Part shown: positions 1-64,000 of the stretch, in pieces
Numbering within the stretch: position 1 is the stretch's first letter
How the letters are laid out: each line of letters opens with the position of its first letter
Virus record (IMG/VR): IMGVR_UViG_3300032093_000012
Location: 32,001-96,000 of that record
DNA: 64,000 nt
Direction: 5' to 3' (one strand)
Source of the DNA: a virus
Notes under the pieces: model-generated
The model's input: only the letters and a program-made list of their open reading frames with translations
Databases searched by the model: none
What the model was told of the DNA's origin: nothing
Position numbers and translations under genes: made by a program

Positions 1-16
1 AAAAAATGTTGGTGCG

Positions 17-499
17 ATGGCAGCAGGCATAGGTGCTGGTGCTGTTGCTTCTGCTTTTGGAAATGCTCTTAGTAAAATGACGGGTGGTTCTAATGTAGCT
101 GGGGCTGCTGGTCAAATATTTGGTATGGCTAAAAACAATTTTCAAGTTATCATGCTTAAAGGTCCTTCATATAAAAAACATGAAATGAATTGGAAACTTG
201 CACCTAAATCACAGACAGAATCTGATGAATTAAAAAAAATGATTAATCAAATAAATAATTGGTCAGCACCAGGTATAGCATTTAGTGGAACTTATTTCAC
301 ATTTCCAAAAGTATTTAATATATCATTTGTTGGAACTGATTATCTTTATAAATTTAAACCTTGTGTATGTACAGATGTCTCAGTAAACTACACTGCTTCT
401 GGTGTACCATCGTTCTTTAAGAATGGTGCACCTGAAAGCGTTAATTTAAAACTAAGTTTTTGGGAATTAGAATATTGGTTATCAGGCCAATTTGGATAA
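17..499 (+). CDS. gp48: Baseplate tail-tube cap, T4 gp48-like (5' end probably outside window)
   Basis: WKLAPKS..ES, FPKVF, KFKPCVCTDVSVNY, F.NGAP..V.L.LSF.ELE pattern; next to gp26. Confidence 0.75.
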   Translation: MAAGIGAGAVASAFGNALSKMTGGSNVAGAAGQIFGMAKNNFQVIMLKGPSYKKHEMNWKLAPKSQTESDELKKMINQINNWSAPGIAFSGTYFTFPKVFNISFVGTDYLYKFKPCVCTDVSVNYTASGVPSFFKNGAPESVNLKLSFWELEYWLSGQFG

Positions 500-522
500 T
501 AGTTTAATAATGGAGAAATATA

Positions 523-1239
523 ATGTTACCTAAGCTTACACACCCAACTATTGACGTGACTATTCCATCTACTAAGAAGAAGATTCGTCTTAGACCAATG
601 CTAGTTAAAGAAGAAAAGATACTTCTCTTTGCTAAAGAAAGTAAAGAAGATATCGATATCTTTACGGCTATCAAACAAGTAGTAAATAATTGCATAGTAA
701 CACCTAATGCAAACGTTAATGATTTTACTATCTTTGATCTTGAATATGTCTTCTTAAAGATAAGAGCATTTTCTATCAGCAACTCTAGCAATGTTTCATA
801 TGTTGATAATGAAGATGAAAAGATCTATGATTTTGTTGTAGATCTAGATAAAGTTGAAGTTGTATTTCCAGAATCTGTATCAAACATGATCAAGGTTGAT
901 GATAAGATTAATATACAATTAAGACATCCTTCTGCAAAGATGTATGATGATAAAGAAATGCTTTTAAAATCTGACAATTTAAACGAGCTTGTAGATTATG
1001 TGATTAAATCATGTATTGAAAAGATATTTGTTGGAGACGAAATACACGATATCAAAAATGCTACTGATAAAGAACTTAATGAGTTTTTAGAAAGCCTTCC
1101 GGTTAAAGTCTATGATAGCATTAAAGACTTCTTTAATAATGTTCCATCAGTGAGATATGAAATAAATTATAAGAACTCTCTTGGTAATGACAGGAAGATT
1201 GTGCTCTCTACGTTAAACGATTTTTTTACGTTTCGCTGA
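523..1239 (+). CDS. gp26: Baseplate hub subunit, T4 gp26-like
   Basis: MLPKL..P....IPST...RLRPMLVKEEKILL, FDLEYVFLKIRA.S, C-terminal L.DFF; GGAGA SD. Confidence 0.9.
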   Translation: MLPKLTHPTIDVTIPSTKKKIRLRPMLVKEEKILLFAKESKEDIDIFTAIKQVVNNCIVTPNANVNDFTIFDLEYVFLKIRAFSISNSSNVSYVDNEDEKIYDFVVDLDKVEVVFPESVSNMIKVDDKINIQLRHPSAKMYDDKEMLLKSDNLNELVDYVIKSCIEKIFVGDEIHDIKNATDKELNEFLESLPVKVYDSIKDFFNNVPSVRYEINYKNSLGNDRKIVLSTLNDFFTFR

Positions 1240-1418
1240 GCCATAATACACTTGAGAATTACTATAAGACAATATTTAGCTTGGCTCAGCATCATAAATA
1301 TTCGATAGAAGAAGTTGAAAATATTATACCATTCGAACGTGATATCTATGTTACACTTCTAAATGAATATCTTAAAAGATTAGAAGACGAACAAAAAGCG
1401 AAGAAAAATGGCAGATAA
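1236..1418 (+). CDS. gp51: Baseplate hub assembly protein, gp51-like (no ATG; in the -1 frame of gp26)
   Basis: Hand translation LSHNTLENYYKTIFSLAQHHKYSIEEVENIIPFERDIYVTLLNEYLKRLEDEQKAKKNGR*; not in ORF track. Confidence 0.85.
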   Translation: MSHNTLENYYKTIFSLAQHHKYSIEEVENIIPFERDIYVTLLNEYLKRLEDEQKAKKNGR

Positions 1419-4400
1419 AAAGCAGCGTACTCCAGAAAGACAGAGACAAGTAGAATCTCGTGCTAGTCGCATGGAAAGTACTAGAAATGCCAGAAATTGG
1501 GATAATTCAGAAGCCAACTTATCTACCGGTCAAAGAGTCAGAGGAATGGCAAGAGCTTCTGTTGCTGAAGCTATTGGTGATAAGTTTGGTATATTAGGAC
1601 AAAGAGCAAGCGATAAAATAAAAGGTAAGACCGGTCCTAGTATCGGTCAGATGGCCAAAGCCGCTGGTAAAGAAGCTATTGCTGAGAAGTTTGGACCTCT
1701 CGGTAAGATAGCTACGATGAATAGAGGTGATAAAAAAGAAAGTAATGCTACCAAATCTAAATCAGATTCGGCTACAGAAAAAACCTCTAAACAATTAACA
1801 GATATAAAAAATAGCAATGCAAATAATGCTAATATGCTTAGAAGTATGAAAGGCAGTCTTAGAGCTATAGATCAAAAGCTAGAAGATATTCTATTCTCAC
1901 AAGAGAGAATGGAAAATATGCTTAATAGAATGATGATGGATAGAAAAGCTTCTGCTTTTAGTGGTGATACTTCTCAATCATATGTGCCAACTCAAGATGA
2001 CGGTCCACCAGATAATGGTGGTGGACCAAATATTGATATTGATATTAATCGTAGAGGTAGAGGAGCTAGAGGTCGACCTGCGCCTAGAGGTGCAGGAGGG
2101 GCTGCAAGAGGAGCAGGTTTAGCTTCAAGAGCAGGTAGCTTTTTAGGTTCTGCTGGAAGACTTGCAATGGGTGCAGGTCGTTTAGCTATGATGGCAAATC
2201 CTTATGTATTAGGTGCAACTGCTGTCGGTGGTCTTGGTTATCTTGCATATAATGCTGCTAGATCTAGAAAAGAAAAACCAGAAGAAGCAGAAAAATTTGA
2301 TCAGACTCTTAAAACTGGTGGTGCTAGATCACAAGTCATACAAGGTCCAGAAGCTGAGAGACAGCAATTTGCAGATAAACCAATACCAGAAAAGAAGCTT
2401 TCACCAACTGAGCTTCTAAAGAAATTTAATCTAACGCAAAATGATGTTGTTGGTATAAGAGGCAACATCATTTCGCTTAAAGATGGCAGAAAAATTGATA
2501 CTGTTCAACAGACATTTGTTGATATTAAAGATGCTGCAATGGCGCAATCTGCTATTGATCAGAAAACTAATCCGCTTCCAGAAGAAAGATATGATACTGG
2601 TGCAGATTTTAGAGAAGCAGAAGTCGTAATGAGAGACGCTGCTATCAGTTCTAAAGATCCAAGAGAACATCTTATAGCTGCAGTTAAATCTGGTAAAATT
2701 AAAGACTTTAATAGTTTTATGGAAGGTTTAAGAGCAGCGGTATCTGCTGCTGGTATTAAAGATAACAGAGATATAGAGATCTCGAAACTTAGAACATGGG
2801 CTTTTGGTCAAGTTGCTAAAGCTCGTGGCGGGCAAACCAGTGGCTCTGGTCCAGAATTAGTAGAAGCATTCATAAGATTATATGGCGGTACGCCAGATGC
2901 ATCAAATCTAGAGTTTGAAAAATCTGCAGCCGAAGAGATGAAAAAATCTATGTCTGGTGAACCTCAGACCGGAGCAGCAGAAATGCCATCGACACCTGCT
3001 CCTGCTGCTGGCGGTGACTCTGCAACACCATCAACACCTGCTCCAGCAGGTGGCAGCAGTGAAACACCTCCTGCGGCTGGCGGTGCAACTACTCCTTCTG
3101 TAGCTGGTGGAGCGACACAGGCTGGTCCTCCAAGTGCTGTTACACCTTCTGCCGGTGGTGATAAAGGTGCTACACCTAGAAGTGGTTCTGAACAATCATT
3201 ATTAAGTGCTGCAAAAACTGCTGGTATAAAAGATACTGAGTTAGCTCAGTTCATGGCACAGATGGCGCACGAAAGTGGTAACTTCAAGTATCTTCAAGAA
3301 ATTTGGGGACCAACGTCTACACAAAAAAGATATGAAGGAAGAAAAGACTTAGGTAACACACAGCCAGGTGATGGTTATAAGTTTAGAGGTAGAGGGTATG
3401 TACAACTAACTGGTCGTGCTAACTATAGATCGTTTGGTCAACAGATTGGTGTAGACTTAGAGAATAATCCAGACTTGGCTTCTCAACCAGATATAGCAGC
3501 AAAACTTGCTATAGCTTACTGGAATACACGTGTAAAGACAAAAGTAAGAGACTTTGAAAATACAAGATTAGTAACAAGACTTATTAATGGTGGTTTCAAC
3601 GGGCTCTCAGATAGAGAAGCAAAGTTTAAGAAGTATAAAGAACAAAAAGATTTAGGAGCAGCCGGTGGCGCTGCTGGATCTGCTGCACCCGGAGCTGAAG
3701 GTGGTGGTGCTACATCCGCCCCATCACCAAGTGCTGGTGGTGCTGGTGGTCCTGCAGCTCCGGGTTCTGCGCCAGGTAGTACAATGGAAGGCTTTATGCC
3801 ACCAGGAGCTCCTCAAGCCGGAGGCGGTGCTGGCGGATCGGCTGGCGGTGCTGGAGGTACTGGAGGTGCCGGTCCTGCTGGCGGAGCTGGAGGCGCTCCT
3901 GGAGCTACAGAAGGACCACCAGCACTTGCTCCTCCAGGATCAGGACCAACTGGACCAGCAACTGAGGGAGCTGGTCTTGCTGCTGGTGATAAGTCAGGTC
4001 AAAACGGTATGTTGCCACCATCATCTCTTGCACCTGTTGGTGTAGGAAGTCATAAAGCTCAACCAGTAGCAGCTGATGCATTTAAAGCAATGAGAGCAGC
4101 TGCAGCAAAAGATAAAGTAGATCTTGGCATAACAGACTCTTATAGATCTTATGCTGCGCAGGTTGATGTTAAGAGAAGAAAGCCAAATCTAGCTGCTACT
4201 CCAGGCAAGTCAAATCATGGTTGGGGACTTGCATTTGATATGAGTTTTGGTAGCAATCAAAACAGCCCTGGTTATAAGTGGATGGTCCAAAACGCATCTA
4301 AGTTTGGATTTAAAGGACCACTTCAAAAACCATTCGAACCGTGGCATTGGGAATACAAGGGTGGTGGTAGCCCAGATGCAATGGCAGCAGCAGGAGCTGG

Positions 4401-4914
4401 TGGCCAAAAAGATGCAGCACCTGCAGGTGCTGAGGGTGGTGGTGCAACTGCTGCACCTAGTCCTGCCGGAGGAGCAGGCGGTGGCGGTGGTGGAAGTGGT
4501 ATGCCTTCAGAAGGTGCTAGCGGTGGTGGTGCAGGAGGTGGTGGTTCTATGGCTGCAGCTTCTCCAGCAGGTGGTGGCGGTGGAGCTCCATGTCCACCAG
4601 CAGAAAATACTGCTAGACCTGCAACAACACCAGTAGAGACTGGAGCAGATCTTAATAGACGATCAACAGATGTCGAACTATCAAAAAGTTCAGCGCAGCC
4701 ACCGATTGTTGTTGCTGGTGGAGCTGGTGAAAAAGCTGGTCATACAGTACCGAATGGTGGTGGAAATGCTGAGGGTGGTGCAATGTCAGCTGTACCACAA
4801 GGCGGGTTTGCTGAACAACTGGCTTCTGGAATTGCTGGATCTCTTGTTGAGAGTACAGGCAGTAACAGCATGAGTATGAATAGAAGAGCAGCTGGCGGAT
4901 CTATGGTTGCATAA
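1408..4914 (+). CDS. Tape-measure/baseplate-hub-like virion protein with GH19 lysozyme and M15 (VanY-like) peptidase domains
   Basis: AQMAHESG...GDGYKFRGRGYVQLTGRANY (GH19); DSYRSY..Q, SNHGWGLAFD, EPWHWEY (M15); Gly/Ala/Pro linkers; follows gp26/gp51. Confidence 0.75.
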   Translation: MADKKQRTPERQRQVESRASRMESTRNARNWDNSEANLSTGQRVRGMARASVAEAIGDKFGILGQRASDKIKGKTGPSIGQMAKAAGKEAIAEKFGPLGKIATMNRGDKKESNATKSKSDSATEKTSKQLTDIKNSNANNANMLRSMKGSLRAIDQKLEDILFSQERMENMLNRMMMDRKASAFSGDTSQSYVPTQDDGPPDNGGGPNIDIDINRRGRGARGRPAPRGAGGAARGAGLASRAGSFLGSAGRLAMGAGRLAMMANPYVLGATAVGGLGYLAYNAARSRKEKPEEAEKFDQTLKTGGARSQVIQGPEAERQQFADKPIPEKKLSPTELLKKFNLTQNDVVGIRGNIISLKDGRKIDTVQQTFVDIKDAAMAQSAIDQKTNPLPEERYDTGADFREAEVVMRDAAISSKDPREHLIAAVKSGKIKDFNSFMEGLRAAVSAAGIKDNRDIEISKLRTWAFGQVAKARGGQTSGSGPELVEAFIRLYGGTPDASNLEFEKSAAEEMKKSMSGEPQTGAAEMPSTPAPAAGGDSATPSTPAPAGGSSETPPAAGGATTPSVAGGATQAGPPSAVTPSAGGDKGATPRSGSEQSLLSAAKTAGIKDTELAQFMAQMAHESGNFKYLQEIWGPTSTQKRYEGRKDLGNTQPGDGYKFRGRGYVQLTGRANYRSFGQQIGVDLENNPDLASQPDIAAKLAIAYWNTRVKTKVRDFENTRLVTRLINGGFNGLSDREAKFKKYKEQKDLGAAGGAAGSAAPGAEGGGATSAPSPSAGGAGGPAAPGSAPGSTMEGFMPPGAPQAGGGAGGSAGGAGGTGGAGPAGGAGGAPGATEGPPALAPPGSGPTGPATEGAGLAAGDKSGQNGMLPPSSLAPVGVGSHKAQPVAADAFKAMRAAAAKDKVDLGITDSYRSYAAQVDVKRRKPNLAATPGKSNHGWGLAFDMSFGSNQNSPGYKWMVQNASKFGFKGPLQKPFEPWHWEYKGGGSPDAMAAAGAGGQKDAAPAGAEGGGATAAPSPAGGAGGGGGGSGMPSEGASGGGAGGGGSMAAASPAGGGGGAPCPPAENTARPATTPVETGADLNRRSTDVELSKSSAQPPIVVAGGAGEKAGHTVPNGGGNAEGGAMSAVPQGGFAEQLASGIAGSLVESTGSNSMSMNRRAAGGSMVA

Positions 4915-4941
4915 AAAAGAAGGGGGCTTTCGCCCCCTTTA
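4913..4941. terminator. Probable bidirectional intrinsic terminator
   Basis: AAGGGGGC-TTTC-GCCCCCTT hairpin with A/T tracts between convergent genes. Confidence 0.85.
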
Positions 4942-4944
4942 AGT

Positions 4945-5847
4945 TTAAGCCTTAAGCTTCTTGAAGAATTCCATCTCATCTTCCTCTTCTTCACTTTCTT
5001 CAATCTTAGGAGAAGGTGAAGATTTAAATTGAGGAGCAACTGAAGTACGAGCCCACGGCACATCTTCTTCTTCAGCTTTACGAGAAGTCGCAGCAGCAAC
5101 ATCAAGGACTGTGTTGAGCTTAGTCTTCAAATCATCATAACTCTTGAAGTTTTCAGGAGCAAGGAAAGTCTGAAGAGTATACTCTTTCTTCCACAACTTT
5201 TCAAGTTCTTCATCATCACTAAGCAATGCAGAAGTTGCGCTGAACTCTGACTTATCATAGTTGCGATAGCCTTCAACATTACGAATCTTCAAGTTGAAGT
5301 TAGCTCCTTGCCAGAAATCAAACGGGTTGATAGGAGCTTCATCAGGAAACTGAGGATTCATTAGATCGTTGAGCTTATCAAAGATCTTCTTGCCATACTT
5401 AAACAAGAATACCTTTCCTTCATTTTCAGGATTAGCAGGATCCTTAACAACATAGATGTTAGAGATATAATGAAGGCGGCGCTTCTGTGCACGAGCTTGC
5501 TTACGAGACTCTGAATTATCATCTGATGACAGATTCCACAGATAGCTATTGTACTCGCTAACAGGATCTTTCTGTCCGATTGAAGTAAGAGAGTTTTCGA
5601 TGTACCATTTACCCGATGGTCCCTTAAAGCCATGATCAAAGAGACGAACGAACGGAATATCTTCCCCCGCTGGTGCAGGAAGGAAACGAATTACTGCGTA
5701 ACCGTTACCAGCTTTATCTACTGAAGGTGACCAGAAACGATCATCACCCTTCTTCTGTTCTTGGGGATTTGAAAGCTTATTAAGTTCAGCAGTAAGTTTA
5801 TCGAGTGACTGCGAAGATGCTTTCTTAAGTTGTGAAAAGTCTACCAT
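4945..5847 (-). CDS. gp32: Single-stranded DNA-binding protein
   Basis: DDRFW.P..DKAGNGYAVIRFLP, WYIENSLT, FKYGKKIFDK, acidic tail; start MVDF at 5847 has GGAGA SD. Confidence 0.97.
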   Translation of the reverse strand: MVDFSQLKKASSQSLDKLTAELNKLSNPQEQKKGDDRFWSPSVDKAGNGYAVIRFLPAPAGEDIPFVRLFDHGFKGPSGKWYIENSLTSIGQKDPVSEYNSYLWNLSSDDNSESRKQARAQKRRLHYISNIYVVKDPANPENEGKVFLFKYGKKIFDKLNDLMNPQFPDEAPINPFDFWQGANFNLKIRNVEGYRNYDKSEFSATSALLSDDEELEKLWKKEYTLQTFLAPENFKSYDDLKTKLNTVLDVAAATSRKAEEEDVPWARTSVAPQFKSSPSPKIEESEEEEDEMEFFKKLKA

Positions 5848-5913
5848 TGTATTTCTCCATATAAGCGTTGTATTGCGTTGTATAACAGTGTGTAACAGCA
5901 ACAGCTGCACATC

Positions 5914-5921
5914 TATTTATA
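5914..5921 (-). promoter_or_regulatory. T4-type late promoter upstream of gp32
   Basis: Exact TATAAATA on minus strand. Confidence 0.75.
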
Positions 5922-5927
5922 TTCTCA

Positions 5928-6521
5928 TCAGCTAAATTTGTCAACTATAATAGATTTTATTTTAGCTGTATCAAAGTTCAAGAAAGCTCTATACTTCTTG
6001 ATCTTAAAAGAAACCTGATCCCAGATAGGATCGTCTTTAAGTTTCTTATTCCAATGTTTGAAACAACCAGTCACTTCAACTAAGATGACAAGTGTCTCTA
6101 TTGAAATCTCTTTTCGAAGGTAAAGTTTTAGAAGATGTGGATGATCATACTCTTCTACCAAGAAGTTTTCATCAAAGTTTTCTTTGAGCTTTGATAGTTC
6201 TGACTTAAACATATAAGACAGTGACTCGATCCTCTTGATCCAATCATTGTATCTAGTCTGAGCGACTTCATTATATGCTAGGTCTTTAATCCATACTTTT
6301 TGATCTTCAACGAAATTAGCGATCAAGAAACCCTTAGGATCTTTATGCTTAGCTAATTTTTCGAAGAAGATCCTATCTTTACGAGTGTTAAATGAATCTG
6401 CTCTAACACTAGTCTTACCATTATATTTTATGTAGTCATAACTCTTCTGAGTAAAGTGGTTCTTTAAAGCCACATACTCTTTATAACAATCAAAAGCAGT
6501 CATCTTACGATCTGTATCCAT
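5928..6521 (-). CDS. gp59: Helicase loader
   Basis: Y..Y.ALKNHFT..YDY.KYNGK, RKDR.FFEKLA, ISIETLVIL; between gp33 and gp32. Confidence 0.92.
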   Translation of the reverse strand: MDTDRKMTAFDCYKEYVALKNHFTQKSYDYIKYNGKTSVRADSFNTRKDRIFFEKLAKHKDPKGFLIANFVEDQKVWIKDLAYNEVAQTRYNDWIKRIESLSYMFKSELSKLKENFDENFLVEEYDHPHLLKLYLRKEISIETLVILVEVTGCFKHWNKKLKDDPIWDQVSFKIKKYRAFLNFDTAKIKSIIVDKFS

Positions 6522-6749
6522 TTAAATTGGAAGTCTTGCACTCTTCTTCATGAAATTAAGATTCTCTGCTTCGTATTGAAGCTTTGATTTCATCACTGGA
6601 TCTTTCTTAATAATGCTAGCCAAGAACTCAATCTCTAGTCCTGACTTCTCACAGTAGTGCACGATCGCATCGATATACTCTATGTTTTTATCTCTCACTA
6701 AGTTCTCGATCTCTTGCACATAGTTCACATTAAAAATAAGATCTTTCAT
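6522..6749 (-). CDS. gp33: Late transcription co-activator
   Basis: IE.LV....IEYIDAIVHYCE, K.KL..EAE.LNF.K..ARLPI. Confidence 0.92.
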   Translation of the reverse strand: MKDLIFNVNYVQEIENLVRDKNIEYIDAIVHYCEKSGLEIEFLASIIKKDPVMKSKLQYEAENLNFMKKSARLPI

Positions 6750-6765
6750 TGATTACTTTCTAAAT

Positions 6766-6857
6766 TGGTAGGGGTGCCCGGATTCGAACCGAGTCAAGAA
6801 CGCTAATCGGGCGCTAAAGGGATTATAAGGCCCTCCCGTGTACCAACACCCACCCCC
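6766..6857 (-). tRNA. Atypical tRNA, anticodon TAT (Ile), long variable arm, 4-nt D-loop
   Basis: GGGGGTG/CACCCCT acceptor plus ACCA, CTCGG-TTCGAAT-CCGGG T-arm, loop CT-TAT-AA. Confidence 0.8.
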
Positions 6858-6864
6858 ATAAACT

Positions 6865-6975
6865 TTAATGATTGTTATATTGCTTACGCCAAAGCCAAGA
6901 GTTGAACTGTGTCGTCTTATGACCAATCCAATCAAGAAAATTGCTATTCCAAAACCAATGGTTATATCTACCCAT
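6865..6975 (-). CDS. Small Trp-rich hypothetical protein (36 aa)
   Basis: MGRYNHWFWNSNFLDWIGHKTTQFNSWLWRKQYNNH*, GGGAG SD, fills the gap between tRNAs. Confidence 0.55.
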   Translation of the reverse strand: MGRYNHWFWNSNFLDWIGHKTTQFNSWLWRKQYNNH

Positions 6976-6996
6976 ATTCAACTCCCAACTTTGTAA

Positions 6997-7073
6997 TGGC
7001 GATCACTGATGGATTCGAACCATCGACCCACAGCTTAGAAGGCTGTTGCTCTATCCTGCTGAGCTAAGTGACC
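6997..7073 (-). tRNA. tRNA-Arg(TCT)
   Basis: Canonical cloverleaf, loop CT-TCT-AA, GTTCGAATC, encoded CCA. Confidence 0.95.
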
Positions 7074-7082
7074 AATAAACTG

Positions 7083-7428
7083 TGGTGGGGATTCTGTTTC
7101 CAAGCTCCCCACCGAGCTCATGCTTAGGCAGCTACTGCCATAGCGAAAGGTGCATTATCGTTTGCATCTATACGTTGCTTTTGGTCTCTTCGTACTTTTA
7201 CTACGCACGTCGATCCTATTTCGCCCCCAACATAAACACATTACATACAAAGATCTTCATACAAAGAAGTGTGCTTGCGATGTCTAGCAAGATCACCATA
7301 GTATGGTGCATTTGTAAACCAATTCCAAACAAGCCAAATCATTGTAGTATCCTGTGTTTATGGTGGAGGCGGCGGGTACTGCCCCCGCGTCCGAAACGTT
7401 TATTCTGAACGCCTCAACGACCTCAGCA
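7083..7428 (-). ncRNA. ssrA: Circularly permuted two-piece tmRNA, alphaproteobacterial type; tag ANDNAPFAMAVAA
   Basis: Acceptor piece ends GCGGGGGCAGTACCCGCCGCCTCCACCA (7361); coding piece starts GGGGGCGAAATAGGATCGAC (7228); G3:U70 pair; tag frame 7165-7124. Confidence 0.95.
7241..7342 (-). CDS. 33-aa peptide encoded inside the tmRNA intervening segment
   Basis: AGGA SD, then MIWLVWNWFTNAPYYGDLARHRKHTSLYEDLCM*; fills the loop of a 10-bp stem. Confidence 0.6.
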   Translation of the reverse strand: MIWLVWNWFTNAPYYGDLARHRKHTSLYEDLCM

Positions 7429-7432
7429 TAGT

Positions 7433-7440
7433 TATTTATA
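7433..7440 (-). promoter_or_regulatory. T4-type late promoter for tmRNA
   Basis: Exact TATAAATA just upstream of the acceptor piece. Confidence 0.8.
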
Positions 7441-7443
7441 CCA

Positions 7444-7878
7444 CTACTGTCTAATGTTGTAAACAGTTAATTTGTCTTTTTCTACTTTTAATGTACAACT
7501 TTTAATATCTTTAAAACGCGATCCACCGAAGCGTGAGTAGTCACGTCCACCATCTACAAAGAAATCACCGTAGTCTTTATAGTCATGACGATAACGGGAG
7601 TAATATGCAGTATCATCTACGATGATACCATAGAATGGTTCAGTAGCACTAATACCATTAGAGATCATGACATGACCGATATCGTCGAACCAGATAGCAA
7701 AATAGTTCGAGCCTTCTGGATGTGGTTCTTCTGTATAAAAGATAGAGACAGGAAAATTACACCAGTCGCCTTTCTTATTTTTAAGACAACTCTCAAACAC
7801 AAACTTACCGTTGTATTTCTTTTCGATAAGTTCTAGTTGTGCATGAGTAAACATGCTACATTCATTGATGATCTTCAT
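7444..7878 (-). CDS. Hypothetical protein
   Basis: 144-aa ORF, SRYRHDY...VDGGRDY motif, coupled to upstream gene. Confidence 0.75.
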   Translation of the reverse strand: MKIINECSMFTHAQLELIEKKYNGKFVFESCLKNKKGDWCNFPVSIFYTEEPHPEGSNYFAIWFDDIGHVMISNGISATEPFYGIIVDDTAYYSRYRHDYKDYGDFFVDGGRDYSRFGGSRFKDIKSCTLKVEKDKLTVYNIRQ

Positions 7879-9017
7879 GATACCACCTTCAAAAGGATCG
7901 TGTGTTCATTAATACGAGCAGCCAGAGGTGCATCTCCCTTAGCTTCATCCATAATCTTTCTTAGAACAAGCTTACCACCATTGAGAACTTTGTCAACAAA
8001 ATATTCTGGTTTACGACCACACCGCTTAGTCATCGTGGTAGACTCATCGTAACCAATGATAGTGGTACGCTTAACATCAAGACCAGCATGTCCACGTGCG
8101 CGGAACACTGTAAGCAACTTATACTTCGTATTGAAAGTCCAAAGTTCCTGAGCGCCAATCACTTTATCCGGAGAGATAGAAGCAATCTTGTACTCATTGC
8201 TTTCTTTCATGTAGATAAAGTTCTTAAGCTTCTTCTCAGCAGAGACAGCTCGCGGTTTGCGAGGCGCTCGCAGCTTCTTGGTGACATCGCCATAACGCTC
8301 AGCATCTTCGATCAACGAATTGATGAACAGCACGCGTGCTTCAAGTTGTTTCTTGGTGAGATGCTTGTATGCTTCTTTAAGCTGGTCGCACTTACCCTCA
8401 TGAGCTTCGCATAGCTCTTCGAGCCAAGGACGATAATGTTCAACAATCTTGGAAGCATACATAGCTGGTATCTGGTTTTTCTGGAGATGTTCATAGAGAG
8501 AAAACTCAGTACCAGAGTCAATGATCTCTTCAATGTCGCCGATGATATCGTTTGTACGTTCTTTCATACGATCTTGAATAGAGACTTTTTCAACAGCGAC
8601 TTCAGGTTTATCAGTCTCAACAATACGCGAAAGAGATTCCTTGAGCTTAGACTCAAAGAAAGACATGCTGCTATCTGACAACTTACAACCACGAGACATG
8701 AGTCGCGAGAGAGATCCTATAGTAGACGGAAAAGTTTGATCAGAGACTTTCATGATCTGCTTGGCTTCGATATCACGCTTGACTGACTTAAGATAATCAC
8801 GCGTGTACTCTTTACATTCGCTGACACTGGTCATAGCATTATACCAGTTAAGCGCTTTACCAAGCTGGCTGTCGGTCAGCAACCCCTTGAATTCAGGCTC
8901 TTCGCCCATGTACTTGAGATTAACCAAGTATGCCTCAGATCGTGTGACCCTGGGCTTCTTGATCTTAGTACGCGATGTGAGTGCCGGTCTACGTGATGCT
9001 TTAGCCATGATTATCAC
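7875..9017 (-). CDS. Hypothetical phage protein
   Basis: 380-aa ORF with sigma70-like promoters upstream. Confidence 0.8.
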   Translation of the reverse strand: MIIMAKASRRPALTSRTKIKKPRVTRSEAYLVNLKYMGEEPEFKGLLTDSQLGKALNWYNAMTSVSECKEYTRDYLKSVKRDIEAKQIMKVSDQTFPSTIGSLSRLMSRGCKLSDSSMSFFESKLKESLSRIVETDKPEVAVEKVSIQDRMKERTNDIIGDIEEIIDSGTEFSLYEHLQKNQIPAMYASKIVEHYRPWLEELCEAHEGKCDQLKEAYKHLTKKQLEARVLFINSLIEDAERYGDVTKKLRAPRKPRAVSAEKKLKNFIYMKESNEYKIASISPDKVIGAQELWTFNTKYKLLTVFRARGHAGLDVKRTTIIGYDESTTMTKRCGRKPEYFVDKVLNGGKLVLRKIMDEAKGDAPLAARINEHTILLKVVS

Positions 9018-9030
9018 CTCTTATAAGATT

Positions 9031-9058
9031 ATTATACCAAAGCAGGAAAAAATGTCAA
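9031..9058 (-). promoter_or_regulatory. Sigma70-like early promoter
   Basis: TTGACA-16 nt-TATAAT; a second GTTTAC-17-TAGTAT lies at about 9093-9121. Confidence 0.75.
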
Positions 9059-9152
9059 CTGGTATTTTCGCTGCCTCATTGACCATATGTATATACTACC
9101 ATAGAGACCGGCAAAGTAAACCGATTTTTTTTCGAAAAAAGTGATTTTGGCT

Positions 9153-9181
9153 GTTTACAAATGATGAGGACTTGGTATTAT
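9153..9181 (+). promoter_or_regulatory. T4-early-like promoter
   Basis: GTTTAC-17 nt-TATTAT with A/T-tract UP region. Confidence 0.7.
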
Positions 9182-9232
9182 CAAAAAGTAAGCTGAATAC
9201 AGACACTAACCAATCACACAGGAGTATATAGC

Positions 9233-10192
9233 ATGGCACACATGATTGAGATGCTCAATGGCAAGGCTCAGATGGCCTACGCTGGTGAGACCCCTTGGCA
9301 CGGCCTTGGTACTAAGGTTCCTGCCGACCTGACCCCTGCCCAGATGCTAGAGGCAGCCGGTCTTGACTGGACCGTTACGAAGGTTCCGGCCTTCGCTGAG
9401 GTTGCTGGCAAGAAAGTTCCGGTTGGCCGCTCTGCGCTGGTCCGTAGCGTTGACGACAAGATCATCGACGTCGTCTCTGATGACTGGAACGAGGTCCAGA
9501 ACCAAGAAGCTTTCGACTTCTTCAATGACTTCGTCCTCTCTGGTGACATGGAGATGCATACGGCTGGCTCTCTTCGCGATGGCCAGATCGTGTGGGGTTT
9601 GGCCAAAGTCAAGGAATCTTTCGAGCTCTTCAAGGGTGACGTTGTTGAGTCCTACCTCTTGTTCTCGAATTTCCATAAGTATGGCTTCTCCACCGACGTG
9701 CGCTTCACTCCAATTCGTGTGGTGTGCAACAACACTCTGACCCTTTCGCTTAACTCTGCAGTCGAGCGGATGGCAAAGATCTCGCATCGCACCAAGTTCG
9801 ATCCGGACAATGTGAAGCTGATGCTTGGCATTGCTGCTGACAAGCTTGCACAGTACAAAGAAATGGCTGGCTTCCTTGGCTCCAAGAAGTTCAACGACGA
9901 GACCATCGTCGACTACTTCAAGCGTATCTTCCCTGTGACTGGTGCTACTGAGAACACCAAGAAAGAGATGTCAAAGAATGCTGGCATCGCTCTTGAATTG
10001 CTCGACCAGCAGCCCGGTGCAGAGTATGCTCAGGGTACTTGGTGGCAGGCTTTCAATACGGTTACCTTCATGACTGATCATGTCATGGGTCGTAATCAGG
10101 ATACGCGCCTTGCCTCTTCTTGGTTCGGCACTAACCGCAACCTCAAGACTCAGGCTCTCGAGACTGCAATCGAAATGGCAGAAGTAGCCTAA
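9233..10192 (+). CDS. DUF932/DUF945-family phage/plasmid-like protein
   Basis: PWHGLG, AGLDW.V, HTAGSL..G..VW, TPIRVVCNNTL, GTWW.AFN.VT...DH. Confidence 0.88.
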   Translation: MAHMIEMLNGKAQMAYAGETPWHGLGTKVPADLTPAQMLEAAGLDWTVTKVPAFAEVAGKKVPVGRSALVRSVDDKIIDVVSDDWNEVQNQEAFDFFNDFVLSGDMEMHTAGSLRDGQIVWGLAKVKESFELFKGDVVESYLLFSNFHKYGFSTDVRFTPIRVVCNNTLTLSLNSAVERMAKISHRTKFDPDNVKLMLGIAADKLAQYKEMAGFLGSKKFNDETIVDYFKRIFPVTGATENTKKEMSKNAGIALELLDQQPGAEYAQGTWWQAFNTVTFMTDHVMGRNQDTRLASSWFGTNRNLKTQALETAIEMAEVA

Positions 10193-10197
10193 AATTA

Positions 10198-10236
10198 TAG
10201 AGGACGGTGGCCCCAATACCAACTACCGTCCTCTCT
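10198..10236 (+). terminator. Stem-loop after DUF932 gene
   Basis: AGAGGACGGT...ACCGTCCTCT inverted repeat. Confidence 0.5.
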
Positions 10237-10288
10237 ATAAATTCTATATCTGGTAGAAGCTAAAGTAGAAACCTCTAGGAGATATATA

Positions 10289-10396
10289 ATGAAGAGCGAA
10301 CTCGAAATCCTCGTTGAAGAAGACATGATCATGGCTGGATATGATCCTACCATATGGGCTGACGTTTTGGAATATTGGAGGGAATACCTTGATTGA
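10289..10396 (+). CDS. Small acidic hypothetical protein (35 aa)
   Basis: AGGAG SD; MKSELEILVEEDMIMAGYDPTIWADVLEYWREYLD*. Confidence 0.6.
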   Translation: MKSELEILVEEDMIMAGYDPTIWADVLEYWREYLD

Positions 10397-10649
10397 AATT
10401 TATAGCAAAGATAACTGCGTTTACTGTGTATCAGCTGCTAGTCTTTTGACTACTAGAAATAAACAGTTTACAGAATATAAACTTGGTGTAGATTATACCA
10501 GAGAACAAATACTGGAAAAGTTTCCTAATGCTAGGTCTTTTCCGGTAGTTGTTATCGATGGATATCACATCGGTGGATATATTGAGTTGAGTAAAATCTT
10601 GACTGAAGAATCACAAGATCCGCGCAGGCTATTGAACGAGGAAAAATAA
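10389..10649 (+). CDS. nrdC: Glutaredoxin
   Basis: IYSK.NCVYC active site, SFP.V, IGGY.EL; TTG start with GGAGG SD. Confidence 0.9.
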   Translation: MIEIYSKDNCVYCVSAASLLTTRNKQFTEYKLGVDYTREQILEKFPNARSFPVVVIDGYHIGGYIELSKILTEESQDPRRLLNEEK

Positions 10650-10924
10650 TGATTACAGATCGTGAAGAAATGGTGAAGCTCCTCAAGCGAGGAGCTGTTG
10701 ATATTACATTTACAAAGGTTGATGGTTCACTTCGTACATTGCGTGCTACCCTTAATCCTAATCATATGCCACCGCAGATGAAGAACGAAGATCTCGAAGC
10801 TGCTGAGACACATCGAAAGGAAAATCCTGATGTTCTTCCAGTTTGGTCGATCAATGATCTCGGATGGAGATCATTTCGTCTTGATAATATCCTAAGTGCA
10901 CAGTACATCGAGGGATATGAATAA
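10649..10924 (+). CDS. WYL/Sm-like SH3-barrel hypothetical protein
   Basis: ITFTKVDGS.R...ATL, V.......GWRSFR.D. Confidence 0.65.
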   Translation: MITDREEMVKLLKRGAVDITFTKVDGSLRTLRATLNPNHMPPQMKNEDLEAAETHRKENPDVLPVWSINDLGWRSFRLDNILSAQYIEGYE

Positions 10925-10930
10925 ATAACA

Positions 10931-10961
10931 AGGCTCTTCGAAAGAAGAGCTTTCTTTTTTC
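10931..10961 (+). terminator. Intrinsic terminator
   Basis: GCTCTTC-GAAA-GAAGAGC followed by T-tract. Confidence 0.75.
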
Positions 10962-10983
10962 TAATTATAGGAGTTCAAATGAC

Positions 10984-11349
10984 ATGGCATATTGGGGTTA
11001 TCATCTCGTATTAGACTGCGCCGATCTTGATGCACACGCTATCAATGATTACGATACAATTTATAGATTTACAAAGCAATTGGTTAATGATATAGATATG
11101 GTTGCTTATGGTGAGCCACAGATCGTTAGCTTCGGTAGTGGAAACAAAGCCGGTTACACTCTTGTACAGTTGATTGAGACTTCAAACATCTGTGCTCATT
11201 TTGTTCCTGATGATCTCGATGGTGGCAACGCAATGTACCTCGATGTATTTTCTTGTAAGCCATACGATAATCAGATCGTTATTGATCTCGTAAAGCAATA
11301 CTTCAAAGCAAAGTCAATTAGACCCTCTTTCTTGACACGCCAAGCTTAA
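10984..11349 (+). CDS. speD: S-adenosylmethionine decarboxylase proenzyme
   Basis: WGYHL.LDC, GYT..QLIETSNICAHF (self-cleavage Ser), YLDVFSCK. Confidence 0.85.
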   Translation: MAYWGYHLVLDCADLDAHAINDYDTIYRFTKQLVNDIDMVAYGEPQIVSFGSGNKAGYTLVQLIETSNICAHFVPDDLDGGNAMYLDVFSCKPYDNQIVIDLVKQYFKAKSIRPSFLTRQA

Positions 11350-11367
11350 TTAAAGGATGACTATATT

Positions 11368-12333
11368 ATGGAAGTGAATGAACTATCTGTTAATGCCAAG
11401 GGTGGCACTGAACTCATGATGGAAAGACTTTATCAGAGTCTTGATAAAGATCTACTAGAACAGTGTCAGATCATCCCGTCTCGTGTAAGAGATTTAGATG
11501 AGACAAAGGTTAGGATTCTTTGGCAGCATGATCTTCCTGGTGATCCTGAATCAGAGCATTTAAAGAACGGCGGACACGATCGTTTTCATAAGATTGTGTT
11601 CGTCTCTAACTGGCAGATGCAACAATATATTAATCATTATAATATTCCTTGGTCAAAGTGTGTGGTCATGCAAAATGCTATCATGCCAATTGAACCACAT
11701 GAAAAGCCTAAAGATAAGATTAAATTGATCTATACACCTACACCACATCGTGGGTTGCAGATCCTTGTGCCTGTATTTGAAAAGCTATGTGAAGAGTTTG
11801 ATAACATCGAGCTTGATGTATATTCTTCTTTTAAACTGTATGGTTGGGAACAGAGAGATGAACCTTTCAAAGAGTTGTTTGATCGTTGTAAGTCACATCC
11901 TAAGATTAACTATCATGGCACAGTTAGCAATGAAGAACTGAGAGAAGCTCTCAAGTCTGCACATATCTTTGCTTATCCTTCTATCTGGCCAGAGACGTCA
12001 TGTCTTTGTTTGCTAGAAGCTATGAGCGCTGGTTTGATATGTGTTCATCCTAATTTTGCTGCTCTTTCAGAGACTGCTTCAAACTGGTCATACATGTACC
12101 AGTGGAATGAAAATCCATCAGCACATGCTGGAACATTTCATATGATCCTTTCTGATGCTATCAAGAGCATTGATGACAACAATGTACAGAATAAGCTTGA
12201 TTTTCAGAAGTCTTATATAAACGGTTTCTATAATTGGGAAGGACGTAAACACCAATGGGCAGCACTTATTAGAAGCCTATTGGATGAACCAAGAGAGTTT
12301 CCTAAGCCTACATGGGTATATAGAACTACTTGA
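11368..12333 (+). CDS. Glycosyltransferase, GT-B fold (GT4-like)
   Basis: GGTE, W.HD, YPS.W.ETSC...LEAM.AG. Confidence 0.88.
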   Translation: MEVNELSVNAKGGTELMMERLYQSLDKDLLEQCQIIPSRVRDLDETKVRILWQHDLPGDPESEHLKNGGHDRFHKIVFVSNWQMQQYINHYNIPWSKCVVMQNAIMPIEPHEKPKDKIKLIYTPTPHRGLQILVPVFEKLCEEFDNIELDVYSSFKLYGWEQRDEPFKELFDRCKSHPKINYHGTVSNEELREALKSAHIFAYPSIWPETSCLCLLEAMSAGLICVHPNFAALSETASNWSYMYQWNENPSAHAGTFHMILSDAIKSIDDNNVQNKLDFQKSYINGFYNWEGRKHQWAALIRSLLDEPREFPKPTWVYRTT

Positions 12334-12335
12334 AA

Positions 12336-12343
12336 TATAAATA
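12336..12343 (+). promoter_or_regulatory. T4-type late promoter
   Basis: Exact intergenic TATAAATA. Confidence 0.7.
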
Positions 12344-12372
12344 TCCAATGATATCCTTTTCAAGGAAAACAT

Positions 12373-12780
12373 ATGGCAAATGTAATAGAGTTAAAGAATA
12401 GTGATAATATTATACAATTTCCCGGCAGTACTAGGGAAGTACCAAAAAATCAAGAAGAAGTTACACAAAGAGTAGATAATATTAAACACCTTCATATACA
12501 AGAAGTATTATCTACGATGGTGCCTATAATCTTCAATCAAATGGCTACAGCTGGTTTCGATTTTATTGATGATGAAGAAACAGGTGAAGTTAATAATGTA
12601 AAGGATGGCGCTTTCTTGGTTGAAGCTTTAAGATCTATTATGCTTAAGCACTACGGTATAGATCACCCAATGCAAACACTTGCCGAGAATTTATTTAATG
12701 AAGATAGAGATAGCGGTGTACTTATTCTTAGACATGATGTAATATCATCTATGTTTGAAATTCAACAGGAGAAGAGCTAA
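12373..12780 (+). CDS. Hypothetical protein
   Basis: 135-aa ORF, NIIQFP N-terminus, SD present. Confidence 0.75.
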   Translation: MANVIELKNSDNIIQFPGSTREVPKNQEEVTQRVDNIKHLHIQEVLSTMVPIIFNQMATAGFDFIDDEETGEVNNVKDGAFLVEALRSIMLKHYGIDHPMQTLAENLFNEDRDSGVLILRHDVISSMFEIQQEKS

Positions 12781-12794
12781 GCTCTATATACATC

Positions 12795-13661
12795 ATGATC
12801 ATCATTGATCTTAACCAAGTAATGATCTCAAACCTAATGATGCAGCTTGGCAACCACACGAACGCTCAGCTAGAAGAGAATATGGTTCGCCATATGGTTC
12901 TCAATGCTATTAGGTCTTTCAACCAAAGGTTCTCACGTGAATACGGTGAAATCATCATCGCATGTGATAACACAAATAACTGGCGTAAAGTAGAGTTTCC
13001 TTACTATAAAGCTAATCGCAAAAAGAATCAAGAAAAATCAGAACTCGATTGGAAAGGCATCTTTGATTGTCTTGGCAAGATTCGTCAAGAACTTAAAGAT
13101 TATTTTCCTTATCGTGTGATTGATGTTGTCTCTGCTGAGGCAGATGATATCATCGCTACTCTTGTACATACATATGGTAAAGTAGTTTCATCGGAGAATG
13201 ATGAGAAGATCTTAATCTTGTCTGGTGATAAAGATTTCATCCAGCTTCATGTGTATTCCAACGTTCGTCAGTACGATCCAGTTCGTAAGAAGTTTATAGA
13301 GCACAATGACCCTGAACGTTATCTTCAAGAACATGTTCTTAAAGGCGACTCTGGTGATGGTGTTCCTAATATTTTGTCTAACGATGATTGCTTTGTTGTC
13401 GGTACACGTCAAAAACCAATGACTGCTAAAAAGATCGAAGGAATCTTAGAGTTCGGATTAGATGGTAAGTTTGATCATCCGCTATATCGTAATTATATCC
13501 GTAACAAGCGTTTGATTGATCTTAAACATACACCAGAAAATTTGCAAGAAATAATCATGCAACAGTATGAACAACAAGATAAGCGTGATCGTAGTAAGAT
13601 GCTTAATTACTTTATAACAAATAGATTGAAAACTCTTATGGAAAGTATTGGAGAATTTTAA
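12795..13661 (+). CDS. rnh: T4 RNase H / 5'-3' exonuclease
   Basis: IIDLNQ, WRK..FPYYKANRK, EADDII, SGDKDF.QL, GD.GDGVPN. Confidence 0.95.
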   Translation: MIIIDLNQVMISNLMMQLGNHTNAQLEENMVRHMVLNAIRSFNQRFSREYGEIIIACDNTNNWRKVEFPYYKANRKKNQEKSELDWKGIFDCLGKIRQELKDYFPYRVIDVVSAEADDIIATLVHTYGKVVSSENDEKILILSGDKDFIQLHVYSNVRQYDPVRKKFIEHNDPERYLQEHVLKGDSGDGVPNILSNDDCFVVGTRQKPMTAKKIEGILEFGLDGKFDHPLYRNYIRNKRLIDLKHTPENLQEIIMQQYEQQDKRDRSKMLNYFITNRLKTLMESIGEF

Positions 13662-14089
13662 TGAGACTGAGTATTTCAGAGATCTTAGACAGGGTTTCTA
13701 AAGCAAAAACTAAATCAGAAAAGTTGGAAACATTTAGACAATATGATAATCCTACTCTAAGATCAATTCTTAAACATACTCTAGATAAGAATATCGTATT
13801 TGATTTGCCAGAAGGTGCGCCGCCCTATAGACCTAGCGATCATATCGAAAGTCAGGGAATGTTATATTCTGAGGCAAGAAAGATTTACTTATTTGTTAAG
13901 GGTGGTCATCCAGGCCTTTCAAATCTCAAGCGTGAATCTCTTTTTATAACTATGCTTGAGTCAGTCGACCCCAAAGATGCTGAGCTTCTCATAGCAATGA
14001 AAGATAAGAAGCTTCCATATAAGGGGATTACCGCAGCTTTAGTAACAGAGGCATATCCAGGACTAATCGATGAGCAAGTCAACGTTTAA
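13661..14089 (+). CDS. Conserved T4-like hypothetical protein
   Basis: LPEG.PPY, KRE..FI..LE pattern. Confidence 0.75.
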   Translation: MRLSISEILDRVSKAKTKSEKLETFRQYDNPTLRSILKHTLDKNIVFDLPEGAPPYRPSDHIESQGMLYSEARKIYLFVKGGHPGLSNLKRESLFITMLESVDPKDAELLIAMKDKKLPYKGITAALVTEAYPGLIDEQVNV

Positions 14090-14273
14090 GAAGTTCAAGA
14101 AGAACGATTATTCTTATGAAGATGAAGATGATGAATATTACGATAACCCTCGTAATAGAGTAAATAAAAAAGAAACTAAGAGACTCGAGAGAGCTCTTAA
14201 AACAAAAGATATTAATGCTCTAATTGAAGAAGAAGATTTTGAAGATGAAGAGCATTATTATGAGAGGAAGTAA
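14070..14273 (+). CDS. Small charged hypothetical protein
   Basis: Translationally coupled ORF. Confidence 0.65.
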   Translation: MSKSTFKKFKKNDYSYEDEDDEYYDNPRNRVNKKETKRLERALKTKDINALIEEEDFEDEEHYYERK

Positions 14274-14521
14274 TGCCGACATATAAGTTCCGTAACAATG
14301 ACACCGGTGAAGAGTATGAAGATTTCATGAGCATCTCTGCTCTTGATGTTTATTTGGAGGAGAATAAAAATGTAACTCAACTCGTAAACGGAGCTCCTGC
14401 AATTGGAGATAGTATTAGACTTGGTCTTAAGAAACCAGATAGTTCATTCAGAGATATTTTGAAAAATGTGAAGAAAGAACATTCGAAAGGATTGACTAGG
14501 TCTACTGTTAATACATTCTAA
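14273..14521 (+). CDS. FmdB-like small protein (Cys-less)
   Basis: MPTY.F....TGE.YE..MS; precedes phoH. Confidence 0.6.
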   Translation: MPTYKFRNNDTGEEYEDFMSISALDVYLEENKNVTQLVNGAPAIGDSIRLGLKKPDSSFRDILKNVKKEHSKGLTRSTVNTF

Positions 14522-14541
14522 TCATAACAATAAGAGAAACA

Positions 14542-15294
14542 ATGACTCAACAACAAACAAGACTCAACAAGAAACAGAGAAGAGCATTAAGAGAACAAGG
14601 AGTAAGAGTAAACAACGAAGCAAACTTTAGAGTTAATTTTAATCTCAGAGAGATAAAACCTCTAACAGCTAACCAACAAAAAACATTTGAAGCATTCTCA
14701 TCAAAAAAGAATCTCATGCTTCATGGAATTGCTGGTACAGGAAAGAGCTTCATCTCATTATATCTGTCTCTTAAAGAATTGTTTGATGGTAATTGTGGAT
14801 ATAAAAAAGTCTATATTATTAGAAGTGTAGTACCAACACGCGACATGGGTTTCCTTCCTGGTAATCAAAAAGAAAAAGCAAAAGTGTACGAAGCACCGTA
14901 TTATGCAATTTGTTCAGAATTGTTTAATAGGGGTGATGCTTATGATGTACTTAAGACAAAAGATTATGTAGAATTCATTAGTACATCATTTGTACGTGGC
15001 ATCACACTCAATGATTGTATTGTTATTGTTGATGAAGTGGCTAACATGACTCTTCATGAGTTAGACTCTATCATCACACGTATTGGTAGAAACTGCAGGA
15101 TCATCTTCTGTGGAGACTTCAGACAGTCAGACTTTACTTTTGATAAAGATAAGAAGGGTCTTATTGATTTCATGAAGATCTTACAGAACATGAAAGCTTT
15201 TAGTTTCATTGATTTTGATATAGATGACATCGTTAGGTCATCACTAGTGAAAGAATATATTGTTGTTAAAGACAGACTTCAAATCGCGGCTTAG
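14542..15294 (+). CDS. phoH: PhoH-family ATPase
   Basis: G.AGTGKS, GFLPG, RG.T, DE..N, GD..QSD, DIVRS.LV. Confidence 0.95.
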   Translation: MTQQQTRLNKKQRRALREQGVRVNNEANFRVNFNLREIKPLTANQQKTFEAFSSKKNLMLHGIAGTGKSFISLYLSLKELFDGNCGYKKVYIIRSVVPTRDMGFLPGNQKEKAKVYEAPYYAICSELFNRGDAYDVLKTKDYVEFISTSFVRGITLNDCIVIVDEVANMTLHELDSIITRIGRNCRIIFCGDFRQSDFTFDKDKKGLIDFMKILQNMKAFSFIDFDIDDIVRSSLVKEYIVVKDRLQIAA

Positions 15295-15970
15295 CGCCAC
15301 AAGACCAGTTTATAATAGAGGCAAAGTCTTCGAACATTTTTTTACAGAGTTCGAAGACTTTGAAGCTCGTATCATCGACGGTAAAAGATATTACTTCGCA
15401 CCAGATGGTGGTCAATACCCATCTGTTACTACGGTATTAGGTCAGCATAAAGATAAGACTCATCTGCAGAATTGGATCAATAACATTGGCCAAGAAAGAG
15501 CAGAACAGATTAAAGTACAGGCTGGTAACCGCGGTACTGCTATCCATTCTATATGTGAAGACTATCTACTCAATAAAGAGTATTATCCAGAAGGTGTCAT
15601 GCCTGCAAATGTCATGACTTTCTCGAGCATCAAACCAGTACTTGATAAGAGGATTGGTTTGATATATGCTATCGAAGCTCCACTCTATTCTAAGAGACTT
15701 AATACAGCAGGCAGAACAGACTGCATTGCAGAGTTCGATGGTGTTGTAAGCATCGTCGATTTTAAGACTTCGCTTAAGCCAAAGAAAGAAGAATGGATCG
15801 AAGACTACTTTCTGCAAGCCACATGTTATAGTATTATGGCAGAAGATCTTCGTAACCTCGAGATCCCTCAGATAGCTATTATCATAGCAGTTGATGGTCA
15901 GCCCGAACCCCAAGTTTTTGTCAAAGATAAATATCTTTACGTAGAGAAAGTCTTAAAAATCTTTGGCTAG
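15260..15970 (+). CDS. PD-(D/E)XK exonuclease
   Basis: YPSVTTVL, RGT.IH, E..LYS, AGR.DC, IVDFKTS, YFLQ...Y. Confidence 0.88.
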   Translation: MLLKTDFKSRLSATRPVYNRGKVFEHFFTEFEDFEARIIDGKRYYFAPDGGQYPSVTTVLGQHKDKTHLQNWINNIGQERAEQIKVQAGNRGTAIHSICEDYLLNKEYYPEGVMPANVMTFSSIKPVLDKRIGLIYAIEAPLYSKRLNTAGRTDCIAEFDGVVSIVDFKTSLKPKKEEWIEDYFLQATCYSIMAEDLRNLEIPQIAIIIAVDGQPEPQVFVKDKYLYVEKVLKIFG

Positions 15971-15981
15971 GGGAGACGATC

Positions 15982-16452
15982 ATGGATGTTACAATCTACG
16001 GTAAGCCGAGTAAGTGTCAGAGAAAGATCATAAGAAAAGCTGCACACTATTATGCATCCTGCTTGATGTCTAATCGACTATCAAGTAACGTATATGTAAC
16101 TGTTAGATTCAAAAAGAATCTATTTAAGAAAGAAGATTTTTACGGTGTATGTGACGCCCTCGACCTTAACAGGCCGAGGGATTTTGATATAGAGATAGAT
16201 GCTGATCTAACCTTTAAACAGACTCTTAGTGTACTAGCACATGAACTTGTCCATGTTAAACAATACGCAACAGGTCAACTAAGAGACTATAATACTTCTA
16301 AGAAAATTAGATGGAAGGGAGATATCCATATTAATGAATATGGATATGATCATATTGATGCATCTTATTGGAATGCTCCTTGGGAAAAAGAAGCATATCG
16401 TTTAGAAAAAACTTTAACGAGAAAGTTTATGAGATACTTTAGAGGATCATAA
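15982..16452 (+). CDS. Zincin-like metallopeptidase
   Basis: LAHELVHVKQ (HExxH), PWE.EAY. Confidence 0.75.
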   Translation: MDVTIYGKPSKCQRKIIRKAAHYYASCLMSNRLSSNVYVTVRFKKNLFKKEDFYGVCDALDLNRPRDFDIEIDADLTFKQTLSVLAHELVHVKQYATGQLRDYNTSKKIRWKGDIHINEYGYDHIDASYWNAPWEKEAYRLEKTLTRKFMRYFRGS

Positions 16453-17580
16453 ATTAAATTTATCTATGATCTTAACTAGTTCAGAATTATAATCTTTAAG
16501 ATTATTATTATTTTCTTTTTCCATTAAGCTTAAATATTTTTTAAGATATCCATTCGTTTCATATTCAATATCGCATTTAAGAGCATTGTTAATCTTAGAC
16601 ATTAGATCATATTTTTTTATCTGATACATAGCTCTAAAGTTTTTAGGCAAATTTAAAATAGACATATATTTTGGATATTGTAAAACTGTGCATGTAAAAG
16701 TTATTTCTTGTTTTTCACAAAAATCTACTACTTCTTCAAATACATTAAAGTTTAATATACTATAAACACTATGAGTTCTTAGATACATATTATCTGTTTT
16801 ATTTTCTTTTATAAATTTAACAAAAGATAATATATCAGACCACTTACTACCATATCTAACATATTCATGATAATCACCAATAGCATCTATACTCATATCA
16901 ATATGAACTGCTTTAAATTTTTTAATTAGTTGCCAAATATTATCTTTAGGTATAATACTGGCATTAGTATTAAGCCATAATTCTACATTTGATATATCTA
17001 TTTTTGAATCTAATAAATTTAGAAACCAAAAAACATTATCACTATAAAATGGTTCACCACCACCCATCTTTAATATTTTTAATTTACTGTAATCTGTATT
17101 AGCAGCAACTCTTTTAAAATTATCTACATAACTAGTTAATTCATTATTTCTTTTGAATGAAAAACCATTTTCACTTAGTTCTTTTAAATTAGTTTTTTTA
17201 TTCCATGAAGAACTTTGTACAGGACTGCATGATAAGCAACTCATATTGCATATACTATCTACACTTATATGTAGTATTTCTAATTGAATATCTGTGTCTT
17301 CTATTATTTCATTCCAAAATAATCTAAGAGAATGTGAATTTTGTTTTTCGCCTTCTACACAATGATTGCAATTATCCGGTTGTATAGATTCTCTTAAGAT
17401 TTTCCATTCATCTGTATTTAATGCTTCATTAAAACTATTAATAGTTTGTATCTTATTATTATTCCAATTTACGTCTTTTCCATTTCTAAAAGAACAACAT
17501 GGTTTAACAACGCCACCATTAAGACCTGACATATGTGTTATAGCTACTTGCTTACACTGTAACTTACAATAAGATGTCAT
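16447..17580 (-). CDS. Radical SAM protein with N-terminal Twitch/SPASM-like Cys cluster
   Basis: CNMSCLSC, GGGEP, NTN; N-terminal C..PCC..CxxC. Confidence 0.88.
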   Translation of the reverse strand: MTSYCKLQCKQVAITHMSGLNGGVVKPCCSFRNGKDVNWNNNKIQTINSFNEALNTDEWKILRESIQPDNCNHCVEGEKQNSHSLRLFWNEIIEDTDIQLEILHISVDSICNMSCLSCSPVQSSSWNKKTNLKELSENGFSFKRNNELTSYVDNFKRVAANTDYSKLKILKMGGGEPFYSDNVFWFLNLLDSKIDISNVELWLNTNASIIPKDNIWQLIKKFKAVHIDMSIDAIGDYHEYVRYGSKWSDILSFVKFIKENKTDNMYLRTHSVYSILNFNVFEEVVDFCEKQEITFTCTVLQYPKYMSILNLPKNFRAMYQIKKYDLMSKINNALKCDIEYETNGYLKKYLSLMEKENNNNLKDYNSELVKIIDKFNL

Positions 17581-18645
17581 CTATTTTAATAACTCTTCTT
17601 TATAAAAGCTTTCTAATTTAATACCATCTTGTGTAAACTTTACAAGATTCTTTAAACTCTTTTCATTGATTTGCTTCTTAATGATAGCGTATGCTTTAGT
17701 CATATCATCACCAATAAACCATTCGTAATCACCACTATCATCATCTAAAGCTTTCTTTGCAGCAGGATCAGCTAGCATCTTTTTAATTGATGCTCTAATA
17801 TGTTCTGCATTTGGATTTGACTTACCAACCCATAGGCTCTTCTGTAGAACATCTCTAAAGTTCTTTACAAGAACATAAGCATCATAGAATTCACCTGATG
17901 GTGCTACTCCCCACTTTTCTTTATAGAGATCTTCGAAGTGATTGGTATTGTAGTTTTTGTCTTTTACGATCTTACCGGTCTTAAGATCAAGAACACCATG
18001 AGAGAACCAAAGCTTGTAATCACCTTTCTCGATCATTGGATTAATAAACTTAAGATGAGATGAATACGTCTCACGCACTGTATTAAGTTCACCACGAAGA
18101 GCAGCAAGTCTTGCCTCTGCTGGTTTCATTCCCTTAACAAAAATCATCTTATCATTATAACACTTGATGTATGCATCCATGTTTGGTTGTGGCCCACAGA
18201 TCATCATAACAATTGCCATAACATCTGGTCTTCTACCTGATGTAGAACCAAACTTTACTTTTTCTTTATAAGGATCAAACTTAGTGCTATGACTTACTAC
18301 AATATTTAAGTTAACAAGACCAATTGGTTCATAGTGCTTATAATCATAGTCGACTTTATCTGTCAAGAAACTCTCAGCATTTCCACCGTGTGCAACCATG
18401 ATTGCATATGGATCTTTCTGCAACTCATTATGAAATCTATTGAATCCAGGAATATCATTAGCACCCGGAATATGTTCTACAATAACTTTAGTACCAATAA
18501 ACTTTTCAAGATGTTGAGCAATGATGTTTGCCCAAACTGATGTGCCACCGCCCGGTTCTTGTGGAACGATTAGTCTATATGATTGTTGTGCATAAACTGT
18601 TGTTGAAAACAATAGTGCCATGAAAAACGCTAATAATCTATGCAT
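17581..18645 (-). CDS. tctC: Tripartite tricarboxylate transporter substrate-binding protein, TctC-like
   Basis: Signal peptide, LIVP..PGGGT..WA, V.VE.IPGA, A.LA.LRGE; linked to tctA. Confidence 0.75.
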   Translation of the reverse strand: MHRLLAFFMALLFSTTVYAQQSYRLIVPQEPGGGTSVWANIIAQHLEKFIGTKVIVEHIPGANDIPGFNRFHNELQKDPYAIMVAHGGNAESFLTDKVDYDYKHYEPIGLVNLNIVVSHSTKFDPYKEKVKFGSTSGRRPDVMAIVMMICGPQPNMDAYIKCYNDKMIFVKGMKPAEARLAALRGELNTVRETYSSHLKFINPMIEKGDYKLWFSHGVLDLKTGKIVKDKNYNTNHFEDLYKEKWGVAPSGEFYDAYVLVKNFRDVLQKSLWVGKSNPNAEHIRASIKKMLADPAAKKALDDDSGDYEWFIGDDMTKAYAIIKKQINEKSLKNLVKFTQDGIKLESFYKEELLK

Positions 18646-18648
18646 AGT

Positions 18649-19518
18649 TCACTCCGTGTATGTTATAACATGAATTTTAGTTATACCAAATAATTCTTTT
18701 TTAAGTTGTTCAATATCATTAGTAATAACTTTACCAACAACACCTTTACCTATTGTTGTTTCTAGATTATTTATATCTATATCAATAGATTTAAGATAAT
18801 CTTTTTTTTCTCTTAACCACATGAATAAATTTTTTGCAGTATTTTTACCTATAAAATCATCTAAAACTATATTAAAATCTGAACTTATCTTATGTTGTGG
18901 TAAAATATTTTCATCACCAACATAATCGTCTTGATCTTTAAATACATCAAAAAGATCTTTACCTTTATGACAATATTTTAAATATACATCACCTGCTTTT
19001 ACTCTAGGATAAAAAGCTTTCTTTTCTTCTAAAGTCATTTCTCTAGTAGGTCTATTTTTATAGCTTACAGTAATTTTTGCTGTGTGTCTTTTAGCAATGA
19101 ATCCTTCGTATCTATGAATCAATACATTGAACAACGTTACAGCATCTTTTACTTCTCTTGGAGAATTAATATACCACTCTGGTGGACTTTCATCTTTACC
19201 TCTTAATTGCTCAAAAAATGTATGAAGATAATTCATAGCTTCTTGATCAGGATTTAAATCCAATTTATAATTAATAATATTATCATATGAATTAACTACG
19301 TCAATGCACTCATTCATTTTTATTATAGTATTTTCTGGTGACCACTCGTCATTGAGATGATATATCCTATCTGTCTCAACTAACCAACAATTTTTACTTA
19401 AGATTGCTTCTTTAAGTAAAGCTGCCCATGATTGACCAAGAATATTATTTGCAGGTTCTATGTCAATTTTATGCATAGAACCTGTTTTTTCATTTAAAAG
19501 ATAAAGGTGAAATAACAT
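18649..19518 (-). CDS. Hypothetical protein (AT-rich)
   Basis: 289-aa ORF, NYLH..FE and N..IH.YE motifs. Confidence 0.7.
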   Translation of the reverse strand: MLFHLYLLNEKTGSMHKIDIEPANNILGQSWAALLKEAILSKNCWLVETDRIYHLNDEWSPENTIIKMNECIDVVNSYDNIINYKLDLNPDQEAMNYLHTFFEQLRGKDESPPEWYINSPREVKDAVTLFNVLIHRYEGFIAKRHTAKITVSYKNRPTREMTLEEKKAFYPRVKAGDVYLKYCHKGKDLFDVFKDQDDYVGDENILPQHKISSDFNIVLDDFIGKNTAKNLFMWLREKKDYLKSIDIDINNLETTIGKGVVGKVITNDIEQLKKELFGITKIHVITYTE

Positions 19519-20245
19519 GATAAAATGGACCCAAGTCTCTAGCTTTATTTAATAGTTCATTAGTTTTTGTAGTTGTGTAACCGGTAATTTGCAACATCGG
19601 TCTATCATCCCAACCCATGTTTGCTGTACAATGTGGAATATCTTTCCATTCCCATGTGATGCAATCACCTGCTAACCACTGCCAATACATGGCATTACCA
19701 AGTTGAAATATTTGTCCTGGCTTCCAGTCATCTAGCATGATAGCAAACCTACGCATGATATCTGGGTTCTCATCCATCTCGGTATTTTTAAAACTATTAT
19801 CTCTTTCAGGTCTAGCAGCAAAGTTATCGATATGTAGATGAAGCATCTGACCAGTCTTTTGGTTATGAAACTTGATAGCAGGATTTTCTATACCAAGATA
19901 TTCAGCAATGTATTTAAATACTGGTTCATCATCTGCTGCAGCTCTTAAAAATATTTCTTGATTTGGATCAGCACCTGCTCTGATCAAATCTTGTTGTTCT
20001 GCAGAAGCAGAATATAATCCTTCTTGTGCAATCTTTGGATTAAAATTGTTTCGAGTTGCCCATGTGCTTGCCTGTGCAACTGGAATATATTTTTCAATAA
20101 CATTTTTAAAATAAAAATGAAAGTTACCAACAAATGTATAGCTATCTTTACCGTGCTCAGGATCTCTCATATTATCAAAGTGCCATTTACTTTGACTCTT
20201 CATATATTCCCAACGACTTCCATTCCAATCTTGATAATTTGTCAT
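19490..20245 (-). CDS. 2OG-Fe(II) dioxygenase-like (DSBH/cupin) protein
   Basis: HxD (LHIDN), distal H (PHCTAN) and R (RPMLQITG). Confidence 0.6.
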   Translation of the reverse strand: MTNYQDWNGSRWEYMKSQSKWHFDNMRDPEHGKDSYTFVGNFHFYFKNVIEKYIPVAQASTWATRNNFNPKIAQEGLYSASAEQQDLIRAGADPNQEIFLRAAADDEPVFKYIAEYLGIENPAIKFHNQKTGQMLHLHIDNFAARPERDNSFKNTEMDENPDIMRRFAIMLDDWKPGQIFQLGNAMYWQWLAGDCITWEWKDIPHCTANMGWDDRPMLQITGYTTTKTNELLNKARDLGPFYHVISPLSFK

Positions 20246-21693
20246 GTATATGTTATCCTTGTCTTGTTAAAGAATATTCCATAGATTGCTAGCATAATAG
20301 ATACTATTATTAAAGTCAATGATATTGGTCTTGTAAAGACTGTGTACCAATCAAATAAAGTTGTATATTGATAGTACATTTTTTCTATCTGATCTGATAA
20401 AACAAACCCAATAATAAATGCAGCTCTACTTATACTAAAGTGTTTTAATAAGAAACCTAAAACTATGAAGACTGCTAAGATAAAATAGTCTTCCCAATAA
20501 CCAGTATACTGCACACAGCTCCACACCAATAGCGCAGATAAAACATAGAACCATATAGAGAATGGTATCTTAAATATATAAGTGATATATTTAATCATGA
20601 CCATAGATACAGCAAATGTTAAAACTAATGAAGCCATATAACTATAGTTCAGAGCTTTAAAGAAAGTCATATCTTTTAATAAGTTTGGTGTTCCTAGTTC
20701 AATACCAACTAAGATAAACAAACTTAAGATGATAGCTTCAAATGGTGCTGCTGGTATACCAAACAAAACTGTTGGTATATATCCAGTTGCTTTCTGAGAG
20801 TTATTAGCACCCTCACAACCAATAACACCCTTGATATTACCTTCACCAAACGGTATCTTTTCATTTTTATTTATTGCTACAGTCTGGCTATACGCTACCC
20901 AGTCTGCGACTGCACCACCAACACCAGGCAATACACCAATAAATGCACCGATAGCACCTCCACGAATGCTATCTTTCCAATGTATGAAAGTATCTTTTAT
21001 TCCTTGTATAGTTTGATTCTTTGCATCAACTATCTTTGTAGTCGTAGCATTATATCCTGTTCTATATGCTTCAATTAGTTCAGGAAATGCTAAGACTCCT
21101 GCGAGAACCGGCATGATTTGAATACCAGCTTTTATGTATTCCCAATCTAATGTCCATCTAGCTGCATTAGTAGTTGGATGTTGACCAACCATTCCAAGAA
21201 ATATACCAAGACATAGACCAAATATTCCTCTCACCCACTTATCACTTGTTATAAATGTAACGCAAGTGAAAGCTAATATCAGAAAACATAATAGTTCAGG
21301 AATACCAAAAGCTAATACTGCTTTAGAATAGAACGGCAAAAAAACAAGAGCGATGATTCCGAATATAAAACCATTCAAAGTTGATGTAGTAATAGCAGCA
21401 CTTAATGCACGAGCCGCTTGACCCTTTTTAGCCAAAGGAAAGCCATCAACGATGGTTGCTGCAGATCCGGATGCTCCGGGTATATTGAGAACAATACTTG
21501 CAAAGCTATCACCTATGGTGCTTGCTACAACTATAGCTGTCGTGAAAACTACTAGTGTGTATGGATCTGCTCTAAAGAAATCTAAAAAGCCGTAAATGGT
21601 AATTAGCGCAGTGCTAGCACCGGCGACTGGTATCAAACCAATTAAAAATCCATATGCTGTACCAAACAGCAACCATAATATATAATCAAACAT
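20242..21693 (-). CDS. tctA: Tripartite tricarboxylate transporter permease TctA
   Basis: G.IP..G, LNIPG..GSAAT..DGFPLAKKG.A, G.LPG.GG, E.ANN, LFGIP; many TM helices. Confidence 0.92.
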   Translation of the reverse strand: MFDYILWLLFGTAYGFLIGLIPVAGASTALITIYGFLDFFRADPYTLVVFTTAIVVASTIGDSFASIVLNIPGASGSAATIVDGFPLAKKGQAARALSAAITTSTLNGFIFGIIALVFLPFYSKAVLAFGIPELLCFLILAFTCVTFITSDKWVRGIFGLCLGIFLGMVGQHPTTNAARWTLDWEYIKAGIQIMPVLAGVLAFPELIEAYRTGYNATTTKIVDAKNQTIQGIKDTFIHWKDSIRGGAIGAFIGVLPGVGGAVADWVAYSQTVAINKNEKIPFGEGNIKGVIGCEGANNSQKATGYIPTVLFGIPAAPFEAIILSLFILVGIELGTPNLLKDMTFFKALNYSYMASLVLTFAVSMVMIKYITYIFKIPFSIWFYVLSALLVWSCVQYTGYWEDYFILAVFIVLGFLLKHFSISRAAFIIGFVLSDQIEKMYYQYTTLFDWYTVFTRPISLTLIIVSIMLAIYGIFFNKTRITYT

Positions 21694-22410
21694 TTATAAT
21701 GACAGTTCTTTATCCTTCAAGCTCTTTTCATATTTATCCATCTTGTCAAGGTAACCCCTGTTACGAAGTTCTTTGAATACAAGATTCTCTTGACTGAACT
21801 CACCACCCTTAGCAATGGCTGCTCCTCTCATGTCTCTTATCTTTGCCTTAAGAGATTGAAATGCCTCTGCGTCCATCTTACTCTTAATCATATGATCTAT
21901 AAGATGCATATAGTCTGAAACTTTTTTCTTAAGATTCTTATCTGTATTAAAGTTGTAAGAACCTTTTGTAGGTTGAACTACCCACTTGTTATTCTTCAAA
22001 GAAAAAACACCCTGTCCTTTCGGATAGGATGTTACAGGATCTTGTGCGTATGGTTCGAGCGAGTAGCCATAGACTTTAACGTCATGTGTTAGTGTCCATA
22101 AAACTTTCTTACTCTGCAGGTAGTCATCAACTAGTTTTCTTTCACCAAGCTTATTTCTATCTATGATTAGATGAACATCAATATCAGACTTTTCGGTGTA
22201 ATTATAATTTACATTACCACCAACCATGATGATATCTTGGATAAGATTCTTTGGGATACTAGCATAGTCTGCCCACGTATCAGCAAACTTCAACAGTTTT
22301 GCTCTTACTTCTGGCTTAAGCTTATTGCCGTTCCACAGTTTAGGATTAAGCTCATCATGATACTGAAGGCTTATCTTTAATTCTTCTAGATATGAATAAA
22401 ATGGTTTCAT
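21694..22410 (-). CDS. Pol-beta-superfamily nucleotidyltransferase
   Basis: GGN.NYNY...SDIDVH, GEFS.ENLVFKELR. Confidence 0.75.
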   Translation of the reverse strand: MKPFYSYLEELKISLQYHDELNPKLWNGNKLKPEVRAKLLKFADTWADYASIPKNLIQDIIMVGGNVNYNYTEKSDIDVHLIIDRNKLGERKLVDDYLQSKKVLWTLTHDVKVYGYSLEPYAQDPVTSYPKGQGVFSLKNNKWVVQPTKGSYNFNTDKNLKKKVSDYMHLIDHMIKSKMDAEAFQSLKAKIRDMRGAAIAKGGEFSQENLVFKELRNRGYLDKMDKYEKSLKDKELSL

Positions 22411-22422
22411 AGCACCCTCGTT

Positions 22423-22647
22423 TTAAGTATTTATAATGAGGCCTGCTATATAAAGTGCTGACACGACAAGTTGGATTATGATTAGAGACCATTTTTTCCA
22501 CATGTAACCAACTATAAGCCAGCCTAAGTTACCAGCTAAACTAAAATAAATATTAAGAGGATATATGTTCCAAGCAGTCAGCGCCACACCAATCATTAAA
22601 ATTGCTGTAGCAGTCCACTCCATCCACCATTCAAAAGACTTCACCAA
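22423..22647 (-). CDS. Small membrane protein
   Basis: Three hydrophobic segments. Confidence 0.65.
   Translation of the reverse strand: MVKSFEWWMEWTATAILMIGVALTAWNIYPLNIYFSLAGNLGWLIVGYMWKKWSLIIIQLVVSALYIAGLIINT
22428..22435 (-). promoter_or_regulatory. T4-type late promoter heading the NTase-tct-rSAM run
   Basis: Exact TATAAATA about 20 nt before the 22410 start. Confidence 0.7.
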
Positions 22648-22790
22648 TGTCTAATCACTCCCGCTACAATAAAAATATTAGTTATGATATAGCATAGTAC
22701 TATGGCAGTCCTAATGATAGCAATTAAGTCTGCTTCTTTATCATCATTACTTGCTTTTTCTCCTAGCGATTTTGCCCAGAGTCTCCACAT
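22641..22790 (-). CDS. Small membrane protein (49 aa)
   Basis: MWRLWAKSLGEKAS..D.EAD.IA.IRT...NIFIVAGVIRHW*; coupled to clpP stop. Confidence 0.65.
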   Translation of the reverse strand: MWRLWAKSLGEKASNDDKEADLIAIIRTAIVLCYIITNIFIVAGVIRHW

Positions 22791-23353
22791 CAATAGAACT
22801 CTACTATCTCATCTGCTATGCCATACTTTACAGCTTCTTTTGCTGTAAGCCAAACATCTTCTGCCGGGAGAAGGTATTTCTTGATTGATTTTTCATCTAA
22901 ACCAGTACAGCGTTTATAGTGTTCAACAATTCTAGCATGTGTATTATTAAATTCTTTGACACGAGCCATCAACTCGTGTTCTTTACCATAACTACCCCAT
23001 GAATACTGGTGTGAAAGAATGGCAGTATTTCTTGTAACATATCTATGACCCTTTTCGCCAGCAATGAATGTCATAAGACCACAACTAGCAATCTCACCAA
23101 GACCATACGTAAATACTGGAATCTTAGATCCCTTGATAGTGTCGATAAGTGCAAATGCTGAACCAACTTCGCCACCCGGTGAATTGATTATCATCTTAAT
23201 ATGTTTAGGACGATCTTTCCTCATCAAGTTTCTTGCTATGATGAATTCCATTGCATCACCGCATGAACTAGGATCAAAATCTTTATTGAACAATAGATAG
23301 TGATGATCTTCTATACTTGGAATACTTGTAATCTTATCTTCTTTATCACTCAT
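22790..23353 (-). CDS. clpP: ClpP-like protease subunit
   Basis: INSPGG, IASCG (catalytic Ser), SHQ (His), D.WL.A.EA..YG..D. Confidence 0.9.
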   Translation of the reverse strand: MSDKEDKITSIPSIEDHHYLLFNKDFDPSSCGDAMEFIIARNLMRKDRPKHIKMIINSPGGEVGSAFALIDTIKGSKIPVFTYGLGEIASCGLMTFIAGEKGHRYVTRNTAILSHQYSWGSYGKEHELMARVKEFNNTHARIVEHYKRCTGLDEKSIKKYLLPAEDVWLTAKEAVKYGIADEIVEFY

Positions 23354-23507
23354 CGCGACTTACACTCTTTGTTTGATGAACTAACCAAGCAATAGCAACA
23401 ACTTTTTCAGAGTCAGTCATTGTCTCTGATTTAATAACTCTATCTATATGTTCTAAGATTTGTCTAAGCCAATTTATTTCAACTGTTAGAAGATCCACAT
23501 GTGGCAT
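23346..23507 (-). CDS. Small hypothetical protein (53 aa)
   Basis: GGAG SD; MPHVDLLTVEINWLRQ...SRDE*. Confidence 0.5.
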   Translation of the reverse strand: MPHVDLLTVEINWLRQILEHIDRVIKSETMTDSEKVVAIAWLVHQTKSVSRDE

Positions 23508-23621
23508 TATATAACTCCAGTTGTTTTCGACACAGACAAAGATCTTTAGATAAAAAAACTATTTGATCTTTCTCTGTGTCTAATATTATATTATAGCTAT
23601 ATCGCTGTATAAGTACGTATC

Positions 23622-24437
23622 TCACGCTACTACTGGTTTACGATATCCTAATATTTTATTCACAGGAAAATAACCAACTTGCACTGATTTTGCTGTGTTA
23701 CCACCATAAACTTTTATGTATTTAACACCTTCAAACCATTCGTAGCCTTCAAAGAAACCTACATGGCCTGCCATTTGATTACTTCCTCTTTTAGTGACAA
23801 CTATATCACCAATCTCTGGTTCTTTTGTTACCACACCGTAGTGTAAGAAGCTACGGGCCATTAAGCTTCCAGATGTTTCATAACCAGAACGTGCTAATAT
23901 AGCATTCACAAATCCTGCACACCAAGGAATTCTAACAGGATCTACAGGCTGATTATTGTTACCTGCAGCCATCAAGTTTTTAAGTTCGCCACGATTCTTT
24001 TTGGCGTTCTTGCCTTCCCACTTCTTCGCTTCAGCATAGACTGGTTTTGCAACATGTTCTTCTTTGCAAATAAACCAAAAACAATCTTTACGAACTTCGA
24101 GTGCTGTTTTCTTTGGAAGACTCTCGTTCTTTTTAATACCAAGAGAAGAAGCAACTTGTTGTTGCTGTCTTTGCTGTTCTGCTCTTGCACGCTCTCTAGC
24201 CCAGTACTGAGAAGAAGTCTCTTCACTAGTTTCAAACACGAGATCATTGATAACAGTTTGTGGTCTTGGTGCTTGTGCTTGTTGCACTTTCTTTACAGGT
24301 TTTTTCTTAACCTGTTTCTTCTTTTTCTTTACCTGCTGCGAGACCTGAGTATTTTCATTGTTTGGCCTAGCTTCTGCAAGATTTGCTAACGCAAATGGTG
24401 CCAGCATCAGTGACACAATTAAAATAATCTTTTTCAT
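23622..24437 (-). CDS. Secreted NlpC/P60-CHAP-like peptidoglycan hydrolase (TIGR02594-like)
   Basis: Signal peptide, PWCAGFVN, ARSF..YG, GDIVV, GHVGF, GGN. Confidence 0.85.
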   Translation of the reverse strand: MKKIILIVSLMLAPFALANLAEARPNNENTQVSQQVKKKKKQVKKKPVKKVQQAQAPRPQTVINDLVFETSEETSSQYWARERARAEQQRQQQQVASSLGIKKNESLPKKTALEVRKDCFWFICKEEHVAKPVYAEAKKWEGKNAKKNRGELKNLMAAGNNNQPVDPVRIPWCAGFVNAILARSGYETSGSLMARSFLHYGVVTKEPEIGDIVVTKRGSNQMAGHVGFFEGYEWFEGVKYIKVYGGNTAKSVQVGYFPVNKILGYRKPVVA

Positions 24438-24452
24438 GCATTTTCCTTTTTG

Positions 24453-24833
24453 TTATTGGTTTGGCATGATCTCCATAACTAACTTGGAAGTTCCCTTCAT
24501 ATCTATAGCCTTTGCAGCCCCCATAGCTAGATCTAAATCTCTTCCTTTTGTAAAGGGGCCACGATCATTAATCCTAACCAAAATGCTCTTACCATTACTA
24601 GGGTTTGTTACCCTTACCATAGTATTAAATGGTAACTTTTTATGAGCCGCAGTCATACCATGAGGATCAAACTTTTCCCCATTAGCAGTCTTACGACCCG
24701 CTTTATACCACGTAGCATTCACGAGGTACTTTTTATTTATAACATCAGTTTTTTCTAAAAGAGCGGCACTACTAGATGTAGTACCGCATCCACAAAGAAG
24801 ACTAAATGTAGTAATTAATATTATTTTTTTCAT
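24453..24833 (-). CDS. rlpA: RlpA-like lytic transglycosylase (probable lipoprotein)
   Basis: ATWY, TANGE.FD...[26 protein letters not shown]...AA. Confidence 0.92.
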
Positions 24834-26092
24834 TCTTTATAATCTTCTGGATTAAAACTTTCTAACCAAGGAAATGTTTGTTTCCAATTAGTATTTCTTT
24901 TAATATCATTGCTATCTAAATAGTCTTTAAGTTTATAAATTAAATCTGGTCTATATGGTTTAGAATTAGCTAAATTTTTAAAACCAGTTAGTTGTTCTTT
25001 TGAGTTATAAGAATCTTGTACTTCATTAATAAGTGAGTCAAAATCATCATCAAAAAAACCAGTTGGAAAATTACCAATGTATAGATGTTCATGACCTCCA
25101 GCCAAAGCAAAATCATGAAAATTAGAACTTAATTTTGATAGATTAGATTCATTGAATAGTCTAGTAAGATGCATTGTTGTTTTTATATTTAAATTGCATA
25201 AAGTCGAGTGCAATAAAACAGAAAAATCTTTAATAAACTCTGTATCAAGCATATCAAAGTTTTGTTTCCAAAGTTTATTATTTAATCCACTTCTAACATA
25301 TTCACCAGCTGGACTCCACGCATCAATACTAAGTATTAATCTTAAACTTTTTATATGTTTGTTATCTATAAGATCTTTGAATGCCTGTAATATAGTTCTA
25401 ACACGTTGAGTATCTACATTAAAATTTGTGAATATTTGAATATCCAATTCAGGACATGGATTATTTTTAAAGAAATTTATATTTTCCCATATTTCATCTT
25501 GATAAAAAGGTTCACCACCTAAGATTCTATATCTTTTTAGGTTAATACAATTATCCTGCATCCATAGCCAAAAATTATTTTTAGCTTGTTGATAATTCTT
25601 TTTTTGTTTATTGATAAATTCTAATTCATTGTTTTGTGGATTAAATCTTTTATATTCTGATTCTATCTTAGAACTATATCTTGGATAACAATATAAACAA
25701 GCTTGATTACATAGATTTGAAAAATAAACTTCTAATGTTGATGGAGTTACATTAATACTAGTATTATCTTGTTTTAATTCTTTAGGTGTTAAATATGAAA
25801 GCTTATCACTATTATTAACATGCTGACGATCACTTAAACCACCAGCATCTTCAAGATCTTTACAGTATTCGCATCCTTTACCTGGCCAAATACCATTGAG
25901 CATTTTTGTTCGTGCTTCTAATACACCTGGAGTATTGTGAAAATTAAAAGTTTTTATATCAAAAGGTTCTTTATCTACTCTATGACAACTGCTTGAATTT
26001 TGTTGCATAAGATATATTGTAGACCATTCCCATTTTTGCAAGCAAGCTGGTTCACTAATATTAAGTTGTTTATTCCATAAATTTTGTTTCAC
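24830..26092 (-). CDS. Radical SAM protein with N-terminal Twitch-like domain
   Basis: [12 protein letters not shown]; N-terminal C, SCH, GCEYC. Confidence 0.88.
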
Positions 26093-26111
26093 TTATTTTC
26101 CTTAAATAGAA

Positions 26112-26186
26112 TGGTGCGCGAGGTAGGACTCGAACCTACACTCAGACCGTTATGAGCGGCCGGCTTCACCTTTAAGCTACTCGCGC
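26112..26186 (-). tRNA. tRNA-CAT, probably Ile2 (lysidine type); Met not excluded
   Basis: Cloverleaf with CCG-CTCATAA-CGG arm, paired G1-C72, CCA. Confidence 0.88.
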
Positions 26187-26193
26187 AATTCCT

Positions 26194-26892
26194 TTATTCT
26201 TTCTTCTCACCCAAGATATTCATGAGAGCCATGAAGATGTTGATGAAGTTAATGTAGAGATTAAAAGCACCGATAGCACCTGCCTTATCTCTTTCACTTT
26301 CATCAAGTTCATCGTATGTATTCTTGAGGTTCTGTGTATCATAAGCAGTAAGACCAACAAATACAATTACAGAGATACAACTAATAATCAATGACATCAT
26401 TGAACTCTGCAGGAATACATTGATTAGACCAGCAATAACAAGACCAATCACGCCCATCATTAGGAAGCTACCAAGGCCGGTCAGATCTCGCTTGGTTGTA
26501 TAACCATACAACGACGTAGCACCAAAAGTAGCAGCAGTAATGAAGAATACCTGAGCAATACTTCCAAGCTTAAAGATCAAGAAGATTGAACTCATGCTAA
26601 GACCCATGACGGCAGCGAATGCTACCAAGAAGACACGAGCAGTATAAGCACTCATGTTCTGGACCATGAAAGCAAAAGCAAGACTCATTAAAAGTGGTGA
26701 GAAGATAGCAATCCACTTAAAGCTTGTACCCCAAATCAACTTAAGAAGATCTGGACTCATGCTAATACCAAGCGATACAAGACCACTGACAGCAAGAGCA
26801 AACGTCATATAGTTATAGACACTAAGCATGAAGTTACGTAGACCCTCATCATAGATGAGTTGACTTCTGACTTCTGAAATAGATGGTTGCAT
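26194..26892 (-). CDS. yccA: Bax inhibitor-1/YccA family membrane protein
   Basis: DEGLR.FM..VYNYM, YGYTTKRDL...GSFL.MG.IG, TAYDTQ, LYINFIN.F. Confidence 0.92.
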   Translation of the reverse strand: MQPSISEVRSQLIYDEGLRNFMLSVYNYMTFALAVSGLVSLGISMSPDLLKLIWGTSFKWIAIFSPLLMSLAFAFMVQNMSAYTARVFLVAFAAVMGLSMSSIFLIFKLGSIAQVFFITAATFGATSLYGYTTKRDLTGLGSFLMMGVIGLVIAGLINVFLQSSMMSLIISCISVIVFVGLTAYDTQNLKNTYDELDESERDKAGAIGAFNLYINFINIFMALMNILGEKKE

Positions 26893-26902
26893 TGTTTTCT
26901 CC

Positions 26903-27379
26903 TTAAGCAGCGATGATTTCTTTTAGACGATCTGCCGCATATGATGCGGCAAAAGCTTCAGGCTTTACTTTAGGTGCAAAGCCACACATACCACGAATAT
27001 AGCCAGTTGCTTGCTGAATAACACAAGAAGATCCGTGCATTTCATCAGGATTAATATCAAGATGAACTTCACAATGACGATCACCGATTGCTTCTAATAG
27101 ATCAATATACATCTGAGATGCACGATATACTTCGTTCATCAGACGAACAGCTGGTCTATCATGACGCTTATCGTAGTCACGTTCTGTATCTACTTTTCCG
27201 AAGACACGACAGCCTCTAGATGAATCCATGTGTACAACAATAGCAACTGTGTAGTCAGCATACCATTTGTCATCCCTACCACGGTAGCGTTCACTATCTG
27301 CTCCAATATAGACGGAGGTGGTAGGCGAAGAATTGTTGATGTATTGAATAACTTCATCGAGATTAAATTCACGTGACAC
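26903..27379 (-). CDS. RNase H-like YkuK/DUF458 family protein
   Basis: YIG.DS, RL..EV, EVH.DIN, KP.A.AAS..AD; GTG start with AGGAG SD. Confidence 0.8.
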   Translation of the reverse strand: MSREFNLDEVIQYINNSSPTTSVYIGADSERYRGRDDKWYADYTVAIVVHMDSSRGCRVFGKVDTERDYDKRHDRPAVRLMNEVYRASQMYIDLLEAIGDRHCEVHLDINPDEMHGSSCVIQQATGYIRGMCGFAPKVKPEAFAASYAADRLKEIIAA

Positions 27380-27396
27380 GATAACTCCTATTTCAA

Positions 27397-27471
27397 TGGA
27401 GCGGGTAGCCGGAATCGAACCGGTCCTAGTCAGCTTGGAAGGCTGATGCACCACCATTATGCCATACCCGC
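27397..27471 (-). tRNA. tRNA-Gly(TCC)
   Basis: GCGGGTA acceptor, loop CT-TCC-AA, TCCA end. Confidence 0.95.
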
Positions 27472-27482
27472 ATTATTAGTAT

Positions 27483-27590
27483 TTACTTCTTGCCCTTACG
27501 CTTGCCCTTCAAGCGACGAGCCTTGCGCTTCTTGCTACCGATCTTGCGACGACCTTTTCGAGGTCTATTCTTATGCGGATGCGCCATCAT
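27483..27590 (-). CDS. Very basic 35-aa peptide
   Basis: AGGAG SD; MMAHPHKNRPRKGRRKIGSKKRKARRLKGKRKGKK*. Confidence 0.7.
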   Translation of the reverse strand: MMAHPHKNRPRKGRRKIGSKKRKARRLKGKRKGKK

Positions 27591-27606
27591 ATACTCCTAG
27601 TTAGAT

Positions 27607-27683
27607 TGGTACCCACGGTCAGGTTCGAACTGACACTTGAGAGATTTTAAGTCTCTTGCCTCTGCCTGTTGGGCTACGTGGGC
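27607..27683 (-). tRNA. tRNA-Leu(TAA) without a long variable arm
   Basis: AGAGA-CTTAAAA-TCTCT arm, 5-nt variable loop, A73 plus CCA, 77 nt. Confidence 0.9.
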
Positions 27684-27700
27684 ATTAACTGTATATCTAT

Positions 27701-27728
27701 ATAGTATAAAACTGTGAAAAAATGTCAA
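27701..27728 (-). promoter_or_regulatory. Sigma70-like promoter for the tRNA cluster
   Basis: TTGACA-16 nt-TACTAT. Confidence 0.65.
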
Positions 27729-27766
27729 CCCATAATCTGAAAAAAATATTTCCGGAAAATTTTGAG

Positions 27767-28180
27767 CTATTTTACCTTCACGTGTTTTTTATGTATCTTA
27801 CACATGATCCAAGAGTTGTAATAATCTTCTTTTTCTAAGACTTCCTCTGCGAACTGATACTTAGCTTCAAAGTATCCGCATTCACCCTTGGTCTTGCATA
27901 AGCGAAGAATTTCTCTCCTAAAATTTATAATACCACAATTTTCAACATCGTACACCAAATCTTTATTGGAACCATAATATTTTTTCCAGTCAGATTCAGA
28001 TTTATAACGCTTTTTCTTTTTCTTGATCACGCGTGTCTTCATTGACCAGAAAAACTTCTTGCCGATATACTGCTTATTATTGAGAGTATTTGTGATTCGG
28101 TAAACGAAACCGTAGAACTCTTCTATTTTATCTGATTCTACTATTTCGTTATTATAATACCACGGATTTTCATAAGACAT
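27767..28180 (-). CDS. GIY-YIG family endonuclease
   Basis: GFVYRITN...YIGKK, W..YYGS, F.REIL. Confidence 0.8.
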   Translation of the reverse strand: MSYENPWYYNNEIVESDKIEEFYGFVYRITNTLNNKQYIGKKFFWSMKTRVIKKKKKRYKSESDWKKYYGSNKDLVYDVENCGIINFRREILRLCKTKGECGYFEAKYQFAEEVLEKEDYYNSWIMCKIHKKHVKVK

Positions 28181-28205
28181 AGAGGGATACCTTTCCCTCT
28201 ATTTA

Positions 28206-28373
28206 TCACACATCTTCTTCCCAATTTTCCAAATCTAAGTCTTCATCAAGACTAGAATCATCATACCTCATCTTGTCACCGCAAAACGGACAAAATTCTG
28301 GTGAATCTACTTCATCATGCACTACTTGAAATTCTGCTTCACAATTTGTACAAACTATTTCCTTATCACTCAA
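28206..28373 (-). CDS. Small zinc-ribbon protein (55 aa)
   Basis: TTG start, AGGAG SD; CTNC...FCPFCG, acidic tail. Confidence 0.7.
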   Translation of the reverse strand: MSDKEIVCTNCEAEFQVVHDEVDSPEFCPFCGDKMRYDDSSLDEDLDLENWEEDV

Positions 28374-28388
28374 TTCTTTCTCCTTTAA

Positions 28389-28658
28389 TTAACAAGTTAC
28401 TCGCGTTGGGCATTTTGGATTATTACAAACATAACCCCAAACCCCTGTTCCAAAATTCATTCCACAAACTCTGCAACCAGTCATATCTTGGGTAAGCCCA
28501 TCATTCGGTACAACTGGAGCTGATAGATAAGGATTGCTTCTTGCAAATTCCACGCCGTCTTTAAACCCCTTGCGATAATGCTCGAGCATGTTTCTGTAGT
28601 AATCGGTATCATGCACATCTTTAGTTCCTTTACAAGTACAATCTTCACCACAGCTCAT
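28389..28658 (-). CDS. Cys-rich hypothetical protein
   Basis: CRVCG...GYVCNNPKCP. Confidence 0.65.
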   Translation of the reverse strand: MSCGEDCTCKGTKDVHDTDYYRNMLEHYRKGFKDGVEFARSNPYLSAPVVPNDGLTQDMTGCRVCGMNFGTGVWGYVCNNPKCPTRVTC

Positions 28659-29764
28659 AGACTAAATCCTTTAAATGTATCGTTATTAATATCTTTCTTC
28701 ACACCGCCATTGATATAAGAAGTAATTTCGGTTTCCTGTGGAGCTACTTGCACCTCAGAACCAGAGATCCATTTCTGTGTCCACGGAAGCGGATTACTTC
28801 CACCCTTATATGGTGTAGGTAAACCAACAGCAGTCATTCTTTTATTTGCTATCCACTCTATATATTCACCCAGCAATGCTTCGTTGAGGCCAACCATCGA
28901 ACCGTCTTTAAATAGAAAAGATGCCCACGCTTTTTCTTGTTCAACCGCGGCAACAAACAACTTAATGGATTCATCTTTGGTTTCTTCTGCAATCTTAGCG
29001 AAGTCTTCATCTTCTTTCTGTAAAGCCTTGAGGAGTTGTTGGGTTCCAGCAAGGTGTAAGTTTTCGTCACGTGCGATAAACTTGATGATCTTAGCATTGC
29101 CCTCCATTTTTTTGACTTCAGCAAACGCCCACGAACATGCAAACGAGACATAGAAGCGAACTCCTTCAAGAATATTTACAGACATCAAAGCAAGCCAAAG
29201 AGCTTTTTTATGACCATAGTTAGTTGGTTCATCAAATACATTATCGCGCGCTCGTGGAGATAAATTATTCATCCAGATTAATTCATCATAGTACTTACTA
29301 ATATCGCCGGCGCAATCGACGATTTCTTTAATATCCATTATTTCATCAAAGACTTTCGATGGATTTGGATAGATGTTTCTGATAATGTGAGTATAACTGC
29401 GGGAGTGGATTGTTTCTGAGAATGTCCAGGTTGTAATCCACGTTTCGAGTTCCGGTAATGAGCATATCGGTCCAAACGCAATAATAGGCGCTCGTCCTTG
29501 GACGGAGTCAAGGAGAATCTGACGTTTGAGATTGGATGTAAAAATATGTTGCTCATGTGGCGTTAGATCTTTAAAATCTTTTGCATCTTTATAGATATCC
29601 ACTTCTTCAGGTCTCCAAAAGAAACCCAATTGTTTGTCTGTGAGCTTCTCGATCCAGGAATACTTCTGTCTATCATATCTTGCAATAGTGGGTGCATCAT
29701 CGAAAAAAGCCTTTACTTGTGTATGATCTTTTTTATTGTTTGAATCAAAGACTGAGTAAGCCAT
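28655..29764 (-). CDS. nrdB: Ribonucleotide reductase class Ia beta subunit
   Basis: FFWRPEEVD, ETIHSRSY, EGVRFYVSF, RDENLH, VAPQE.E. Confidence 0.98.
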   Translation of the reverse strand: MAYSVFDSNNKKDHTQVKAFFDDAPTIARYDRQKYSWIEKLTDKQLGFFWRPEEVDIYKDAKDFKDLTPHEQHIFTSNLKRQILLDSVQGRAPIIAFGPICSLPELETWITTWTFSETIHSRSYTHIIRNIYPNPSKVFDEIMDIKEIVDCAGDISKYYDELIWMNNLSPRARDNVFDEPTNYGHKKALWLALMSVNILEGVRFYVSFACSWAFAEVKKMEGNAKIIKFIARDENLHLAGTQQLLKALQKEDEDFAKIAEETKDESIKLFVAAVEQEKAWASFLFKDGSMVGLNEALLGEYIEWIANKRMTAVGLPTPYKGGSNPLPWTQKWISGSEVQVAPQETEITSYINGGVKKDINNDTFKGFSL

Positions 29765-29939
29765 TTTTATAACTTTCCTTTATTACGTATTTTGATGCTT
29801 CTACCCATACTCTTACTGATCCATTTGTATGGTATGCTTCTGTGTTATCAAATGTAGCAACTACACTTGTTGCTACATCTACAGACATTCCATGATAACT
29901 TAAGAATAAATGATAATTTGTTTCGTTTGGTTCAATCAT
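29745..29939 (-). CDS. Hypothetical protein
   Basis: Overlap-coupled small ORF between nrdA and nrdB. Confidence 0.5.
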   Translation of the reverse strand: MIEPNETNYHLFLSYHGMSVDVATSVVATFDNTEAYHTNGSVRVWVEASKYVIKESYKNGLLSL

Positions 29940-30156
29940 ATTTTATAGCACTTATCTTTTTTCTACCAGCGGTCTTATTTACTCTTGCTCTGATATTAGC
30001 ATTTTCCCAAGTCCAGCATTCACCATCATCATCTTGAAAACAAACCCATTGCAAATCATTTTCTATACCACTATCAATCAAGAAATGAGCAACAGCTCTT
30101 CCTTTTGGTGTCATAACTGGAATTGGTGGATCAATCCTAACAATATTACTCATCAT
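29932..30156 (-). CDS. Hypothetical protein
   Basis: PPIPV.TPKG...A..LID.G.E..L.WV.F. Confidence 0.65.
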   Translation of the reverse strand: MMSNIVRIDPPIPVMTPKGRAVAHFLIDSGIENDLQWVCFQDDDGECWTWENANIRARVNKTAGRKKISAIKYD

Positions 30157-30346
30157 AAACTCCTATAATATCACGAGGATCTTCTTTATTATCCCATCTA
30201 TATTGACCATTTAAATTTTTAACATGATTCTTACCACCATCATATGCTTTAAAGATAGTTACACCGGCTCTACGTTCAATAAAGACATACTTTGTACCTT
30301 CTCTATCGACGTAGATCTTTCCTTCTTCAAAGATTAGATTTTGCAT
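30146..30346 (-). CDS. Hypothetical protein
   Basis: Overlap-coupled small ORF. Confidence 0.55.
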   Translation of the reverse strand: MQNLIFEEGKIYVDREGTKYVFIERRAGVTIFKAYDGGKNHVKNLNGQYRWDNKEDPRDIIGVYDE

Positions 30347-32625
30347 GACTCACAATCCTCTTCATTTACTTCACCAGCTGGCAGCGGCTTTTCTTCATAT
30401 TCACCAGCACCATCATTAGTATTAAAATAATATAGTTGTTTTCCACCATACTTATAAAACATCAGAAGATGACCAATCATCTCAGACATTGGGATCTTTT
30501 CGTCTTCATAAAATCGTGGGTTGTACGAGGTGTTAACGCTGATACCTTGATCGATGAACTTTTGAAGGATGGCGCAGATTTTAAGATAACCCTCTGGTGA
30601 CTTTTGATCCCAGAGCAAGTCATATTTCTTTTTGAGTTTACGAACTTCTGGTACAACTTGCTTCAATACACCATCTTTTGATTGCTTAACTGAAACGAGA
30701 GAGCGCGGTGGCTCGATGCCGTTAGTAGCGTTGCTAATTTGAGCTGAAGTTTCGGATGGCATGAGAGCCATAAGCGTGGAGTTACGGATGCCTGATTTAA
30801 GTACATCCTCACGTAGTGCATCCCATCTGCACGTGTACACCCCCGCAGCAAGTTCGTCAACATCTCGCTTGTAAGTGTCAATCGGGAAGATACCTTGTCC
30901 ATATTTTGTTTCATTTGATTTAGGGCAAGCGCCCTTCTCCTTTGCTAGATCAATTGATGCTTTAATTAGATAATAAGACCATGCTTCAGTATATTCATGA
31001 AGCTTTTGTAAACCTAATGAGTCAATATTTTGATAACTGAGATCGTTGCGAGCGAGCCAGTAAGCAAGATTGATAATTCCAACCCCAAGAGGGCGACGAG
31101 CCATTGTCGAGTTTCTTGCTGCGAGTACTGGATAGTCTTGATAATCAAGTAGCTCATCCAATGCACGCACAGCAAGAGTACAAGGACGTTCAAAATCAGA
31201 AGGATCACGAATCTTTCCCCAATTGATAGCAGCTAATGTACATAGTGAGATTTCTCCATTAGGATCATTAATATCGGTCAGTGGCTTTGTAGGAAGATCG
31301 ATTTCACAACAAAGATTTGATTGTTTAATTGGTGCAACTTCTTTAATAAAAGCACCATGATCATTTGCGTGATCAACATTCATAAGATAGATACGTCCTG
31401 TATCCTTACGTTCCTGCATGAATGCAGAGAACAAATCAACAGCGGGTATTTGTTTCTTTCTGATTTTGGTAGAACGTTCATACTTTTCGTACAATACCCT
31501 GAATTGTTCAGTATTGGTGAAGTATGCATTATATAAGTCAGGGACATCGTTAGGGCTAAACAGAGTAATGTTCCCACCAGAAAGGAGTCGCTCGTACATA
31601 ACTTTATTAAATTGGACACCATAATCTAATCCTCTAATACGATTATCTTCTGTACCCTTGTTATTCTTAAGAACAAGAAGATCTTCTACTTCCAAGTGCC
31701 AGATAGGATAATAAAGTGTTGCCGCACCACCTCGTACACCTCCCTGAGAGCAACTCTTAACCGCCGCTTGAAAAAGCTTGTAGAAGGGGATAACACCAGT
31801 GTGAGTAGCGTCACCACGGCGAATGGGAGAGCCGAGAGCACGAATATTACCAGCACCAATACCAATACCAGCTTTTTGAGAGACGTACTTAACGATTGAA
31901 GAAGATGTGGCATTGATTGAATCCAATGAGTCATCAGTCTCGATAAGTACACACGAGCTAAACTGCTTTTGAGGACTACGGAGACCCGCCATAATAGGAG
32001 TCGGCAACGAAATCTCAAAAGTGCTTGTTGCATCATATAGTTCCTTTACCCATTTAAGTCTTGTTTCTGATGGATAGTTTCTAAATAAGACCATAGCTAT
32101 AAGCATATACGCCATCTGCGGCGTTTCATAGATGTAGCCAGTGGAGCGATTCTTAATTAAATACTTACCCCTGAACTGCTCCATGCCAACATAAGCGATA
32201 GAAAAATCTCGTTCGTGAATAAGTACAGAATTAAGATAATCAAGATCAGCAGGAGAATACCATTCTTTAATATCTTTGTCGTAATATCCAGCATCAATAA
32301 CGCTACGAATATGATCGCGAAGATGAGGGATGTTGTAATCGCCATAGACCTGCTTTCTTAGATGATAATTAATGAGTCTTCCTGCTACATATTGATATGA
32401 TGGAAATTCTTCACTAATTAGATCTGCAGCAGCCTTGATAAGAGTCTCTTGAATGTCGCTTGTTTTAATGCCATTATAAAATTGGATGTGTGATTTGATC
32501 TCTACTTCAGACTCAGACACACCATTTAGACCTTCACATGCCCACGATACAACTTTATGAAACTTGTTGAGATCAAGTGGTTCTTTATTACCATTACGCT
32601 TAGTTACAAGTATTTGCGACATCAT
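30334..32625 (-). CDS. nrdA: Ribonucleotide reductase class Ia alpha subunit
   Basis: ATP cone VTKRNG, QFSSC, SNLCCEI, C-terminal CESC. Confidence 0.98.
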   Translation of the reverse strand: MMSQILVTKRNGNKEPLDLNKFHKVVSWACEGLNGVSESEVEIKSHIQFYNGIKTSDIQETLIKAAADLISEEFPSYQYVAGRLINYHLRKQVYGDYNIPHLRDHIRSVIDAGYYDKDIKEWYSPADLDYLNSVLIHERDFSIAYVGMEQFRGKYLIKNRSTGYIYETPQMAYMLIAMVLFRNYPSETRLKWVKELYDATSTFEISLPTPIMAGLRSPQKQFSSCVLIETDDSLDSINATSSSIVKYVSQKAGIGIGAGNIRALGSPIRRGDATHTGVIPFYKLFQAAVKSCSQGGVRGGAATLYYPIWHLEVEDLLVLKNNKGTEDNRIRGLDYGVQFNKVMYERLLSGGNITLFSPNDVPDLYNAYFTNTEQFRVLYEKYERSTKIRKKQIPAVDLFSAFMQERKDTGRIYLMNVDHANDHGAFIKEVAPIKQSNLCCEIDLPTKPLTDINDPNGEISLCTLAAINWGKIRDPSDFERPCTLAVRALDELLDYQDYPVLAARNSTMARRPLGVGIINLAYWLARNDLSYQNIDSLGLQKLHEYTEAWSYYLIKASIDLAKEKGACPKSNETKYGQGIFPIDTYKRDVDELAAGVYTCRWDALREDVLKSGIRNSTLMALMPSETSAQISNATNGIEPPRSLVSVKQSKDGVLKQVVPEVRKLKKKYDLLWDQKSPEGYLKICAILQKFIDQGISVNTSYNPRFYEDEKIPMSEMIGHLLMFYKYGGKQLYYFNTNDGAGEYEEKPLPAGEVNEEDCESCKI

Positions 32626-32681
32626 TCAATACCTCTTTTGTTCTTTTAATATTACTATATATTGATTGCGTTGTACACCAC

Positions 32682-32689
32682 TATAAATA
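32682..32689 (+). promoter_or_regulatory. T4-type late promoter
   Basis: Exact TATAAATA before 32715. Confidence 0.7.
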
Positions 32690-32714
32690 TTCCTGTCAGT
32701 AAAGGAGGAAAATC

Positions 32715-32996
32715 ATGGATACATGGTTTAAATTAATTGCAGACGTCGGCTTTCCAATTGCTGCCGCCTGCGCTATGGGATACTTTATTTTTCTAACTAT
32801 TAAATTTATCCTCGCCGGTGTCATGAGCAGCGTGCAAGGTCTCAGTGGAATCATTACTGCTTTGGATAACAGAGTTAAGACGATGAACCACGACGTCATA
32901 AGAATCGACACTCTCGTCTCCAACGCCATGGGTGTTAAACCTGACATTGACCGTATCGCCCGTGCGGACGGCAAAAACGATGCTAGACGCGATTAA
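32715..32996 (+). CDS. Small membrane/coiled-coil protein, paralog A
   Basis: GFPIAAA.AMGYFIF, LD.RV..M..D.IR. Confidence 0.75.
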   Translation: MDTWFKLIADVGFPIAAACAMGYFIFLTIKFILAGVMSSVQGLSGIITALDNRVKTMNHDVIRIDTLVSNAMGVKPDIDRIARADGKNDARRD

Positions 32997-32998
32997 TT

Positions 32999-33063
32999 TA
33001 TAAATACATTGTAGGTCACGGACTGCCATCCCACCTACTCTATATCTATTAAGGAGATACAGC
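32999..33063 (+). promoter_or_regulatory. Late promoter plus structured leader of the NUMOD3-like gene
   Basis: TATAAATA 32999-33006; GTAGGT/ACCTAC stem; TATCT/AGATA stem overlapping the AGGAG SD. Confidence 0.6.
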
Positions 33064-33531
33064 ATGAAAGTAAAAGATTCAATTGGTAAAGCTCTCGGTT
33101 TGTCTGAATGTATTGTCGATTTTGACATGTCAGAATATATATCGGAACCAATACCTAGTTTTTTCAAAGGATGCGCGCATACTGAAGAAACTAAAAAAGC
33201 TATTTCTGAAGCTTTCAAAGGGATTCCTATAGGTCCATTTTCTGAAGAGCATAAAAATAACATTTCTAAAGCCGCCAAAGGTCGAAAAGTTTGGAACAAA
33301 GGTCTTGATAAGTATGATCCTAGAGTTTTGAAAAATTCCATATCACGCTCTATGGTAAAATATAGTGAAGAAACTAAAAAAGCATTCAGAAAACCAAAAT
33401 CTGAAAAAGGAAAAATTAATATGAGTATTGGGCAAAAAGGTAAGCAATATCCTAAAATTCCATGTGAAATTTGTGGTTTAAAGTATTCTTCAAATGCTCT
33501 TCATTCTCATATGAAAACACACAAGGATTAA
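33064..33531 (+). CDS. NUMOD3-repeat DNA-binding protein with C-terminal C2H2-like finger
   Basis: HTEETKKAISEA.KG, SEEHK.NIS.A.KG, WNKG, CEIC...H...H. Confidence 0.72.
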   Translation: MKVKDSIGKALGLSECIVDFDMSEYISEPIPSFFKGCAHTEETKKAISEAFKGIPIGPFSEEHKNNISKAAKGRKVWNKGLDKYDPRVLKNSISRSMVKYSEETKKAFRKPKSEKGKINMSIGQKGKQYPKIPCEICGLKYSSNALHSHMKTHKD

Positions 33532-33534
33532 AAA

Positions 33535-33888
33535 ATGGGTGATATTGCTCAATTAATCTCAAAGTATGGTTTCCCTATCGTTGCAGCTGCAGGTATGGGT
33601 TATATGATATTCTATGTATGGACATGGGCAACGCAGGAAGTTAAACCTGTGTTATCAGAAGCTAATAAAGTTTTGATTGCTTTGATTGATCGTATTCGCA
33701 TGCTTGATAATGACCTTATTCGCTTGAATCAGAAAGTTAATATAGTCTTACAACTTCGTAAGATGGACCATGATGAACTAACAAAGCAAGCTCATGAGTT
33801 TATTGTTGAGGAACAAATCGGGTCCAAATCTATACCACAAAAAGAGCCCGAAAGTGATCCAAACACAAAACCCACAAAAGTAAAGTAA
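33535..33888 (+). CDS. Small membrane/coiled-coil protein, paralog B
   Basis: GFPIVAA.GMGYMIF, LIDRIRMLDNDLIR. Confidence 0.75.
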   Translation: MGDIAQLISKYGFPIVAAAGMGYMIFYVWTWATQEVKPVLSEANKVLIALIDRIRMLDNDLIRLNQKVNIVLQLRKMDHDELTKQAHEFIVEEQIGSKSIPQKEPESDPNTKPTKVK

Positions 33889-33889
33889 A

Positions 33890-35953
33890 TTACTTAGAAG
33901 TTGCACGATAAACACCATCCCAATCAGAGGGTAGAGGATTTTTCTTAAATTCCTCTACTCTTTCCATCATCATATCATAATACTCAGTCATTTCTCCGTT
34001 AAACGCAGATCTAAGAGTCTTATAATAATTTTCCAATGAAACCCAGTTCTGCTCTCTATAAAATTTAACAAAGTCAGCATGTGTTTTTGAATAAGCTCTA
34101 TTGATTCCAGTCTTTGGTACAATAGTGTATATATTGACACCCTGTGATTTGCCTTTAACTGCTAAACAATCAAGTTCTAAGCATAGATATTCATCTTTTA
34201 CTAGTTCATATGTTCTCTGACCAATTACAAGTTTAACATGATATGGTTTTGATTGACCCTCTAATCTTGAAGCAAGGTTTACTGAGTCACCAAGGCATGT
34301 ATAATCAAAACGCTGACTACTGCCCATGTTACCAACAACAACGGAGCCAGTATTAATACCGAGCCCCATGCCGAAAGGTGGTACGCCTTCAACAGAGATT
34401 TCGTCGTTGAATCTGGCCAAATCATCTAACATCTCCAGTGCTGTCTTAACAGCGTGTTTGGCATGATCTGCATCATCGAGTGGTGCATTCCAAAATGCCA
34501 TCTGTGCATCGCCAATATATTTGTCTAGTGTTCCATTATTCTCAAGTATCTTAGCAGTCATGGCCGTCATATAACGGTTCATGATTTTAGTTAAACCCTG
34601 AACGTCGCTTCCGTAATGCTCACTAATAGTAGTAAAGCCACGAACATCAGTAAACATGATTGATAATTCTCGAGTATCTCCACCAAGTTGTAGTAACTCC
34701 GGGTTCTTTTGAAGCTTCTCTACCAGAGCTGGAGATAGATAAGTTCCAAACTGTTTCTTGATTTGTTGTTTTAGTCTAAACTCTCTTGCAAAATTATTGA
34801 ATACAAGATGACCAAAAGTCATCGTAGAAGCAAAAAGTAAATAACTTGTATCCCATAACTGTGAATGCTCTTTAAACATATAGACAGAAAAAGCAACACA
34901 AGAAGATACGATCACTATATAAACAGGAACGGTCCACTTAACAGATGTTCTCGGCACTAGAAAAAGTAGCGATAATAATACTGATATCAGTATTAGTTTT
35001 TCTATTAAGTTACTATATCCTGGACGCGATATCGAAGAACCGTCAATGATAGTTTGCAGAGCACTTGCCTGTACATCATGCGCCCACTTCTCACCTACTG
35101 GTGTAGCTATTATACCACCGACACCCTCAATTGAAATGCCTAATATCACTATCTTTCCATCGACACGCTTATCGATCTCGGTAGCTTCTATTCTTTCGAA
35201 CTTTGTGTTCCATGTCGTCCAGATTCTTCCTCTTTCATCAGTCTGTATCGGCGCGAATGCAGGTACACGGACGAATTCTGGTCCAATCTCACTTGTTTTA
35301 ATTTGATAGCTAGGATCTCCAGCAGCCACTCGAATCGTTTCCAAAGGAATAGAAGGATAAAGACTCCCAGCAATATTGACAAGTAGAGGGATACGACGAA
35401 CCACACCGTCCACCTCACCAATGGTGGCGACCACTCCAACACCTCCGGCCACTTCGGCATGCTCACGTAAAGGACGTAGGCCGCCCCTCCAACGAAAGAC
35501 ATACTCAGTAGGGTTAACAGGCCCGATAGCAGCAAACCCACGACGTACAGCGTCTGGCGGTATATCTTGAGTAGTAGGTGTCTGAGCGATGACGACACCA
35601 TCCAGAGATTTTGTAAGTTCATTGTCGCCTCCAGCTCTATCTTTTTCTGAGAAAAGTATAGGCATAACTATAAGTGCTGCGCCGTTCTCTTTTAATTTAT
35701 TAACAGTCTTAGCTATATCTCTTCTATCAAACGGCCACTGGCCAAATTGTTTTACTGACTTCTCACCAAAATCAACTATTACTAATTCTTCTGATTTTTT
35801 CTCTTCGATAGAATTTATTAGATAATCAAAAGTCTTTAGTTGAAGTACCTGTACTGGACTAGGGTTGTACACATATACGACCAATAGCATTATCGCTGAG
35901 ATAACAACTGCCCAAACGCTGGTTAAAAGCTTTCCTAATATTTCCATGTTCAA
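33890..35953 (-). CDS. CHASE2-domain class III adenylate cyclase
   Basis: GQWPF.R, DGVVRR (CHASE2), 3 TM helices, FTDVRGFT, DKYIGDA.MAFW.AP, DYT.LGD.VNLASRLE, VKGK. Confidence 0.95.
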   Translation of the reverse strand: MNMEILGKLLTSVWAVVISAIMLLVVYVYNPSPVQVLQLKTFDYLINSIEEKKSEELVIVDFGEKSVKQFGQWPFDRRDIAKTVNKLKENGAALIVMPILFSEKDRAGGDNELTKSLDGVVIAQTPTTQDIPPDAVRRGFAAIGPVNPTEYVFRWRGGLRPLREHAEVAGGVGVVATIGEVDGVVRRIPLLVNIAGSLYPSIPLETIRVAAGDPSYQIKTSEIGPEFVRVPAFAPIQTDERGRIWTTWNTKFERIEATEIDKRVDGKIVILGISIEGVGGIIATPVGEKWAHDVQASALQTIIDGSSISRPGYSNLIEKLILISVLLSLLFLVPRTSVKWTVPVYIVIVSSCVAFSVYMFKEHSQLWDTSYLLFASTMTFGHLVFNNFAREFRLKQQIKKQFGTYLSPALVEKLQKNPELLQLGGDTRELSIMFTDVRGFTTISEHYGSDVQGLTKIMNRYMTAMTAKILENNGTLDKYIGDAQMAFWNAPLDDADHAKHAVKTALEMLDDLARFNDEISVEGVPPFGMGLGINTGSVVVGNMGSSQRFDYTCLGDSVNLASRLEGQSKPYHVKLVIGQRTYELVKDEYLCLELDCLAVKGKSQGVNIYTIVPKTGINRAYSKTHADFVKFYREQNWVSLENYYKTLRSAFNGEMTEYYDMMMERVEEFKKNPLPSDWDGVYRATSK

Positions 35954-36231
35954 TATTGATTGATAATATAAGGATTAGTTGCGCAATTACTAGTACAATG
36001 AATATCAAGCGATATAGACTTATTGGTATTGCCGGATTGTGTGATATTGATGGGGACGTTATCACCAGTACTATTAATAATAGCAGTGTGAAAGCCAATA
36101 CCAGATTGATTAATAATGACATTATTAAAGTTCCCTGTTAAGTTTACTGTAGCAGTATTCATAACAGGTGATGGTAGTGTCTGTGAAAATGCAGTTGATG
36201 TCATGAATAGAAGTGCTAATAGTGTTTTCAT
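35950..36231 (-). CDS. Small secreted curlin-like protein
   Basis: Signal peptide, N...I.Q.G repeats, CxxxC near C-terminus. Confidence 0.6.
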   Translation of the reverse strand: MKTLLALLFMTSTAFSQTLPSPVMNTATVNLTGNFNNVIINQSGIGFHTAIINSTGDNVPINITQSGNTNKSISLDIHCTSNCATNPYIINQY

Positions 36232-37361
36232 TCTGATTGCTTTATGGTAATTATGGTTGTTCCAGTATTGTTTATTATTTGTTTAACCTCTAAACCCTCT
36301 TGAGTTATCTTAAGAGTACCAGCTTTATATTGAGACATAGTTAGCTCGGCGTAGCTATTTACTGTTTCTCTATACAATGTTAGCATTTCATTTTCAACAA
36401 AAAACTTAAGACCACTGGTTGGATTAAATTTAGGCAGTAGAGAATTAAACTCACTGAGTTCATCTGATAATAATTGTGACGAAGCCACATCTAAGAAGTT
36501 ATAAAGATAATCAGCACTAAGAAAATCTCTGTTTAGCTTATTAAACTCTTTTAAAAAATCTTTATCTAATTCAGTATATTTTAAATAATCTTTCTTAAGA
36601 AAGTCTTCATCTAAGAAATTATATCCTCTTCTTTCAATAGTTCTTTCAGTTTGTTCTACAATTTTAGGTGGTGTTACAATGATTAAATTATTAACTTGAT
36701 TCAAATCTAAGTTTAATATTGCAGAAGCTGTCGGCCTTGAAAAGCTAGTATCAACAGTCGTAGTTTCAAATGGTTTTGTTAGTAATACTGTACCCATGAC
36801 AGATGATACTAAGATCTTACCGATAACACAATCTCTTTGTATATCTTTCCAACCTTCGGGACAAGATGGTAATAGTATTATTTGTGATCTTCCAAGTTCA
36901 TCGACCGTACTTGAAAAGTCTGTACCTCTGACACCTATAGTAGCAGTTGGTGTAGTAACTACAACTTGTTGTGGATCATTCTTAGCTATTTGACCTGATG
37001 CATATTTAATAGTACCAAGCGCCATCTTGATACCAAGTTTTCCTGTTTTCTTATCACCATCATAAACGAAGTTATCAATGACTAATTTACTATGTTCAGT
37101 TATCTGGACTCTAGTATCATCTTTAAAGGTTATTCCAGCTTTTGAATTTGCTGTTGTGATGACATCTTGCATCTCGACACCAAATTGCAATGCACTAGGA
37201 ATAACCTCAGATTGCCTCTTTATCTCTGTAGGTCCAGTTTGTTCTGTTACTTGTCCAACTGAAGCATTAGTTGTGGTTGGACTTAATAGTAACAGCGTTG
37301 CTAGAACCGGTAATAGTTGTAACGATCTTTGAATCAATTGCTCCACCCTGTCTAAAGTCAA
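36228..37361 (-). CDS. Secreted FecR-domain protein
   Basis: D.I.T, F.D.T.V...E.S.L.ID...YD, TPTATIGVRGTDF. Confidence 0.88.
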   Translation of the reverse strand: MTLDRVEQLIQRSLQLLPVLATLLLLSPTTTNASVGQVTEQTGPTEIKRQSEVIPSALQFGVEMQDVITTANSKAGITFKDDTRVQITEHSKLVIDNFVYDGDKKTGKLGIKMALGTIKYASGQIAKNDPQQVVVTTPTATIGVRGTDFSSTVDELGRSQIILLPSCPEGWKDIQRDCVIGKILVSSVMGTVLLTKPFETTTVDTSFSRPTASAILNLDLNQVNNLIIVTPPKIVEQTERTIERRGYNFLDEDFLKKDYLKYTELDKDFLKEFNKLNRDFLSADYLYNFLDVASSQLLSDELSEFNSLLPKFNPTSGLKFFVENEMLTLYRETVNSYAELTMSQYKAGTLKITQEGLEVKQIINNTGTTIITIKQSE

Positions 37362-37950
37362 CGGTGTTTAATGCACCATTTATTGATAAATCTACTTCAT
37401 GACCAGTAGTTCCTGCAGTTCCTGCCTGAACAACATCAACTATATTACCACTACCACCAACGATATCAACAAGATTCTTTGTACCAGCTACAGCAGATGA
37501 AGTATTTGTCATATTAACTTGGTTATTATCTGATTGTATGTTTACTGTAGTATTAGTTAGAGAGTTTGTACTCTGTGTTAGTGAGTTACCATCACCAGTT
37601 ACAGAATTAGTGATTGTTGATGGTCCACAAGAACCTCCATTAGCACCACACTCTAAATTTAGTATATTAGAACTGCCAGTAATGACAGATGATATAGTCG
37701 CACCATCTCCCATAACCGCCATATTCGTTACGTTATTATTGCCAATCTGCTCAATATTTACAGTGTTATTATCACCATTAAATGTTGATTTAACACTAGG
37801 TGTTCCAATTGCGTTTCCAGAACCAGACTGTGTGATGTTTATAGTAGAACCATCGCCGATCTGATCCATATAAATTAAGTTTGCCGCATTTACATAACCT
37901 GACATGACCAAGAATGATATAAACATCATCATTCTTGTGATTGTTTTCAT
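37267..37950 (-). CDS. Curlin-like (CsgA/CsgB-like) beta-solenoid protein
   Basis: Signal peptide; N/G/T/S-rich; repeated Q.G..N and N...I.Q units; follows csgG. Confidence 0.75.
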   Translation of the reverse strand: MKTITRMMMFISFLVMSGYVNAANLIYMDQIGDGSTINITQSGSGNAIGTPSVKSTFNGDNNTVNIEQIGNNNVTNMAVMGDGATISSVITGSSNILNLECGANGGSCGPSTITNSVTGDGNSLTQSTNSLTNTTVNIQSDNNQVNMTNTSSAVAGTKNLVDIVGGSGNIVDVVQAGTAGTTGHEVDLSINGALNTVDFRQGGAIDSKIVTTITGSSNAVTIKSNHN

Positions 37951-38774
37951 TTTTTGTTTTCCTTTTTAGTTGTCTCTTTATACTTCCATAACTTCTTTTG
38001 AGAACCTTGTTTTATCATGTCAACTACTGCTGCTTCTATAGCTATCCTTACAGCATAAGTTGTAGGTTCATTTATAGAAGTACCTGCTTCTAACTCTACT
38101 GATCTTGTTCCAGCATCAACAAACTTAAATACATTAGCACTTACACCAGTGCTATAGATAGTCTTTGTCACACCGCTAGAAATTAATATCTCACCTGTGC
38201 TAATTGATATTAATCTCAACATAATAGTTACTTCGTCTTTACGATATTCTTGCTGTGCTCCAAGGCCAAGATAACGTGCACCAATACCACCAGTTGCAAT
38301 ATTACTATCATAACCAACTATACCACCCTCTATCATTATACCAGCTACTATAAGTGGTGTTAAGGGTTTGGCTTGTTCTTTTTCATATACTTCACGTTGA
38401 CTTCTAATAAGTTGTCTTTCTTTAACAAGATTATCAAGACTTACTCTCTCGATAGGTTTAAAGAACTTACCTTTTGAAGCATCCTGTAAAGCTTTTATTA
38501 GTATGACTTCTCCACCTTGTGTGACAGCAGAACTTAAACTAGCATAATTGCTGGTTGGTTTTCTTTGTCCACTCATATCAGAGAATTTATACACTGCCAC
38601 TGGTATAGGGTCGCCATTTACGGCTGGTATATTTATGAGCTCATTGAATCTTTTAGCAGTAATTATTTCTGCTTTATCTACTTGATTCTCTAAATCTTTA
38701 CTAGATGTTATCTTACTGCCTGTACATCCAGCCAAAGCCAAAGCACAGACCATTAAAAATGCATATCTTACCAT
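37947..38774 (-). CDS. csgG: Curli secretion pore lipoprotein
   Basis: LAGC lipobox, AVY.F.D.SGQRK, S.AVTQG, ER..L.NL.KERQ.IR, EGGIVGYDSN, GARYLG.G. Confidence 0.95.
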   Translation of the reverse strand: MVRYAFLMVCALALAGCTGSKITSSKDLENQVDKAEIITAKRFNELINIPAVNGDPIPVAVYKFSDMSGQRKPTSNYASLSSAVTQGGEVILIKALQDASKGKFFKPIERVSLDNLVKERQLIRSQREVYEKEQAKPLTPLIVAGIMIEGGIVGYDSNIATGGIGARYLGLGAQQEYRKDEVTIMLRLISISTGEILISSGVTKTIYSTGVSANVFKFVDAGTRSVELEAGTSINEPTTYAVRIAIEAAVVDMIKQGSQKKLWKYKETTKKENKK

Positions 38775-39205
38775 GCTAAGCTCCCGTATGGTACTACCAC
38801 TTGCGTAACACTACCACCGGGATCTGTAATTCTTAATGTTATAGTACTACCGTCAGACGTCCACTGTAAGTTATTTCCACCGATATCAAAAGATCCTGAA
38901 GATGCTCCGCCTTCTTTAAATAATTCAGCAGCGATATTTTGTGATATCGTTGCATAGATTCTACTCTCTAGATTATTCAAGAATTTAGCTAAGTTTGTGT
39001 TCTTAGCATCAGCTGCAGCTTTAGCTGCATCCGTCTTCTTGTCTTCTATAATCTTCTGCTTCCTTGTTTGTTCAAGGTTATCAATAGTTAAGACATGAGA
39101 CGAATAGCCGACGCCAGAAAAAGATGGGTTTTTAAACCCAAAGCTCACTTCACTTGCATAAGAAGCAGAAGAAAATAAGCACACTAGTAATGCTATCTTC
39201 TTCAT
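38768..39205 (-). CDS. csgF: Curli assembly component
   Basis: Signal peptide then F.FKNPSF.G; overlaps csgG start. Confidence 0.85.
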   Translation of the reverse strand: MKKIALLVCLFSSASYASEVSFGFKNPSFSGVGYSSHVLTIDNLEQTRKQKIIEDKKTDAAKAAADAKNTNLAKFLNNLESRIYATISQNIAAELFKEGGASSGSFDIGGNNLQWTSDGSTITLRITDPGGSVTQVVVPYGSLAW

Positions 39206-39225
39206 GTTTTACTCCTGTTACTGGT

Positions 39226-40890
39226 TTATTTATAATCCCTCATCTCTTTCATATGTTGCTGTAGCTCAGGATCACCTATTAATGCTGGTTCCATAATAGG
39301 TTCAACTGAAGATTTTACGTACTTATGGAAAAGCATCTTAGCAGTCTCTTCATCTTTTGCCTTTGGAACACACATACCACAACCACAAAGGTCATGTGGG
39401 CATGTTATGTAGGGGATCTCCATGTTACCATAAAGATGATCTTTTAATTTTGATATGATCTTTGAGAACTCACTAACTTTACCGATAGGTTCCTCAACAC
39501 TATTAAGGCTTGTCCTACATGTCTGATGATGGAAGACAATATCCTTCTCTTGCTCAATATGCAAGAAGAACCAATTAATCATACACTTCCAGCCCTTAAA
39601 GTTTGTGTTCTTAGCAAACTTGATTTCATCCCACTGGTCTTTTTCAGAATGAACTGTTTGACAAGACAAGTCTCTGCCACCACAACACATCCTACCAATA
39701 GAACGGCCGACTACTTTACCTTCTTCAAACTTAGATTTCTTTAGAGTATCCACGGATTTAACAATGTTGAGTGGATCTTCAAAGTTCTTGCGTGACTCTC
39801 TTATCTTATCAAGTTTTTCTTGAAAATCAAAGTTGGCTGCTTCGATACTTTGCTTTGCAGGTTTATTAACATTATCGATAAGAGTATATGTTTTTTTTGA
39901 ATGTTCACCCTGTTCAATCAATACTGCAGGAACTTCTTCTTTCTTTTTACCTTTCATTGAAATATCAGCAACTTGCTGTTGTTTAATTTCAATCTTTTTA
40001 ATTTGCTTTTGTACTTCAACCGGTTCTTTAGACAAAAATTCTTCTACAGATTCTACTTCGACTTCTTTAGAACCAATTAGTCTATCAAAGAAACCATTCA
40101 CTGAATCTTCTACACTTAGACCACTAACTTTGATATTAGAGAAAGCATGTTCAGTAAGTTCTAAGTTTTTCTTATTCCAGTACATTGTAATGTATGCAGC
40201 CTGATCATGTGTATAGGCATGCACTTTACTTCTTGTAATTACTTTCTGCTTCTTAAGATCTACTTCATCTTTCTTTTGTTCTTCTAGTCTTTCACCAATA
40301 ATTCTAGGAATAAAATTAATCTTACGTGGTGTAAGAACATTCTCCATAAGATCAACACACTCATTAAAGTATTGATCATTGGCATGCATCATGACATTTA
40401 CTTTAAAACGTTGACCAATATCCTGTAGATGAAGGATATTCTTTACAACTTTTTCTTTCAATGTTGGGTGTGCTTCAGTATGGTAGCTAACAGTAATCAT
40501 GTTGAAGAGTTTAAGGATCTTCTCACTAGTATCTGTTGGCCAAGTAGCATTAGTCGTCATGCTAAGACGATACTTCTTAGGATAAGTGTCTCTAATCCAT
40601 TCTACAAACTTAAAGAAATTTGGATTAACAGTCGGCTCACCACCAGTGAAGCTAATAGTACATGCCATATCAATCTTATGAAATGATTTATAGATTGAAT
40701 AGTATTCGTCAATATGCTTCATGGTCTTCTTAAGTTCTTCCATCTCTGCATGAGCTGACCATGAATTATGCATGTATAGTGTACAATAGGTACAGTCGTA
40801 GTTGCATCTACGACCGAGATCCCATACAATCATCATATTATAGCCAGACTTTTCATTATAGTCAATGGCTGTCAAGAGTTGTTCTTGCAT
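39226..40890 (-). CDS. Radical SAM protein with central charged insertion and Cys-rich C-terminus
   Basis: CNYDCTYC, FTGGEP, TTN; CCGG, CPHDLCGCGMC. Confidence 0.88.
   Translation of the reverse strand: MQEQLLTAIDYNEKSGYNMMIVWDLGRRCNYDCTYCTLYMHNSWSAHAEMEELKKTMKHIDEYYSIYKSFHKIDMACTISFTGGEPTVNPNFFKFVEWIRDTYPKKYRLSMTTNATWPTDTSEKILKLFNMITVSYHTEAHPTLKEKVVKNILHLQDIGQRFKVNVMMHANDQYFNECVDLMENVLTPRKINFIPRIIGERLEEQKKDEVDLKKQKVITRSKVHAYTHDQAAYITMYWNKKNLELTEHAFSNIKVSGLSVEDSVNGFFDRLIGSKEVEVESVEEFLSKEPVEVQKQIKKIEIKQQQVADISMKGKKKEEVPAVLIEQGEHSKKTYTLIDNVNKPAKQSIEAANFDFQEKLDKIRESRKNFEDPLNIVKSVDTLKKSKFEEGKVVGRSIGRMCCGGRDLSCQTVHSEKDQWDEIKFAKNTNFKGWKCMINWFFLHIEQEKDIVFHHQTCRTSLNSVEEPIGKVSEFSKIISKLKDHLYGNMEIPYITCPHDLCGCGMCVPKAKDEETAKMLFHKYVKSSVEPIMEPALIGDPELQQHMKEMRDYK
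39227..39234 (-). promoter_or_regulatory. T4-type late promoter for the csgF-to-cyclase operon
   Basis: Exact TATAAATA 22 nt before csgF ATG, AGGAG SD. Confidence 0.75.
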
Positions 40891-41159
40891 TATCGCTCCG
40901 ATACTTCTACTTCAACATACGACTCTTGAAATATTTCTCTATCACAAAAATAAAACTCACCTCTAATTCCTTTGCAAAGATAGTCACCCATCTTTCCAGT
41001 CATAGTACCTTCAAGAGTCCATACCATCATACCGGATGCTGTGCCATCAGGTCTTCGCGACACTGAAGCATTAGACCATTCAATAAGATCATCAATACTT
41101 TCTAGTGTTATTTGTCTAGCTTCAATGGGAATAGGCTTCTTCAAATAAAATGGCATCAC
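40890..41159 (-). CDS. Hypothetical phage protein (PGDYG-like)
   Basis: KKP..IEA.Q, TLEG.M....GDY..KG..GEFY.C...IF..SY. Confidence 0.75.
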   Translation of the reverse strand: MMPFYLKKPIPIEARQITLESIDDLIEWSNASVSRRPDGTASGMMVWTLEGTMTGKMGDYLCKGIRGEFYFCDREIFQESYVEVEVSER

Positions 41160-41848
41160 TTATCTCCAAGATCAAGAGCATCCTTCAACGACGGAAACAC
41201 TTCTGTAATTTGATACCAAGCATCAGTAGCAAGTTCACGATGTTCCTTCTGAGTCGAAGGGTCCATACGAACTTGACAGTAATGAATCCAGCTACGAAGA
41301 GAACCCTTCATGTACATGCGCGACATAGTAAGACCCTCAGGAAGCACGGCACGAGCCTGTTCCTTAGCGATATTATTCCATGATGCCCAGTTGTAAGCTT
41401 CTTGAGCAGCGTCAATAGCCTTCTGCTGCACTTCACGCCATCTTTCAGCAACAGTTGTTTTCTGATCCATGTCAATGCTGTTCTGACGGTTCTTTTCATC
41501 CTGCAAACGAGCTTCACGAGTAACGAAACCCATATCTTTAGTAGGATCAGCATAACGCTGACTGAACTCTTGAAACGAGAATGAACGATGACGAATAACT
41601 TGGCGTCCAATATCGCGAGTTGTATTGATCTCCATCACTACATCAACCATCTCAAATGGCGACCAATGTTTATGCTTTGCAAGATACTTCAACAGCTTTG
41701 GTGCAGTCAAAGTGTTATTTTGATTTGATGGGTTACTCACTCGAGCAACGTATGCAATGAACTCATCAACAGTAATATATGGTGCTTCGGGGTCATCAGA
41801 GGTACAAATAGTAGGCTGAGTAACGGCAATAATCTTAGCAGTATTCAT
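41156..41848 (-). CDS. thyX: Flavin-dependent thymidylate synthase
   Basis: HWSPFE, RHRSFSFQEFSQRY, AKEQARAVLP, TQKEH. Confidence 0.97.
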   Translation of the reverse strand: MNTAKIIAVTQPTICTSDDPEAPYITVDEFIAYVARVSNPSNQNNTLTAPKLLKYLAKHKHWSPFEMVDVVMEINTTRDIGRQVIRHRSFSFQEFSQRYADPTKDMGFVTREARLQDEKNRQNSIDMDQKTTVAERWREVQQKAIDAAQEAYNWASWNNIAKEQARAVLPEGLTMSRMYMKGSLRSWIHYCQVRMDPSTQKEHRELATDAWYQITEVFPSLKDALDLGDK

Positions 41849-42108
41849 ATTTTAGTAGCTCCTTTAATAATCCATCCATCAATTTTATAATCATTACTTA
41901 GCCTTTTAACATGTTGCTGAGCTAAAGCAATGGCATCATCTCTATTTTTAGCGCGAACTTCTACTTCATGTAGATCATATAACATTCGTTCATATGGTTG
42001 AATAGTTACTTTATAGAGAGAAGTATTTTTATTTTTCTTTAACAAGTCTTTTAAATAACCAACTGGCTTGTTATTCCAGATATCTTCCATCTCAGCTTTA
42101 TTTAGCAT
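41845..42108 (-). CDS. Hypothetical protein
   Basis: Coupled ORF. Confidence 0.65.
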   Translation of the reverse strand: MLNKAEMEDIWNNKPVGYLKDLLKKNKNTSLYKVTIQPYERMLYDLHEVEVRAKNRDDAIALAQQHVKRLSNDYKIDGWIIKGATKI

Positions 42109-43148
42109 TATATTTTACTCCAACGTTGCAAAGCTAGTTTAGCTGCCAAATCACGATGTGTATTCTGTTTTATTATATACTCAATAAATTCAGATGACAT
42201 GCCTGCAAGGATCATATCGTTAATATCTTTATGTTCTAAGTTTTCAGGCCATATACATACTCTATAACCCTGCATGATAGCCTTATCTATCTTCTTAACA
42301 GTCTCCTTAGAGCGTGGTTCATTGTCATAGACGATAACTAGTTTATCTTTATCAAAAGTACGAAGAGCAGATACTAAGTCACCACCAGCCGTAGCAATTG
42401 AATTATTAACAAACATACTATCAATTGGACCTTCAAATACGTATACATCTTTATCAAACTTAGCACGCTCAAGACCATAGACTTTTGGTACTGAATCATC
42501 AAGGATGATAGTGATGTACTTAACGTTTGAATTGCCTAATGCTCTACCCTGATAAGCATGAACGTTCTTATTAGTATCTATAAAAGGTATGAGGAGTCTT
42601 GTCTCATCTCGCGCTAAAGAATCTTCATCAAACTTATTAGGAATTAAGTTGTTAGTAAAGTTTTTAAAGTTAGGACATGAAAAAAGTATAGCATGAAACG
42701 GGTTAGGTATCTTACGACTCTCAACAAACTTTTTAATTCTATGATCTGGAGAAAGTTGAGATACTTTCTTTAAGCCTTTAAGTGGACCCATCTTTGTAAA
42801 GATAGGCTTCTTCATCTTATCTACAAACGTTTCAAGTTCTACTTGTTCAGGTGTTTTATTATTTGAGAGACATTCCATCTTATACTCAGAGAAAAGCTGA
42901 GCATCTATCTTCTTAAGAAAGATAGGAAAATCAGAATGAGCATTACAGTTGAAACAGTGAAACTTATACTTACCAGACTCTTGATAGATCCAGCCACGAC
43001 TCTTTGATCTACTACGAACAGAGTCACCACACAGTGGACACCGGAAATTGTATCCGTTGTTTCTATGTTTAAACCTTTCAAGTCTGAAAGCAATTAGATT
43101 GATATATTTTTGATCTAGCCAATACGTAGCTTGCATTACATTATCCAT
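42108..43148 (-). CDS. gp61: DNA primase
   Basis: NFRCP.CGDS, CFNC, QGR, EGPIDS.F, DNEPR, KDINDM. Confidence 0.96.
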   Translation of the reverse strand: MDNVMQATYWLDQKYINLIAFRLERFKHRNNGYNFRCPLCGDSVRSRSKSRGWIYQESGKYKFHCFNCNAHSDFPIFLKKIDAQLFSEYKMECLSNNKTPEQVELETFVDKMKKPIFTKMGPLKGLKKVSQLSPDHRIKKFVESRKIPNPFHAILFSCPNFKNFTNNLIPNKFDEDSLARDETRLLIPFIDTNKNVHAYQGRALGNSNVKYITIILDDSVPKVYGLERAKFDKDVYVFEGPIDSMFVNNSIATAGGDLVSALRTFDKDKLVIVYDNEPRSKETVKKIDKAIMQGYRVCIWPENLEHKDINDMILAGMSSEFIEYIIKQNTHRDLAAKLALQRWSKI

Positions 43149-43168
43149 TATCAGTGTGCATGGATAAG

Positions 43169-43198
43169 ATTATAACTAATTTAAGAAGCTAAGTAAAT
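43169..43198 (-). promoter_or_regulatory. Early/sigma70-like promoter of primase
   Basis: TTTACT-17 nt-TATAAT; same layout precedes gp43 at about 58908-58936. Confidence 0.55.
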
Positions 43199-43200
43199 GC

Positions 43201-43587
43201 TTATTTTAAGATACGTAGGATTTTATCACTATGTGTGATAACAAATGTAATTACGGTGAATCCACCGATGTACATCCAGATATACTTCTCGAGTGAAGTA
43301 ATCTTGTTAGTTAGTATCTCGTGTTGTTTTGTAGATTCTTCTCTAAGTTTATGTATTTCTGTTATGATATTCTTATCTTCACTTCTCATCGTATCATACA
43401 CATCTTTCAATTTGATATCTGATTCTTCGCGACGTCTTTCAAGTATATCTTCGATAGATGACACGTGTTTCTCTGAGCTTTGAATTCTTTGTTCATGCAC
43501 AGCCAGCATCTTAGTGAGATCTATCTGTACATCTGCTAGTTTTTCTAATGTTTGCTCTATCCTATCGAGCCTTTTTTCTTCTATCAC
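43201..43587 (-). CDS. Coiled-coil protein with C-terminal TM helix
   Basis: Heptad pattern; hydrophobic C-terminus. Confidence 0.7.
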   Translation of the reverse strand: MIEEKRLDRIEQTLEKLADVQIDLTKMLAVHEQRIQSSEKHVSSIEDILERRREESDIKLKDVYDTMRSEDKNIITEIHKLREESTKQHEILTNKITSLEKYIWMYIGGFTVITFVITHSDKILRILK

Positions 43588-43862
43588 TTTTCTAATTCTT
43601 TACGAGTTAGAATAGCTCTAAGCTTTTTCTTTCCTTTGACCCATGTAGCAGGATCATCACCTGTACCGGGAACACTTGGACCAGTAACATTTGCTGGAAC
43701 TGGCGAATCTTCTTTAATCTTTCCTACTGATGATTTTAACCAAGCTTTCTTGACAGCTTTATCGAGAGTCTTCTGAGCTGCAGCAGTCTTCGATGGCTTA
43801 CCTTCAAGCGCACGAGCTTTATTTACTTTACCAACTAATTCTGCAGAAATCTCGTTTATCAT
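43584..43862 (-). CDS. Hypothetical protein (possible head-internal)
   Basis: INEIS and IKED motifs. Confidence 0.6.
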   Translation of the reverse strand: MINEISAELVGKVNKARALEGKPSKTAAAQKTLDKAVKKAWLKSSVGKIKEDSPVPANVTGPSVPGTGDDPATWVKGKKKLRAILTRKELEK

Positions 43863-44257
43863 CAGATCTTCCTTAATGCTTCTACAATCTTATTATCCAT
43901 TGGGACAACATCTGTATTAATTATTTTTTCTTCACCTACATTATATAATCTACTAGGTAATATATTTAATAATATCATAAAAGGTTTTAAACACTTTAGT
44001 TGCTCTCTCATCTTTAAGAATATTATCTTACATGCAATCTCAGGACCAAAAACATTAGATAATATAATTAAATGATTTAAGATCAATCTTTCTTTTAATT
44101 CACCGGTCTCTTCATACCTAGTTACTAACTTTTTAATATACTTTATTCTTTGCAAATCTTCTATAAATTCTTCAGTACTATGACATTGTTTATCATAATG
44201 CCTGGCACAAAATACAAAGAAATTATCATCAGTTATTTTTTCAATATTCATTATCAT
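43862..44257 (-). CDS. Conserved T4-like hypothetical protein
   Basis: EF.EDL.R.KYIK.L, LKERLILNH.I.L.NVFG. Confidence 0.8.
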   Translation of the reverse strand: MIMNIEKITDDNFFVFCARHYDKQCHSTEEFIEDLQRIKYIKKLVTRYEETGELKERLILNHLIILSNVFGPEIACKIIFLKMREQLKCLKPFMILLNILPSRLYNVGEEKIINTDVVPMDNKIVEALRKI

Positions 44258-44262
44258 CTAAT

Positions 44263-44550
44263 TTAAAATGTACTTAATGCAACTCTCTTTATATTATTAT
44301 TAGATGTAGCTACATACAAGTACGTATTATCAAAAAATAAAGTACCGGCCTTTACTGTAAGAGAGGTACTATTTGCAGGTGTTGTTGTCTGTATAACAAT
44401 ATTGGCAGAAGAATTGCCAAGAAGATTAGAGACTTTAATAGTTTTTGTTGAAGGAGTCCCATCGGGGTCTTTCAATATAATGATTCTATCATTTGCTACG
44501 GCATTATTTGTCGTAGCTAACTCTGAAGTCTTCTTGGCATTATCTGTCAT
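44263..44550 (-). CDS. Hypothetical virion-fibre-like protein
   Basis: G....D..YLYV.T..N..KR.ALS.F C-terminal module. Confidence 0.6.
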   Translation of the reverse strand: MTDNAKKTSELATTNNAVANDRIIILKDPDGTPSTKTIKVSNLLGNSSANIVIQTTTPANSTSLTVKAGTLFFDNTYLYVATSNNNIKRVALSTF

Positions 44551-44562
44551 GTTAAACCGTTA

Positions 44563-45192
44563 TTAAGTTGTGATTGTCAATACTGCGTTTGAAGATACCT
44601 TGTTGTCTGCACCTGTTGCAGAAACTGTAACCTTGAAACTTGTATTTGTTGTTACAACACCTGAGTTTACAACTAAGTTTGCTGCAGTTGTTACACCAAC
44701 GTTGGCGCCGGCGCCGAGCGAATCGCCATTTGCATATGTCCACTGATAAGCAAGTGTTGCACCTGCAGGAACTGATGCAGCAACAACTCTAAACGTTGCC
44801 ATTCCAGCAGCAGATGTGTTAGCTGTATTTCCAAGTGGCTGTGTAGTAATTGTGATTGCATAGTCTGGGAATGCAGCATCTTCTGCGTCTCCAGACATTG
44901 AACCCATAGCTACAAGAACTTCGTGCTGGATACGACCTGCACGACCACCAGAACCTTCAATTCTGTTTACCCAGCCTGCATGAGCTGCACGATTTTCACC
45001 GTTCTGGCGAGTTGCTCTAATTTCTGATGTATCAACACCATACTGGCCAACAGTGATGCCTGTGATTAGAGCATCAGCAGTTGTGTTGCCAAAAAATGCA
45101 TTTCTATTTGCAGCGTTTGCTACTACTTTATAACCGCTAACGCCCCAAAGAACTGAGTTTGCTGCGCTATCGTCGTTTTTCCATTGTGACAT
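44563..45192 (-). CDS. Probable virion structural protein with Ig-like domain
   Basis: M..W..D, AHAGWV, GR...E.LVAM; ITTQP...YQW...S..A.LT. Confidence 0.7.
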   Translation of the reverse strand: MSQWKNDDSAANSVLWGVSGYKVVANAANRNAFFGNTTADALITGITVGQYGVDTSEIRATRQNGENRAAHAGWVNRIEGSGGRAGRIQHEVLVAMGSMSGDAEDAAFPDYAITITTQPLGNTANTSAAGMATFRVVAASVPAGATLAYQWTYANGDSLGAGANVGVTTAANLVVNSGVVTTNTSFKVTVSATGADNKVSSNAVLTITT

Positions 45193-45225
45193 TTAGATAT
45201 CCTCCTAAAATGTTTTTATTATTTA

Positions 45226-45432
45226 TTATTCTTCTATAATCATCATGTCTAAGAGATATTGTGACTTCTTACCAATCTTCTTTTCTTTACCATTAACAAT
45301 AAGGACTGGATCAGAAGGATTTCTTCTTTGGACGACAGCACGTTCACGCAAAGGTTTATTTACAGGTGCAACAGGAATTTCTTCCTGTTGCTCGTTAGAA
45401 GCTTGCTGCTGGTTAGCTATTATTAGAGGCAT
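45226..45432 (-). CDS. Hypothetical protein
   Basis: Coupled ORF. Confidence 0.55.
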   Translation of the reverse strand: MPLIIANQQQASNEQQEEIPVAPVNKPLRERAVVQRRNPSDPVLIVNGKEKKIGKKSQYLLDMMIIEE

Positions 45433-46772
45433 TAACCACCAATCTCTTTTCTAAAAGCTTTTTCATGATCATCTTTTTCAGCAGGTGTTCTCTTTGAATG
45501 ATAACTATCTAAAAACCCTTGAGCCTTTCTATGTGGGATCTTTACTTTCTTATCACCGACGCTTACTTCAATATGACCAGTAACGGATGGCTTAGCATCT
45601 CTGATCTGTGCAGCAAGATTACTTTCTACCATATCACCTTCTGGCTCATATGAATTGTTCTGTGCTTGCTTACGAGCTTGATCTTTGATCTTATCTGCCT
45701 GAACAGTTGCTTTTGCTGTAATAGAAGCAGCTTTCATCTTCTGCTGTGCAGATTTTTGCGCTGACTGGACTGCATCTTCTGCAAATGTAGCAGCAATAGC
45801 ATCGAGTTTGGCTTGTTCTTCATCAGAAATACTTACTTCTTCATAAGTTTGCTTACCGCTGCCACCAACTTTAACATATCTTCCAATTATCTTGTTATAA
45901 GAAGTGCGAACACCTTGACTGCGATTTCTTGTCTTTCTGTTTCTATCAGCTTTCACTTCTGCAGAATCACCTGGCTCATGGCCCATTCTATGCTGCATAG
46001 CTTTTGTACGATAGCTCTTAAGAGTCGTATCAGAGATCTCGTCAACCTGCTCTACTTCTTCTTTTGCCATCTTATATGTGTGCTTCTCTGAGTTATCACC
46101 AAAACTGCCGCTTGTGTGTTTCTTCATGCTGACAACTTTATAACCCATCTTCTTGTGCTCTGCAGCTTTCTTTGCAGTATGCTGTGGAGAACCAGTGAAG
46201 ATTACTTCTTTCTCATCAATCTGCTCTACTTCTTCTTTTACTGGTTGTCCATTTTTATGAATTTGAGCTTTAGGATCTTTAGCTTTAATTTTCTTGTATA
46301 TCGAATGATTAGAAGTAATTGGATATTTTGAAATATGATAGATTTTATCAGTATCAGATTCTGTATTTCTAATAGAATAAGAGTCTGCTTCATCAAGTTC
46401 TACATCTTCTTTGCGAAGGAGTTTGAAATCATGAGCATCGATCTTACCATTCTTGTTCTTATCGATCTTATGCTGTTTGCCTTTTAGCTCTTCTTTTTTA
46501 ACTTTTTTATCGTCATCATCATCTGGATCTTTAATATCAGGCTTGTACTGTGGATTTACATCAACTTCAGTCTTGCCTTTAGCAATTGATTTTGCAGCTT
46601 CGATAACGGAATCAGGGATTCCAATTGCTTTATTGTTTAACATGTCTGGTTCCTCATCGATAATTTTCTTTTGAATCTGTTGTTGTTTATGATGAACTGT
46701 TTTTGGATCTTTAGTCCAAGGTCTAGCGACTATATCTCTAATCTTATTTTCTAAAGTTCTATAGTCTGCCAT
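45432..46772 (-). CDS. Modular charged protein with KEE.E..DE repeats, probable head-internal protein
   Basis: KEDVELDE, KEEVEQIDE, KEEVEQVDE; EF-hand-like DKNKNGKIDAHD. Confidence 0.7.
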   Translation of the reverse strand: MADYRTLENKIRDIVARPWTKDPKTVHHKQQQIQKKIIDEEPDMLNNKAIGIPDSVIEAAKSIAKGKTEVDVNPQYKPDIKDPDDDDDKKVKKEELKGKQHKIDKNKNGKIDAHDFKLLRKEDVELDEADSYSIRNTESDTDKIYHISKYPITSNHSIYKKIKAKDPKAQIHKNGQPVKEEVEQIDEKEVIFTGSPQHTAKKAAEHKKMGYKVVSMKKHTSGSFGDNSEKHTYKMAKEEVEQVDEISDTTLKSYRTKAMQHRMGHEPGDSAEVKADRNRKTRNRSQGVRTSYNKIIGRYVKVGGSGKQTYEEVSISDEEQAKLDAIAATFAEDAVQSAQKSAQQKMKAASITAKATVQADKIKDQARKQAQNNSYEPEGDMVESNLAAQIRDAKPSVTGHIEVSVGDKKVKIPHRKAQGFLDSYHSKRTPAEKDDHEKAFRKEIGG

Positions 46773-46774
46773 TT

Positions 46775-47212
46775 TTATGCCTTTATGATTGAACGAAGCA
46801 TCCAACCATGCTTCTCATGTGCTTCAATACGAGCTTGAATAATATTTGAAATACCAAACTTTTTAGCTTCTTCAGCTAGTTCATAAGCTTTATTTAATGA
46901 ATCTAAGACTTTTTCATTGTCATCTTTTAGTCTAGTCATCATTGATACAGCACTAGGTATAGTTGTCTCATCTTGAATAGATGTTAGTTCTTTGAATCTT
47001 GAGAATGAACCAGGAACATATATGTCAAGTGTACGAATGCCTTCGGCTATATTATCTACAGCTGCAAAGACTTCTTCATAAAGATCTTTTAAAAAAGAAT
47101 GATGTTGAGAGAAGTCTACTCCCTCAACATTCCAATGAAAATAATGAGCTTTTAAATAGAAAGCAAAAGTATCAGCTTGTGCTTCTTTTAAAGCTTGTTC
47201 TAACTCATCCAT
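46775..47212 (-). CDS. dps: Dps ferritin-like DNA protection protein
   Basis: HWNV.G..F...H, D.IAE.IR, EKH.WML. Confidence 0.92.
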   Translation of the reverse strand: MDELEQALKEAQADTFAFYLKAHYFHWNVEGVDFSQHHSFLKDLYEEVFAAVDNIAEGIRTLDIYVPGSFSRFKELTSIQDETTIPSAVSMMTRLKDDNEKVLDSLNKAYELAEEAKKFGISNIIQARIEAHEKHGWMLRSIIKA

Positions 47213-47477
47213 TCTTTGTTACCCTTGGCTTTTTTACTTTTGCAGCAACCTTAGTAGCTACAGCTTTTGTCTTTCTTGTTGTCTTCTTCACGACTTCAAC
47301 AGCATCAGCAGTATCAACCTTGCCATCTTGATTTACATCAGCAACTTTAGTTACTGCTGCAGCAGCATCAGCAGAATCTACCTTACCATCCTTGTTTACG
47401 TCGGCCTTTGGCCAAACATAGTACCAAAGAGCAAAACCAGCAATTGCAATTAATCCGAACCAAATGATATTATCCAT
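47205..47477 (-). CDS. Membrane-anchored protein with two EF-hand/dockerin-like loops
   Basis: N-terminal TM; DVNKDGKVDSAD and DVNQDGKVDTAD; basic tail. Confidence 0.7.
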   Translation of the reverse strand: MDNIIWFGLIAIAGFALWYYVWPKADVNKDGKVDSADAAAAVTKVADVNQDGKVDTADAVEVVKKTTRKTKAVATKVAAKVKKPRVTKNG

Positions 47478-47514
47478 TTTATTACTCCTTCATTATATTT
47501 GAGTTATATTATAT

Positions 47515-48828
47515 TTATCTTGAAATTTCTTCCCAGTCCATTGAAGCAAGACAACTGACTGTGTTAACAGAAGCTGCCACAGCGATTGTTATTGGCTCTG
47601 GAATACCTGTTAAACTATTTCTTTGCAACTGGAACTTAAACAACGCTTCTTTAAGAATGTCAATTGTTTGTGAAGCTTGGTTAGTGATACCAATATATCC
47701 TTGCGCTAGTACCTGACCACCACTTAAACCAGTGGCTGCTGTATCATACTCAACAGAACTATCGGCTTCACCCGGTGTCCAAGACGGAGATGTTAGGGTT
47801 GTCCCTCTATAGACTCTCCAAGCAACACTACATGGATTTGAGTTAAGTCCTAAAATAGACAAAGCTGTTAAGATAGCAATCCCATCTAGATGATCAGATT
47901 TAAGTCGTATAGAAACGATAGGATAATACGTTCCTGCAGTTGTTAATGTTTTGGGTGTTTGAACAGGCGTACCGATAGATCTTTGATCACCGCGTAGTTC
48001 ATATCCACCCTCACTAATAACAGTAGAACAAACTTGCTTCATTGTAGAATTGCTTGCAGTCGTTCCGGTATTTTTAATTTCATAACGTAAAGGAAGAGAA
48101 GCAGTTGTCATATATGTAGAATCAATATAATTGGCATGATGGAATGAGTGGCAATGAATTAACTGACCATCAATTACAAAACCACATCTAACTGTTCCAA
48201 GACCTAGCCACTCAACATCGTGAAATACGATCTGTGCTTTTGACATGTCCAAAGTTTTTTGTGATGGACTAGATTCAACACTACCTAAAAGTGTATCGAT
48301 ATTCCAATTAGCTTGTTCTGCTCTTGTTTCAACCAATGAACCATTTGACCATGAACGCTCTACCCATGCAATATTGGTTCCATTAGCTTCAAGATAAACA
48401 CCATTATTTGCACCAAAATAACCAACACGCTGACGAAGATTTGCTTTAGGCGCAGACATAACAACAGTATTTAAAATTTGTAAAGATTTGCCGGGTTGAT
48501 AAGAAAATACTTTCGTTGTCTCTCTAATAATTTCTTGATCAGCAGTAGTTCCAAGATTTAATTGAATTAAACCGGCATTTGCATTAAAAGAATATGTAGT
48601 TCCGGAAGTATTAGATGTAGACCATAAACCATTGTCTTTATAACGATGTGAAGAATCAAATAAAGTTAATGGCATTGATACTCTAGAACGACCAAACGCA
48701 TCAACAGCAACACCAGAAGGATTTGCTGGTCCAACCAAGTTTCCATATTGATCGGAAAGCATGACTACTTCAAATATAGTTTTTCCATCACCTAGATACT
48801 GATGAGTATCTTTTCTAAATTGTGCCAT
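47515..48828 (-). CDS. Hypothetical beta-rich protein, probably virion-associated
   Basis: DAFGR.RVS, YQPGKS, EWLG.G.VR.G. Confidence 0.7.
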   Translation of the reverse strand: MAQFRKDTHQYLGDGKTIFEVVMLSDQYGNLVGPANPSGVAVDAFGRSRVSMPLTLFDSSHRYKDNGLWSTSNTSGTTYSFNANAGLIQLNLGTTADQEIIRETTKVFSYQPGKSLQILNTVVMSAPKANLRQRVGYFGANNGVYLEANGTNIAWVERSWSNGSLVETRAEQANWNIDTLLGSVESSPSQKTLDMSKAQIVFHDVEWLGLGTVRCGFVIDGQLIHCHSFHHANYIDSTYMTTASLPLRYEIKNTGTTASNSTMKQVCSTVISEGGYELRGDQRSIGTPVQTPKTLTTAGTYYPIVSIRLKSDHLDGIAILTALSILGLNSNPCSVAWRVYRGTTLTSPSWTPGEADSSVEYDTAATGLSGGQVLAQGYIGITNQASQTIDILKEALFKFQLQRNSLTGIPEPITIAVAASVNTVSCLASMDWEEISR

Positions 48829-49287
48829 TTAGCAATTCCACTTTCTCAACGCTTTGTTGATTCTTGAATCTGGATCATTAGCTGTTTTAGCTGATGTTAA
48901 TCTCTTCTTCATACCACCCATGCGCGCACAGAAAGATTTACGACGATTGGCTGCTTTACTTCCCTTCTTTAATTTAGAAGGTTTAGTAGTAACAGGAGCT
49001 TTTAAGTTACTGCCTGTTGTTCTATTATAATAGTCTCTACCCTTTTGTGTTAATCCACCAGATGGACTCTTATGACCCTTAGAATCTTCACCTACATTGT
49101 TACACCCACAAGAACAGTTTCCATTACACTCTTGGATTTCTTCTTCTTTTACTGGAACACAATTAGGAACTTTACGACCATTTTTCATCTTCATGCCAAC
49201 GGCCGTATAGCCTTTCCAACATGCATTTTTAAGATTGCCTGTTGGTTCTTTTACGCCTTCAAGGATTTCTCTTAATTTTCTAGCCAT
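48829..49287 (-). CDS. Hypothetical basic protein, possible head-internal
   Basis: CWKGY..VG.K.K.G..VPNCVP, RRKSFCARM, ALRKWNC; TATAAATA at 49316-49323. Confidence 0.7.
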   Translation of the reverse strand: MARKLREILEGVKEPTGNLKNACWKGYTAVGMKMKNGRKVPNCVPVKEEEIQECNGNCSCGCNNVGEDSKGHKSPSGGLTQKGRDYYNRTTGSNLKAPVTTKPSKLKKGSKAANRRKSFCARMGGMKKRLTSAKTANDPDSRINKALRKWNC

Positions 49288-49325
49288 ATTAAGCTCCTAA
49301 CTTTTAATTTATTAGTATTTATAAA

Positions 49326-49961
49326 TTAATCTGCTTGAGGCTTCTTTAGTGAATCTTTGACATGATTGAATAACTCTTTAGCATGTTCTTGACTTACATG
49401 AGAAGGTATTCCCTTTTTAAACTCTTTAAATTTATTAGAACGAGCATGCTCTCTCATCTTAGAAGCAGACATGCCTTCAGTACCCTCTGCATCAGGATCT
49501 CTTGCACCAGCAGATACGACATCGATCTTATGAAAACTAAATGGTATCTGACCAGACTTATTAGGTTTACCATTATAACGATGAAGAAGATCTTTATATT
49601 CTTGTACTCTGTCTTCACCTGCTACCATGATAAGATGATCATGACCTGCTTTGTTTAAACGCTGCGCATGGTGTATGAGTGTAGGTTCAGCTTTAGATGC
49701 AGCTTTAATATTAGTATTTGGAAAGAACCTCTTAGCATGCATCAATTTTTGTTCTGGTGTCAGTGGGTTCTTATCATTATCATGCGTAGCAGATAGCACT
49801 ACTTCATGGTGTGCTTTATGTTTATCAGCAAGTTCATGAACTTTATTAACTAATACTTCATGTCCAGTTGTAGGAGGGTTCATACGACCAAAAGAAAACA
49901 CGACAGGTTTCTTCGGTTTTGGTTGATCTTCTTCTACTATAAAATCTTTAAACTTCTTCAT
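49326..49961 (-). CDS. Cytidyltransferase-like (HxGH/TxGH) nucleotidyltransferase
   Basis: FGRMNPPTTGH, KNPL, G.DR, SAG.RDPD...GMSASKMR. Confidence 0.85.
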   Translation of the reverse strand: MKKFKDFIVEEDQPKPKKPVVFSFGRMNPPTTGHEVLVNKVHELADKHKAHHEVVLSATHDNDKNPLTPEQKLMHAKRFFPNTNIKAASKAEPTLIHHAQRLNKAGHDHLIMVAGEDRVQEYKDLLHRYNGKPNKSGQIPFSFHKIDVVSAGARDPDAEGTEGMSASKMREHARSNKFKEFKKGIPSHVSQEHAKELFNHVKDSLKKPQAD

Positions 49962-51162
49962 CTTTCTTCTTTCCGGCTATGGCACCATAACCAAGCAAGT
50001 TCATCTTCGAGAACTCAGAACGGTTCACGAACTTTGCCATGCTACCTTTATTATGTGCGACGAATCCTTCTGGTCCAGTCTTTTGACCAGCTATACTGTG
50101 TTCAAAGTCAGAGTGTTGTGACATGACACTAGTTAATGTATCTTTTGCTTTTTGAAGATGATGATGAAGCTCTAATACTTTATTAATATGTTCTTTATTA
50201 TCTTGAACATGTTGAAGTTTTTTTGCGAGAGCCTGCCTCTTTTTTTCTTTACCAGCATCTGACTTTAGTTTATCAATCTCTTTTTGATGTTTAGCAGTAA
50301 GATGATCCATGTAGCCTTCATGCGAAGGCTTTCCATCTTTACGAACCATGTCGTTAACATGGCCTTCTAAATCTGCCTCGTGACCCTTAATAGCATCAAA
50401 AGCTTCTGGCTTCATTTTTGAATAAGTCTTCTTAGCATTCTCCATATGATTCATGAATTCTTTTTGTTTATCTGGAGTGTACTTAGAAGAATCAAACTTA
50501 ACTGCTGGATCAATATTATGTACATCAGGGTGATGGGAGAAGTTTTCACGATCAACATGAGGTGTAGCTTCCATATCCTCTAGTTGTTTACCCTTGTACT
50601 TTGTATGTACTACTAAACCAAACTTTGCATGTCTGATTGCCTGACCATGATGAGTATCACGATCTACTGAATACTTTACTGTGTTTGGCTGGAAATGAAA
50701 TTGACCTTTATCACTAGTCACATCTTTTTTTCCAGAGTGCATGACATCACCTTGATATACACCATTTTTAGGTGCTATCTTAGGGAGATGTTGCAAAGCA
50801 TGTTTTAGCTTCTCTGCTAATCCGGGTGCATGACCATGATTATCATCGATGTCTTTATCAGTGTAATTTATTTTAGGATTCTTATTGAAAGCAGACTTAG
50901 ATGCAACAAAGAAACGACCATTCTTTGGATGATAACCAAAAACAATAGATGGTGCACCATCATATTTAGTTGAGATATGTGTGTCTGTCTTTTTACCAAG
51001 CAAAGCTTTATGCGCATTATCCAGCATCTCACCAGCTGCAGATACACCTTCATGACCACCATGTATTGGCATGTCTTCAAGGTGTGTGAGATGTTTTAGT
51101 TTCTTACCAGAACCAGATTCATCTGTTTCTTCTGTCAAGAATATGTTGAAAGATAATACCAT
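49948..51162 (-). CDS. Conserved T4-like protein with KxDG ligase-like motif (DUF6267-like)
   Basis: HL.HLED, KYDGAPS, FFV.SKS.FN, QGD, PEGFV, K.V.R.EFS; TATAAATA at 51182-51189. Confidence 0.7.
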   Translation of the reverse strand: MVLSFNIFLTEETDESGSGKKLKHLTHLEDMPIHGGHEGVSAAGEMLDNAHKALLGKKTDTHISTKYDGAPSIVFGYHPKNGRFFVASKSAFNKNPKINYTDKDIDDNHGHAPGLAEKLKHALQHLPKIAPKNGVYQGDVMHSGKKDVTSDKGQFHFQPNTVKYSVDRDTHHGQAIRHAKFGLVVHTKYKGKQLEDMEATPHVDRENFSHHPDVHNIDPAVKFDSSKYTPDKQKEFMNHMENAKKTYSKMKPEAFDAIKGHEADLEGHVNDMVRKDGKPSHEGYMDHLTAKHQKEIDKLKSDAGKEKKRQALAKKLQHVQDNKEHINKVLELHHHLQKAKDTLTSVMSQHSDFEHSIAGQKTGPEGFVAHNKGSMAKFVNRSEFSKMNLLGYGAIAGKKKDEEV

Positions 51163-51184
51163 TTTAAATCCTGTTTTATTATAT

Positions 51185-52198
51185 TTATAGTCTTTCTAAC
51201 AAGACTCTTAGATACTTAGCGCCTGTGTCAGTAGCAGTCGTGCCTCTAAATTGAAAGTCGACTTTATACTTTGCGCCATTAATGTTAGCTGAAACTTTTA
51301 TAGATCCACCTTTTCTTTTTCCAAGTTCCGGATAAGAATAAGAAGATTCACTTAAATTATTTACGGTTACTTGATTGCTGCCGCCTATATCTTTAACTAA
51401 TACATCACCAGTTCTTTTTTTATGAACGAAGACTACATTTGTACCTATAGCCTGTTCTAGTACATCTGCTAAGTTTTTAGCAACTGTTGCATAATTTGGT
51501 GTTTGTGTTTGGCATGCATATCCTTCACCAAATCCAACCATCTTTAAACCTTCGAAACCAAAAAACTCGTTTATATCAACCTGTGTATTTTTATTTAAAA
51601 AATACTTTTCTAATGCAGCATTTAGAACATAATATGTTTGCGACATCTTAAGAGAAAGAAAATGTAAATCTTTGCCATTTTTTTGTATAGTTACGTCTGT
51701 TAGTGTTTTTCCATCAGACTTGCTAATATCTAAACGGGTTCCAGTGAACACAACTTCTCTTTTTTGATTCTTATAACCTTCTCTCGTTGCACTGTACGCA
51801 TTACTTTGAGTTAAGTCTAACTTTTTCTGCAATTCATTAATAACATCTGGATGTTTGATATCTGTCATATCAGCACCAGCAAAATAATTATTGAGATCTT
51901 TTTCTATCTCTGATTCGAAAGCTATACCGCCCTGACCTTTAGCAATGATAGGTTTAAAGATGATATCTGTTTTAAAATCAGGAACTGTTAAGACATCTAT
52001 TGATCCAGATTTACTCCTTTTAAAGACACTCGTGAAGTCAACTTTACTGCTTCCTAAAAGCTTCTCAACTTCTTTCTTTGTATCTTCTCTATTCTTTGAC
52101 TTAACATAGATATCATTCTTCTGTAGTAATACTACAGCGTCATTTTTAAACTTCTCTTGTATAAGATTTTTTAATACTTCTATATTTTTACTTGCCAT
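51185..52198 (-). CDS. Hypothetical protein, possible PD-(D/E)XK-type nuclease
   Basis: G..FE, TD.....LSLK; TATAAATA at 52222-52229. Confidence 0.55.
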   Translation of the reverse strand: MASKNIEVLKNLIQEKFKNDAVVLLQKNDIYVKSKNREDTKKEVEKLLGSSKVDFTSVFKRSKSGSIDVLTVPDFKTDIIFKPIIAKGQGGIAFESEIEKDLNNYFAGADMTDIKHPDVINELQKKLDLTQSNAYSATREGYKNQKREVVFTGTRLDISKSDGKTLTDVTIQKNGKDLHFLSLKMSQTYYVLNAALEKYFLNKNTQVDINEFFGFEGLKMVGFGEGYACQTQTPNYATVAKNLADVLEQAIGTNVVFVHKKRTGDVLVKDIGGSNQVTVNNLSESSYSYPELGKRKGGSIKVSANINGAKYKVDFQFRGTTATDTGAKYLRVLLERL

Positions 52199-52234
52199 TA
52201 CTTCACCTTATTTTTTATAGATATTTATAAAGTG

Positions 52235-52260
52235 AAAAGGGCGAGCCTTTCGACTCGCCC
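52235..52260 (-). terminator. Intrinsic terminator
   Basis: GGGCGAGTC-GAAA-GGCTCGCCC-TTTT. Confidence 0.85.
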
Positions 52261-52388
52261 CAATGTGCAACATGGACGGGTGGAACCCCACCATTTATCC
52301 CGTCAATTCCAATCCTGATTTATCAGCTTGCCACTTGTGCTGCAGACACAAACGTGTTGCATTGCCGCTCTATTGAAGCGGAACTGTT
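52235..52388 (-). ncRNA. Candidate structured non-coding RNA
   Basis: TATAAATA at 52391-52398, nested stems, terminator, no SD-led ORF. Confidence 0.6.
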
Positions 52389-52393
52389 ATTAT

Positions 52394-52600
52394 TTATACT
52401 TCAGGCAGCAGTTTTTCCTGAGGGATATTAATTTTTTTTAGCATAAATGATGGCGTCCAACCATCAAAAGCGCCGCCTAAGTTTAGATGACGAAGAAGTT
52501 TTCTTGCTGGTTCCAACCCGTCATAGTTACGAATAATCTGGTTCGTAGCAGTTTCTACGACTCCAACACCATTTTCATTCATCTTAATCTTATAGTTCAT
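52394..52600 (-). CDS. Hypothetical protein
   Basis: LN.GG.FDGWTP.F motif; coupled to gp41. Confidence 0.7.
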   Translation of the reverse strand: MNYKIKMNENGVGVVETATNQIIRNYDGLEPARKLLRHLNLGGAFDGWTPSFMLKKINIPQEKLLPEV

Positions 52601-54021
52601 TATTTAAACCCCACAAATGCTTCTTTACTAAAGTTAAACTTTGGCTTTGGAAGATTTCTTTCTGTATCTTCCGAACCAAACTTGGAATTGTCAAACACAG
52701 ACTTATTCTTTGGACCATCCAAAAGATCTTCCTGTGCTGATTGTTCTACGTCATAAAGCCGCATTTTACTGCGATCAATGCCAAGGAAAAACCTACGATT
52801 AGACCCTGGATCATTATAGCGATTCTTGAGTTGCTTAACCAAGATTTGATTTCGTGATTCCATTTCTTCGTTTGTTTGGAGTCCAAACATAAAATCAGCT
52901 GTGGCCGGGAGTCCAAAGGATTCTGATGTATCTTCCAATCCCAAGTCGCTGCTCGAATATCCACCTCGAGTTGTTTGAGTCGCACTGACGATAGGTACAT
53001 TGAACTCCACGGCAAGTCCTCGTAACTCTTCTGCGATTGCTTTGATATAGGTATAAGAATTGACGTTGGCTCCATACTTCATCCTCGAAGACATGCAGAT
53101 GTTTAGATAATCAATATAGATGATATCTGGTTTAAAGTTCTTCTTGATCTTCAATTCATTAAGAAGATGCCTGAAGTTTGCAGATCCAGCACAGGCTGTT
53201 GGATATTCTTTAACAATCAACTTGCCTGTAGTCTTAGACATAAGCTTCTCGATCTTACCCTTATAAGATTGTAGTGGTATGATCTCGAGCTGATCGAGAG
53301 GGATATCAAGAAGGTTAGAATCAATACGTTCAGCGATGCGTTCTTCTGCCATTTCCATCGTGATGTAAAGGACGTTATATCCCTTAGTCAAGTTAGATGC
53401 AGCACAATGACACATAAACAATGACTTACCAACACCAGTACCAGCAAGAGCAATGTTTAGTGTCTTGTTTGGTAATCCGCCGCCAGTAATTTCATTGAAG
53501 TAGTGCAAGTCGAACGGGATTCGACTTTCTTTCTTGTGGTAAAACTCATAACGTGCATCCGAGTCTTCAAGGAAGTCATGCCCAATATGCGTATCAAAAG
53601 ATACTGCAAGTGCATCTGATAAGATCTGTGGAATGGCCCCTTTAGAGGCTTTCCCACTCTTATCATCCAATATTTGAATGGAGGCCATGATCGCGTTGTA
53701 GACCGCTTTTTCTTGACAGAACTTTTCTGTTTGGTCAAGTAACCATTGGATTTCAGTCTTCTCATCCGGTTTTAGCTCCGAGATCTTATCACGAGTCTTC
53801 TTAAATACTTCTTCATTGATACCATCTTTGTTTGATAGATCGATGATTAGTGCTTCTTTAGTTGGGAATGTGTTGTACTTCTTAACATACTCATCAACAA
53901 GATTAAATGCTAATTTATCAGAATAATCTTGAAAGTATTCTTCTTTCAAAAAAGGTATAACTTTTCTACCGTAATCTTCGTTTGTTAGAAGATTACCAAA
54001 GATTAGTTGTTCAATAGCCAT
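52600..54021 (-). CDS. gp41: Replicative DNA helicase
   Basis: AGTGVGKS, TMEMAEE.IAERID, KEYPT, SATQTTR, SESFGLPATAD. Confidence 0.97.
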   Translation of the reverse strand: MAIEQLIFGNLLTNEDYGRKVIPFLKEEYFQDYSDKLAFNLVDEYVKKYNTFPTKEALIIDLSNKDGINEEVFKKTRDKISELKPDEKTEIQWLLDQTEKFCQEKAVYNAIMASIQILDDKSGKASKGAIPQILSDALAVSFDTHIGHDFLEDSDARYEFYHKKESRIPFDLHYFNEITGGGLPNKTLNIALAGTGVGKSLFMCHCAASNLTKGYNVLYITMEMAEERIAERIDSNLLDIPLDQLEIIPLQSYKGKIEKLMSKTTGKLIVKEYPTACAGSANFRHLLNELKIKKNFKPDIIYIDYLNICMSSRMKYGANVNSYTYIKAIAEELRGLAVEFNVPIVSATQTTRGGYSSSDLGLEDTSESFGLPATADFMFGLQTNEEMESRNQILVKQLKNRYNDPGSNRRFFLGIDRSKMRLYDVEQSAQEDLLDGPKNKSVFDNSKFGSEDTERNLPKPKFNFSKEAFVGFK

Positions 54022-54030
54022 TCGTTTTCC

Positions 54031-54249
54031 TTAGTAGCTAATTTGAAGATCTTTTAGACTAAAAACACCAATTACCCAATTCTCTGCAGCATCTTCGACA
54101 TAATGCATAGATCGATCTGGAAATACACGGTGTTCTTCAATATCATTAATCTTATAGATTACACCATAATCGTTTCCATCATGCACTACGCGTGCACTAC
54201 GATTGGAATATTCATCAACACCCTTGTACTCATGCAGCGTCTTCATCAT
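54031..54249 (-). CDS. Hypothetical protein
   Basis: S.HY.EDAAENWV.G; likely start 54249. Confidence 0.65.
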   Translation of the reverse strand: MMKTLHEYKGVDEYSNRSARVVHDGNDYGVIYKINDIEEHRVFPDRSMHYVEDAAENWVIGVFSLKDLQISY

Positions 54250-55279
54250 CAACCTCCATGATTGAACCAACTGCCATCTTATAAGTATTTTTGATATAAT
54301 CAGCAAAATCTGTATCCTGGAACATCTTGGTCCAAAATTCTTTATTATCTACAATGTCGCCAGCACGCATTGAAGGCTGTCTGACTTCGCCTGTTTCTTT
54401 ATCTACGGTAGCATACCAACCAGCTTTAGGCTTAACAATGTAGCCACCATCAATAGCAACATCCAATAGGCCAGACCACCTATTAATACCTCCATCATAA
54501 CTGACCGTGATAGGGATCTTAGACTTTTCTTTAACATAACGGGACTTCTCCACGTTGATTACGAAATGGTAGCCAGAGATACCATCCGCATCTTTTTCCT
54601 GTTGACGACCAAGGATCCAGATATTATCTGATCCATAGTAAGATCCAGTACCACCGCCAACGATATCCTTAGGATAGAGACCGATCTCCTTATATGTATG
54701 GTTGATCACTATCATAGGAATATCTTTAAGAGAAAGATGTGGTGTAATCATACGGAAGAGTGACTTAAGTTGTTTAGCACGAGACATGTCAGCAACTGAC
54801 TTACCATCAAGTGCATCCTCAACTTCTTTCTTAGAAGCAAGGTTACCAATAGAGTCGATGATAATCATGACATGATCATTGCGATCAAGCTCTTTCATCT
54901 GAGCCATAATATCAAACTTCAATTCTTCGATGTCGGTGATAGGAGTATGCACAACAGACTCAAAAGGAATATTAAAGGTACTAAAATAGGACTGAGGAGT
55001 GCCGAACTCAGAATCGTAAAAAAGAACAATGCCATCTTTGTACTTCCTTAGAAAGGATGATGCCATTAAAAGAGCAAAGCCAGTCTTAAAGTGCTTAGAT
55101 GGTCCAGCAAGCATTGTAAGGCCGGGTGTGATACCACCATCAACTGAGCCAGACAACGCAACGTTGATCATGGGTACAGGAGTAGGGATCATATCCTTCT
55201 TTGCAAAGACTTTACTGTCAAGTAGAGTAGATGTAAGATCAATCGTAGAATTCTTAATAAGCTTATCTTTAAGTGACAT
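54230..55279 (-). CDS. uvsX: RecA-like recombinase
   Basis: AGPSKHFKT, FYDSEFG, DSIGNLASKKE, NHTY. Confidence 0.97.
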   Translation of the reverse strand: MSLKDKLIKNSTIDLTSTLLDSKVFAKKDMIPTPVPMINVALSGSVDGGITPGLTMLAGPSKHFKTGFALLMASSFLRKYKDGIVLFYDSEFGTPQSYFSTFNIPFESVVHTPITDIEELKFDIMAQMKELDRNDHVMIIIDSIGNLASKKEVEDALDGKSVADMSRAKQLKSLFRMITPHLSLKDIPMIVINHTYKEIGLYPKDIVGGGTGSYYGSDNIWILGRQQEKDADGISGYHFVINVEKSRYVKEKSKIPITVSYDGGINRWSGLLDVAIDGGYIVKPKAGWYATVDKETGEVRQPSMRAGDIVDNKEFWTKMFQDTDFADYIKNTYKMAVGSIMEVDDEDAA

Positions 55280-55287
55280 AACGACTC

Positions 55288-56088
55288 CTATTTGTCAAGT
55301 ACTTTATCATCAATTTCTAATATACCAATATTTTGCTCTTTTGTAAACCGTTTTTGATTAGTTATACCAATATTTGCTGCTATTAAGAGTACGATAGCGA
55401 GAGGATCAAAAACAAAAACAAGAAGAAGAATGACCATCCTAACACTTCTTTCAAGGTTATCAACAGACTGTACTTCATATATGAGCTCAGAAATGTATTT
55501 GAGTGGTCCAACTTCTGCTTCGAGTTTTTTGATATCAGATTCAAGTCTAATTCTTTGTTCTGTATATGTGGATATATTTTTGACATGATCGTCTTTCCTT
55601 TTGACGAGTGATTCTCTCGTCTTTCTCTGCTGGTCAGCAGCTTTGAGTGCTGTTGCTGCTTGTCCACGATCAGTCATCTTATTTAATGCAGCATCAATTT
55701 GTTGTATCTGTTTGTCTAAGTCATCTATGCTTTGTTTTTCAAATCCAATCTTAGAGTTTAATATTTGTATTTGATCAGCAGTGCCAGTATTTAAATTAAC
55801 TGTCTGGTCAATATGTGCTTTAGATAAGAAACCAAATATACCCATGCTTGTAATAAACATCAATATAAAAACAGCTGTACTTAAATATGTTTTAATTAGA
55901 AACGGTGTTTGCCTCCAGTTTCTATACAACCATGATGCTGTTACTAGTTTACCAACTTCTAATACAGATCCCATCACTACAACTGGCCAGAACGCTGACG
56001 CAAATATGGTCGTGAGACCTATGATTGAATAGTAGCCAGAGACACCCGATAGAGCTAAGGCTACTGCGAGTGCCAGATAGTTTATCAT
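55288..56088 (-). CDS. Membrane protein with coiled coil
   Basis: LE.GKLV.ASWL, GIFGFLSKAH, EVGP.KY, VFDPLA. Confidence 0.75.
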   Translation of the reverse strand: MINYLALAVALALSGVSGYYSIIGLTTIFASAFWPVVVMGSVLEVGKLVTASWLYRNWRQTPFLIKTYLSTAVFILMFITSMGIFGFLSKAHIDQTVNLNTGTADQIQILNSKIGFEKQSIDDLDKQIQQIDAALNKMTDRGQAATALKAADQQRKTRESLVKRKDDHVKNISTYTEQRIRLESDIKKLEAEVGPLKYISELIYEVQSVDNLERSVRMVILLLVFVFDPLAIVLLIAANIGITNQKRFTKEQNIGILEIDDKVLDK

Positions 56089-56372
56089 CCGTCTACGTAA
56101 GTATTAATTTTCTTTATGAAAGCTTGGATCCTTGCAGATCGATCGGGCCAGAGGATATATTCTTTATTAGGATCTTTTGATAAGTTTTGTAGTAAAGGCA
56201 TGATCATATCTCTTAGTCCGTGTAACTTATCTTGAGCTTCAGCAGTCTTTTGTTCTACTGCTTTAGATTGTTGTTCTACTACTTTTTTTAGTTGTTCTTC
56301 GTGGGCTTTTAGTTCTGACTCAGATACAAGACTAAAGCCAAAATCGTCATCATTTAATTTCATGCGAACCAA
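56085..56372 (-). CDS. Hypothetical protein
   Basis: DFGFS, PLL.NL...P.K.YI.WP.R. Confidence 0.7.
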   Translation of the reverse strand: MVRMKLNDDDFGFSLVSESELKAHEEQLKKVVEQQSKAVEQKTAEAQDKLHGLRDMIMPLLQNLSKDPNKEYILWPDRSARIQAFIKKINTYVDG

Positions 56373-58873
56373 TCCTCTAACGTAGATATCTTCTTATTAT
56401 TTACTTTCCAGTGTAGTACATCAAGTATAGACTTGATCGGATCAAGGAAAGCTCTATCAAATTGCTTATCATAGTCAATGTATTTATTAATCTCAAGTTG
56501 TTTAGGCATAGCAGAATTTGTAGCTATGACGTTTTCTTGTCTTGTGATAGGATTAGGAGTAATAAGATATGCAAACTTGATCTTATCACCATTAGCAATT
56601 GGCTGATGCTTCTTCTCGAGACCTGCATCTTTAATTACTTTATTGTAGAGGAGAGATGCTCTAACTTGGATCGGCAGAGATTTCTGATCAAGCTTGTAGT
56701 GAAGAGGGAATGTACTACCACCATCATTCTTACGAAAGTAAATCATCTTAACACTACGAGGAAATGCTACTTCTTCGAACTCCATGTTATAGAACCTATC
56801 TCTAAAATCTTCAATGAAGTTAAGGACAGTTTTCTGATCAGTATTCATGATGAGTTCTAGTGTTTTCTTAATGTTCTCACGGCAAGATGCGGGTGTAGAT
56901 GAACGAACTGCTTCGATACCCATGATCTTAAGTTCTGGCTTTTCATACTGCACACCCTCGCTATTCCATACGTTGAGGATGTACATCTTCTTTGCTTTCC
57001 AGATACCTTTATTAGCGATGTTCTCTCGCTTCATCTGCATCTTCTGTTGATATGCATTCATCATGTCAGCAAGGTCTTGATACGACTTATTGATATAAGG
57101 CTGTATCTTCTGTTCACAGAATGCATCAAGCGCTCTAACTACCTCGTGATCATCTGTCATTTCCAACTTCTCAACGAGAGGACCCATGTTGACATACACC
57201 GAGTCAGTATCAGATGCAATCACATAGTCTTTATTATCCGTCTTGAGCATCTTGTTGAAGTATGCATTAATCTTCTGTTCGATCCAACGGATCGATAGCT
57301 GACCAGAAGTTGTGATTGCCTCCGCGTGATTAAAGTTGAACCACCTGAAGTATTGGTTACCCAACGCACCATATGCCGAGTTGAGCTGGATCTTTTTGGC
57401 AAGCTGGAGATTGTGATAACGCGATGCAAGTTTTTCGTCATCTTTGCTTTTCGTTTCTTTGAATCTTTTCTTGGCTTCAAGCATCTTGTCTTTGTAGATA
57501 ACACGATCATTGTACATCTTCTCCATGAGTTGAGGCAAGAATCCTTGTGTGTCTTTACGGTACATACAACCATTGGCTGCATAAGCTACCATGCCATCAC
57601 GATATTCCCAATTACCTTCTAGCAAATAATCGATTGAAGGAAATTGTGTACGACCAACAAAGGTTTCTGGTGAGATATTATATTGCATGATAAGGTGTGG
57701 ATAAAGAGAGTTCAAGTCGAAAGATACAACCCATTTATGCATACCTACCTGCGGGTCTTTAACATAGCCACCAACGAGAGTGTCGTAGTTATCTTCGATC
57801 TTTTGCTGCGGGATGACGATCTTCTGATCCAACAGGTAGTTGTGGATGATAACATCCCACGGTCGAACTGTAGTTAGTGTATCCATATAGTTGACTTTGG
57901 CATCATATGCAAGCGCAAACACCTGCTTAATAAAACCAAGCTTATCTTCAAGACGGTCTACGAGCACACAGTCGTGAATGTTATAGTCGATGAACTTCTC
58001 GTAGTCTTTCTTGTAAAGATCCAAGAGACTATCATATTCAGAGTAATCGAGCTTACGTTCACCAAGGACGATGTTAGCGATATGGTCTAGACGATACGAT
58101 TCTTGGTTAGTAAATGAAAACTTCTTATAGAGATGCATGTAGTCAAGGATAGTTACACCAGCAGGAACGAATGCTTGGTTCTTCTGGTCTCGAACGATGA
58201 TCTCTTTCTCGTCGAGGAACTTCCACGGCGAAAGCTTCTTGGCTTCTTTCTCGCCAAGCTGGCCGATGATACGGTTAACGATATACGGTACGTCAAAGAA
58301 CTCTACGTTCCAACCAGTCAATACATCTGGTGTCCAGTCAGGATGATTCCATGCAAGGATAAACTTAGCAAGCAGATCTTTCTCATCTTTACAAAGGACA
58401 TATGAAACATCATCAGACTTTGGCTTATAGTAACCACAACCAAACACGATGCTACGACCATTCTTACGAAGAGAGATAGCAGTGATTGGTTTAGATGCTT
58501 GCTTGATATCCGGAAAGCCGTCATCGCTAGCTACCTCGATATCGATAGTCACTACTGAAACTAGTTCAGGATCGTAGTCGATCTGACCGGGATACTCATC
58601 ATTGATGAATACGTATGGGTAGTTAGTTAGACCATAGAACTTGAAGTTAGATACGTCGCCATATTGCTTGACGAAGTCACGCGCTTCTCGCATAGAACTA
58701 AAGTTGATCTTGCCAACTTTCTTGTTGTCGAGAGTTAAATATTCGCCCTTATCAGAAGGGATGAAGAGGTAGGGTTGATAGTCTACCTCTTCACTAATGC
58801 GTTTACCGTTTTGATATCCACGTAGATAAATCTTGTTACCACGTGCATAGAAGTTTGTATAGAAACGTGACAT
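56360..58873 (-). CDS. gp43: Family B DNA polymerase
   Basis: DIEV, GWN..FD, FDLNSLYP, K..LNS.YG, SDTDS. Confidence 0.98.
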   Translation of the reverse strand: MSRFYTNFYARGNKIYLRGYQNGKRISEEVDYQPYLFIPSDKGEYLTLDNKKVGKINFSSMREARDFVKQYGDVSNFKFYGLTNYPYVFINDEYPGQIDYDPELVSVVTIDIEVASDDGFPDIKQASKPITAISLRKNGRSIVFGCGYYKPKSDDVSYVLCKDEKDLLAKFILAWNHPDWTPDVLTGWNVEFFDVPYIVNRIIGQLGEKEAKKLSPWKFLDEKEIIVRDQKNQAFVPAGVTILDYMHLYKKFSFTNQESYRLDHIANIVLGERKLDYSEYDSLLDLYKKDYEKFIDYNIHDCVLVDRLEDKLGFIKQVFALAYDAKVNYMDTLTTVRPWDVIIHNYLLDQKIVIPQQKIEDNYDTLVGGYVKDPQVGMHKWVVSFDLNSLYPHLIMQYNISPETFVGRTQFPSIDYLLEGNWEYRDGMVAYAANGCMYRKDTQGFLPQLMEKMYNDRVIYKDKMLEAKKRFKETKSKDDEKLASRYHNLQLAKKIQLNSAYGALGNQYFRWFNFNHAEAITTSGQLSIRWIEQKINAYFNKMLKTDNKDYVIASDTDSVYVNMGPLVEKLEMTDDHEVVRALDAFCEQKIQPYINKSYQDLADMMNAYQQKMQMKRENIANKGIWKAKKMYILNVWNSEGVQYEKPELKIMGIEAVRSSTPASCRENIKKTLELIMNTDQKTVLNFIEDFRDRFYNMEFEEVAFPRSVKMIYFRKNDGGSTFPLHYKLDQKSLPIQVRASLLYNKVIKDAGLEKKHQPIANGDKIKFAYLITPNPITRQENVIATNSAMPKQLEINKYIDYDKQFDRAFLDPIKSILDVLHWKVNNKKISTLEDWFA

Positions 58874-58936
58874 TAAATGCTACCTCAAGACTGTCAATTA
58901 TAGGCATATTATAACATATTTTAGATCAGAAGTAAA

Positions 58937-59407
58937 TTACTGTTTACCAGCTATCTTCTCTTGTCCACGTGTCCAAGCAGCAACACCAAGGATGGCACCG
59001 AATGCCATGTGAATCAATCCACCATTATCAAGTGTGATTGACTTCCACGGGATGTATGTCATGCCTTTTAAGAATTGTGGCATGAACATCGCGATGATTG
59101 GAAAAGCAACGAAGTCACAGAAACACATGATCATGTAAAGCCAGCCCATAGCTGGTCTCCACATTGATTTCATCCACGGTTCTTCTTGCTTAGCGTTTTC
59201 CGCTTTCCATTTTTCTCTTTCTAATTCAATGGCTGCAAGTTGTGCTGCCTCTGAAACTTGTGGTGTTGCGCTTGGTCTTGATGGACCAGTATCAACATAA
59301 CTAGTTTGTATAGATGCAGCTGCACCCTTTGTTGCGGGTGGTAGCTGATCCATCGCAGGCTTTGGTGCTACTGGTTCGTCGTCTAGTGTACCGAATTTAG
59401 GCATCAT
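58937..59407 (-). CDS. Holin (3TM/GTA-like)
   Basis: WRPAMGW.Y, H...GA.LG..AW.R..EK; coupled to endolysin. Confidence 0.75.
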   Translation of the reverse strand: MMPKFGTLDDEPVAPKPAMDQLPPATKGAAASIQTSYVDTGPSRPSATPQVSEAAQLAAIELEREKWKAENAKQEEPWMKSMWRPAMGWLYMIMCFCDFVAFPIIAMFMPQFLKGMTYIPWKSITLDNGGLIHMAFGAILGVAAWTRGQEKIAGKQ

Positions 59408-60027
59408 TAACCTCCAAAGATTTCTAAGGCTGCTTCATAATGATGCTTACGGTCTTCAAGACCTATTGTTCCACCGTTGATTTTTTTAGTTACAGTTAGG
59501 ATATCATCCTTATCTGCCCATTGATTGAGTTCACGTGAATCCCAGAACCAACCTGCAGACCATGCTGCACCCTCTTCCGTTTCTAACCATGTAGCTGCTT
59601 CTTGTAACTCCATGTTCATATCAGAAGCGAATGCTTGATAGTTGCTTTTGCCTGTTAATTGAATAAGACCACGACCGCAGTAGCGGTAACCATCACCAGA
59701 CTCAGGAGGACCGTTGCCCATTCTACTTGCGTAGACGAGGTTAGCAATCTTCTCTGGATTCTTGGCATACTCGTTTGGGTTCTTACCACGAAAATACTTC
59801 GGGAACACTTTTACGAGTGTCTCCGCCCTGTAGTTTAAGTTCTCCTTCCTAGCGCGTAGGCCACCAGATTCATGGCCTACTTGTGCTAAGAACATTGATA
59901 TTCTTCTTGGATTATTGATCTCATAGAATTCCATTACTTCATTTAATGAATCTACGAATGCTTGAACGATGTCTTCGTCAGTGTCTTCAAAAAACTCATT
60001 CAACTGTTCAAATGTTACTAAAGCCAT
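59407..60027 (-). CDS. GH19 endolysin
   Basis: FLAQ.GHES, ENLNY, GDG.RY.GRG.IQLTG..NY, INGG..GL.DR. Confidence 0.93.
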   Translation of the reverse strand: MALVTFEQLNEFFEDTDEDIVQAFVDSLNEVMEFYEINNPRRISMFLAQVGHESGGLRARKENLNYRAETLVKVFPKYFRGKNPNEYAKNPEKIANLVYASRMGNGPPESGDGYRYCGRGLIQLTGKSNYQAFASDMNMELQEAATWLETEEGAAWSAGWFWDSRELNQWADKDDILTVTKKINGGTIGLEDRKHHYEAALEIFGG

Positions 60028-60172
60028 TTTAATCTCCTATATCGTAATCAGATCATAATATAGGGATTCATCATGGCTTATTTATGATTTAAGAACGCTC
60101 CAGTTTTAGTATGCCACTGATCTTGCAAATCTTTAATCTCTAATATTAGTTCGTAAATGAACTTAAACATGT

Positions 60173-60337
60173 TCATGACCTTGCAAAGTGCTTGGCAGCT
60201 TCAAACAAGATCTCTTCTCTACTAAGACCAAGACTTTTTAACTCATGATCTGTAAGTGAATTTAACTGTGAAATTGTTGACACGTATAGTGAATAGTTAC
60301 TTGCCCATTTGGCAGCAGCTTCTAGTATATTTAACAT
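60173..60337 (-). CDS. DUF1127/YjiS-like small protein (54 aa)
   Basis: Hand translation contains QLNSLTDHELKSLGLSREEI, matching L..LSD..L.DIG..R.EI. Confidence 0.7.
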   Translation of the reverse strand: MLNILEAAAKWASNYSLYVSTISQLNSLTDHELKSLGLSREEILFEAAKHFARS

Positions 60338-60426
60338 TTGTGTAGTCTTTCTTTAGTTCGTATTAAATGAAAATGTGGCCAGTTGCTTTTGCCACCAGCC
60401 ACATGTCACATTATGTCATGATATAA

Positions 60427-60948
60427 TTACTTGTCTTCTACAAGAAGTTCTTTCTTTGACTTCTTTGAAGCTTCTGTATCTGTGATATCAATCTTCTTTG
60501 GCTTCTTATCTTCTGGAATGATATGTTCCAACCAGATCTTAAGGATGCCATTGACCATAGCAGCATTATTAACGACAACATTATCAGCTAGTGAGAATGT
60601 ACGAGTGAATGCACGATCAGCAATTCCCTTGTGAAGGTATTGAACATCAATGCCGTCTTCTGTGAGAGTTTCGACAGTTGTTTGACCCTTGACAACAAGC
60701 TTGTTATCTTCGAGTGTAAGTTCGATATCTTGCTTACCAAACCCTGCAACAGCAAGCTCAACTACATAGACGTTATCGTCTGTCTTCTTGAGATTGAATG
60801 GAGGGAATGCAGCACCAGCAGTCTTAGAAATGTGTTCTACAGTTTCTGCCATGCGTTGTGCAACTTTATCAGCACCAACGAAGAACTTACCAAACTTTTC
60901 GAGATCAGCAAAAGAGTGGTCGAATTTATATGTAGGCCAGTTTGTCAT
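60427..60948 (-). CDS. ibpA: Small heat-shock protein Hsp20/IbpA
   Basis: PP.N, ELAVAGF, YLHKGIA.R.F.R.F.LA, A...NG.L.I.L. Confidence 0.95.
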   Translation of the reverse strand: MTNWPTYKFDHSFADLEKFGKFFVGADKVAQRMAETVEHISKTAGAAFPPFNLKKTDDNVYVVELAVAGFGKQDIELTLEDNKLVVKGQTTVETLTEDGIDVQYLHKGIADRAFTRTFSLADNVVVNNAAMVNGILKIWLEHIIPEDKKPKKIDITDTEASKKSKKELLVEDK

Positions 60949-61001
60949 GTGTTTTCTCCTATTAAGCGAGTATTATAATAATGGATCCATTAGGCATCCA
61001 C
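60949..61001 (-). promoter_or_regulatory. ROSE-like RNA thermometer in hsp20 5' UTR
   Basis: CUC-G-CU UAAU AG-GAG hairpin (UCGCU opposite SD, bulged G) plus an upstream hairpin; TTGACA at 61031-61036. Confidence 0.75.
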
Positions 61002-61039
61002 AATTCTATATATATTCATTCACTTAAAAATGTCAATGG

Positions 61040-61246
61040 TTAGTGTGCATTTCTTGTTTCTTTTGCTTCAACTGACAGTGACATAGTGTCCATGTGAAAG
61101 TAATAAATTGGTGTTAATCCATGTTCTTTAAGTTTTTCACCACCTCGCAACATTAGACCAAAATTATTATTAACATCACCCATAGCGCAACACAATGTGT
61201 TTGCTTCTTTTAAGATTGATTCTTCAATTTCTTCCATAGTATTCAT
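61040..61246 (-). CDS. Hypothetical protein
   Basis: Coupled ORF. Confidence 0.6.
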   Translation of the reverse strand: MNTMEEIEESILKEANTLCCAMGDVNNNFGLMLRGGEKLKEHGLTPIYYFHMDTMSLSVEAKETRNAH

Positions 61247-61830
61247 CAGTCCCAGAGTCCTCTATAGTATTTGCCAAAAAGACGTAATCCATTTCTAATA
61301 CGATCATTATATTTGTTACTTGCTTCCAAGTCCCAACCATTTTCTTCTGAATAGAAGAGATCAATGTCACGTTCGGTATTAATAAGTTGATCAAAAGTCC
61401 AGATCAACTCATCCATGACCCAGTTATAACGTTCTTCTGCTTTCGAATCACTGCCATATTCATCTTTTACACCAGCTTCAATAGGTGTATCTTCTTCGTC
61501 AACAGAAAAATAACCGTGATTCTTTTCTTTGAGTTGAACAAGTAATGGATGAATTATAAGAGCAAGTGTGTGATCCATTGACCATGTATCATATGGATCA
61601 ATATGGATTTTTACTTTACGTTTCTTTTTGTTATCAAACCAATTGCAAAAGTCAGATACCCATGTGCTGGCTAGCCAATTGCCGAGTTTATCATGAGCTT
61701 TATAGTCCCAACGTTTTAAACGAGGATCATCATCATCGTAAATACCATGTTGATCTAGCCAAAAGAAGATCTTATCAGCTATCTGATAAGGTCCTGTCCA
61801 TCCTTTATAAGGTCCAATATTTACTTTCAT
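61246..61830 (-). CDS. Conserved phage hypothetical protein
   Basis: I.IDPYDTWSMDHTLA.II.P.L.QLK, GL.LFGKYY..LWD. Confidence 0.8.
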   Translation of the reverse strand: MKVNIGPYKGWTGPYQIADKIFFWLDQHGIYDDDDPRLKRWDYKAHDKLGNWLASTWVSDFCNWFDNKKKRKVKIHIDPYDTWSMDHTLALIIHPLLVQLKEKNHGYFSVDEEDTPIEAGVKDEYGSDSKAEERYNWVMDELIWTFDQLINTERDIDLFYSEENGWDLEASNKYNDRIRNGLRLFGKYYRGLWD

Positions 61831-62024
61831 GGTTCATCCTGTATGGTTTCATCTTCGATCGGTGGCCAATCAAGATTAGGAGCTTTTGCTTTCTCTGATT
61901 TAATTGCTGCTTCAAGAGAAGCAATGATACCGATACGAGCAAAAGCTTCTAGCTCTCCTGGTCCAAATTCTACAGTAGCATCAGCAGATCCGTCTTCATT
62001 TACTCTAACAATCTCAAGCTTCAT
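61827..62024 (-). CDS. Hypothetical protein
   Basis: NEDGSA motif; AGGAG SD. Confidence 0.65.
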   Translation of the reverse strand: MKLEIVRVNEDGSADATVEFGPGELEAFARIGIIASLEAAIKSEKAKAPNLDWPPIEDETIQDEP

Positions 62025-62069
62025 GATGTCACTCCTATAAATAGAGGGTATGGGTGAAAGGAACTAAAA

Positions 62070-62414
62070 ATGAACAAGCTTACCTTATATATAGCTGCCG
62101 GTATAATTGGCTTCGGTGTCCTTAGCGGTCTCTATTACAAGTGGCGCAAGGATATTGAACGCGAAGCCCTGTATGAATATAACCAGAAGCAGATCGAACA
62201 AAATCAAAGAGACCAAGAACGTCTTAGACAACAGCTTGAAGATATAGCCAAGAAACAAAAAGAAGTTGAAGAGGCTAATGCTGCTGATAAGAAAGAGTTC
62301 AAGGGCAAGATGGATGTTATCACTGCTGATATCGAATCAAAAGATACTGTAGATAGACCAGCTTCCGATGTACTTAAGAAGACTGTAAACAAACTAAAGG
62401 ATGCACCAAAATGA
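62070..62414 (+). CDS. i-spanin (Rz-like)
   Basis: N-terminal TM plus coiled coil; TATAAATA at 62036-62043. Confidence 0.72.
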   Translation: MNKLTLYIAAGIIGFGVLSGLYYKWRKDIEREALYEYNQKQIEQNQRDQERLRQQLEDIAKKQKEVEEANAADKKEFKGKMDVITADIESKDTVDRPASDVLKKTVNKLKDAPK

Positions 62415-62704
62415 AGTTGTTATTTGCCTCTCTTGTTGCTATCACGCTAGCTGGATGTGCATCTAAACCTCCTCAGGTTCTCACAAAGACTGAGATGCAG
62501 GTTGTAATGCCAGAAAGAACTATGTTCTATTGCCAGAATGTTCGCCGCTTTCCAAATCCAGAAACACTTACAGATGCACAGGTTGCTAAATTATTAGTTG
62601 AATTACATTCTAAAAATACAGAGTGTCAGAAAAATATGAATGCAGTTTATAAGTTTTTAGATGCTGCAAAGAAAGAAACTGAGAAGAGAGAAGAGAAGAA
62701 GTAA
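62411..62704 (+). CDS. o-spanin (Rz1-like lipoprotein)
   Basis: LAGC lipobox, Pro/Cys content, overlaps i-spanin stop. Confidence 0.72.
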   Translation: MKLLFASLVAITLAGCASKPPQVLTKTEMQVVMPERTMFYCQNVRRFPNPETLTDAQVAKLLVELHSKNTECQKNMNAVYKFLDAAKKETEKREEKK

Positions 62705-63505
62705 TTACCACCAACCTAATTTTTTAAGATGACTGATCCTATCATCCCATAGTTCATTAGTTATTTTTTTATTTTCATCGGAGAGCTTTTGAACAAGTTT
62801 CCATGATTTACTCAATTGAGCATATAGACCATCAAAATCTCTATTGAATAGAAGATTATCAAGATCTATAATCTCAAAATTTATTTTTTGTTTATTTAAT
62901 TCATCTAGTATAATTTTATGATTTAATAATCTGTCAGATTTTAAAATCGATTTTTCTGTTTTTTCAAAATTTTCTTTTATATTTGTTAAATCAACATTTG
63001 ATTTATACATAGTATTTGATTTAACATACAATGTATAGAGAGATGTTAATTCTAACTTATAATCAATGTAGTATAATTTTATATTGTGTTTATTAAACAA
63101 TTTTAATATAGTGAAGAATTTATCAAAAATGTCTTTACGATTAATATGATCATTAATATATGTAGTATGTGTGTTTATCAATGATCTACTGGTATCTTTT
63201 TTAAAATATTTAAAATAAGTTTCAAGATTTATATCTTCTAAAGATATATTTTCCCATTTGTTTGCAGAAAATTTATCTCTTATATTTTCATCTGCTATAG
63301 GAACAAATTTTTCTAACTCTCCTCTATATCCATTAGACCACCTATTAGATGATGAATAAATTTTATTTTTAGTTAGAGTCCAACCAGATCTAAATGATCT
63401 TTGTGTCACAGTGTCTAAAGTATACGAACACACATCTGTAAAATTAACTAAAAAATCTCCTGAAGCTCCTGGATCTGTTAGAAATACTATACCATTATAA
63501 GACAT
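62705..63505 (-). CDS. AT-rich hypothetical protein
   Basis: 266-aa ORF; PGASG.FL N-terminal motif. Confidence 0.65.
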   Translation of the reverse strand: MSYNGIVFLTDPGASGDFLVNFTDVCSYTLDTVTQRSFRSGWTLTKNKIYSSSNRWSNGYRGELEKFVPIADENIRDKFSANKWENISLEDINLETYFKYFKKDTSRSLINTHTTYINDHINRKDIFDKFFTILKLFNKHNIKLYYIDYKLELTSLYTLYVKSNTMYKSNVDLTNIKENFEKTEKSILKSDRLLNHKIILDELNKQKINFEIIDLDNLLFNRDFDGLYAQLSKSWKLVQKLSDENKKITNELWDDRISHLKKLGWW

Positions 63506-63783
63506 TACACTTTCTTTTCTTCCTCTTCTTCCTCTTCCTCTTCTTGTTCTGCGAGAAGTGCTAATGAAGCAGCAACACTATTCATAGTACTAGTCAACTT
63601 CTCAATAATTGTATCTTGACTGTAAATTGTAACCCAACAATAAGCAGCCCAAAATGACATCAACACCATATTACCATATGTAAAAGTATCAAACATGCTA
63701 TTAGACATGAATGTGAAATAAACAAACATTGCAGCTGAATATGCACTAGCAATGAGAGGGAAATATTTCCTATAAAAATGCAT
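63505..63783 (-). CDS. Small membrane protein with poly-Glu tail
   Basis: Two hydrophobic segments and a Glu run. Confidence 0.6.
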   Translation of the reverse strand: MHFYRKYFPLIASAYSAAMFVYFTFMSNSMFDTFTYGNMVLMSFWAAYCWVTIYSQDTIIEKLTSTMNSVAASLALLAEQEEEEEEEEEKKV

Positions 63784-64000
63784 TATGACTCCTTGATATA
63801 TTCTTTCAGCATATCATACAATTCTGGATTATGATCCATCCAGTGTTCACTTCTAATGTTATTAAGCTTATTATCTATCTCTAAGAATGAATTGAAATTT
63901 CCTGGTTTTTTCATCATTTCATTTTCAACCATCCTATAAGTATAATCGTCTATTTTATTTTTTAGATTAGAGAGAATACGATATTTAACTTCAAGAGGTA

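Follow-up and report, generated by a model that had tools for sequence, protein, structure and literature searches.

A six-gene block behind a predicted late promoter

The window analysed here is a 64,000-nt stretch of a 167-kb virus record that is 99% complete and comes from an uncultured T4-like aquatic phage. Six genes lie together on its minus strand, for CsgF, CsgG, a curlin-like protein, a FecR-domain protein, a 93-aa ORF and a CHASE2 cyclase, and all six ORFs were confirmed. They are listed below together with the promoter core 5' of them and a small gene at their 3' end.

39227-39234, minus strand: late promoter core TATAAATA, T4-type, exact octamer match
38768-39205, minus strand: csgF, 145 aa, signal peptide; Pfam CsgF, E 8.2e-18; phrog_35372; dN/dS 0.07
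37947-38774, minus strand: csgG, 275 aa, outer-membrane lipoprotein pore, LAGC lipobox; Pfam CsgG, E 1.7e-51
37267-37950, minus strand: curlin-like CurA, 227 aa, signal peptide, periodic Q-x-G...N motifs, secreted beta-solenoid
36228-37361, minus strand: secreted FecR-fold protein, 377 aa with the longest start, signal peptide; Pfam FecR, E 5.9e-12
35950-36231, minus strand: mini curlin-like CurB, 93 aa, signal peptide, two Q-S-G motifs; dN/dS 0.14
33890-35953, minus strand: CHASE2 class III adenylate cyclase, 687 aa; Pfam CHASE2, E 1.8e-36, and Guanylate_cyc, E 1e-20
33535-33888, plus strand: small single-pass membrane protein P0001, 117 aa, coiled coil; phrog_18771, E 7e-31

Adjoining genes of the block overlap by 4-7 nt, and the overlap of curA with the FecR gene reaches 95 nt when the longest (TTG) start of the latter is used. 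The ORF check thus bore out the earlier note, which had described six overlapping genes behind a late promoter, and the genes are translationally coupled. All six are under purifying selection (dN/dS 0.06-0.14). Five of the products carry signals for leaving the cytoplasm, namely cleavable signal peptides on CsgF, the FecR-fold protein and both curlin-like proteins, and a lipobox on CsgG.

The exact octamer TATAAATA claimed for positions 39227-39234 was confirmed (reading 39234..39227). It lies 21 nt 5' of the csgF ATG with an AGGAG in between, overlaps the last codons and stop region of a radical-SAM gene 5' of csgF, and at this distance from the first gene would define a T4-type late transcription unit. 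Of 46 related loci, 13 also have the exact octamer no more than 50 nt from csgF. Across the window it occurs 14 times against 7.1 expected, a count reached in 1 of 100 shuffles, so that the enrichment in the window is modest.

The CsgG/CsgF pore and its curlin-like partners

Phage CsgG aligned over its full length to E. coli CsgG (3x2r, E 1.3e-47), and its constriction loop and residues differ from those of the E. coli protein in that alignment. CsgF matched its Pfam family above the cut-off, and a phmmer search with it gave no match to PDB CsgF. Its mature N-terminus reads FGFKNPSFSG, which we take to resemble the E. coli CsgF peptide that plugs the CsgG barrel. Pfam detected nothing in CsgF and CsgG beyond the CsgF and CsgG domains. 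No match to CsgE (PF10627) was found at E <= 0.1 in the whole 167-kb phage record, in a search whose control recovered E. coli CsgE; the absence of csgE that had been read from the window therefore extends to the entire record.

The description of two curlin-like proteins fared less evenly, as both fell below the Pfam Curlin_rpt gathering score of 20.7 (17.8 bits for CurA, 14.3 bits for the 93-aa CurB). For CurA other results speak in favour of the description. The two best PDB matches of its profile were the CsgA proteins 8enq and 8c50 (E about 0.01), and its AF2 model is a confident beta-solenoid of about 20 strands (pLDDT 83.5) that superposed on Pontibacter CsgA 8c50 with a VIA-align Z of 16.9. 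It is these results, rather than the sub-threshold Pfam matches, that argue for the curlin nature of CurA. Its Q/G/N periodicity was invariant in 14 homologues. CurB is composed to 48% of N, G, S or T. The corresponding slot in relatives ranges from 0 to 640 aa, is always N/G/S/T-rich and in one locus (L055) holds a discoidin (F5/8 type C) glycan-binding domain; on sequence comparison, CurB is a variable, dispensable slot of the cassette.

A secreted FecR-fold protein beside a CHASE2 cyclase

The FecR-fold protein has in-frame alternative starts at GTG 37346 and TTG 37337, and the signal peptide is kept with all three starts. Alignment and an AF2 model placed the FecR beta-sandwich at residues 36-203, where a Cys pair is conserved; a helical linker modelled with low confidence and a small beta domain at the C-terminus follow. 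Foldseek matched the model to the anti-sigma protein BDI_1681 (4m0h) and the PupR CCSSD (6ovk), at E about 1e-3. Ahead of the FecR domain there is only the cleavable signal peptide, with neither a cytoplasmic anti-sigma domain nor a membrane anchor, and the neighbouring genes encode curlins and a cyclase rather than an ECF sigma factor or a TonB-dependent transducer. We therefore rejected a role as anti-sigma factor and refer to a FecR-fold protein, not a FecR anti-sigma factor. The idea that its C-terminus forms a curlin rung also failed, in a profile comparison. The partner bound by FecR-fold domains of anti-sigma factors is the STN signalling domain of a TonB-dependent transducer. Set beside the CsgF and CsgG domains that were all Pfam gave in those two proteins, this binding habit counts against the explanation that we favour below.

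The predicted class III adenylate cyclase carries the full set of catalytic residues that had been claimed for it. Its metal-binding Asp pair (D436/D482), the Lys/Thr purine pair (K478/T552), the transition-state residues N559 and R563 of the N..SR motif, and K602 all align with P. aeruginosa CyaB 3r5g, and the catalytic residues were invariant in 15 viral homologues. The CHASE2 domain spans residues 21-324. The hydropathy profile showed hydrophobic segments at 10-28, 316-334 and 342-360 and a weaker third segment, a CHASE2-sensor layout of one TM helix, periplasmic CHASE2, about three TM helices and a cytoplasmic cyclase domain. The phage record contains no second cyclase, and no cNMP-binding protein that might act as cAMP receptor is encoded in it. 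Nor was one found in two of three Pelagibacter-labelled assemblies, both of them incomplete.

Conservation of the block in viruses

Close cyclase homologues occur on more than 596 IMG/VR contigs, and gene linkage was counted in those 34 related viral loci whose upstream flank reached the full 8 kb. The FecR gene was present in all 34, and in 31 all four upstream genes stood in order, giving F-G-CurA-FecR-(CurB)-AC. Gene-order conservation, which had been named as a check, thus turned out in favour of the block, with csgF/G and the cyclase co-occurring in relatives. Where the fifth gene is absent, the end of the FecR gene overlaps the start of the cyclase gene, by 18-45 nt in at least 14 such loci. 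Judged from gene layout, FecR and cyclase are the tight core of the block, its tightest and most conserved linkage.

The P0001 family accompanies the block in 31 of the 34 loci. Here the gene lies 3' of the block and is convergent with it; in HTVC008M, Melnitz and many other loci, one to three copies lie directly 5' of csgF. None of 20 family members had a Pfam match, and no kinase domain was found. In the ESM Atlas the family falls in phage-only clusters, with YvrJ/Holin_BhlA as the nearest named clusters at low score, and P0001 matched the 'holin' phrog_4898 with E 1.4e-4 over 21 residues. Ahead of their viral cassette, Wittmers et al. (PMC9599517) report one or two small 'HK' genes, which are probably this family.

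Comparison with known systems

The block is already known: it is a member of the viral type VIII secretion (curli)/FecR/adenylate cyclase cassette published from T4-like and podo-type phages of aquatic habitats. The order csgF-csgG-csgA/B-FecR-csgA/B-AC has been described, together with expression evidence, in podo- and myo-pelagiphages, FecR and AC being called putatively regulatory, and the AC and second curlin are often absent from podophage versions (Wittmers 2022, PMC9599517). Annotations of Pelagibacter phage HTVC008M (KC465899) and Methylophilales phage Melnitz (MZ577097) show this order too. The earlier note was right that csgF/G are known in phages, and the published block includes FecR and the cyclase as well. 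The present locus fits this description, having csgF, csgG and a curlin-type gene on a phage genome, followed by FecR, the optional second curlin and the cyclase. It shares with the viral systems of pelagiphages and Melnitz the gene order, the lack of csgE, the small membrane family and the T4-like phage background (PMC7029224, PMC9004378, PMC9599517). Protein identity with the cultured phages Melnitz and HTVC008M is only 32-48%, however, and the nearest relatives of the locus are uncultured IMG/VR contigs (88-95% identity). It also differs from the cultured phages in a second curlin of 93 aa rather than 338-441 aa, in a small membrane gene that lies 3' on the opposite strand beside a NUMOD3 endonuclease-like ORF, and in the radical-SAM gene 5' of the block.

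With E. coli curli (CsgBAC/CsgDEFG; 3x2r, 6l7a, 8enq) the phage block has in common the CsgG lipoprotein pore, CsgF and, as predicted, beta-solenoid subunits that carry repeats of the Q-x-G-x-x-N type. It differs in lacking CsgE and CsgC, in curlin repeats below the Pfam threshold, in the CsgG constriction residues, and in the added FecR-fold protein and cyclase.

Bacterial FecR and CHASE2 sensor pairs offer a second comparison. They are known from Burkholderia BiofilmReg (PMC5192318), the Campylobacterota AC-PDE-FecR-TPR cluster (PMC9239204) and S. meliloti cyaD1/SMc02177 (PMC5498481). In 71 bacterial FecR loci, a CHASE2 cyclase lay within 10 kb in 28, and CsgG or CsgF in none; two Desulfovibrionaceae loci (L091/L131) have the order AC, GAF-HD, FecR. 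In these clusters, as in the phage block, the gene of a secreted FecR-domain protein neighbours that of a CHASE2 membrane sensor; a phosphodiesterase is often encoded there too. Unlike it, they lack curli genes, their output is a histidine kinase or a cyclase, and LysM or long additional regions are frequent in their FecR proteins. The earlier note's appeal to Sinorhizobium CHASE2 cyclases activated via envelope partners has a real precedent, as the outer-membrane barrel NsrA of S. meliloti feeds the CHASE2 cyclases CyaD1, CyaD2 and CyaK and thereby cAMP-Clr (PMC13001267). Both systems have an outer-membrane beta-barrel, CHASE2 class III cyclase and, close to the cyclase gene, a FecR-domain gene, whereas the S. 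meliloti partner is NsrA, not CsgG, and its receptor Clr is known. SMc02177, the FecR-domain gene beside cyaD1, is a cAMP-Clr target and dispensable for signal perception (PMC5498481), so that the phage FecR could lie at the output of the system instead of relaying its signal.

The whole block was also found in two freshwater Caulobacteraceae MAG chromosomes (CANGCO010000005, CANGEH010000001). These copies have csgF, csgG, two curlins, FecR and CHASE2 cyclase in the phage order, with FecR 37-38% identical, and their cyclase nests within the viral clade. They have a GC content of 54-57%, bacterial metabolic flanks and an Icc/Rv0805-like phosphoesterase 5', and lack the small membrane gene.

Discussion

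We consider the chances about even that the block is one envelope-to-cytoplasm unit that couples secretion or surface status with cAMP synthesis. The six genes would be cotranscribed from the T4-type promoter, presumably late, and five of their products would leave the cytoplasm by their Sec signals or lipobox. By homology, CsgG and CsgF would form an outer-membrane pore, whose substrates for secretion or display would be the solenoid CurA and, in loci that have it, the variable second curlin. The FecR-fold protein and the CHASE2 cyclase, linked here and recurrent in bacteria, would be a periplasm-facing sensor pair whose members presumably interact, and the cyclase, its catalytic residues intact, would make cytoplasmic cAMP. 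The earlier note's sensor chain from surface solenoid to FecR, CHASE2 and cAMP is plausible but conjectural, as are the uses suggested for it in sensing contact or superinfection or in lysis inhibition.

A published hypothesis puts the fibre first (Zaragoza-Solas 2020, PMC7029224; Wittmers 2022, PMC9599517). Curli-type amyloid fibres on infected cells would serve 'sibling capture' aggregation or as a superinfection shield, and FecR and cyclase would only regulate them. In its favour, the block never lacks CsgF, CsgG or a confident curlin-type solenoid, and a large second curlin slot, with its discoidin domain in L055, suits an adhesive surface fibre. We nevertheless regard this as the less likely account, if the most serious competitor. 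With one predicted late transcript for all six genes, cAMP control over transcription of their own operon would make little sense in a lytic phage, and no CRP-type regulator was seen, nor a cNMP-binding protein in the phage. Melnitz-infected cells did not clump (Buchholz et al., PMC9004378), and the tightest pair, FecR-AC, is found in bacteria without curli genes. Buchholz 2022 (PMC9004378) instead proposed a role in lysis timing, as did the earlier note with its suggestion of lysis inhibition. CsgGF and its partners would here work as a gated pore or in the manner of a pinholin, and the moment of lysis would be dictated by cAMP or by the small membrane proteins. The predicted late promoter and the conserved single-pass membrane family with its weak holin-like leads agree with this. 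We think it unlikely, since CsgG sits in the outer membrane, where its opening cannot depolarise the inner membrane; moreover, the holin leads are far from significance, with 0 of 20 family members matching Pfam, and the Caulobacteraceae blocks sit amid metabolic genes without small membrane genes, where a role in lysis is improbable.

An ungated CsgG pore that admits nutrients or cofactors such as iron complexes, with FecR as sensor and the cyclase as reporter, was discussed as an alternative by Wittmers 2022 (PMC9599517) and would be in keeping with the absence of CsgE from the phage record and with the link of the FecR name to iron-citrate signalling. It seems to us decidedly improbable: a true FecR has an anti-sigma N-terminus and a membrane anchor, both missing from the phage protein, the effect of CsgF is to constrict the pore, not to open it, and curlin genes, which an open channel would not need, are always retained under purifying selection. 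Phage fibres and tailspikes, too, commonly have beta-solenoid folds, and a number of them were among the structural matches (Z about 12); the curlin-like proteins could on that ground be tail or head fibres of the virion, with the remaining proteins as chaperones. This we find barely credible, as T4-type virions assemble in the cytoplasm and the curlin-like proteins, CsgF and FecR carry Sec-type signal peptides and CsgG a lipobox; moreover, a bacterial chromosome has the block in surroundings free of phage genes.

On the envelope-to-cytoplasm explanation, which we favour, the block would probably connect the cell surface with cAMP synthesis in the late phase of infection. The Caulobacteraceae block with its Icc/Rv0805-like phosphoesterase fits a cyclic-nucleotide circuit that would work outside lytic infection too.

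The six-gene block and its putative late promoter

The source virus record is 167 kb long with an estimated completeness of 99% (IMG/VR). The earlier note had described an exact late promoter followed by six overlapping genes, and the ORFs and the promoter sequence were both found where it had placed them.

Features of the cassette and the adjoining gene (window coordinates)
33890-39205, minus: six-ORF block
38768-39205, minus: CsgF (Pfam E 8e-18)
37947-38774, minus: CsgG (Pfam E 1.7e-51; LAGC lipobox)
37267-37950, minus: CurA, a curlin-like protein (Pfam curlin repeat, sub-threshold)
36228-37361, minus: FecR-domain protein (Pfam E 5.9e-12)
35950-36231, minus: CurB, a 93-aa ORF (no Pfam hit)
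33890-35953, minus: CHASE2 plus class III cyclase protein (Pfam)
33535-33888, plus: 117-aa ORF with one TM helix and a coiled coil

Neighbouring cassette genes share 4-7 nt; for curlin and FecR the shared stretch is 95 nt if FecR is taken from its longest TTG start. GTG 37346 and TTG 37337 are alternatives, and the signal peptide is retained with all three starts. The exact TATAAATA at 39234..39227 is separated from the csgF ATG by 21 nt that include AGGAG. The window contains 14 copies of this motif compared to 7.1 expected, a modest excess, and it lies within 50 nt of csgF in 13 of 46 related loci. The copy before csgF falls within the final codons of the gene directly upstream (39226-40890, minus), which encodes a 554-aa radical-SAM protein. 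This gene is common only to the closest relatives (loci L008 and L041) and is thus outside the conserved cassette. Across the whole phage record there was no match to CsgE, no cNMP-binding protein and no cyclase other than that of the cassette.

The cassette itself is already in the literature, and the window adds just another copy of it, somewhat rearranged. A pelagimyophage curli operon was reported by Zaragoza-Solas 2020, who put forward "sibling capture" (PMC7029224), and a lysis-timing pore was proposed by Buchholz 2022 (PMC9004378). Wittmers 2022 described the full block in podo- and myo-pelagiphages, with its FecR, second curlin and adenylate cyclase genes and the "HK" genes that lie upstream, together with metatranscriptomic evidence of expression; an alphaproteobacterial origin was proposed, and viral curli proteins were found at each of the 65 GOV2.0 ocean stations, making up about 0.1% of the viral proteins assembled (PMC9599517). 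The hosts SAR11 and OM43 are without curli genes according to the published papers.

Predicted properties of the cassette proteins

The cyclase has an N-terminal TM segment, a CHASE2 domain in the periplasm and additional TM segments followed by the catalytic domain, which aligned to Pseudomonas aeruginosa CyaB (3r5g) with an E value of 1e-32. In this alignment both metal Asp residues, the Lys/Thr pair, the Asn, the Arg and the phosphate-binding Lys are retained, bearing out the claim of an intact active site made from the sequence alone, and the catalytic positions are invariant across 15 viral homologues.

CsgF, both curlin-like proteins and the FecR protein carry Sec-type signal peptides as read from their sequences, and these export signals argue against the curlin-like proteins being virion fibres. 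Matches of CurA and CurB to Pfam Curlin_rpt (17.8 and 14.3 bits) were under the cut-off of 20.7. A periodic Q-x-G...N pattern is invariant among 14 CurA homologues, and a CurA-family profile searched against all PDB sequences gave E. coli CsgA and a Pontibacter curlin as its top two matches (E about 0.01). The AF2 model of CurA is a confident beta-solenoid (pLDDT 83.5, pTM 0.80). A Foldseek search of PDB with the curlin model returned nothing at E <= 0.001; subsequent comparison by VIA-align matched the CurA model to Pontibacter CsgA with a Z of 16.9 at 18% identity, and generic beta-helices also align by this method. Together, the repeat pattern, the profile and the predicted structure support the assignment of CurA as a divergent curlin.

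The AF2 model of the FecR protein comprises a well-folded sandwich (36-203), then a helical linker of low confidence and, at the C-terminus, a small beta domain, and Foldseek matched it to the periplasmic domains of the anti-sigma factors BDI_1681 and PupR. The protein has neither an anti-sigma N-terminus nor a membrane anchor, indicating a secreted FecR-fold protein rather than a FecR regulator. The idea that its C-terminal beta segment (...ITQEG...TIITIKQ) is a curlin-type rung docking on the fibre was dropped: Pfam Curlin_rpt did not match this segment, and a profile-profile comparison of FecR with CurA gave no C-terminal match, the best being in the signal-peptide region (E 0.11, probability 0.5%).

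Conservation of the cassette in related phages

Megablast of the block against cultured phages gave no match, and relatives among them were found by protein-level search only. The cyclase is 44% identical to that of Methylophilales phage Melnitz and 41% to that of Pelagibacter phage HTVC008M, whose records annotate the same six-gene order as the window. More than 596 IMG/VR contigs encode close cyclase homologues, of which 80 were fetched and 34 had a full 8-kb upstream flank. As the earlier note had suggested, gene-order conservation was examined in these: FecR is upstream of the cyclase in all 34, and CsgF, CsgG, CurA and FecR are in order in 31, csgF being outside the range in the remaining three because of long inserts. 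All six genes have dN/dS values of 0.06-0.14 compared to the 88% identical L008. The nearest relatives of the window phage include contigs binned with freshwater MAGs.

The fifth slot, occupied by CurB in the window, is the variable part of the cassette. At least 14 loci leave it empty, and in these the FecR reading frame runs 18-45 nt into that of the cyclase; elsewhere the product of the slot ranges from about 90-130 aa in the window clade up to 640 aa, always with 37-47% N/G/S/T. Inserts flank it, namely Amidoligase_2 genes in some loci and a Metallophos gene in one. In locus L055 the second curlin (about 640 aa in its subclade) bears an F5/8 type C (discoidin) glycan-binding domain, and in this subclade (also L062, L065 and L070) a 670-835-aa Amidoligase_2 protein lies between the second curlin and the cyclase. 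The Metallophos phosphoesterase gene of L059 (5305-6099) separates FecR from the second curlin; it was rejected as a cAMP phosphodiesterase, its closest PDB relatives being LpxH-type hydrolases and not Icc/Rv0805.

Features of related phage loci (locus coordinates)
L055:3313-5232 and L055:5645-7921: second-curlin/Amidoligase_2 region
L057:12824-13102 and L014:12168-12452, among others: small membrane paralogues

The 117-aa small membrane protein encoded beside the cassette belongs to phrog_18771, members of which occur in 31 of the 34 loci, as one to three copies directly 5' of csgF (Melnitz, HTVC008M and many others) or, as in the window, on the other strand downstream of the cassette. Two types of paralogue (INKYGFPIVAAGGMGY... 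and LVAEVGFPIAAAIAAGY...) exist in the family, frequently in tandem. None of 20 members matched Pfam, there was no match in PDB, and the ESM Atlas relatives are from phage only. The small membrane protein probably corresponds to the "HK" of Wittmers et al.; nothing was found in favour of kinase activity. A holin identity, based on a 21-residue PHROG match and low-score ESM Atlas neighbours, stays a weak lead. Directly upstream of the small membrane gene is a 155-aa ORF (33064-33531, plus), preceded by the late-promoter octamer TATAAATA at 32999-33006 (plus), with NUMOD3 and C2H2 zinc-finger motifs like the DNA-binding part of a homing endonuclease. This ORF may mark a rearrangement that carried the small membrane gene across to the other side of the cassette.

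Bacterial FecR/CHASE2 pairs and chromosomal cassettes

Scanning one genome per species with a FecR profile yielded 80 loci, nine of which were low-GC phage-like contigs or chromosomal copies and were set apart. In 28 of the 71 bacterial loci a CHASE2 cyclase is encoded no more than 10 kb away, and neither CsgG nor CsgF is present in any. Of the cellular CHASE2 cyclases closest to that of the phage (28-39% identity), those in Desulfovibrionaceae lie beside GAF-HD and FecR proteins, and no curli genes were found next to the closest bacterial ones. Similar arrangements have been published: LysM-FecR beside a CHASE2 kinase in Burkholderia (PMC5192318), clustered CHASE2-AC, PDE, FecR and TPR genes in Campylobacterota (PMC9239204), and the FecR-domain gene SMc02177 adjoining cyaD1 in S. 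meliloti, where SMc02177 is a cAMP target unneeded for perception (PMC5498481). Given this recurrent pairing, the phage block looks, from gene content, like a curli secretion unit joined to an already existing FecR/CHASE2 sensor pair. In an alphaproteobacterial MAG (L088), the gene of a 2,492-aa secreted cadherin-like protein (2423-9898) immediately precedes that of the closest cellular CHASE2 cyclase, and a TPR-GT41 glycosyltransferase gene follows; the locus may represent a further pairing of a large surface protein with a CHASE2 cyclase.

Two Caulobacteraceae MAG contigs (32 and 83 kb, GC 54-57%) hold csgF, csgG, two curlins, FecR and the CHASE2 cyclase.

Chromosomal cassettes
L157 (CANGCO010000005), freshwater Caulobacteraceae MAG, 5824-13133
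L156 (CANGEH010000001), freshwater Caulobacteraceae MAG

Their flanks are metabolic on both sides (methylmalonyl-CoA mutase, acyl-CoA dehydrogenase, amidohydrolase) and include a TetR gene. The small membrane gene is missing from these copies, and just upstream of the cassette is a Metallophos gene whose product is most similar, among PDB entries, to GpdQ and the cNMP phosphodiesterase Rv0805/Icc. In a FastTree phylogeny of 113 cyclases the viral and two Caulobacteraceae sequences form one clade (support 99), separate from 29 bacterial ones, and the Caulobacteraceae cyclases nest within the viral part beside a phage-like contig (support 100), which suggests that the cassette may have moved from phage to cell. 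Apart from these copies, a single chromosomal csgG locus was recovered; it is from Erythrobacter, encodes large curlins and has no FecR or cyclase within 10 kb. Low-GC cassette contigs binned to MAGs labelled Bacteroidetes, Flavobacteriaceae, Pelagibacter, Rhodobacteraceae, Luteolibacter, Pirellulales, Polynucleobacter and Legionellales (L004-L006, L153, L154, L158-L161, L233, L236-L239, L241-L243) look like binning artefacts and could mislead inference of host or origin.

Discussion

Several published guesses compete on the function of this cassette. Our results add weight to the idea that FecR works as a functional pair with the CHASE2 cyclase and that this pair is coupled to the curli unit, and they argue against both a virion fibre and a pure lysis pore. 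The sensor chain proposed in the earlier note is a reasonable hypothesis and is partly precedented by S. meliloti NsrA, an outer-membrane barrel that feeds CHASE2 cyclases (PMC13001267), though the cassette on which it was built had already been published. In this scheme the curlin-like solenoid at the CsgG/CsgF pore would be a surface antenna, the secreted FecR-fold protein a periplasmic relay and the CHASE2 cyclase the transducer. Adsorption of a second phage, cell contact or, for discoidin-bearing variants, a glycan ligand might be sensed and read out as cAMP, by which the phage would tune late infection or lysis. A cNMP-binding domain was not seen in two of three Pelagibacter-labelled assemblies, all three incomplete, and in the third occurred solely in ORFs of about 1,000 aa. 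We regard it as rather unlikely that the scheme holds in full, with a self-contained outside-in sensor coupling surface events through cAMP to late infection or lysis and exchanged between phages and at least one bacterial lineage.

The cassette is widespread in aquatic phages and supplies curli-less hosts with a new envelope structure and a second-messenger enzyme. If the FecR/CHASE2 pair does read the state of a surface structure made by the phage, no trans-envelope cAMP sensor would have been known from a phage before it, and it would offer a way to approach the ligand problem that CHASE2 domains pose generally.

Follow-up and report, generated by a model that had tools for sequence, protein, structure and literature searches.

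The question raised by this locus is what kind of element lies on the minus strand at 52398-52235, directly behind a set of phage replication and recombination genes. The window, i.e., the whole 64,000-nt stretch of viral DNA that was analyzed, is part of a source record of 167 kb that is ~99% complete. On the minus strand it carries uvsX (54230-55279), a small open-reading frame, the gene for a gp41-type, DnaB-like replicative helicase (52600-54021; phrog_19, E = 6e-128), and the gene for a conserved 68-aa protein, c2 (52394-52600), which is the usual upstream neighbor of the element and ends inside its promoter. The next gene downstream, on the same strand, is a 337-aa open-reading frame (51185-52198, with its ATG at 52198), and beyond it follow, in minus-strand order, a DUF6267 protein and a cytidylyltransferase-like protein. 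An earlier note on this DNA had described the element as an orphan structured non-coding RNA, about 150 nt long, that has a late promoter and a terminator of its own, a description that is borne out by the conservation of both signals among homologues and by covariation of the helices.

Read 5′ to 3′ on the minus strand, the 164-nt element consists of a promoter, a 5′ hairpin, a four-way junction of ~100 nt (P1-P4), and a GAAA-capped terminator. The T4-type late promoter, TATAAATA, was recognized by sequence at 52391-52398, and the c2 stop codon TAA falls within it. It is followed by a 5′ leader hairpin seen in the fold, CCGCUU-CAAUA-GAGCGG (stem CCGCU/AGCGG, 52365-52381), which is limited to the close clade of the window phage; the window and L002-L008 share it with compensating changes (CCGUC/GACGG in L002 and L003), while most other members are without it and begin P1 7-16 nt past the promoter. 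P1, the closing helix of nine pairs, joins a 5′ strand at 52353-52361 to a 3′ strand at 52266-52274, and in the window copy it reads UGCAACACG/CAUGUUGCA with a single C.A mismatch. Within it lie P2, a covariation-supported 7-bp hairpin with the loop CUGCA (52334-52352); the joining strand J2/3, UGGCAAG (52327-52333), with a GGCA that is near-invariant by column counts; and P3, a short hairpin of variable length identified by folding each member separately (CUGA/UCAG in the window copy, 52315-52326). The joining strand J3/4, GAUUGGAAUU (52305-52314), holds a GGAA at 52307-52310 that is invariant by column counts. The P4 arm (52275-52304), defined by covariation, is composed of the 6-bp P4a, GACGGG/CCCGUC (52304-52299 with 52280-52275), an A-rich 5-nt bulge on the 5′ side, and the 3-bp P4b with its loop, UGG-UGGGGUU-CCA, the loop lying at 52284-52290. 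An extra hairpin within the P4 bulge of some members is, like the 5′ leader hairpin, a lineage-specific addition. The intrinsic terminator, GGGGCGAGUC-GAAA-GGCUCGCCCU (52235-52261), has a GC-rich 10-bp stem and a U-tract and was identified from the fold and from homologues. The single-sequence fold of the element (-56 kcal/mol, z = -2.84) is modestly better than chance, and as it is only moderately unusual, the case for a structured RNA rests on the comparison of homologues.

Copies were collected from the neighborhoods of gp41 relatives in IMG/VR and by two motif scans of the viral collection, with covariance models (R1, built from eleven copies, and R2, the refined model). The gp41 neighborhoods yielded seven close copies and several distant ones, and altogether at least 153 homologues were found in IMG/VR contigs, 122 of them distinct, and clustering at 93% identity left 99. 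The real family is larger than this sample of at least 153 copies, since 96 of the 99 newly fetched loci of the second motif scan, among the matches listed, were true copies. Each of the four larger records that were searched has one copy per genome. When 596 Gb of genomes were scanned with a strict pattern, four bacterial MAG contigs matched, and none was upheld by model R2. Among deposited phages, no convincing match was found by R1 in Melnitz, C48C1, or Stenotrophomonas DLP_6 or by R2 in HTVC008M or the whole T4 genome (NC_000866, E up to 1), no DNA similarity to the element region was found by BLAST, and no match to the c2 protein by tblastn. As far as these tools see, the family appears to be restricted to T4-like phages of one uncultured clade related to the pelagimyophages. 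The gp41 of the window phage is ~60% identical to that of cyanomyoviruses and of Melnitz, and the window also encodes a permuted, alpha-type tmRNA at 7083-7467, found with tmRNA models and ARAGORN. Permuted tmRNA and curli-pore genes have been described for pelagimyophages and Melnitz-like phages (PMC9004378), and the tmRNA of the window places its phage near these groups.

The helices of the junction covary. In the model-guided alignment of the 99 homologues, 88.9% of cells are paired compared to 63.6 +/- 0.6% after shuffling, and changes on both sides occur in 28 of 29 pairs; shifting the 3′ partners by 1-3 columns lowers pairing to 35-53%. Since an alignment fitted to a model favors its own structure, the count was repeated on a sequence-only MAFFT alignment, where 80.2% of cells are paired compared to 63.4 +/- 0.5% after shuffling. 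When all variable column pairs were ranked by MI-APC, the top 16 were all pairs of annotated helices, and no further or tertiary pairing appeared among the variable columns. Double-sided changes are found in all nine pairs of P1 (paired in 91.5% of cells when the alignment is model-guided and in 89.1% with MAFFT only) and in all seven pairs of P2 (84% paired). P3 aligns poorly and is 62% paired in the model-guided alignment; 90 of 98 members have a hairpin with a stem of 3 bp or more between GGCA and GGAA. In the P4 arm, pairing is 99.8% in P4a (99.3% MAFFT-only; five of six pairs covary) and 99.3% in P4b (98.3% MAFFT-only; three of three pairs covary). The P4b N-N′ pair is CG 47 times, AU 30 times, and UA 19 times, the second pair has five changes from GC to AU, and the third has one from GC to CG, with GGAA unchanged throughout; examples are CAC-UGGGGUU-GUG in L042 and CAG...CUG in L032, where GGAA is the same in both.

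These results bear on most of the structural claims of the earlier note, which had suggested gathering homologues downstream of gp41 and testing them for covariation, a check that has now produced the family and the double-sided changes given above. Its listed stems (CCGCT/AGCGG, P1, TTGTG/CACAA, CTGAT/ATCAG, and GACGGG/CCCGTC) were all found on the minus strand where it had placed them, and its remark that the region is richer in GC than its flanks holds as well, the element having 47.6% GC compared to 30-37% in the flanks and 37.3% in the window. The pseudoknot that it proposed between GGAAT and GTTCC fails, as the CC of this pairing varies in step with the GG on the 5′ side of the loop, within the P4b hairpin, while GGAA stays fixed. 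Of its alternative pairing GGTGG/CCACC, the three base pairs UGG/CCA are real and constitute P4b; the remaining bases belong to the UGGGGUU loop. Two other accounts of the conservation were also tried. Since G-U and U-G pairs abound in both halves of P4 and non-canonical cells are nearly absent, the pairing is confined to the minus, or RNA, strand, and this strand-specificity rules out a DNA-level element. Protein coding was rejected as well, given that only chance frames of at most 37 aa run over the element, substitutions compensate each other in pairs, and indels do not come in threes.

The most conserved bases of the element are unpaired. GGAA in J3/4 is present in 99 of 99 aligned homologues, the conserved feature reading GGAA(U)A, and the J2/3 GGCA columns have G in 99, G in 98, C in 97, and A in 94 of the 99. 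The P4 loop UGGGGUU is invariant across the pattern-selected sets, part of this invariance, and of that of GGAA, being due to selection, as both motif scans required motifs of the GGAA and UGGGGUU type. A control set was therefore picked by the c2 protein alone with no RNA pattern, and in its 80 loci, with 50 distinct RNA sequences, GGAA is present in 50 of 50, UGGGGUU in 46 of 50, and GGCA in 44 of 50. The existence of gp41-selected and c2-selected sets offsets the motif-selection bias only partly. The exceptions among the c2-selected copies form a variant subtype with the loop UGGUGGUU and without the GGCA/P3 segment. This variant loop argues against a four-tier, tetramolecular G-quadruplex formed through UGGGGU. 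Complements of the conserved single strands are no more frequent in the phage genome than expected by chance, and the conserved bases are located in the junctions and the closed loop of a compact fold; for these two reasons, the RNA probably does not act as an antisense RNA by base pairing.

The signals on either side of the core suggest that it is transcribed on its own. Ahead of P1, all 98 homologues have TATAAATA, 70 of them exactly and 28 with one or two bases changed, compared to a background of 0.007 per 64 nt, and its distance to P1 has a mode of 7-11 nt. TATAAAT is a late promoter in this phage group (PMC9004378), and a homologue of the late sigma factor gp55 is encoded in the genome (E = 3.7e-19). 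The octamer at a short, fixed distance, together with gp55, marks the element by sequence as a predicted T4-type late transcription unit, with a predicted start at ~A52385 based on T4 promoter geometry. A terminator follows the core in 84 of 96 homologues (median -17.6 kcal/mol, at a median of 3 nt past the end of the model). By these signals, the element would be a stand-alone gene with its own promoter and terminator.

An aptamer-like domain with a terminator a few nucleotides behind it and, in 118 loci, a same-strand gene after that is also the arrangement expected of a cis-acting riboswitch or attenuator that governs read-through of the terminator into the downstream late gene. The earlier note had thought this less likely because the next gene has a promoter of its own, and that promoter is indeed there, as a second TATAAATA past the terminator at 52222-52229 (minus strand, recognized by sequence and outside the RNA); the first 11 homologues all have TTTATAAATAT unchanged, and in the wider set it is often seen downstream. 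The case against a riboswitch is strengthened by further results. Complementarity between the 5′ arm of the terminator and the core does not exceed that of shuffled arms (mean z = +0.27, with 1% below -2), which leaves no antiterminator signal, and the full-length MFE fold keeps the terminator intact in 84 of 84 cases. In 19 of the 137 loci with gp41 on the same fragment, the RNA is inverted with respect to gp41 and convergent with c2 and gp41, and only opposite-strand genes come after it. The downstream genes are not conserved and vary widely among loci, the neighbor in L052 being a tRNA on the opposite strand. We consider the riboswitch the least probable of the readings weighed here, and as nearly all copies have their own promoter and terminator and no antiterminator signal was found, a stand-alone, trans-acting RNA is the reading that we prefer to it. 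Action in trans would also follow from the inverted loci, the varying downstream genes, and the separate promoter of the next gene.

The same observations bear on a third reading, in which the element is not a gene of its own and serves as a 3′-UTR stability or termination element of the uvsX-gp41-c2 operon. There is no terminator between c2 and the element, so that in same-orientation loci the terminator of the element also ends the upstream operon, and the c2 stop codon lies inside the promoter. However, the promoter of the element is kept in every one of the 98 copies noted above, the element persists when it is inverted and convergent with the operon, and 3′ protection needs no elaborate conserved junction. 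A plain terminator suffices in L022 and L027, where the core is missing and c2, the promoter, and the terminator remain, fused. Taken together, the promoter, terminator, inversion, downstream-gene, and antiterminator results exclude a terminator-based riboswitch and make a pure 3′-UTR role unlikely, with only a very slight probability left to it. Since L022 and L027 keep c2, the promoter, and the terminator without the core, the RNA is an accessory gene that some lineages can do without. Among the inverted loci, TTGACA or TTGACT is present 15 nt upstream of the promoter in 6 of 16, and for this reason the RNA of the inverted subgroup may also be made early.

The genomic address of the RNA is otherwise constant. 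It lies downstream of the 3′ end of gp41, at a median of 389 nt, in every one of the 137 of 152 RNA loci that have gp41 on the same fragment, and nearly all loci without gp41 are cut near the RNA. c2 is present in 134 of the 152 loci, and in 75 of the 80 c2-selected loci the RNA comes directly after it. c2 belongs to no Pfam or PHROG family, and its AlphaFold model (pLDDT 86), with three strands and a helix, gave nothing informative in Foldseek searches of the PDB and the ESM Atlas and no PDB match. c2 was considered as an RNA-binding partner and set aside, as its predicted structure has no recognizable RNA-binding fold and as c2 and the RNA are each found alone. The tight linkage to c2 and gp41 may reflect mere shared ancestry in a syntenic genome.

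None of the known RNA families that were searched accounts for the element. With the 4227 covariance models of Rfam 15, no match at the gathering threshold was obtained at the locus or in 14 diverse member loci, in agreement with the earlier note, which had recognized no family; at relaxed thresholds (E up to 5-10), the matches are weak, member-specific, driven by the terminator, and far below gathering scores. No description of the motif was found in the literature that was searched. One of the 8,495 unnamed candidates that Fremin et al. 2023 (PMC10690425) listed from IMG/VR may be this motif.

A compact junction with invariant unpaired bases would fit a small-molecule aptamer or a ribozyme equally well. 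As a stand-alone aptamer, the junction would bind a metabolite or signaling nucleotide and act in trans as a sensor or sponge. This is suggested by the multi-helix junction, by the confinement of the invariant bases to joining strands and one loop while the helices covary and are otherwise free, and by the heavy reliance of relatives of this phage group, and of their streamlined hosts, on riboswitches (PMC9004378). Against it, no riboswitch class in Rfam 15 matches, there is no expression platform, the neighboring genes vary, are mostly of unassigned function, and suggest no ligand, and natural small-molecule RNA sponges are not established. The aptamer is thus, in our judgment, an unlikely reading. 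A catalytic RNA of a new class, self-cleaving or otherwise, would be another way to explain a junction that, with its invariant unpaired nucleotides, resembles a catalytic core, and small ribozymes are common in phage genomes. It is very unlikely to be the right one here, as the hammerhead, twister, twister-sister, hatchet, pistol, and HDV-like models match neither the window nor the 14 members, a dedicated promoter and terminator with a single copy per genome are atypical of self-cleaving ribozymes, and there is no obvious substrate or repeat context.

A tRNA- or tmRNA-like mimic, engaging a tRNA-binding enzyme or the translation machinery, is suggested by the overall layout, namely a four-way junction whose 5′ and 3′ ends form the closing helix and in which P4 abuts the 3′ strand of P1 in the manner of a T-arm. 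The phage itself encodes tRNAs and the permuted tmRNA, and GGUGGGGUUCC in the element is identical to the first 11 nt of E. coli tRNA-Tyr. However, ARAGORN and the Rfam tRNA model (RF00005) detect the other tRNAs of the window and nothing at 52235-52398, and the tmRNA models match only 7083-7467 in the window. P1 has 9 bp and not 7, the P4 loop is UGGGGUU, and there is neither a T-loop or D-loop consensus nor a conserved 3′ NCCA. The 11-mer shared with tRNA-Tyr is folded as a hairpin in the element, and the identity was treated as coincidence. A likeness of GGAUUGGAAUUGACGGGAU to the 5′ region of tmRNA is restricted to the clade of the window phage and finds no support from the tmRNA models. 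No SmpB gene was found in four member phage records, two of them near-complete and two ~60-65% complete, and Ro60/TROVE gave no match in these four records (G000-G003), with no Y-RNA family found at the locus in the Rfam scans. A mimic of this kind is, like the ribozyme, to be given a very low probability.

Given these comparisons, the explanation that we favor, with a confidence slightly better than even, is that the element is an independent small-RNA gene of an undescribed family, expressed late and abundantly, whose core binds a protein in trans. We infer the promoter, the ends of the RNA, and its action in trans from the sequences and their conservation. Host RNA polymerase redirected by gp55 would transcribe the RNA from ~A52385 to the terminator, yielding an abundant and stable RNA of ~150 nt late in infection, and at same-orientation loci the gp41-c2 message could, by read-through, also carry the RNA at its 3′ end. 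The RNA would then act in trans, its invariant unpaired purines and G-rich loop coming together in a single tertiary core to present a specific binding surface. The likeliest partner would be a protein, either a phage partner or a host factor that is sequestered, and a base-paired nucleic-acid target seems less likely. A bolder proposal, which we regard as rather unlikely, is that this is a phage-made, highly expressed late binder whose GGCA/GGAA/UGGGGUU core captures a universal host component or signal, or that the core is a new catalytic center. If true, the RNA would be an RNA-based counter-defense or take-over factor, with targets such as a defense or RNA-metabolism protein or a signaling nucleotide.

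T4-like phages that infect abundant aquatic bacteria count among the most common viruses on Earth, and to our knowledge they have very few known RNA genes other than those for tRNAs. With at least 150 copies, a covarying junction, three near-frozen motifs, its own promoter and terminator, and a fixed address next to replication and recombination genes, the element is a good candidate for experiments. These features are the signature of an RNA with a specific task, outside the usual classes of riboswitch, antisense RNA, and tRNA. The alignment and covariance model can be used for annotation, for mapping of metatranscriptome reads, and for in vitro tests.

Small structured RNAs encoded by phages are already known as a category, and it is the RNA family that is new. 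Species 1 and 2 of T4 (RNA C and RNA D) are stable, structured small RNAs of unassigned function that are encoded within the tRNA cluster and matured from a tRNA precursor; the element has no homology to them, and R2 finds nothing in the T4 genome. The phi29 pRNA is a stand-alone phage RNA of ~120-170 nt with a multi-helix junction that forms part of a protein machine and does not act as a gene regulator. The element is similar to it in size and in having a junction, but no pRNA is among the matches of the Rfam scan and the type of phage differs. The loops through which copies of pRNA pair with each other have no counterpart, as nothing in the element complements its conserved loop, and we know of no T4-type packaging motor that uses RNA. 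The glnA-type glutamine riboswitch folds as a three-stem pseudoknot, whereas the element is a four-way junction, is absent from Melnitz and HTVC008M, matches neither the glnA nor the Downstream-peptide model, and has no cis target; the two are alike in being structured RNAs of the same broad group of T4-like phages with streamlined aquatic hosts, the riboswitch being described in Melnitz-like phages and pelagimyophages (PMC9004378). There is also a parallel with the orphan RNA motifs of phages and metagenomes (Weinberg et al. 2010, PMC2864571; Fremin et al. 2023, PMC10690425), which were likewise discovered by sequence, are supported by covariation, and have no assigned function. The element matches none of those curated in Rfam 15 and, unlike most candidates of the csRNA catalogue (PMC10690425), it has a defined promoter, a terminator, and a fixed genomic address.

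The RNA is closely linked to c2, a family of ~65-aa proteins encoded directly after the gp41-type helicase gene (window 52394-52600, minus strand; alignment A7) and recognizable by the signatures MNYK... and ...LNLGGGFDGWTPxFF. This family is restricted to viruses; IMG/VR contains at least 489 relatives, deposited phage genomes contain none, and the proteins belong to no Pfam or PHROG family. The predicted c2 fold, three strands and a helix, had no match in the PDB. The RNA and c2 were closely linked in 75 of 80 loci, a linkage that is tight, yet not obligatory. Two loci, L022 (4110-4170) and L027 (5600-5650), are natural deletion alleles of the RNA, in which c2 is followed by a late-promoter-like box and then at once by the terminator, the complete four-way junction being absent.

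A variant subtype of the RNA was present in seven loci (L361, L364, L365, L379, L383, L386, and L392, at about 1490-1811), scoring only 21-31 bits with the refined covariance model R2. In these members, the GGCA/P3 segment gives way to an A/G-rich stretch, the P4 loop is the 8-nt UGGUGGUU, and P4b shows CGA/UCG covariation. Among the loci with the RNA in the opposite orientation to gp41, 6 of 16 (L104, L121, L125, L182, L242, and L278) had TTGACA or TTGACT 15 nt 5′ of TATAAATA, while just 2 of 95 same-orientation loci scored at least 5/6; the upstream sequence of this inverted subgroup may function as both a sigma-70 and a late promoter.

A few genes 3′ of the RNA, 17 of 50 loci encode a DUF6267 protein and a cytidylyltransferase-like protein (404 and 211 aa in the window, 49326-51162, minus strand), which in some loci are one fused protein, as in L172 (677 aa, 6749-8782). 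In the distant member L052, the next gene past the terminator of the RNA is an opposite-strand tRNA (6198-6284, minus strand).

Within the RNA, GGUGGGGUUCC (window 52281-52291, minus strand) is identical to the 11 nt at the 5′ start of E. coli tRNA-Tyr, as printed in PMC13416341. It folds as a hairpin in the RNA, and the identity is probably coincidental.

The tmRNA and tRNA genes of the phage lie on the minus strand at window 7000-7467, 6766-6859, and 26112-27683. tRNA-Arg and tRNA-Ile adjoin a permuted tmRNA (7083-7467, minus strand, 111 bits), while tRNA-Met, tRNA-Gly, and tRNA-Leu are located elsewhere. This tmRNA, for which ARAGORN gave the tag peptide ANDNAPFAMAVAA, is of the two-piece, alpha type, and permuted alpha-type phage tmRNAs are known from Melnitz-like phages and pelagimyophages (PMC9004378).
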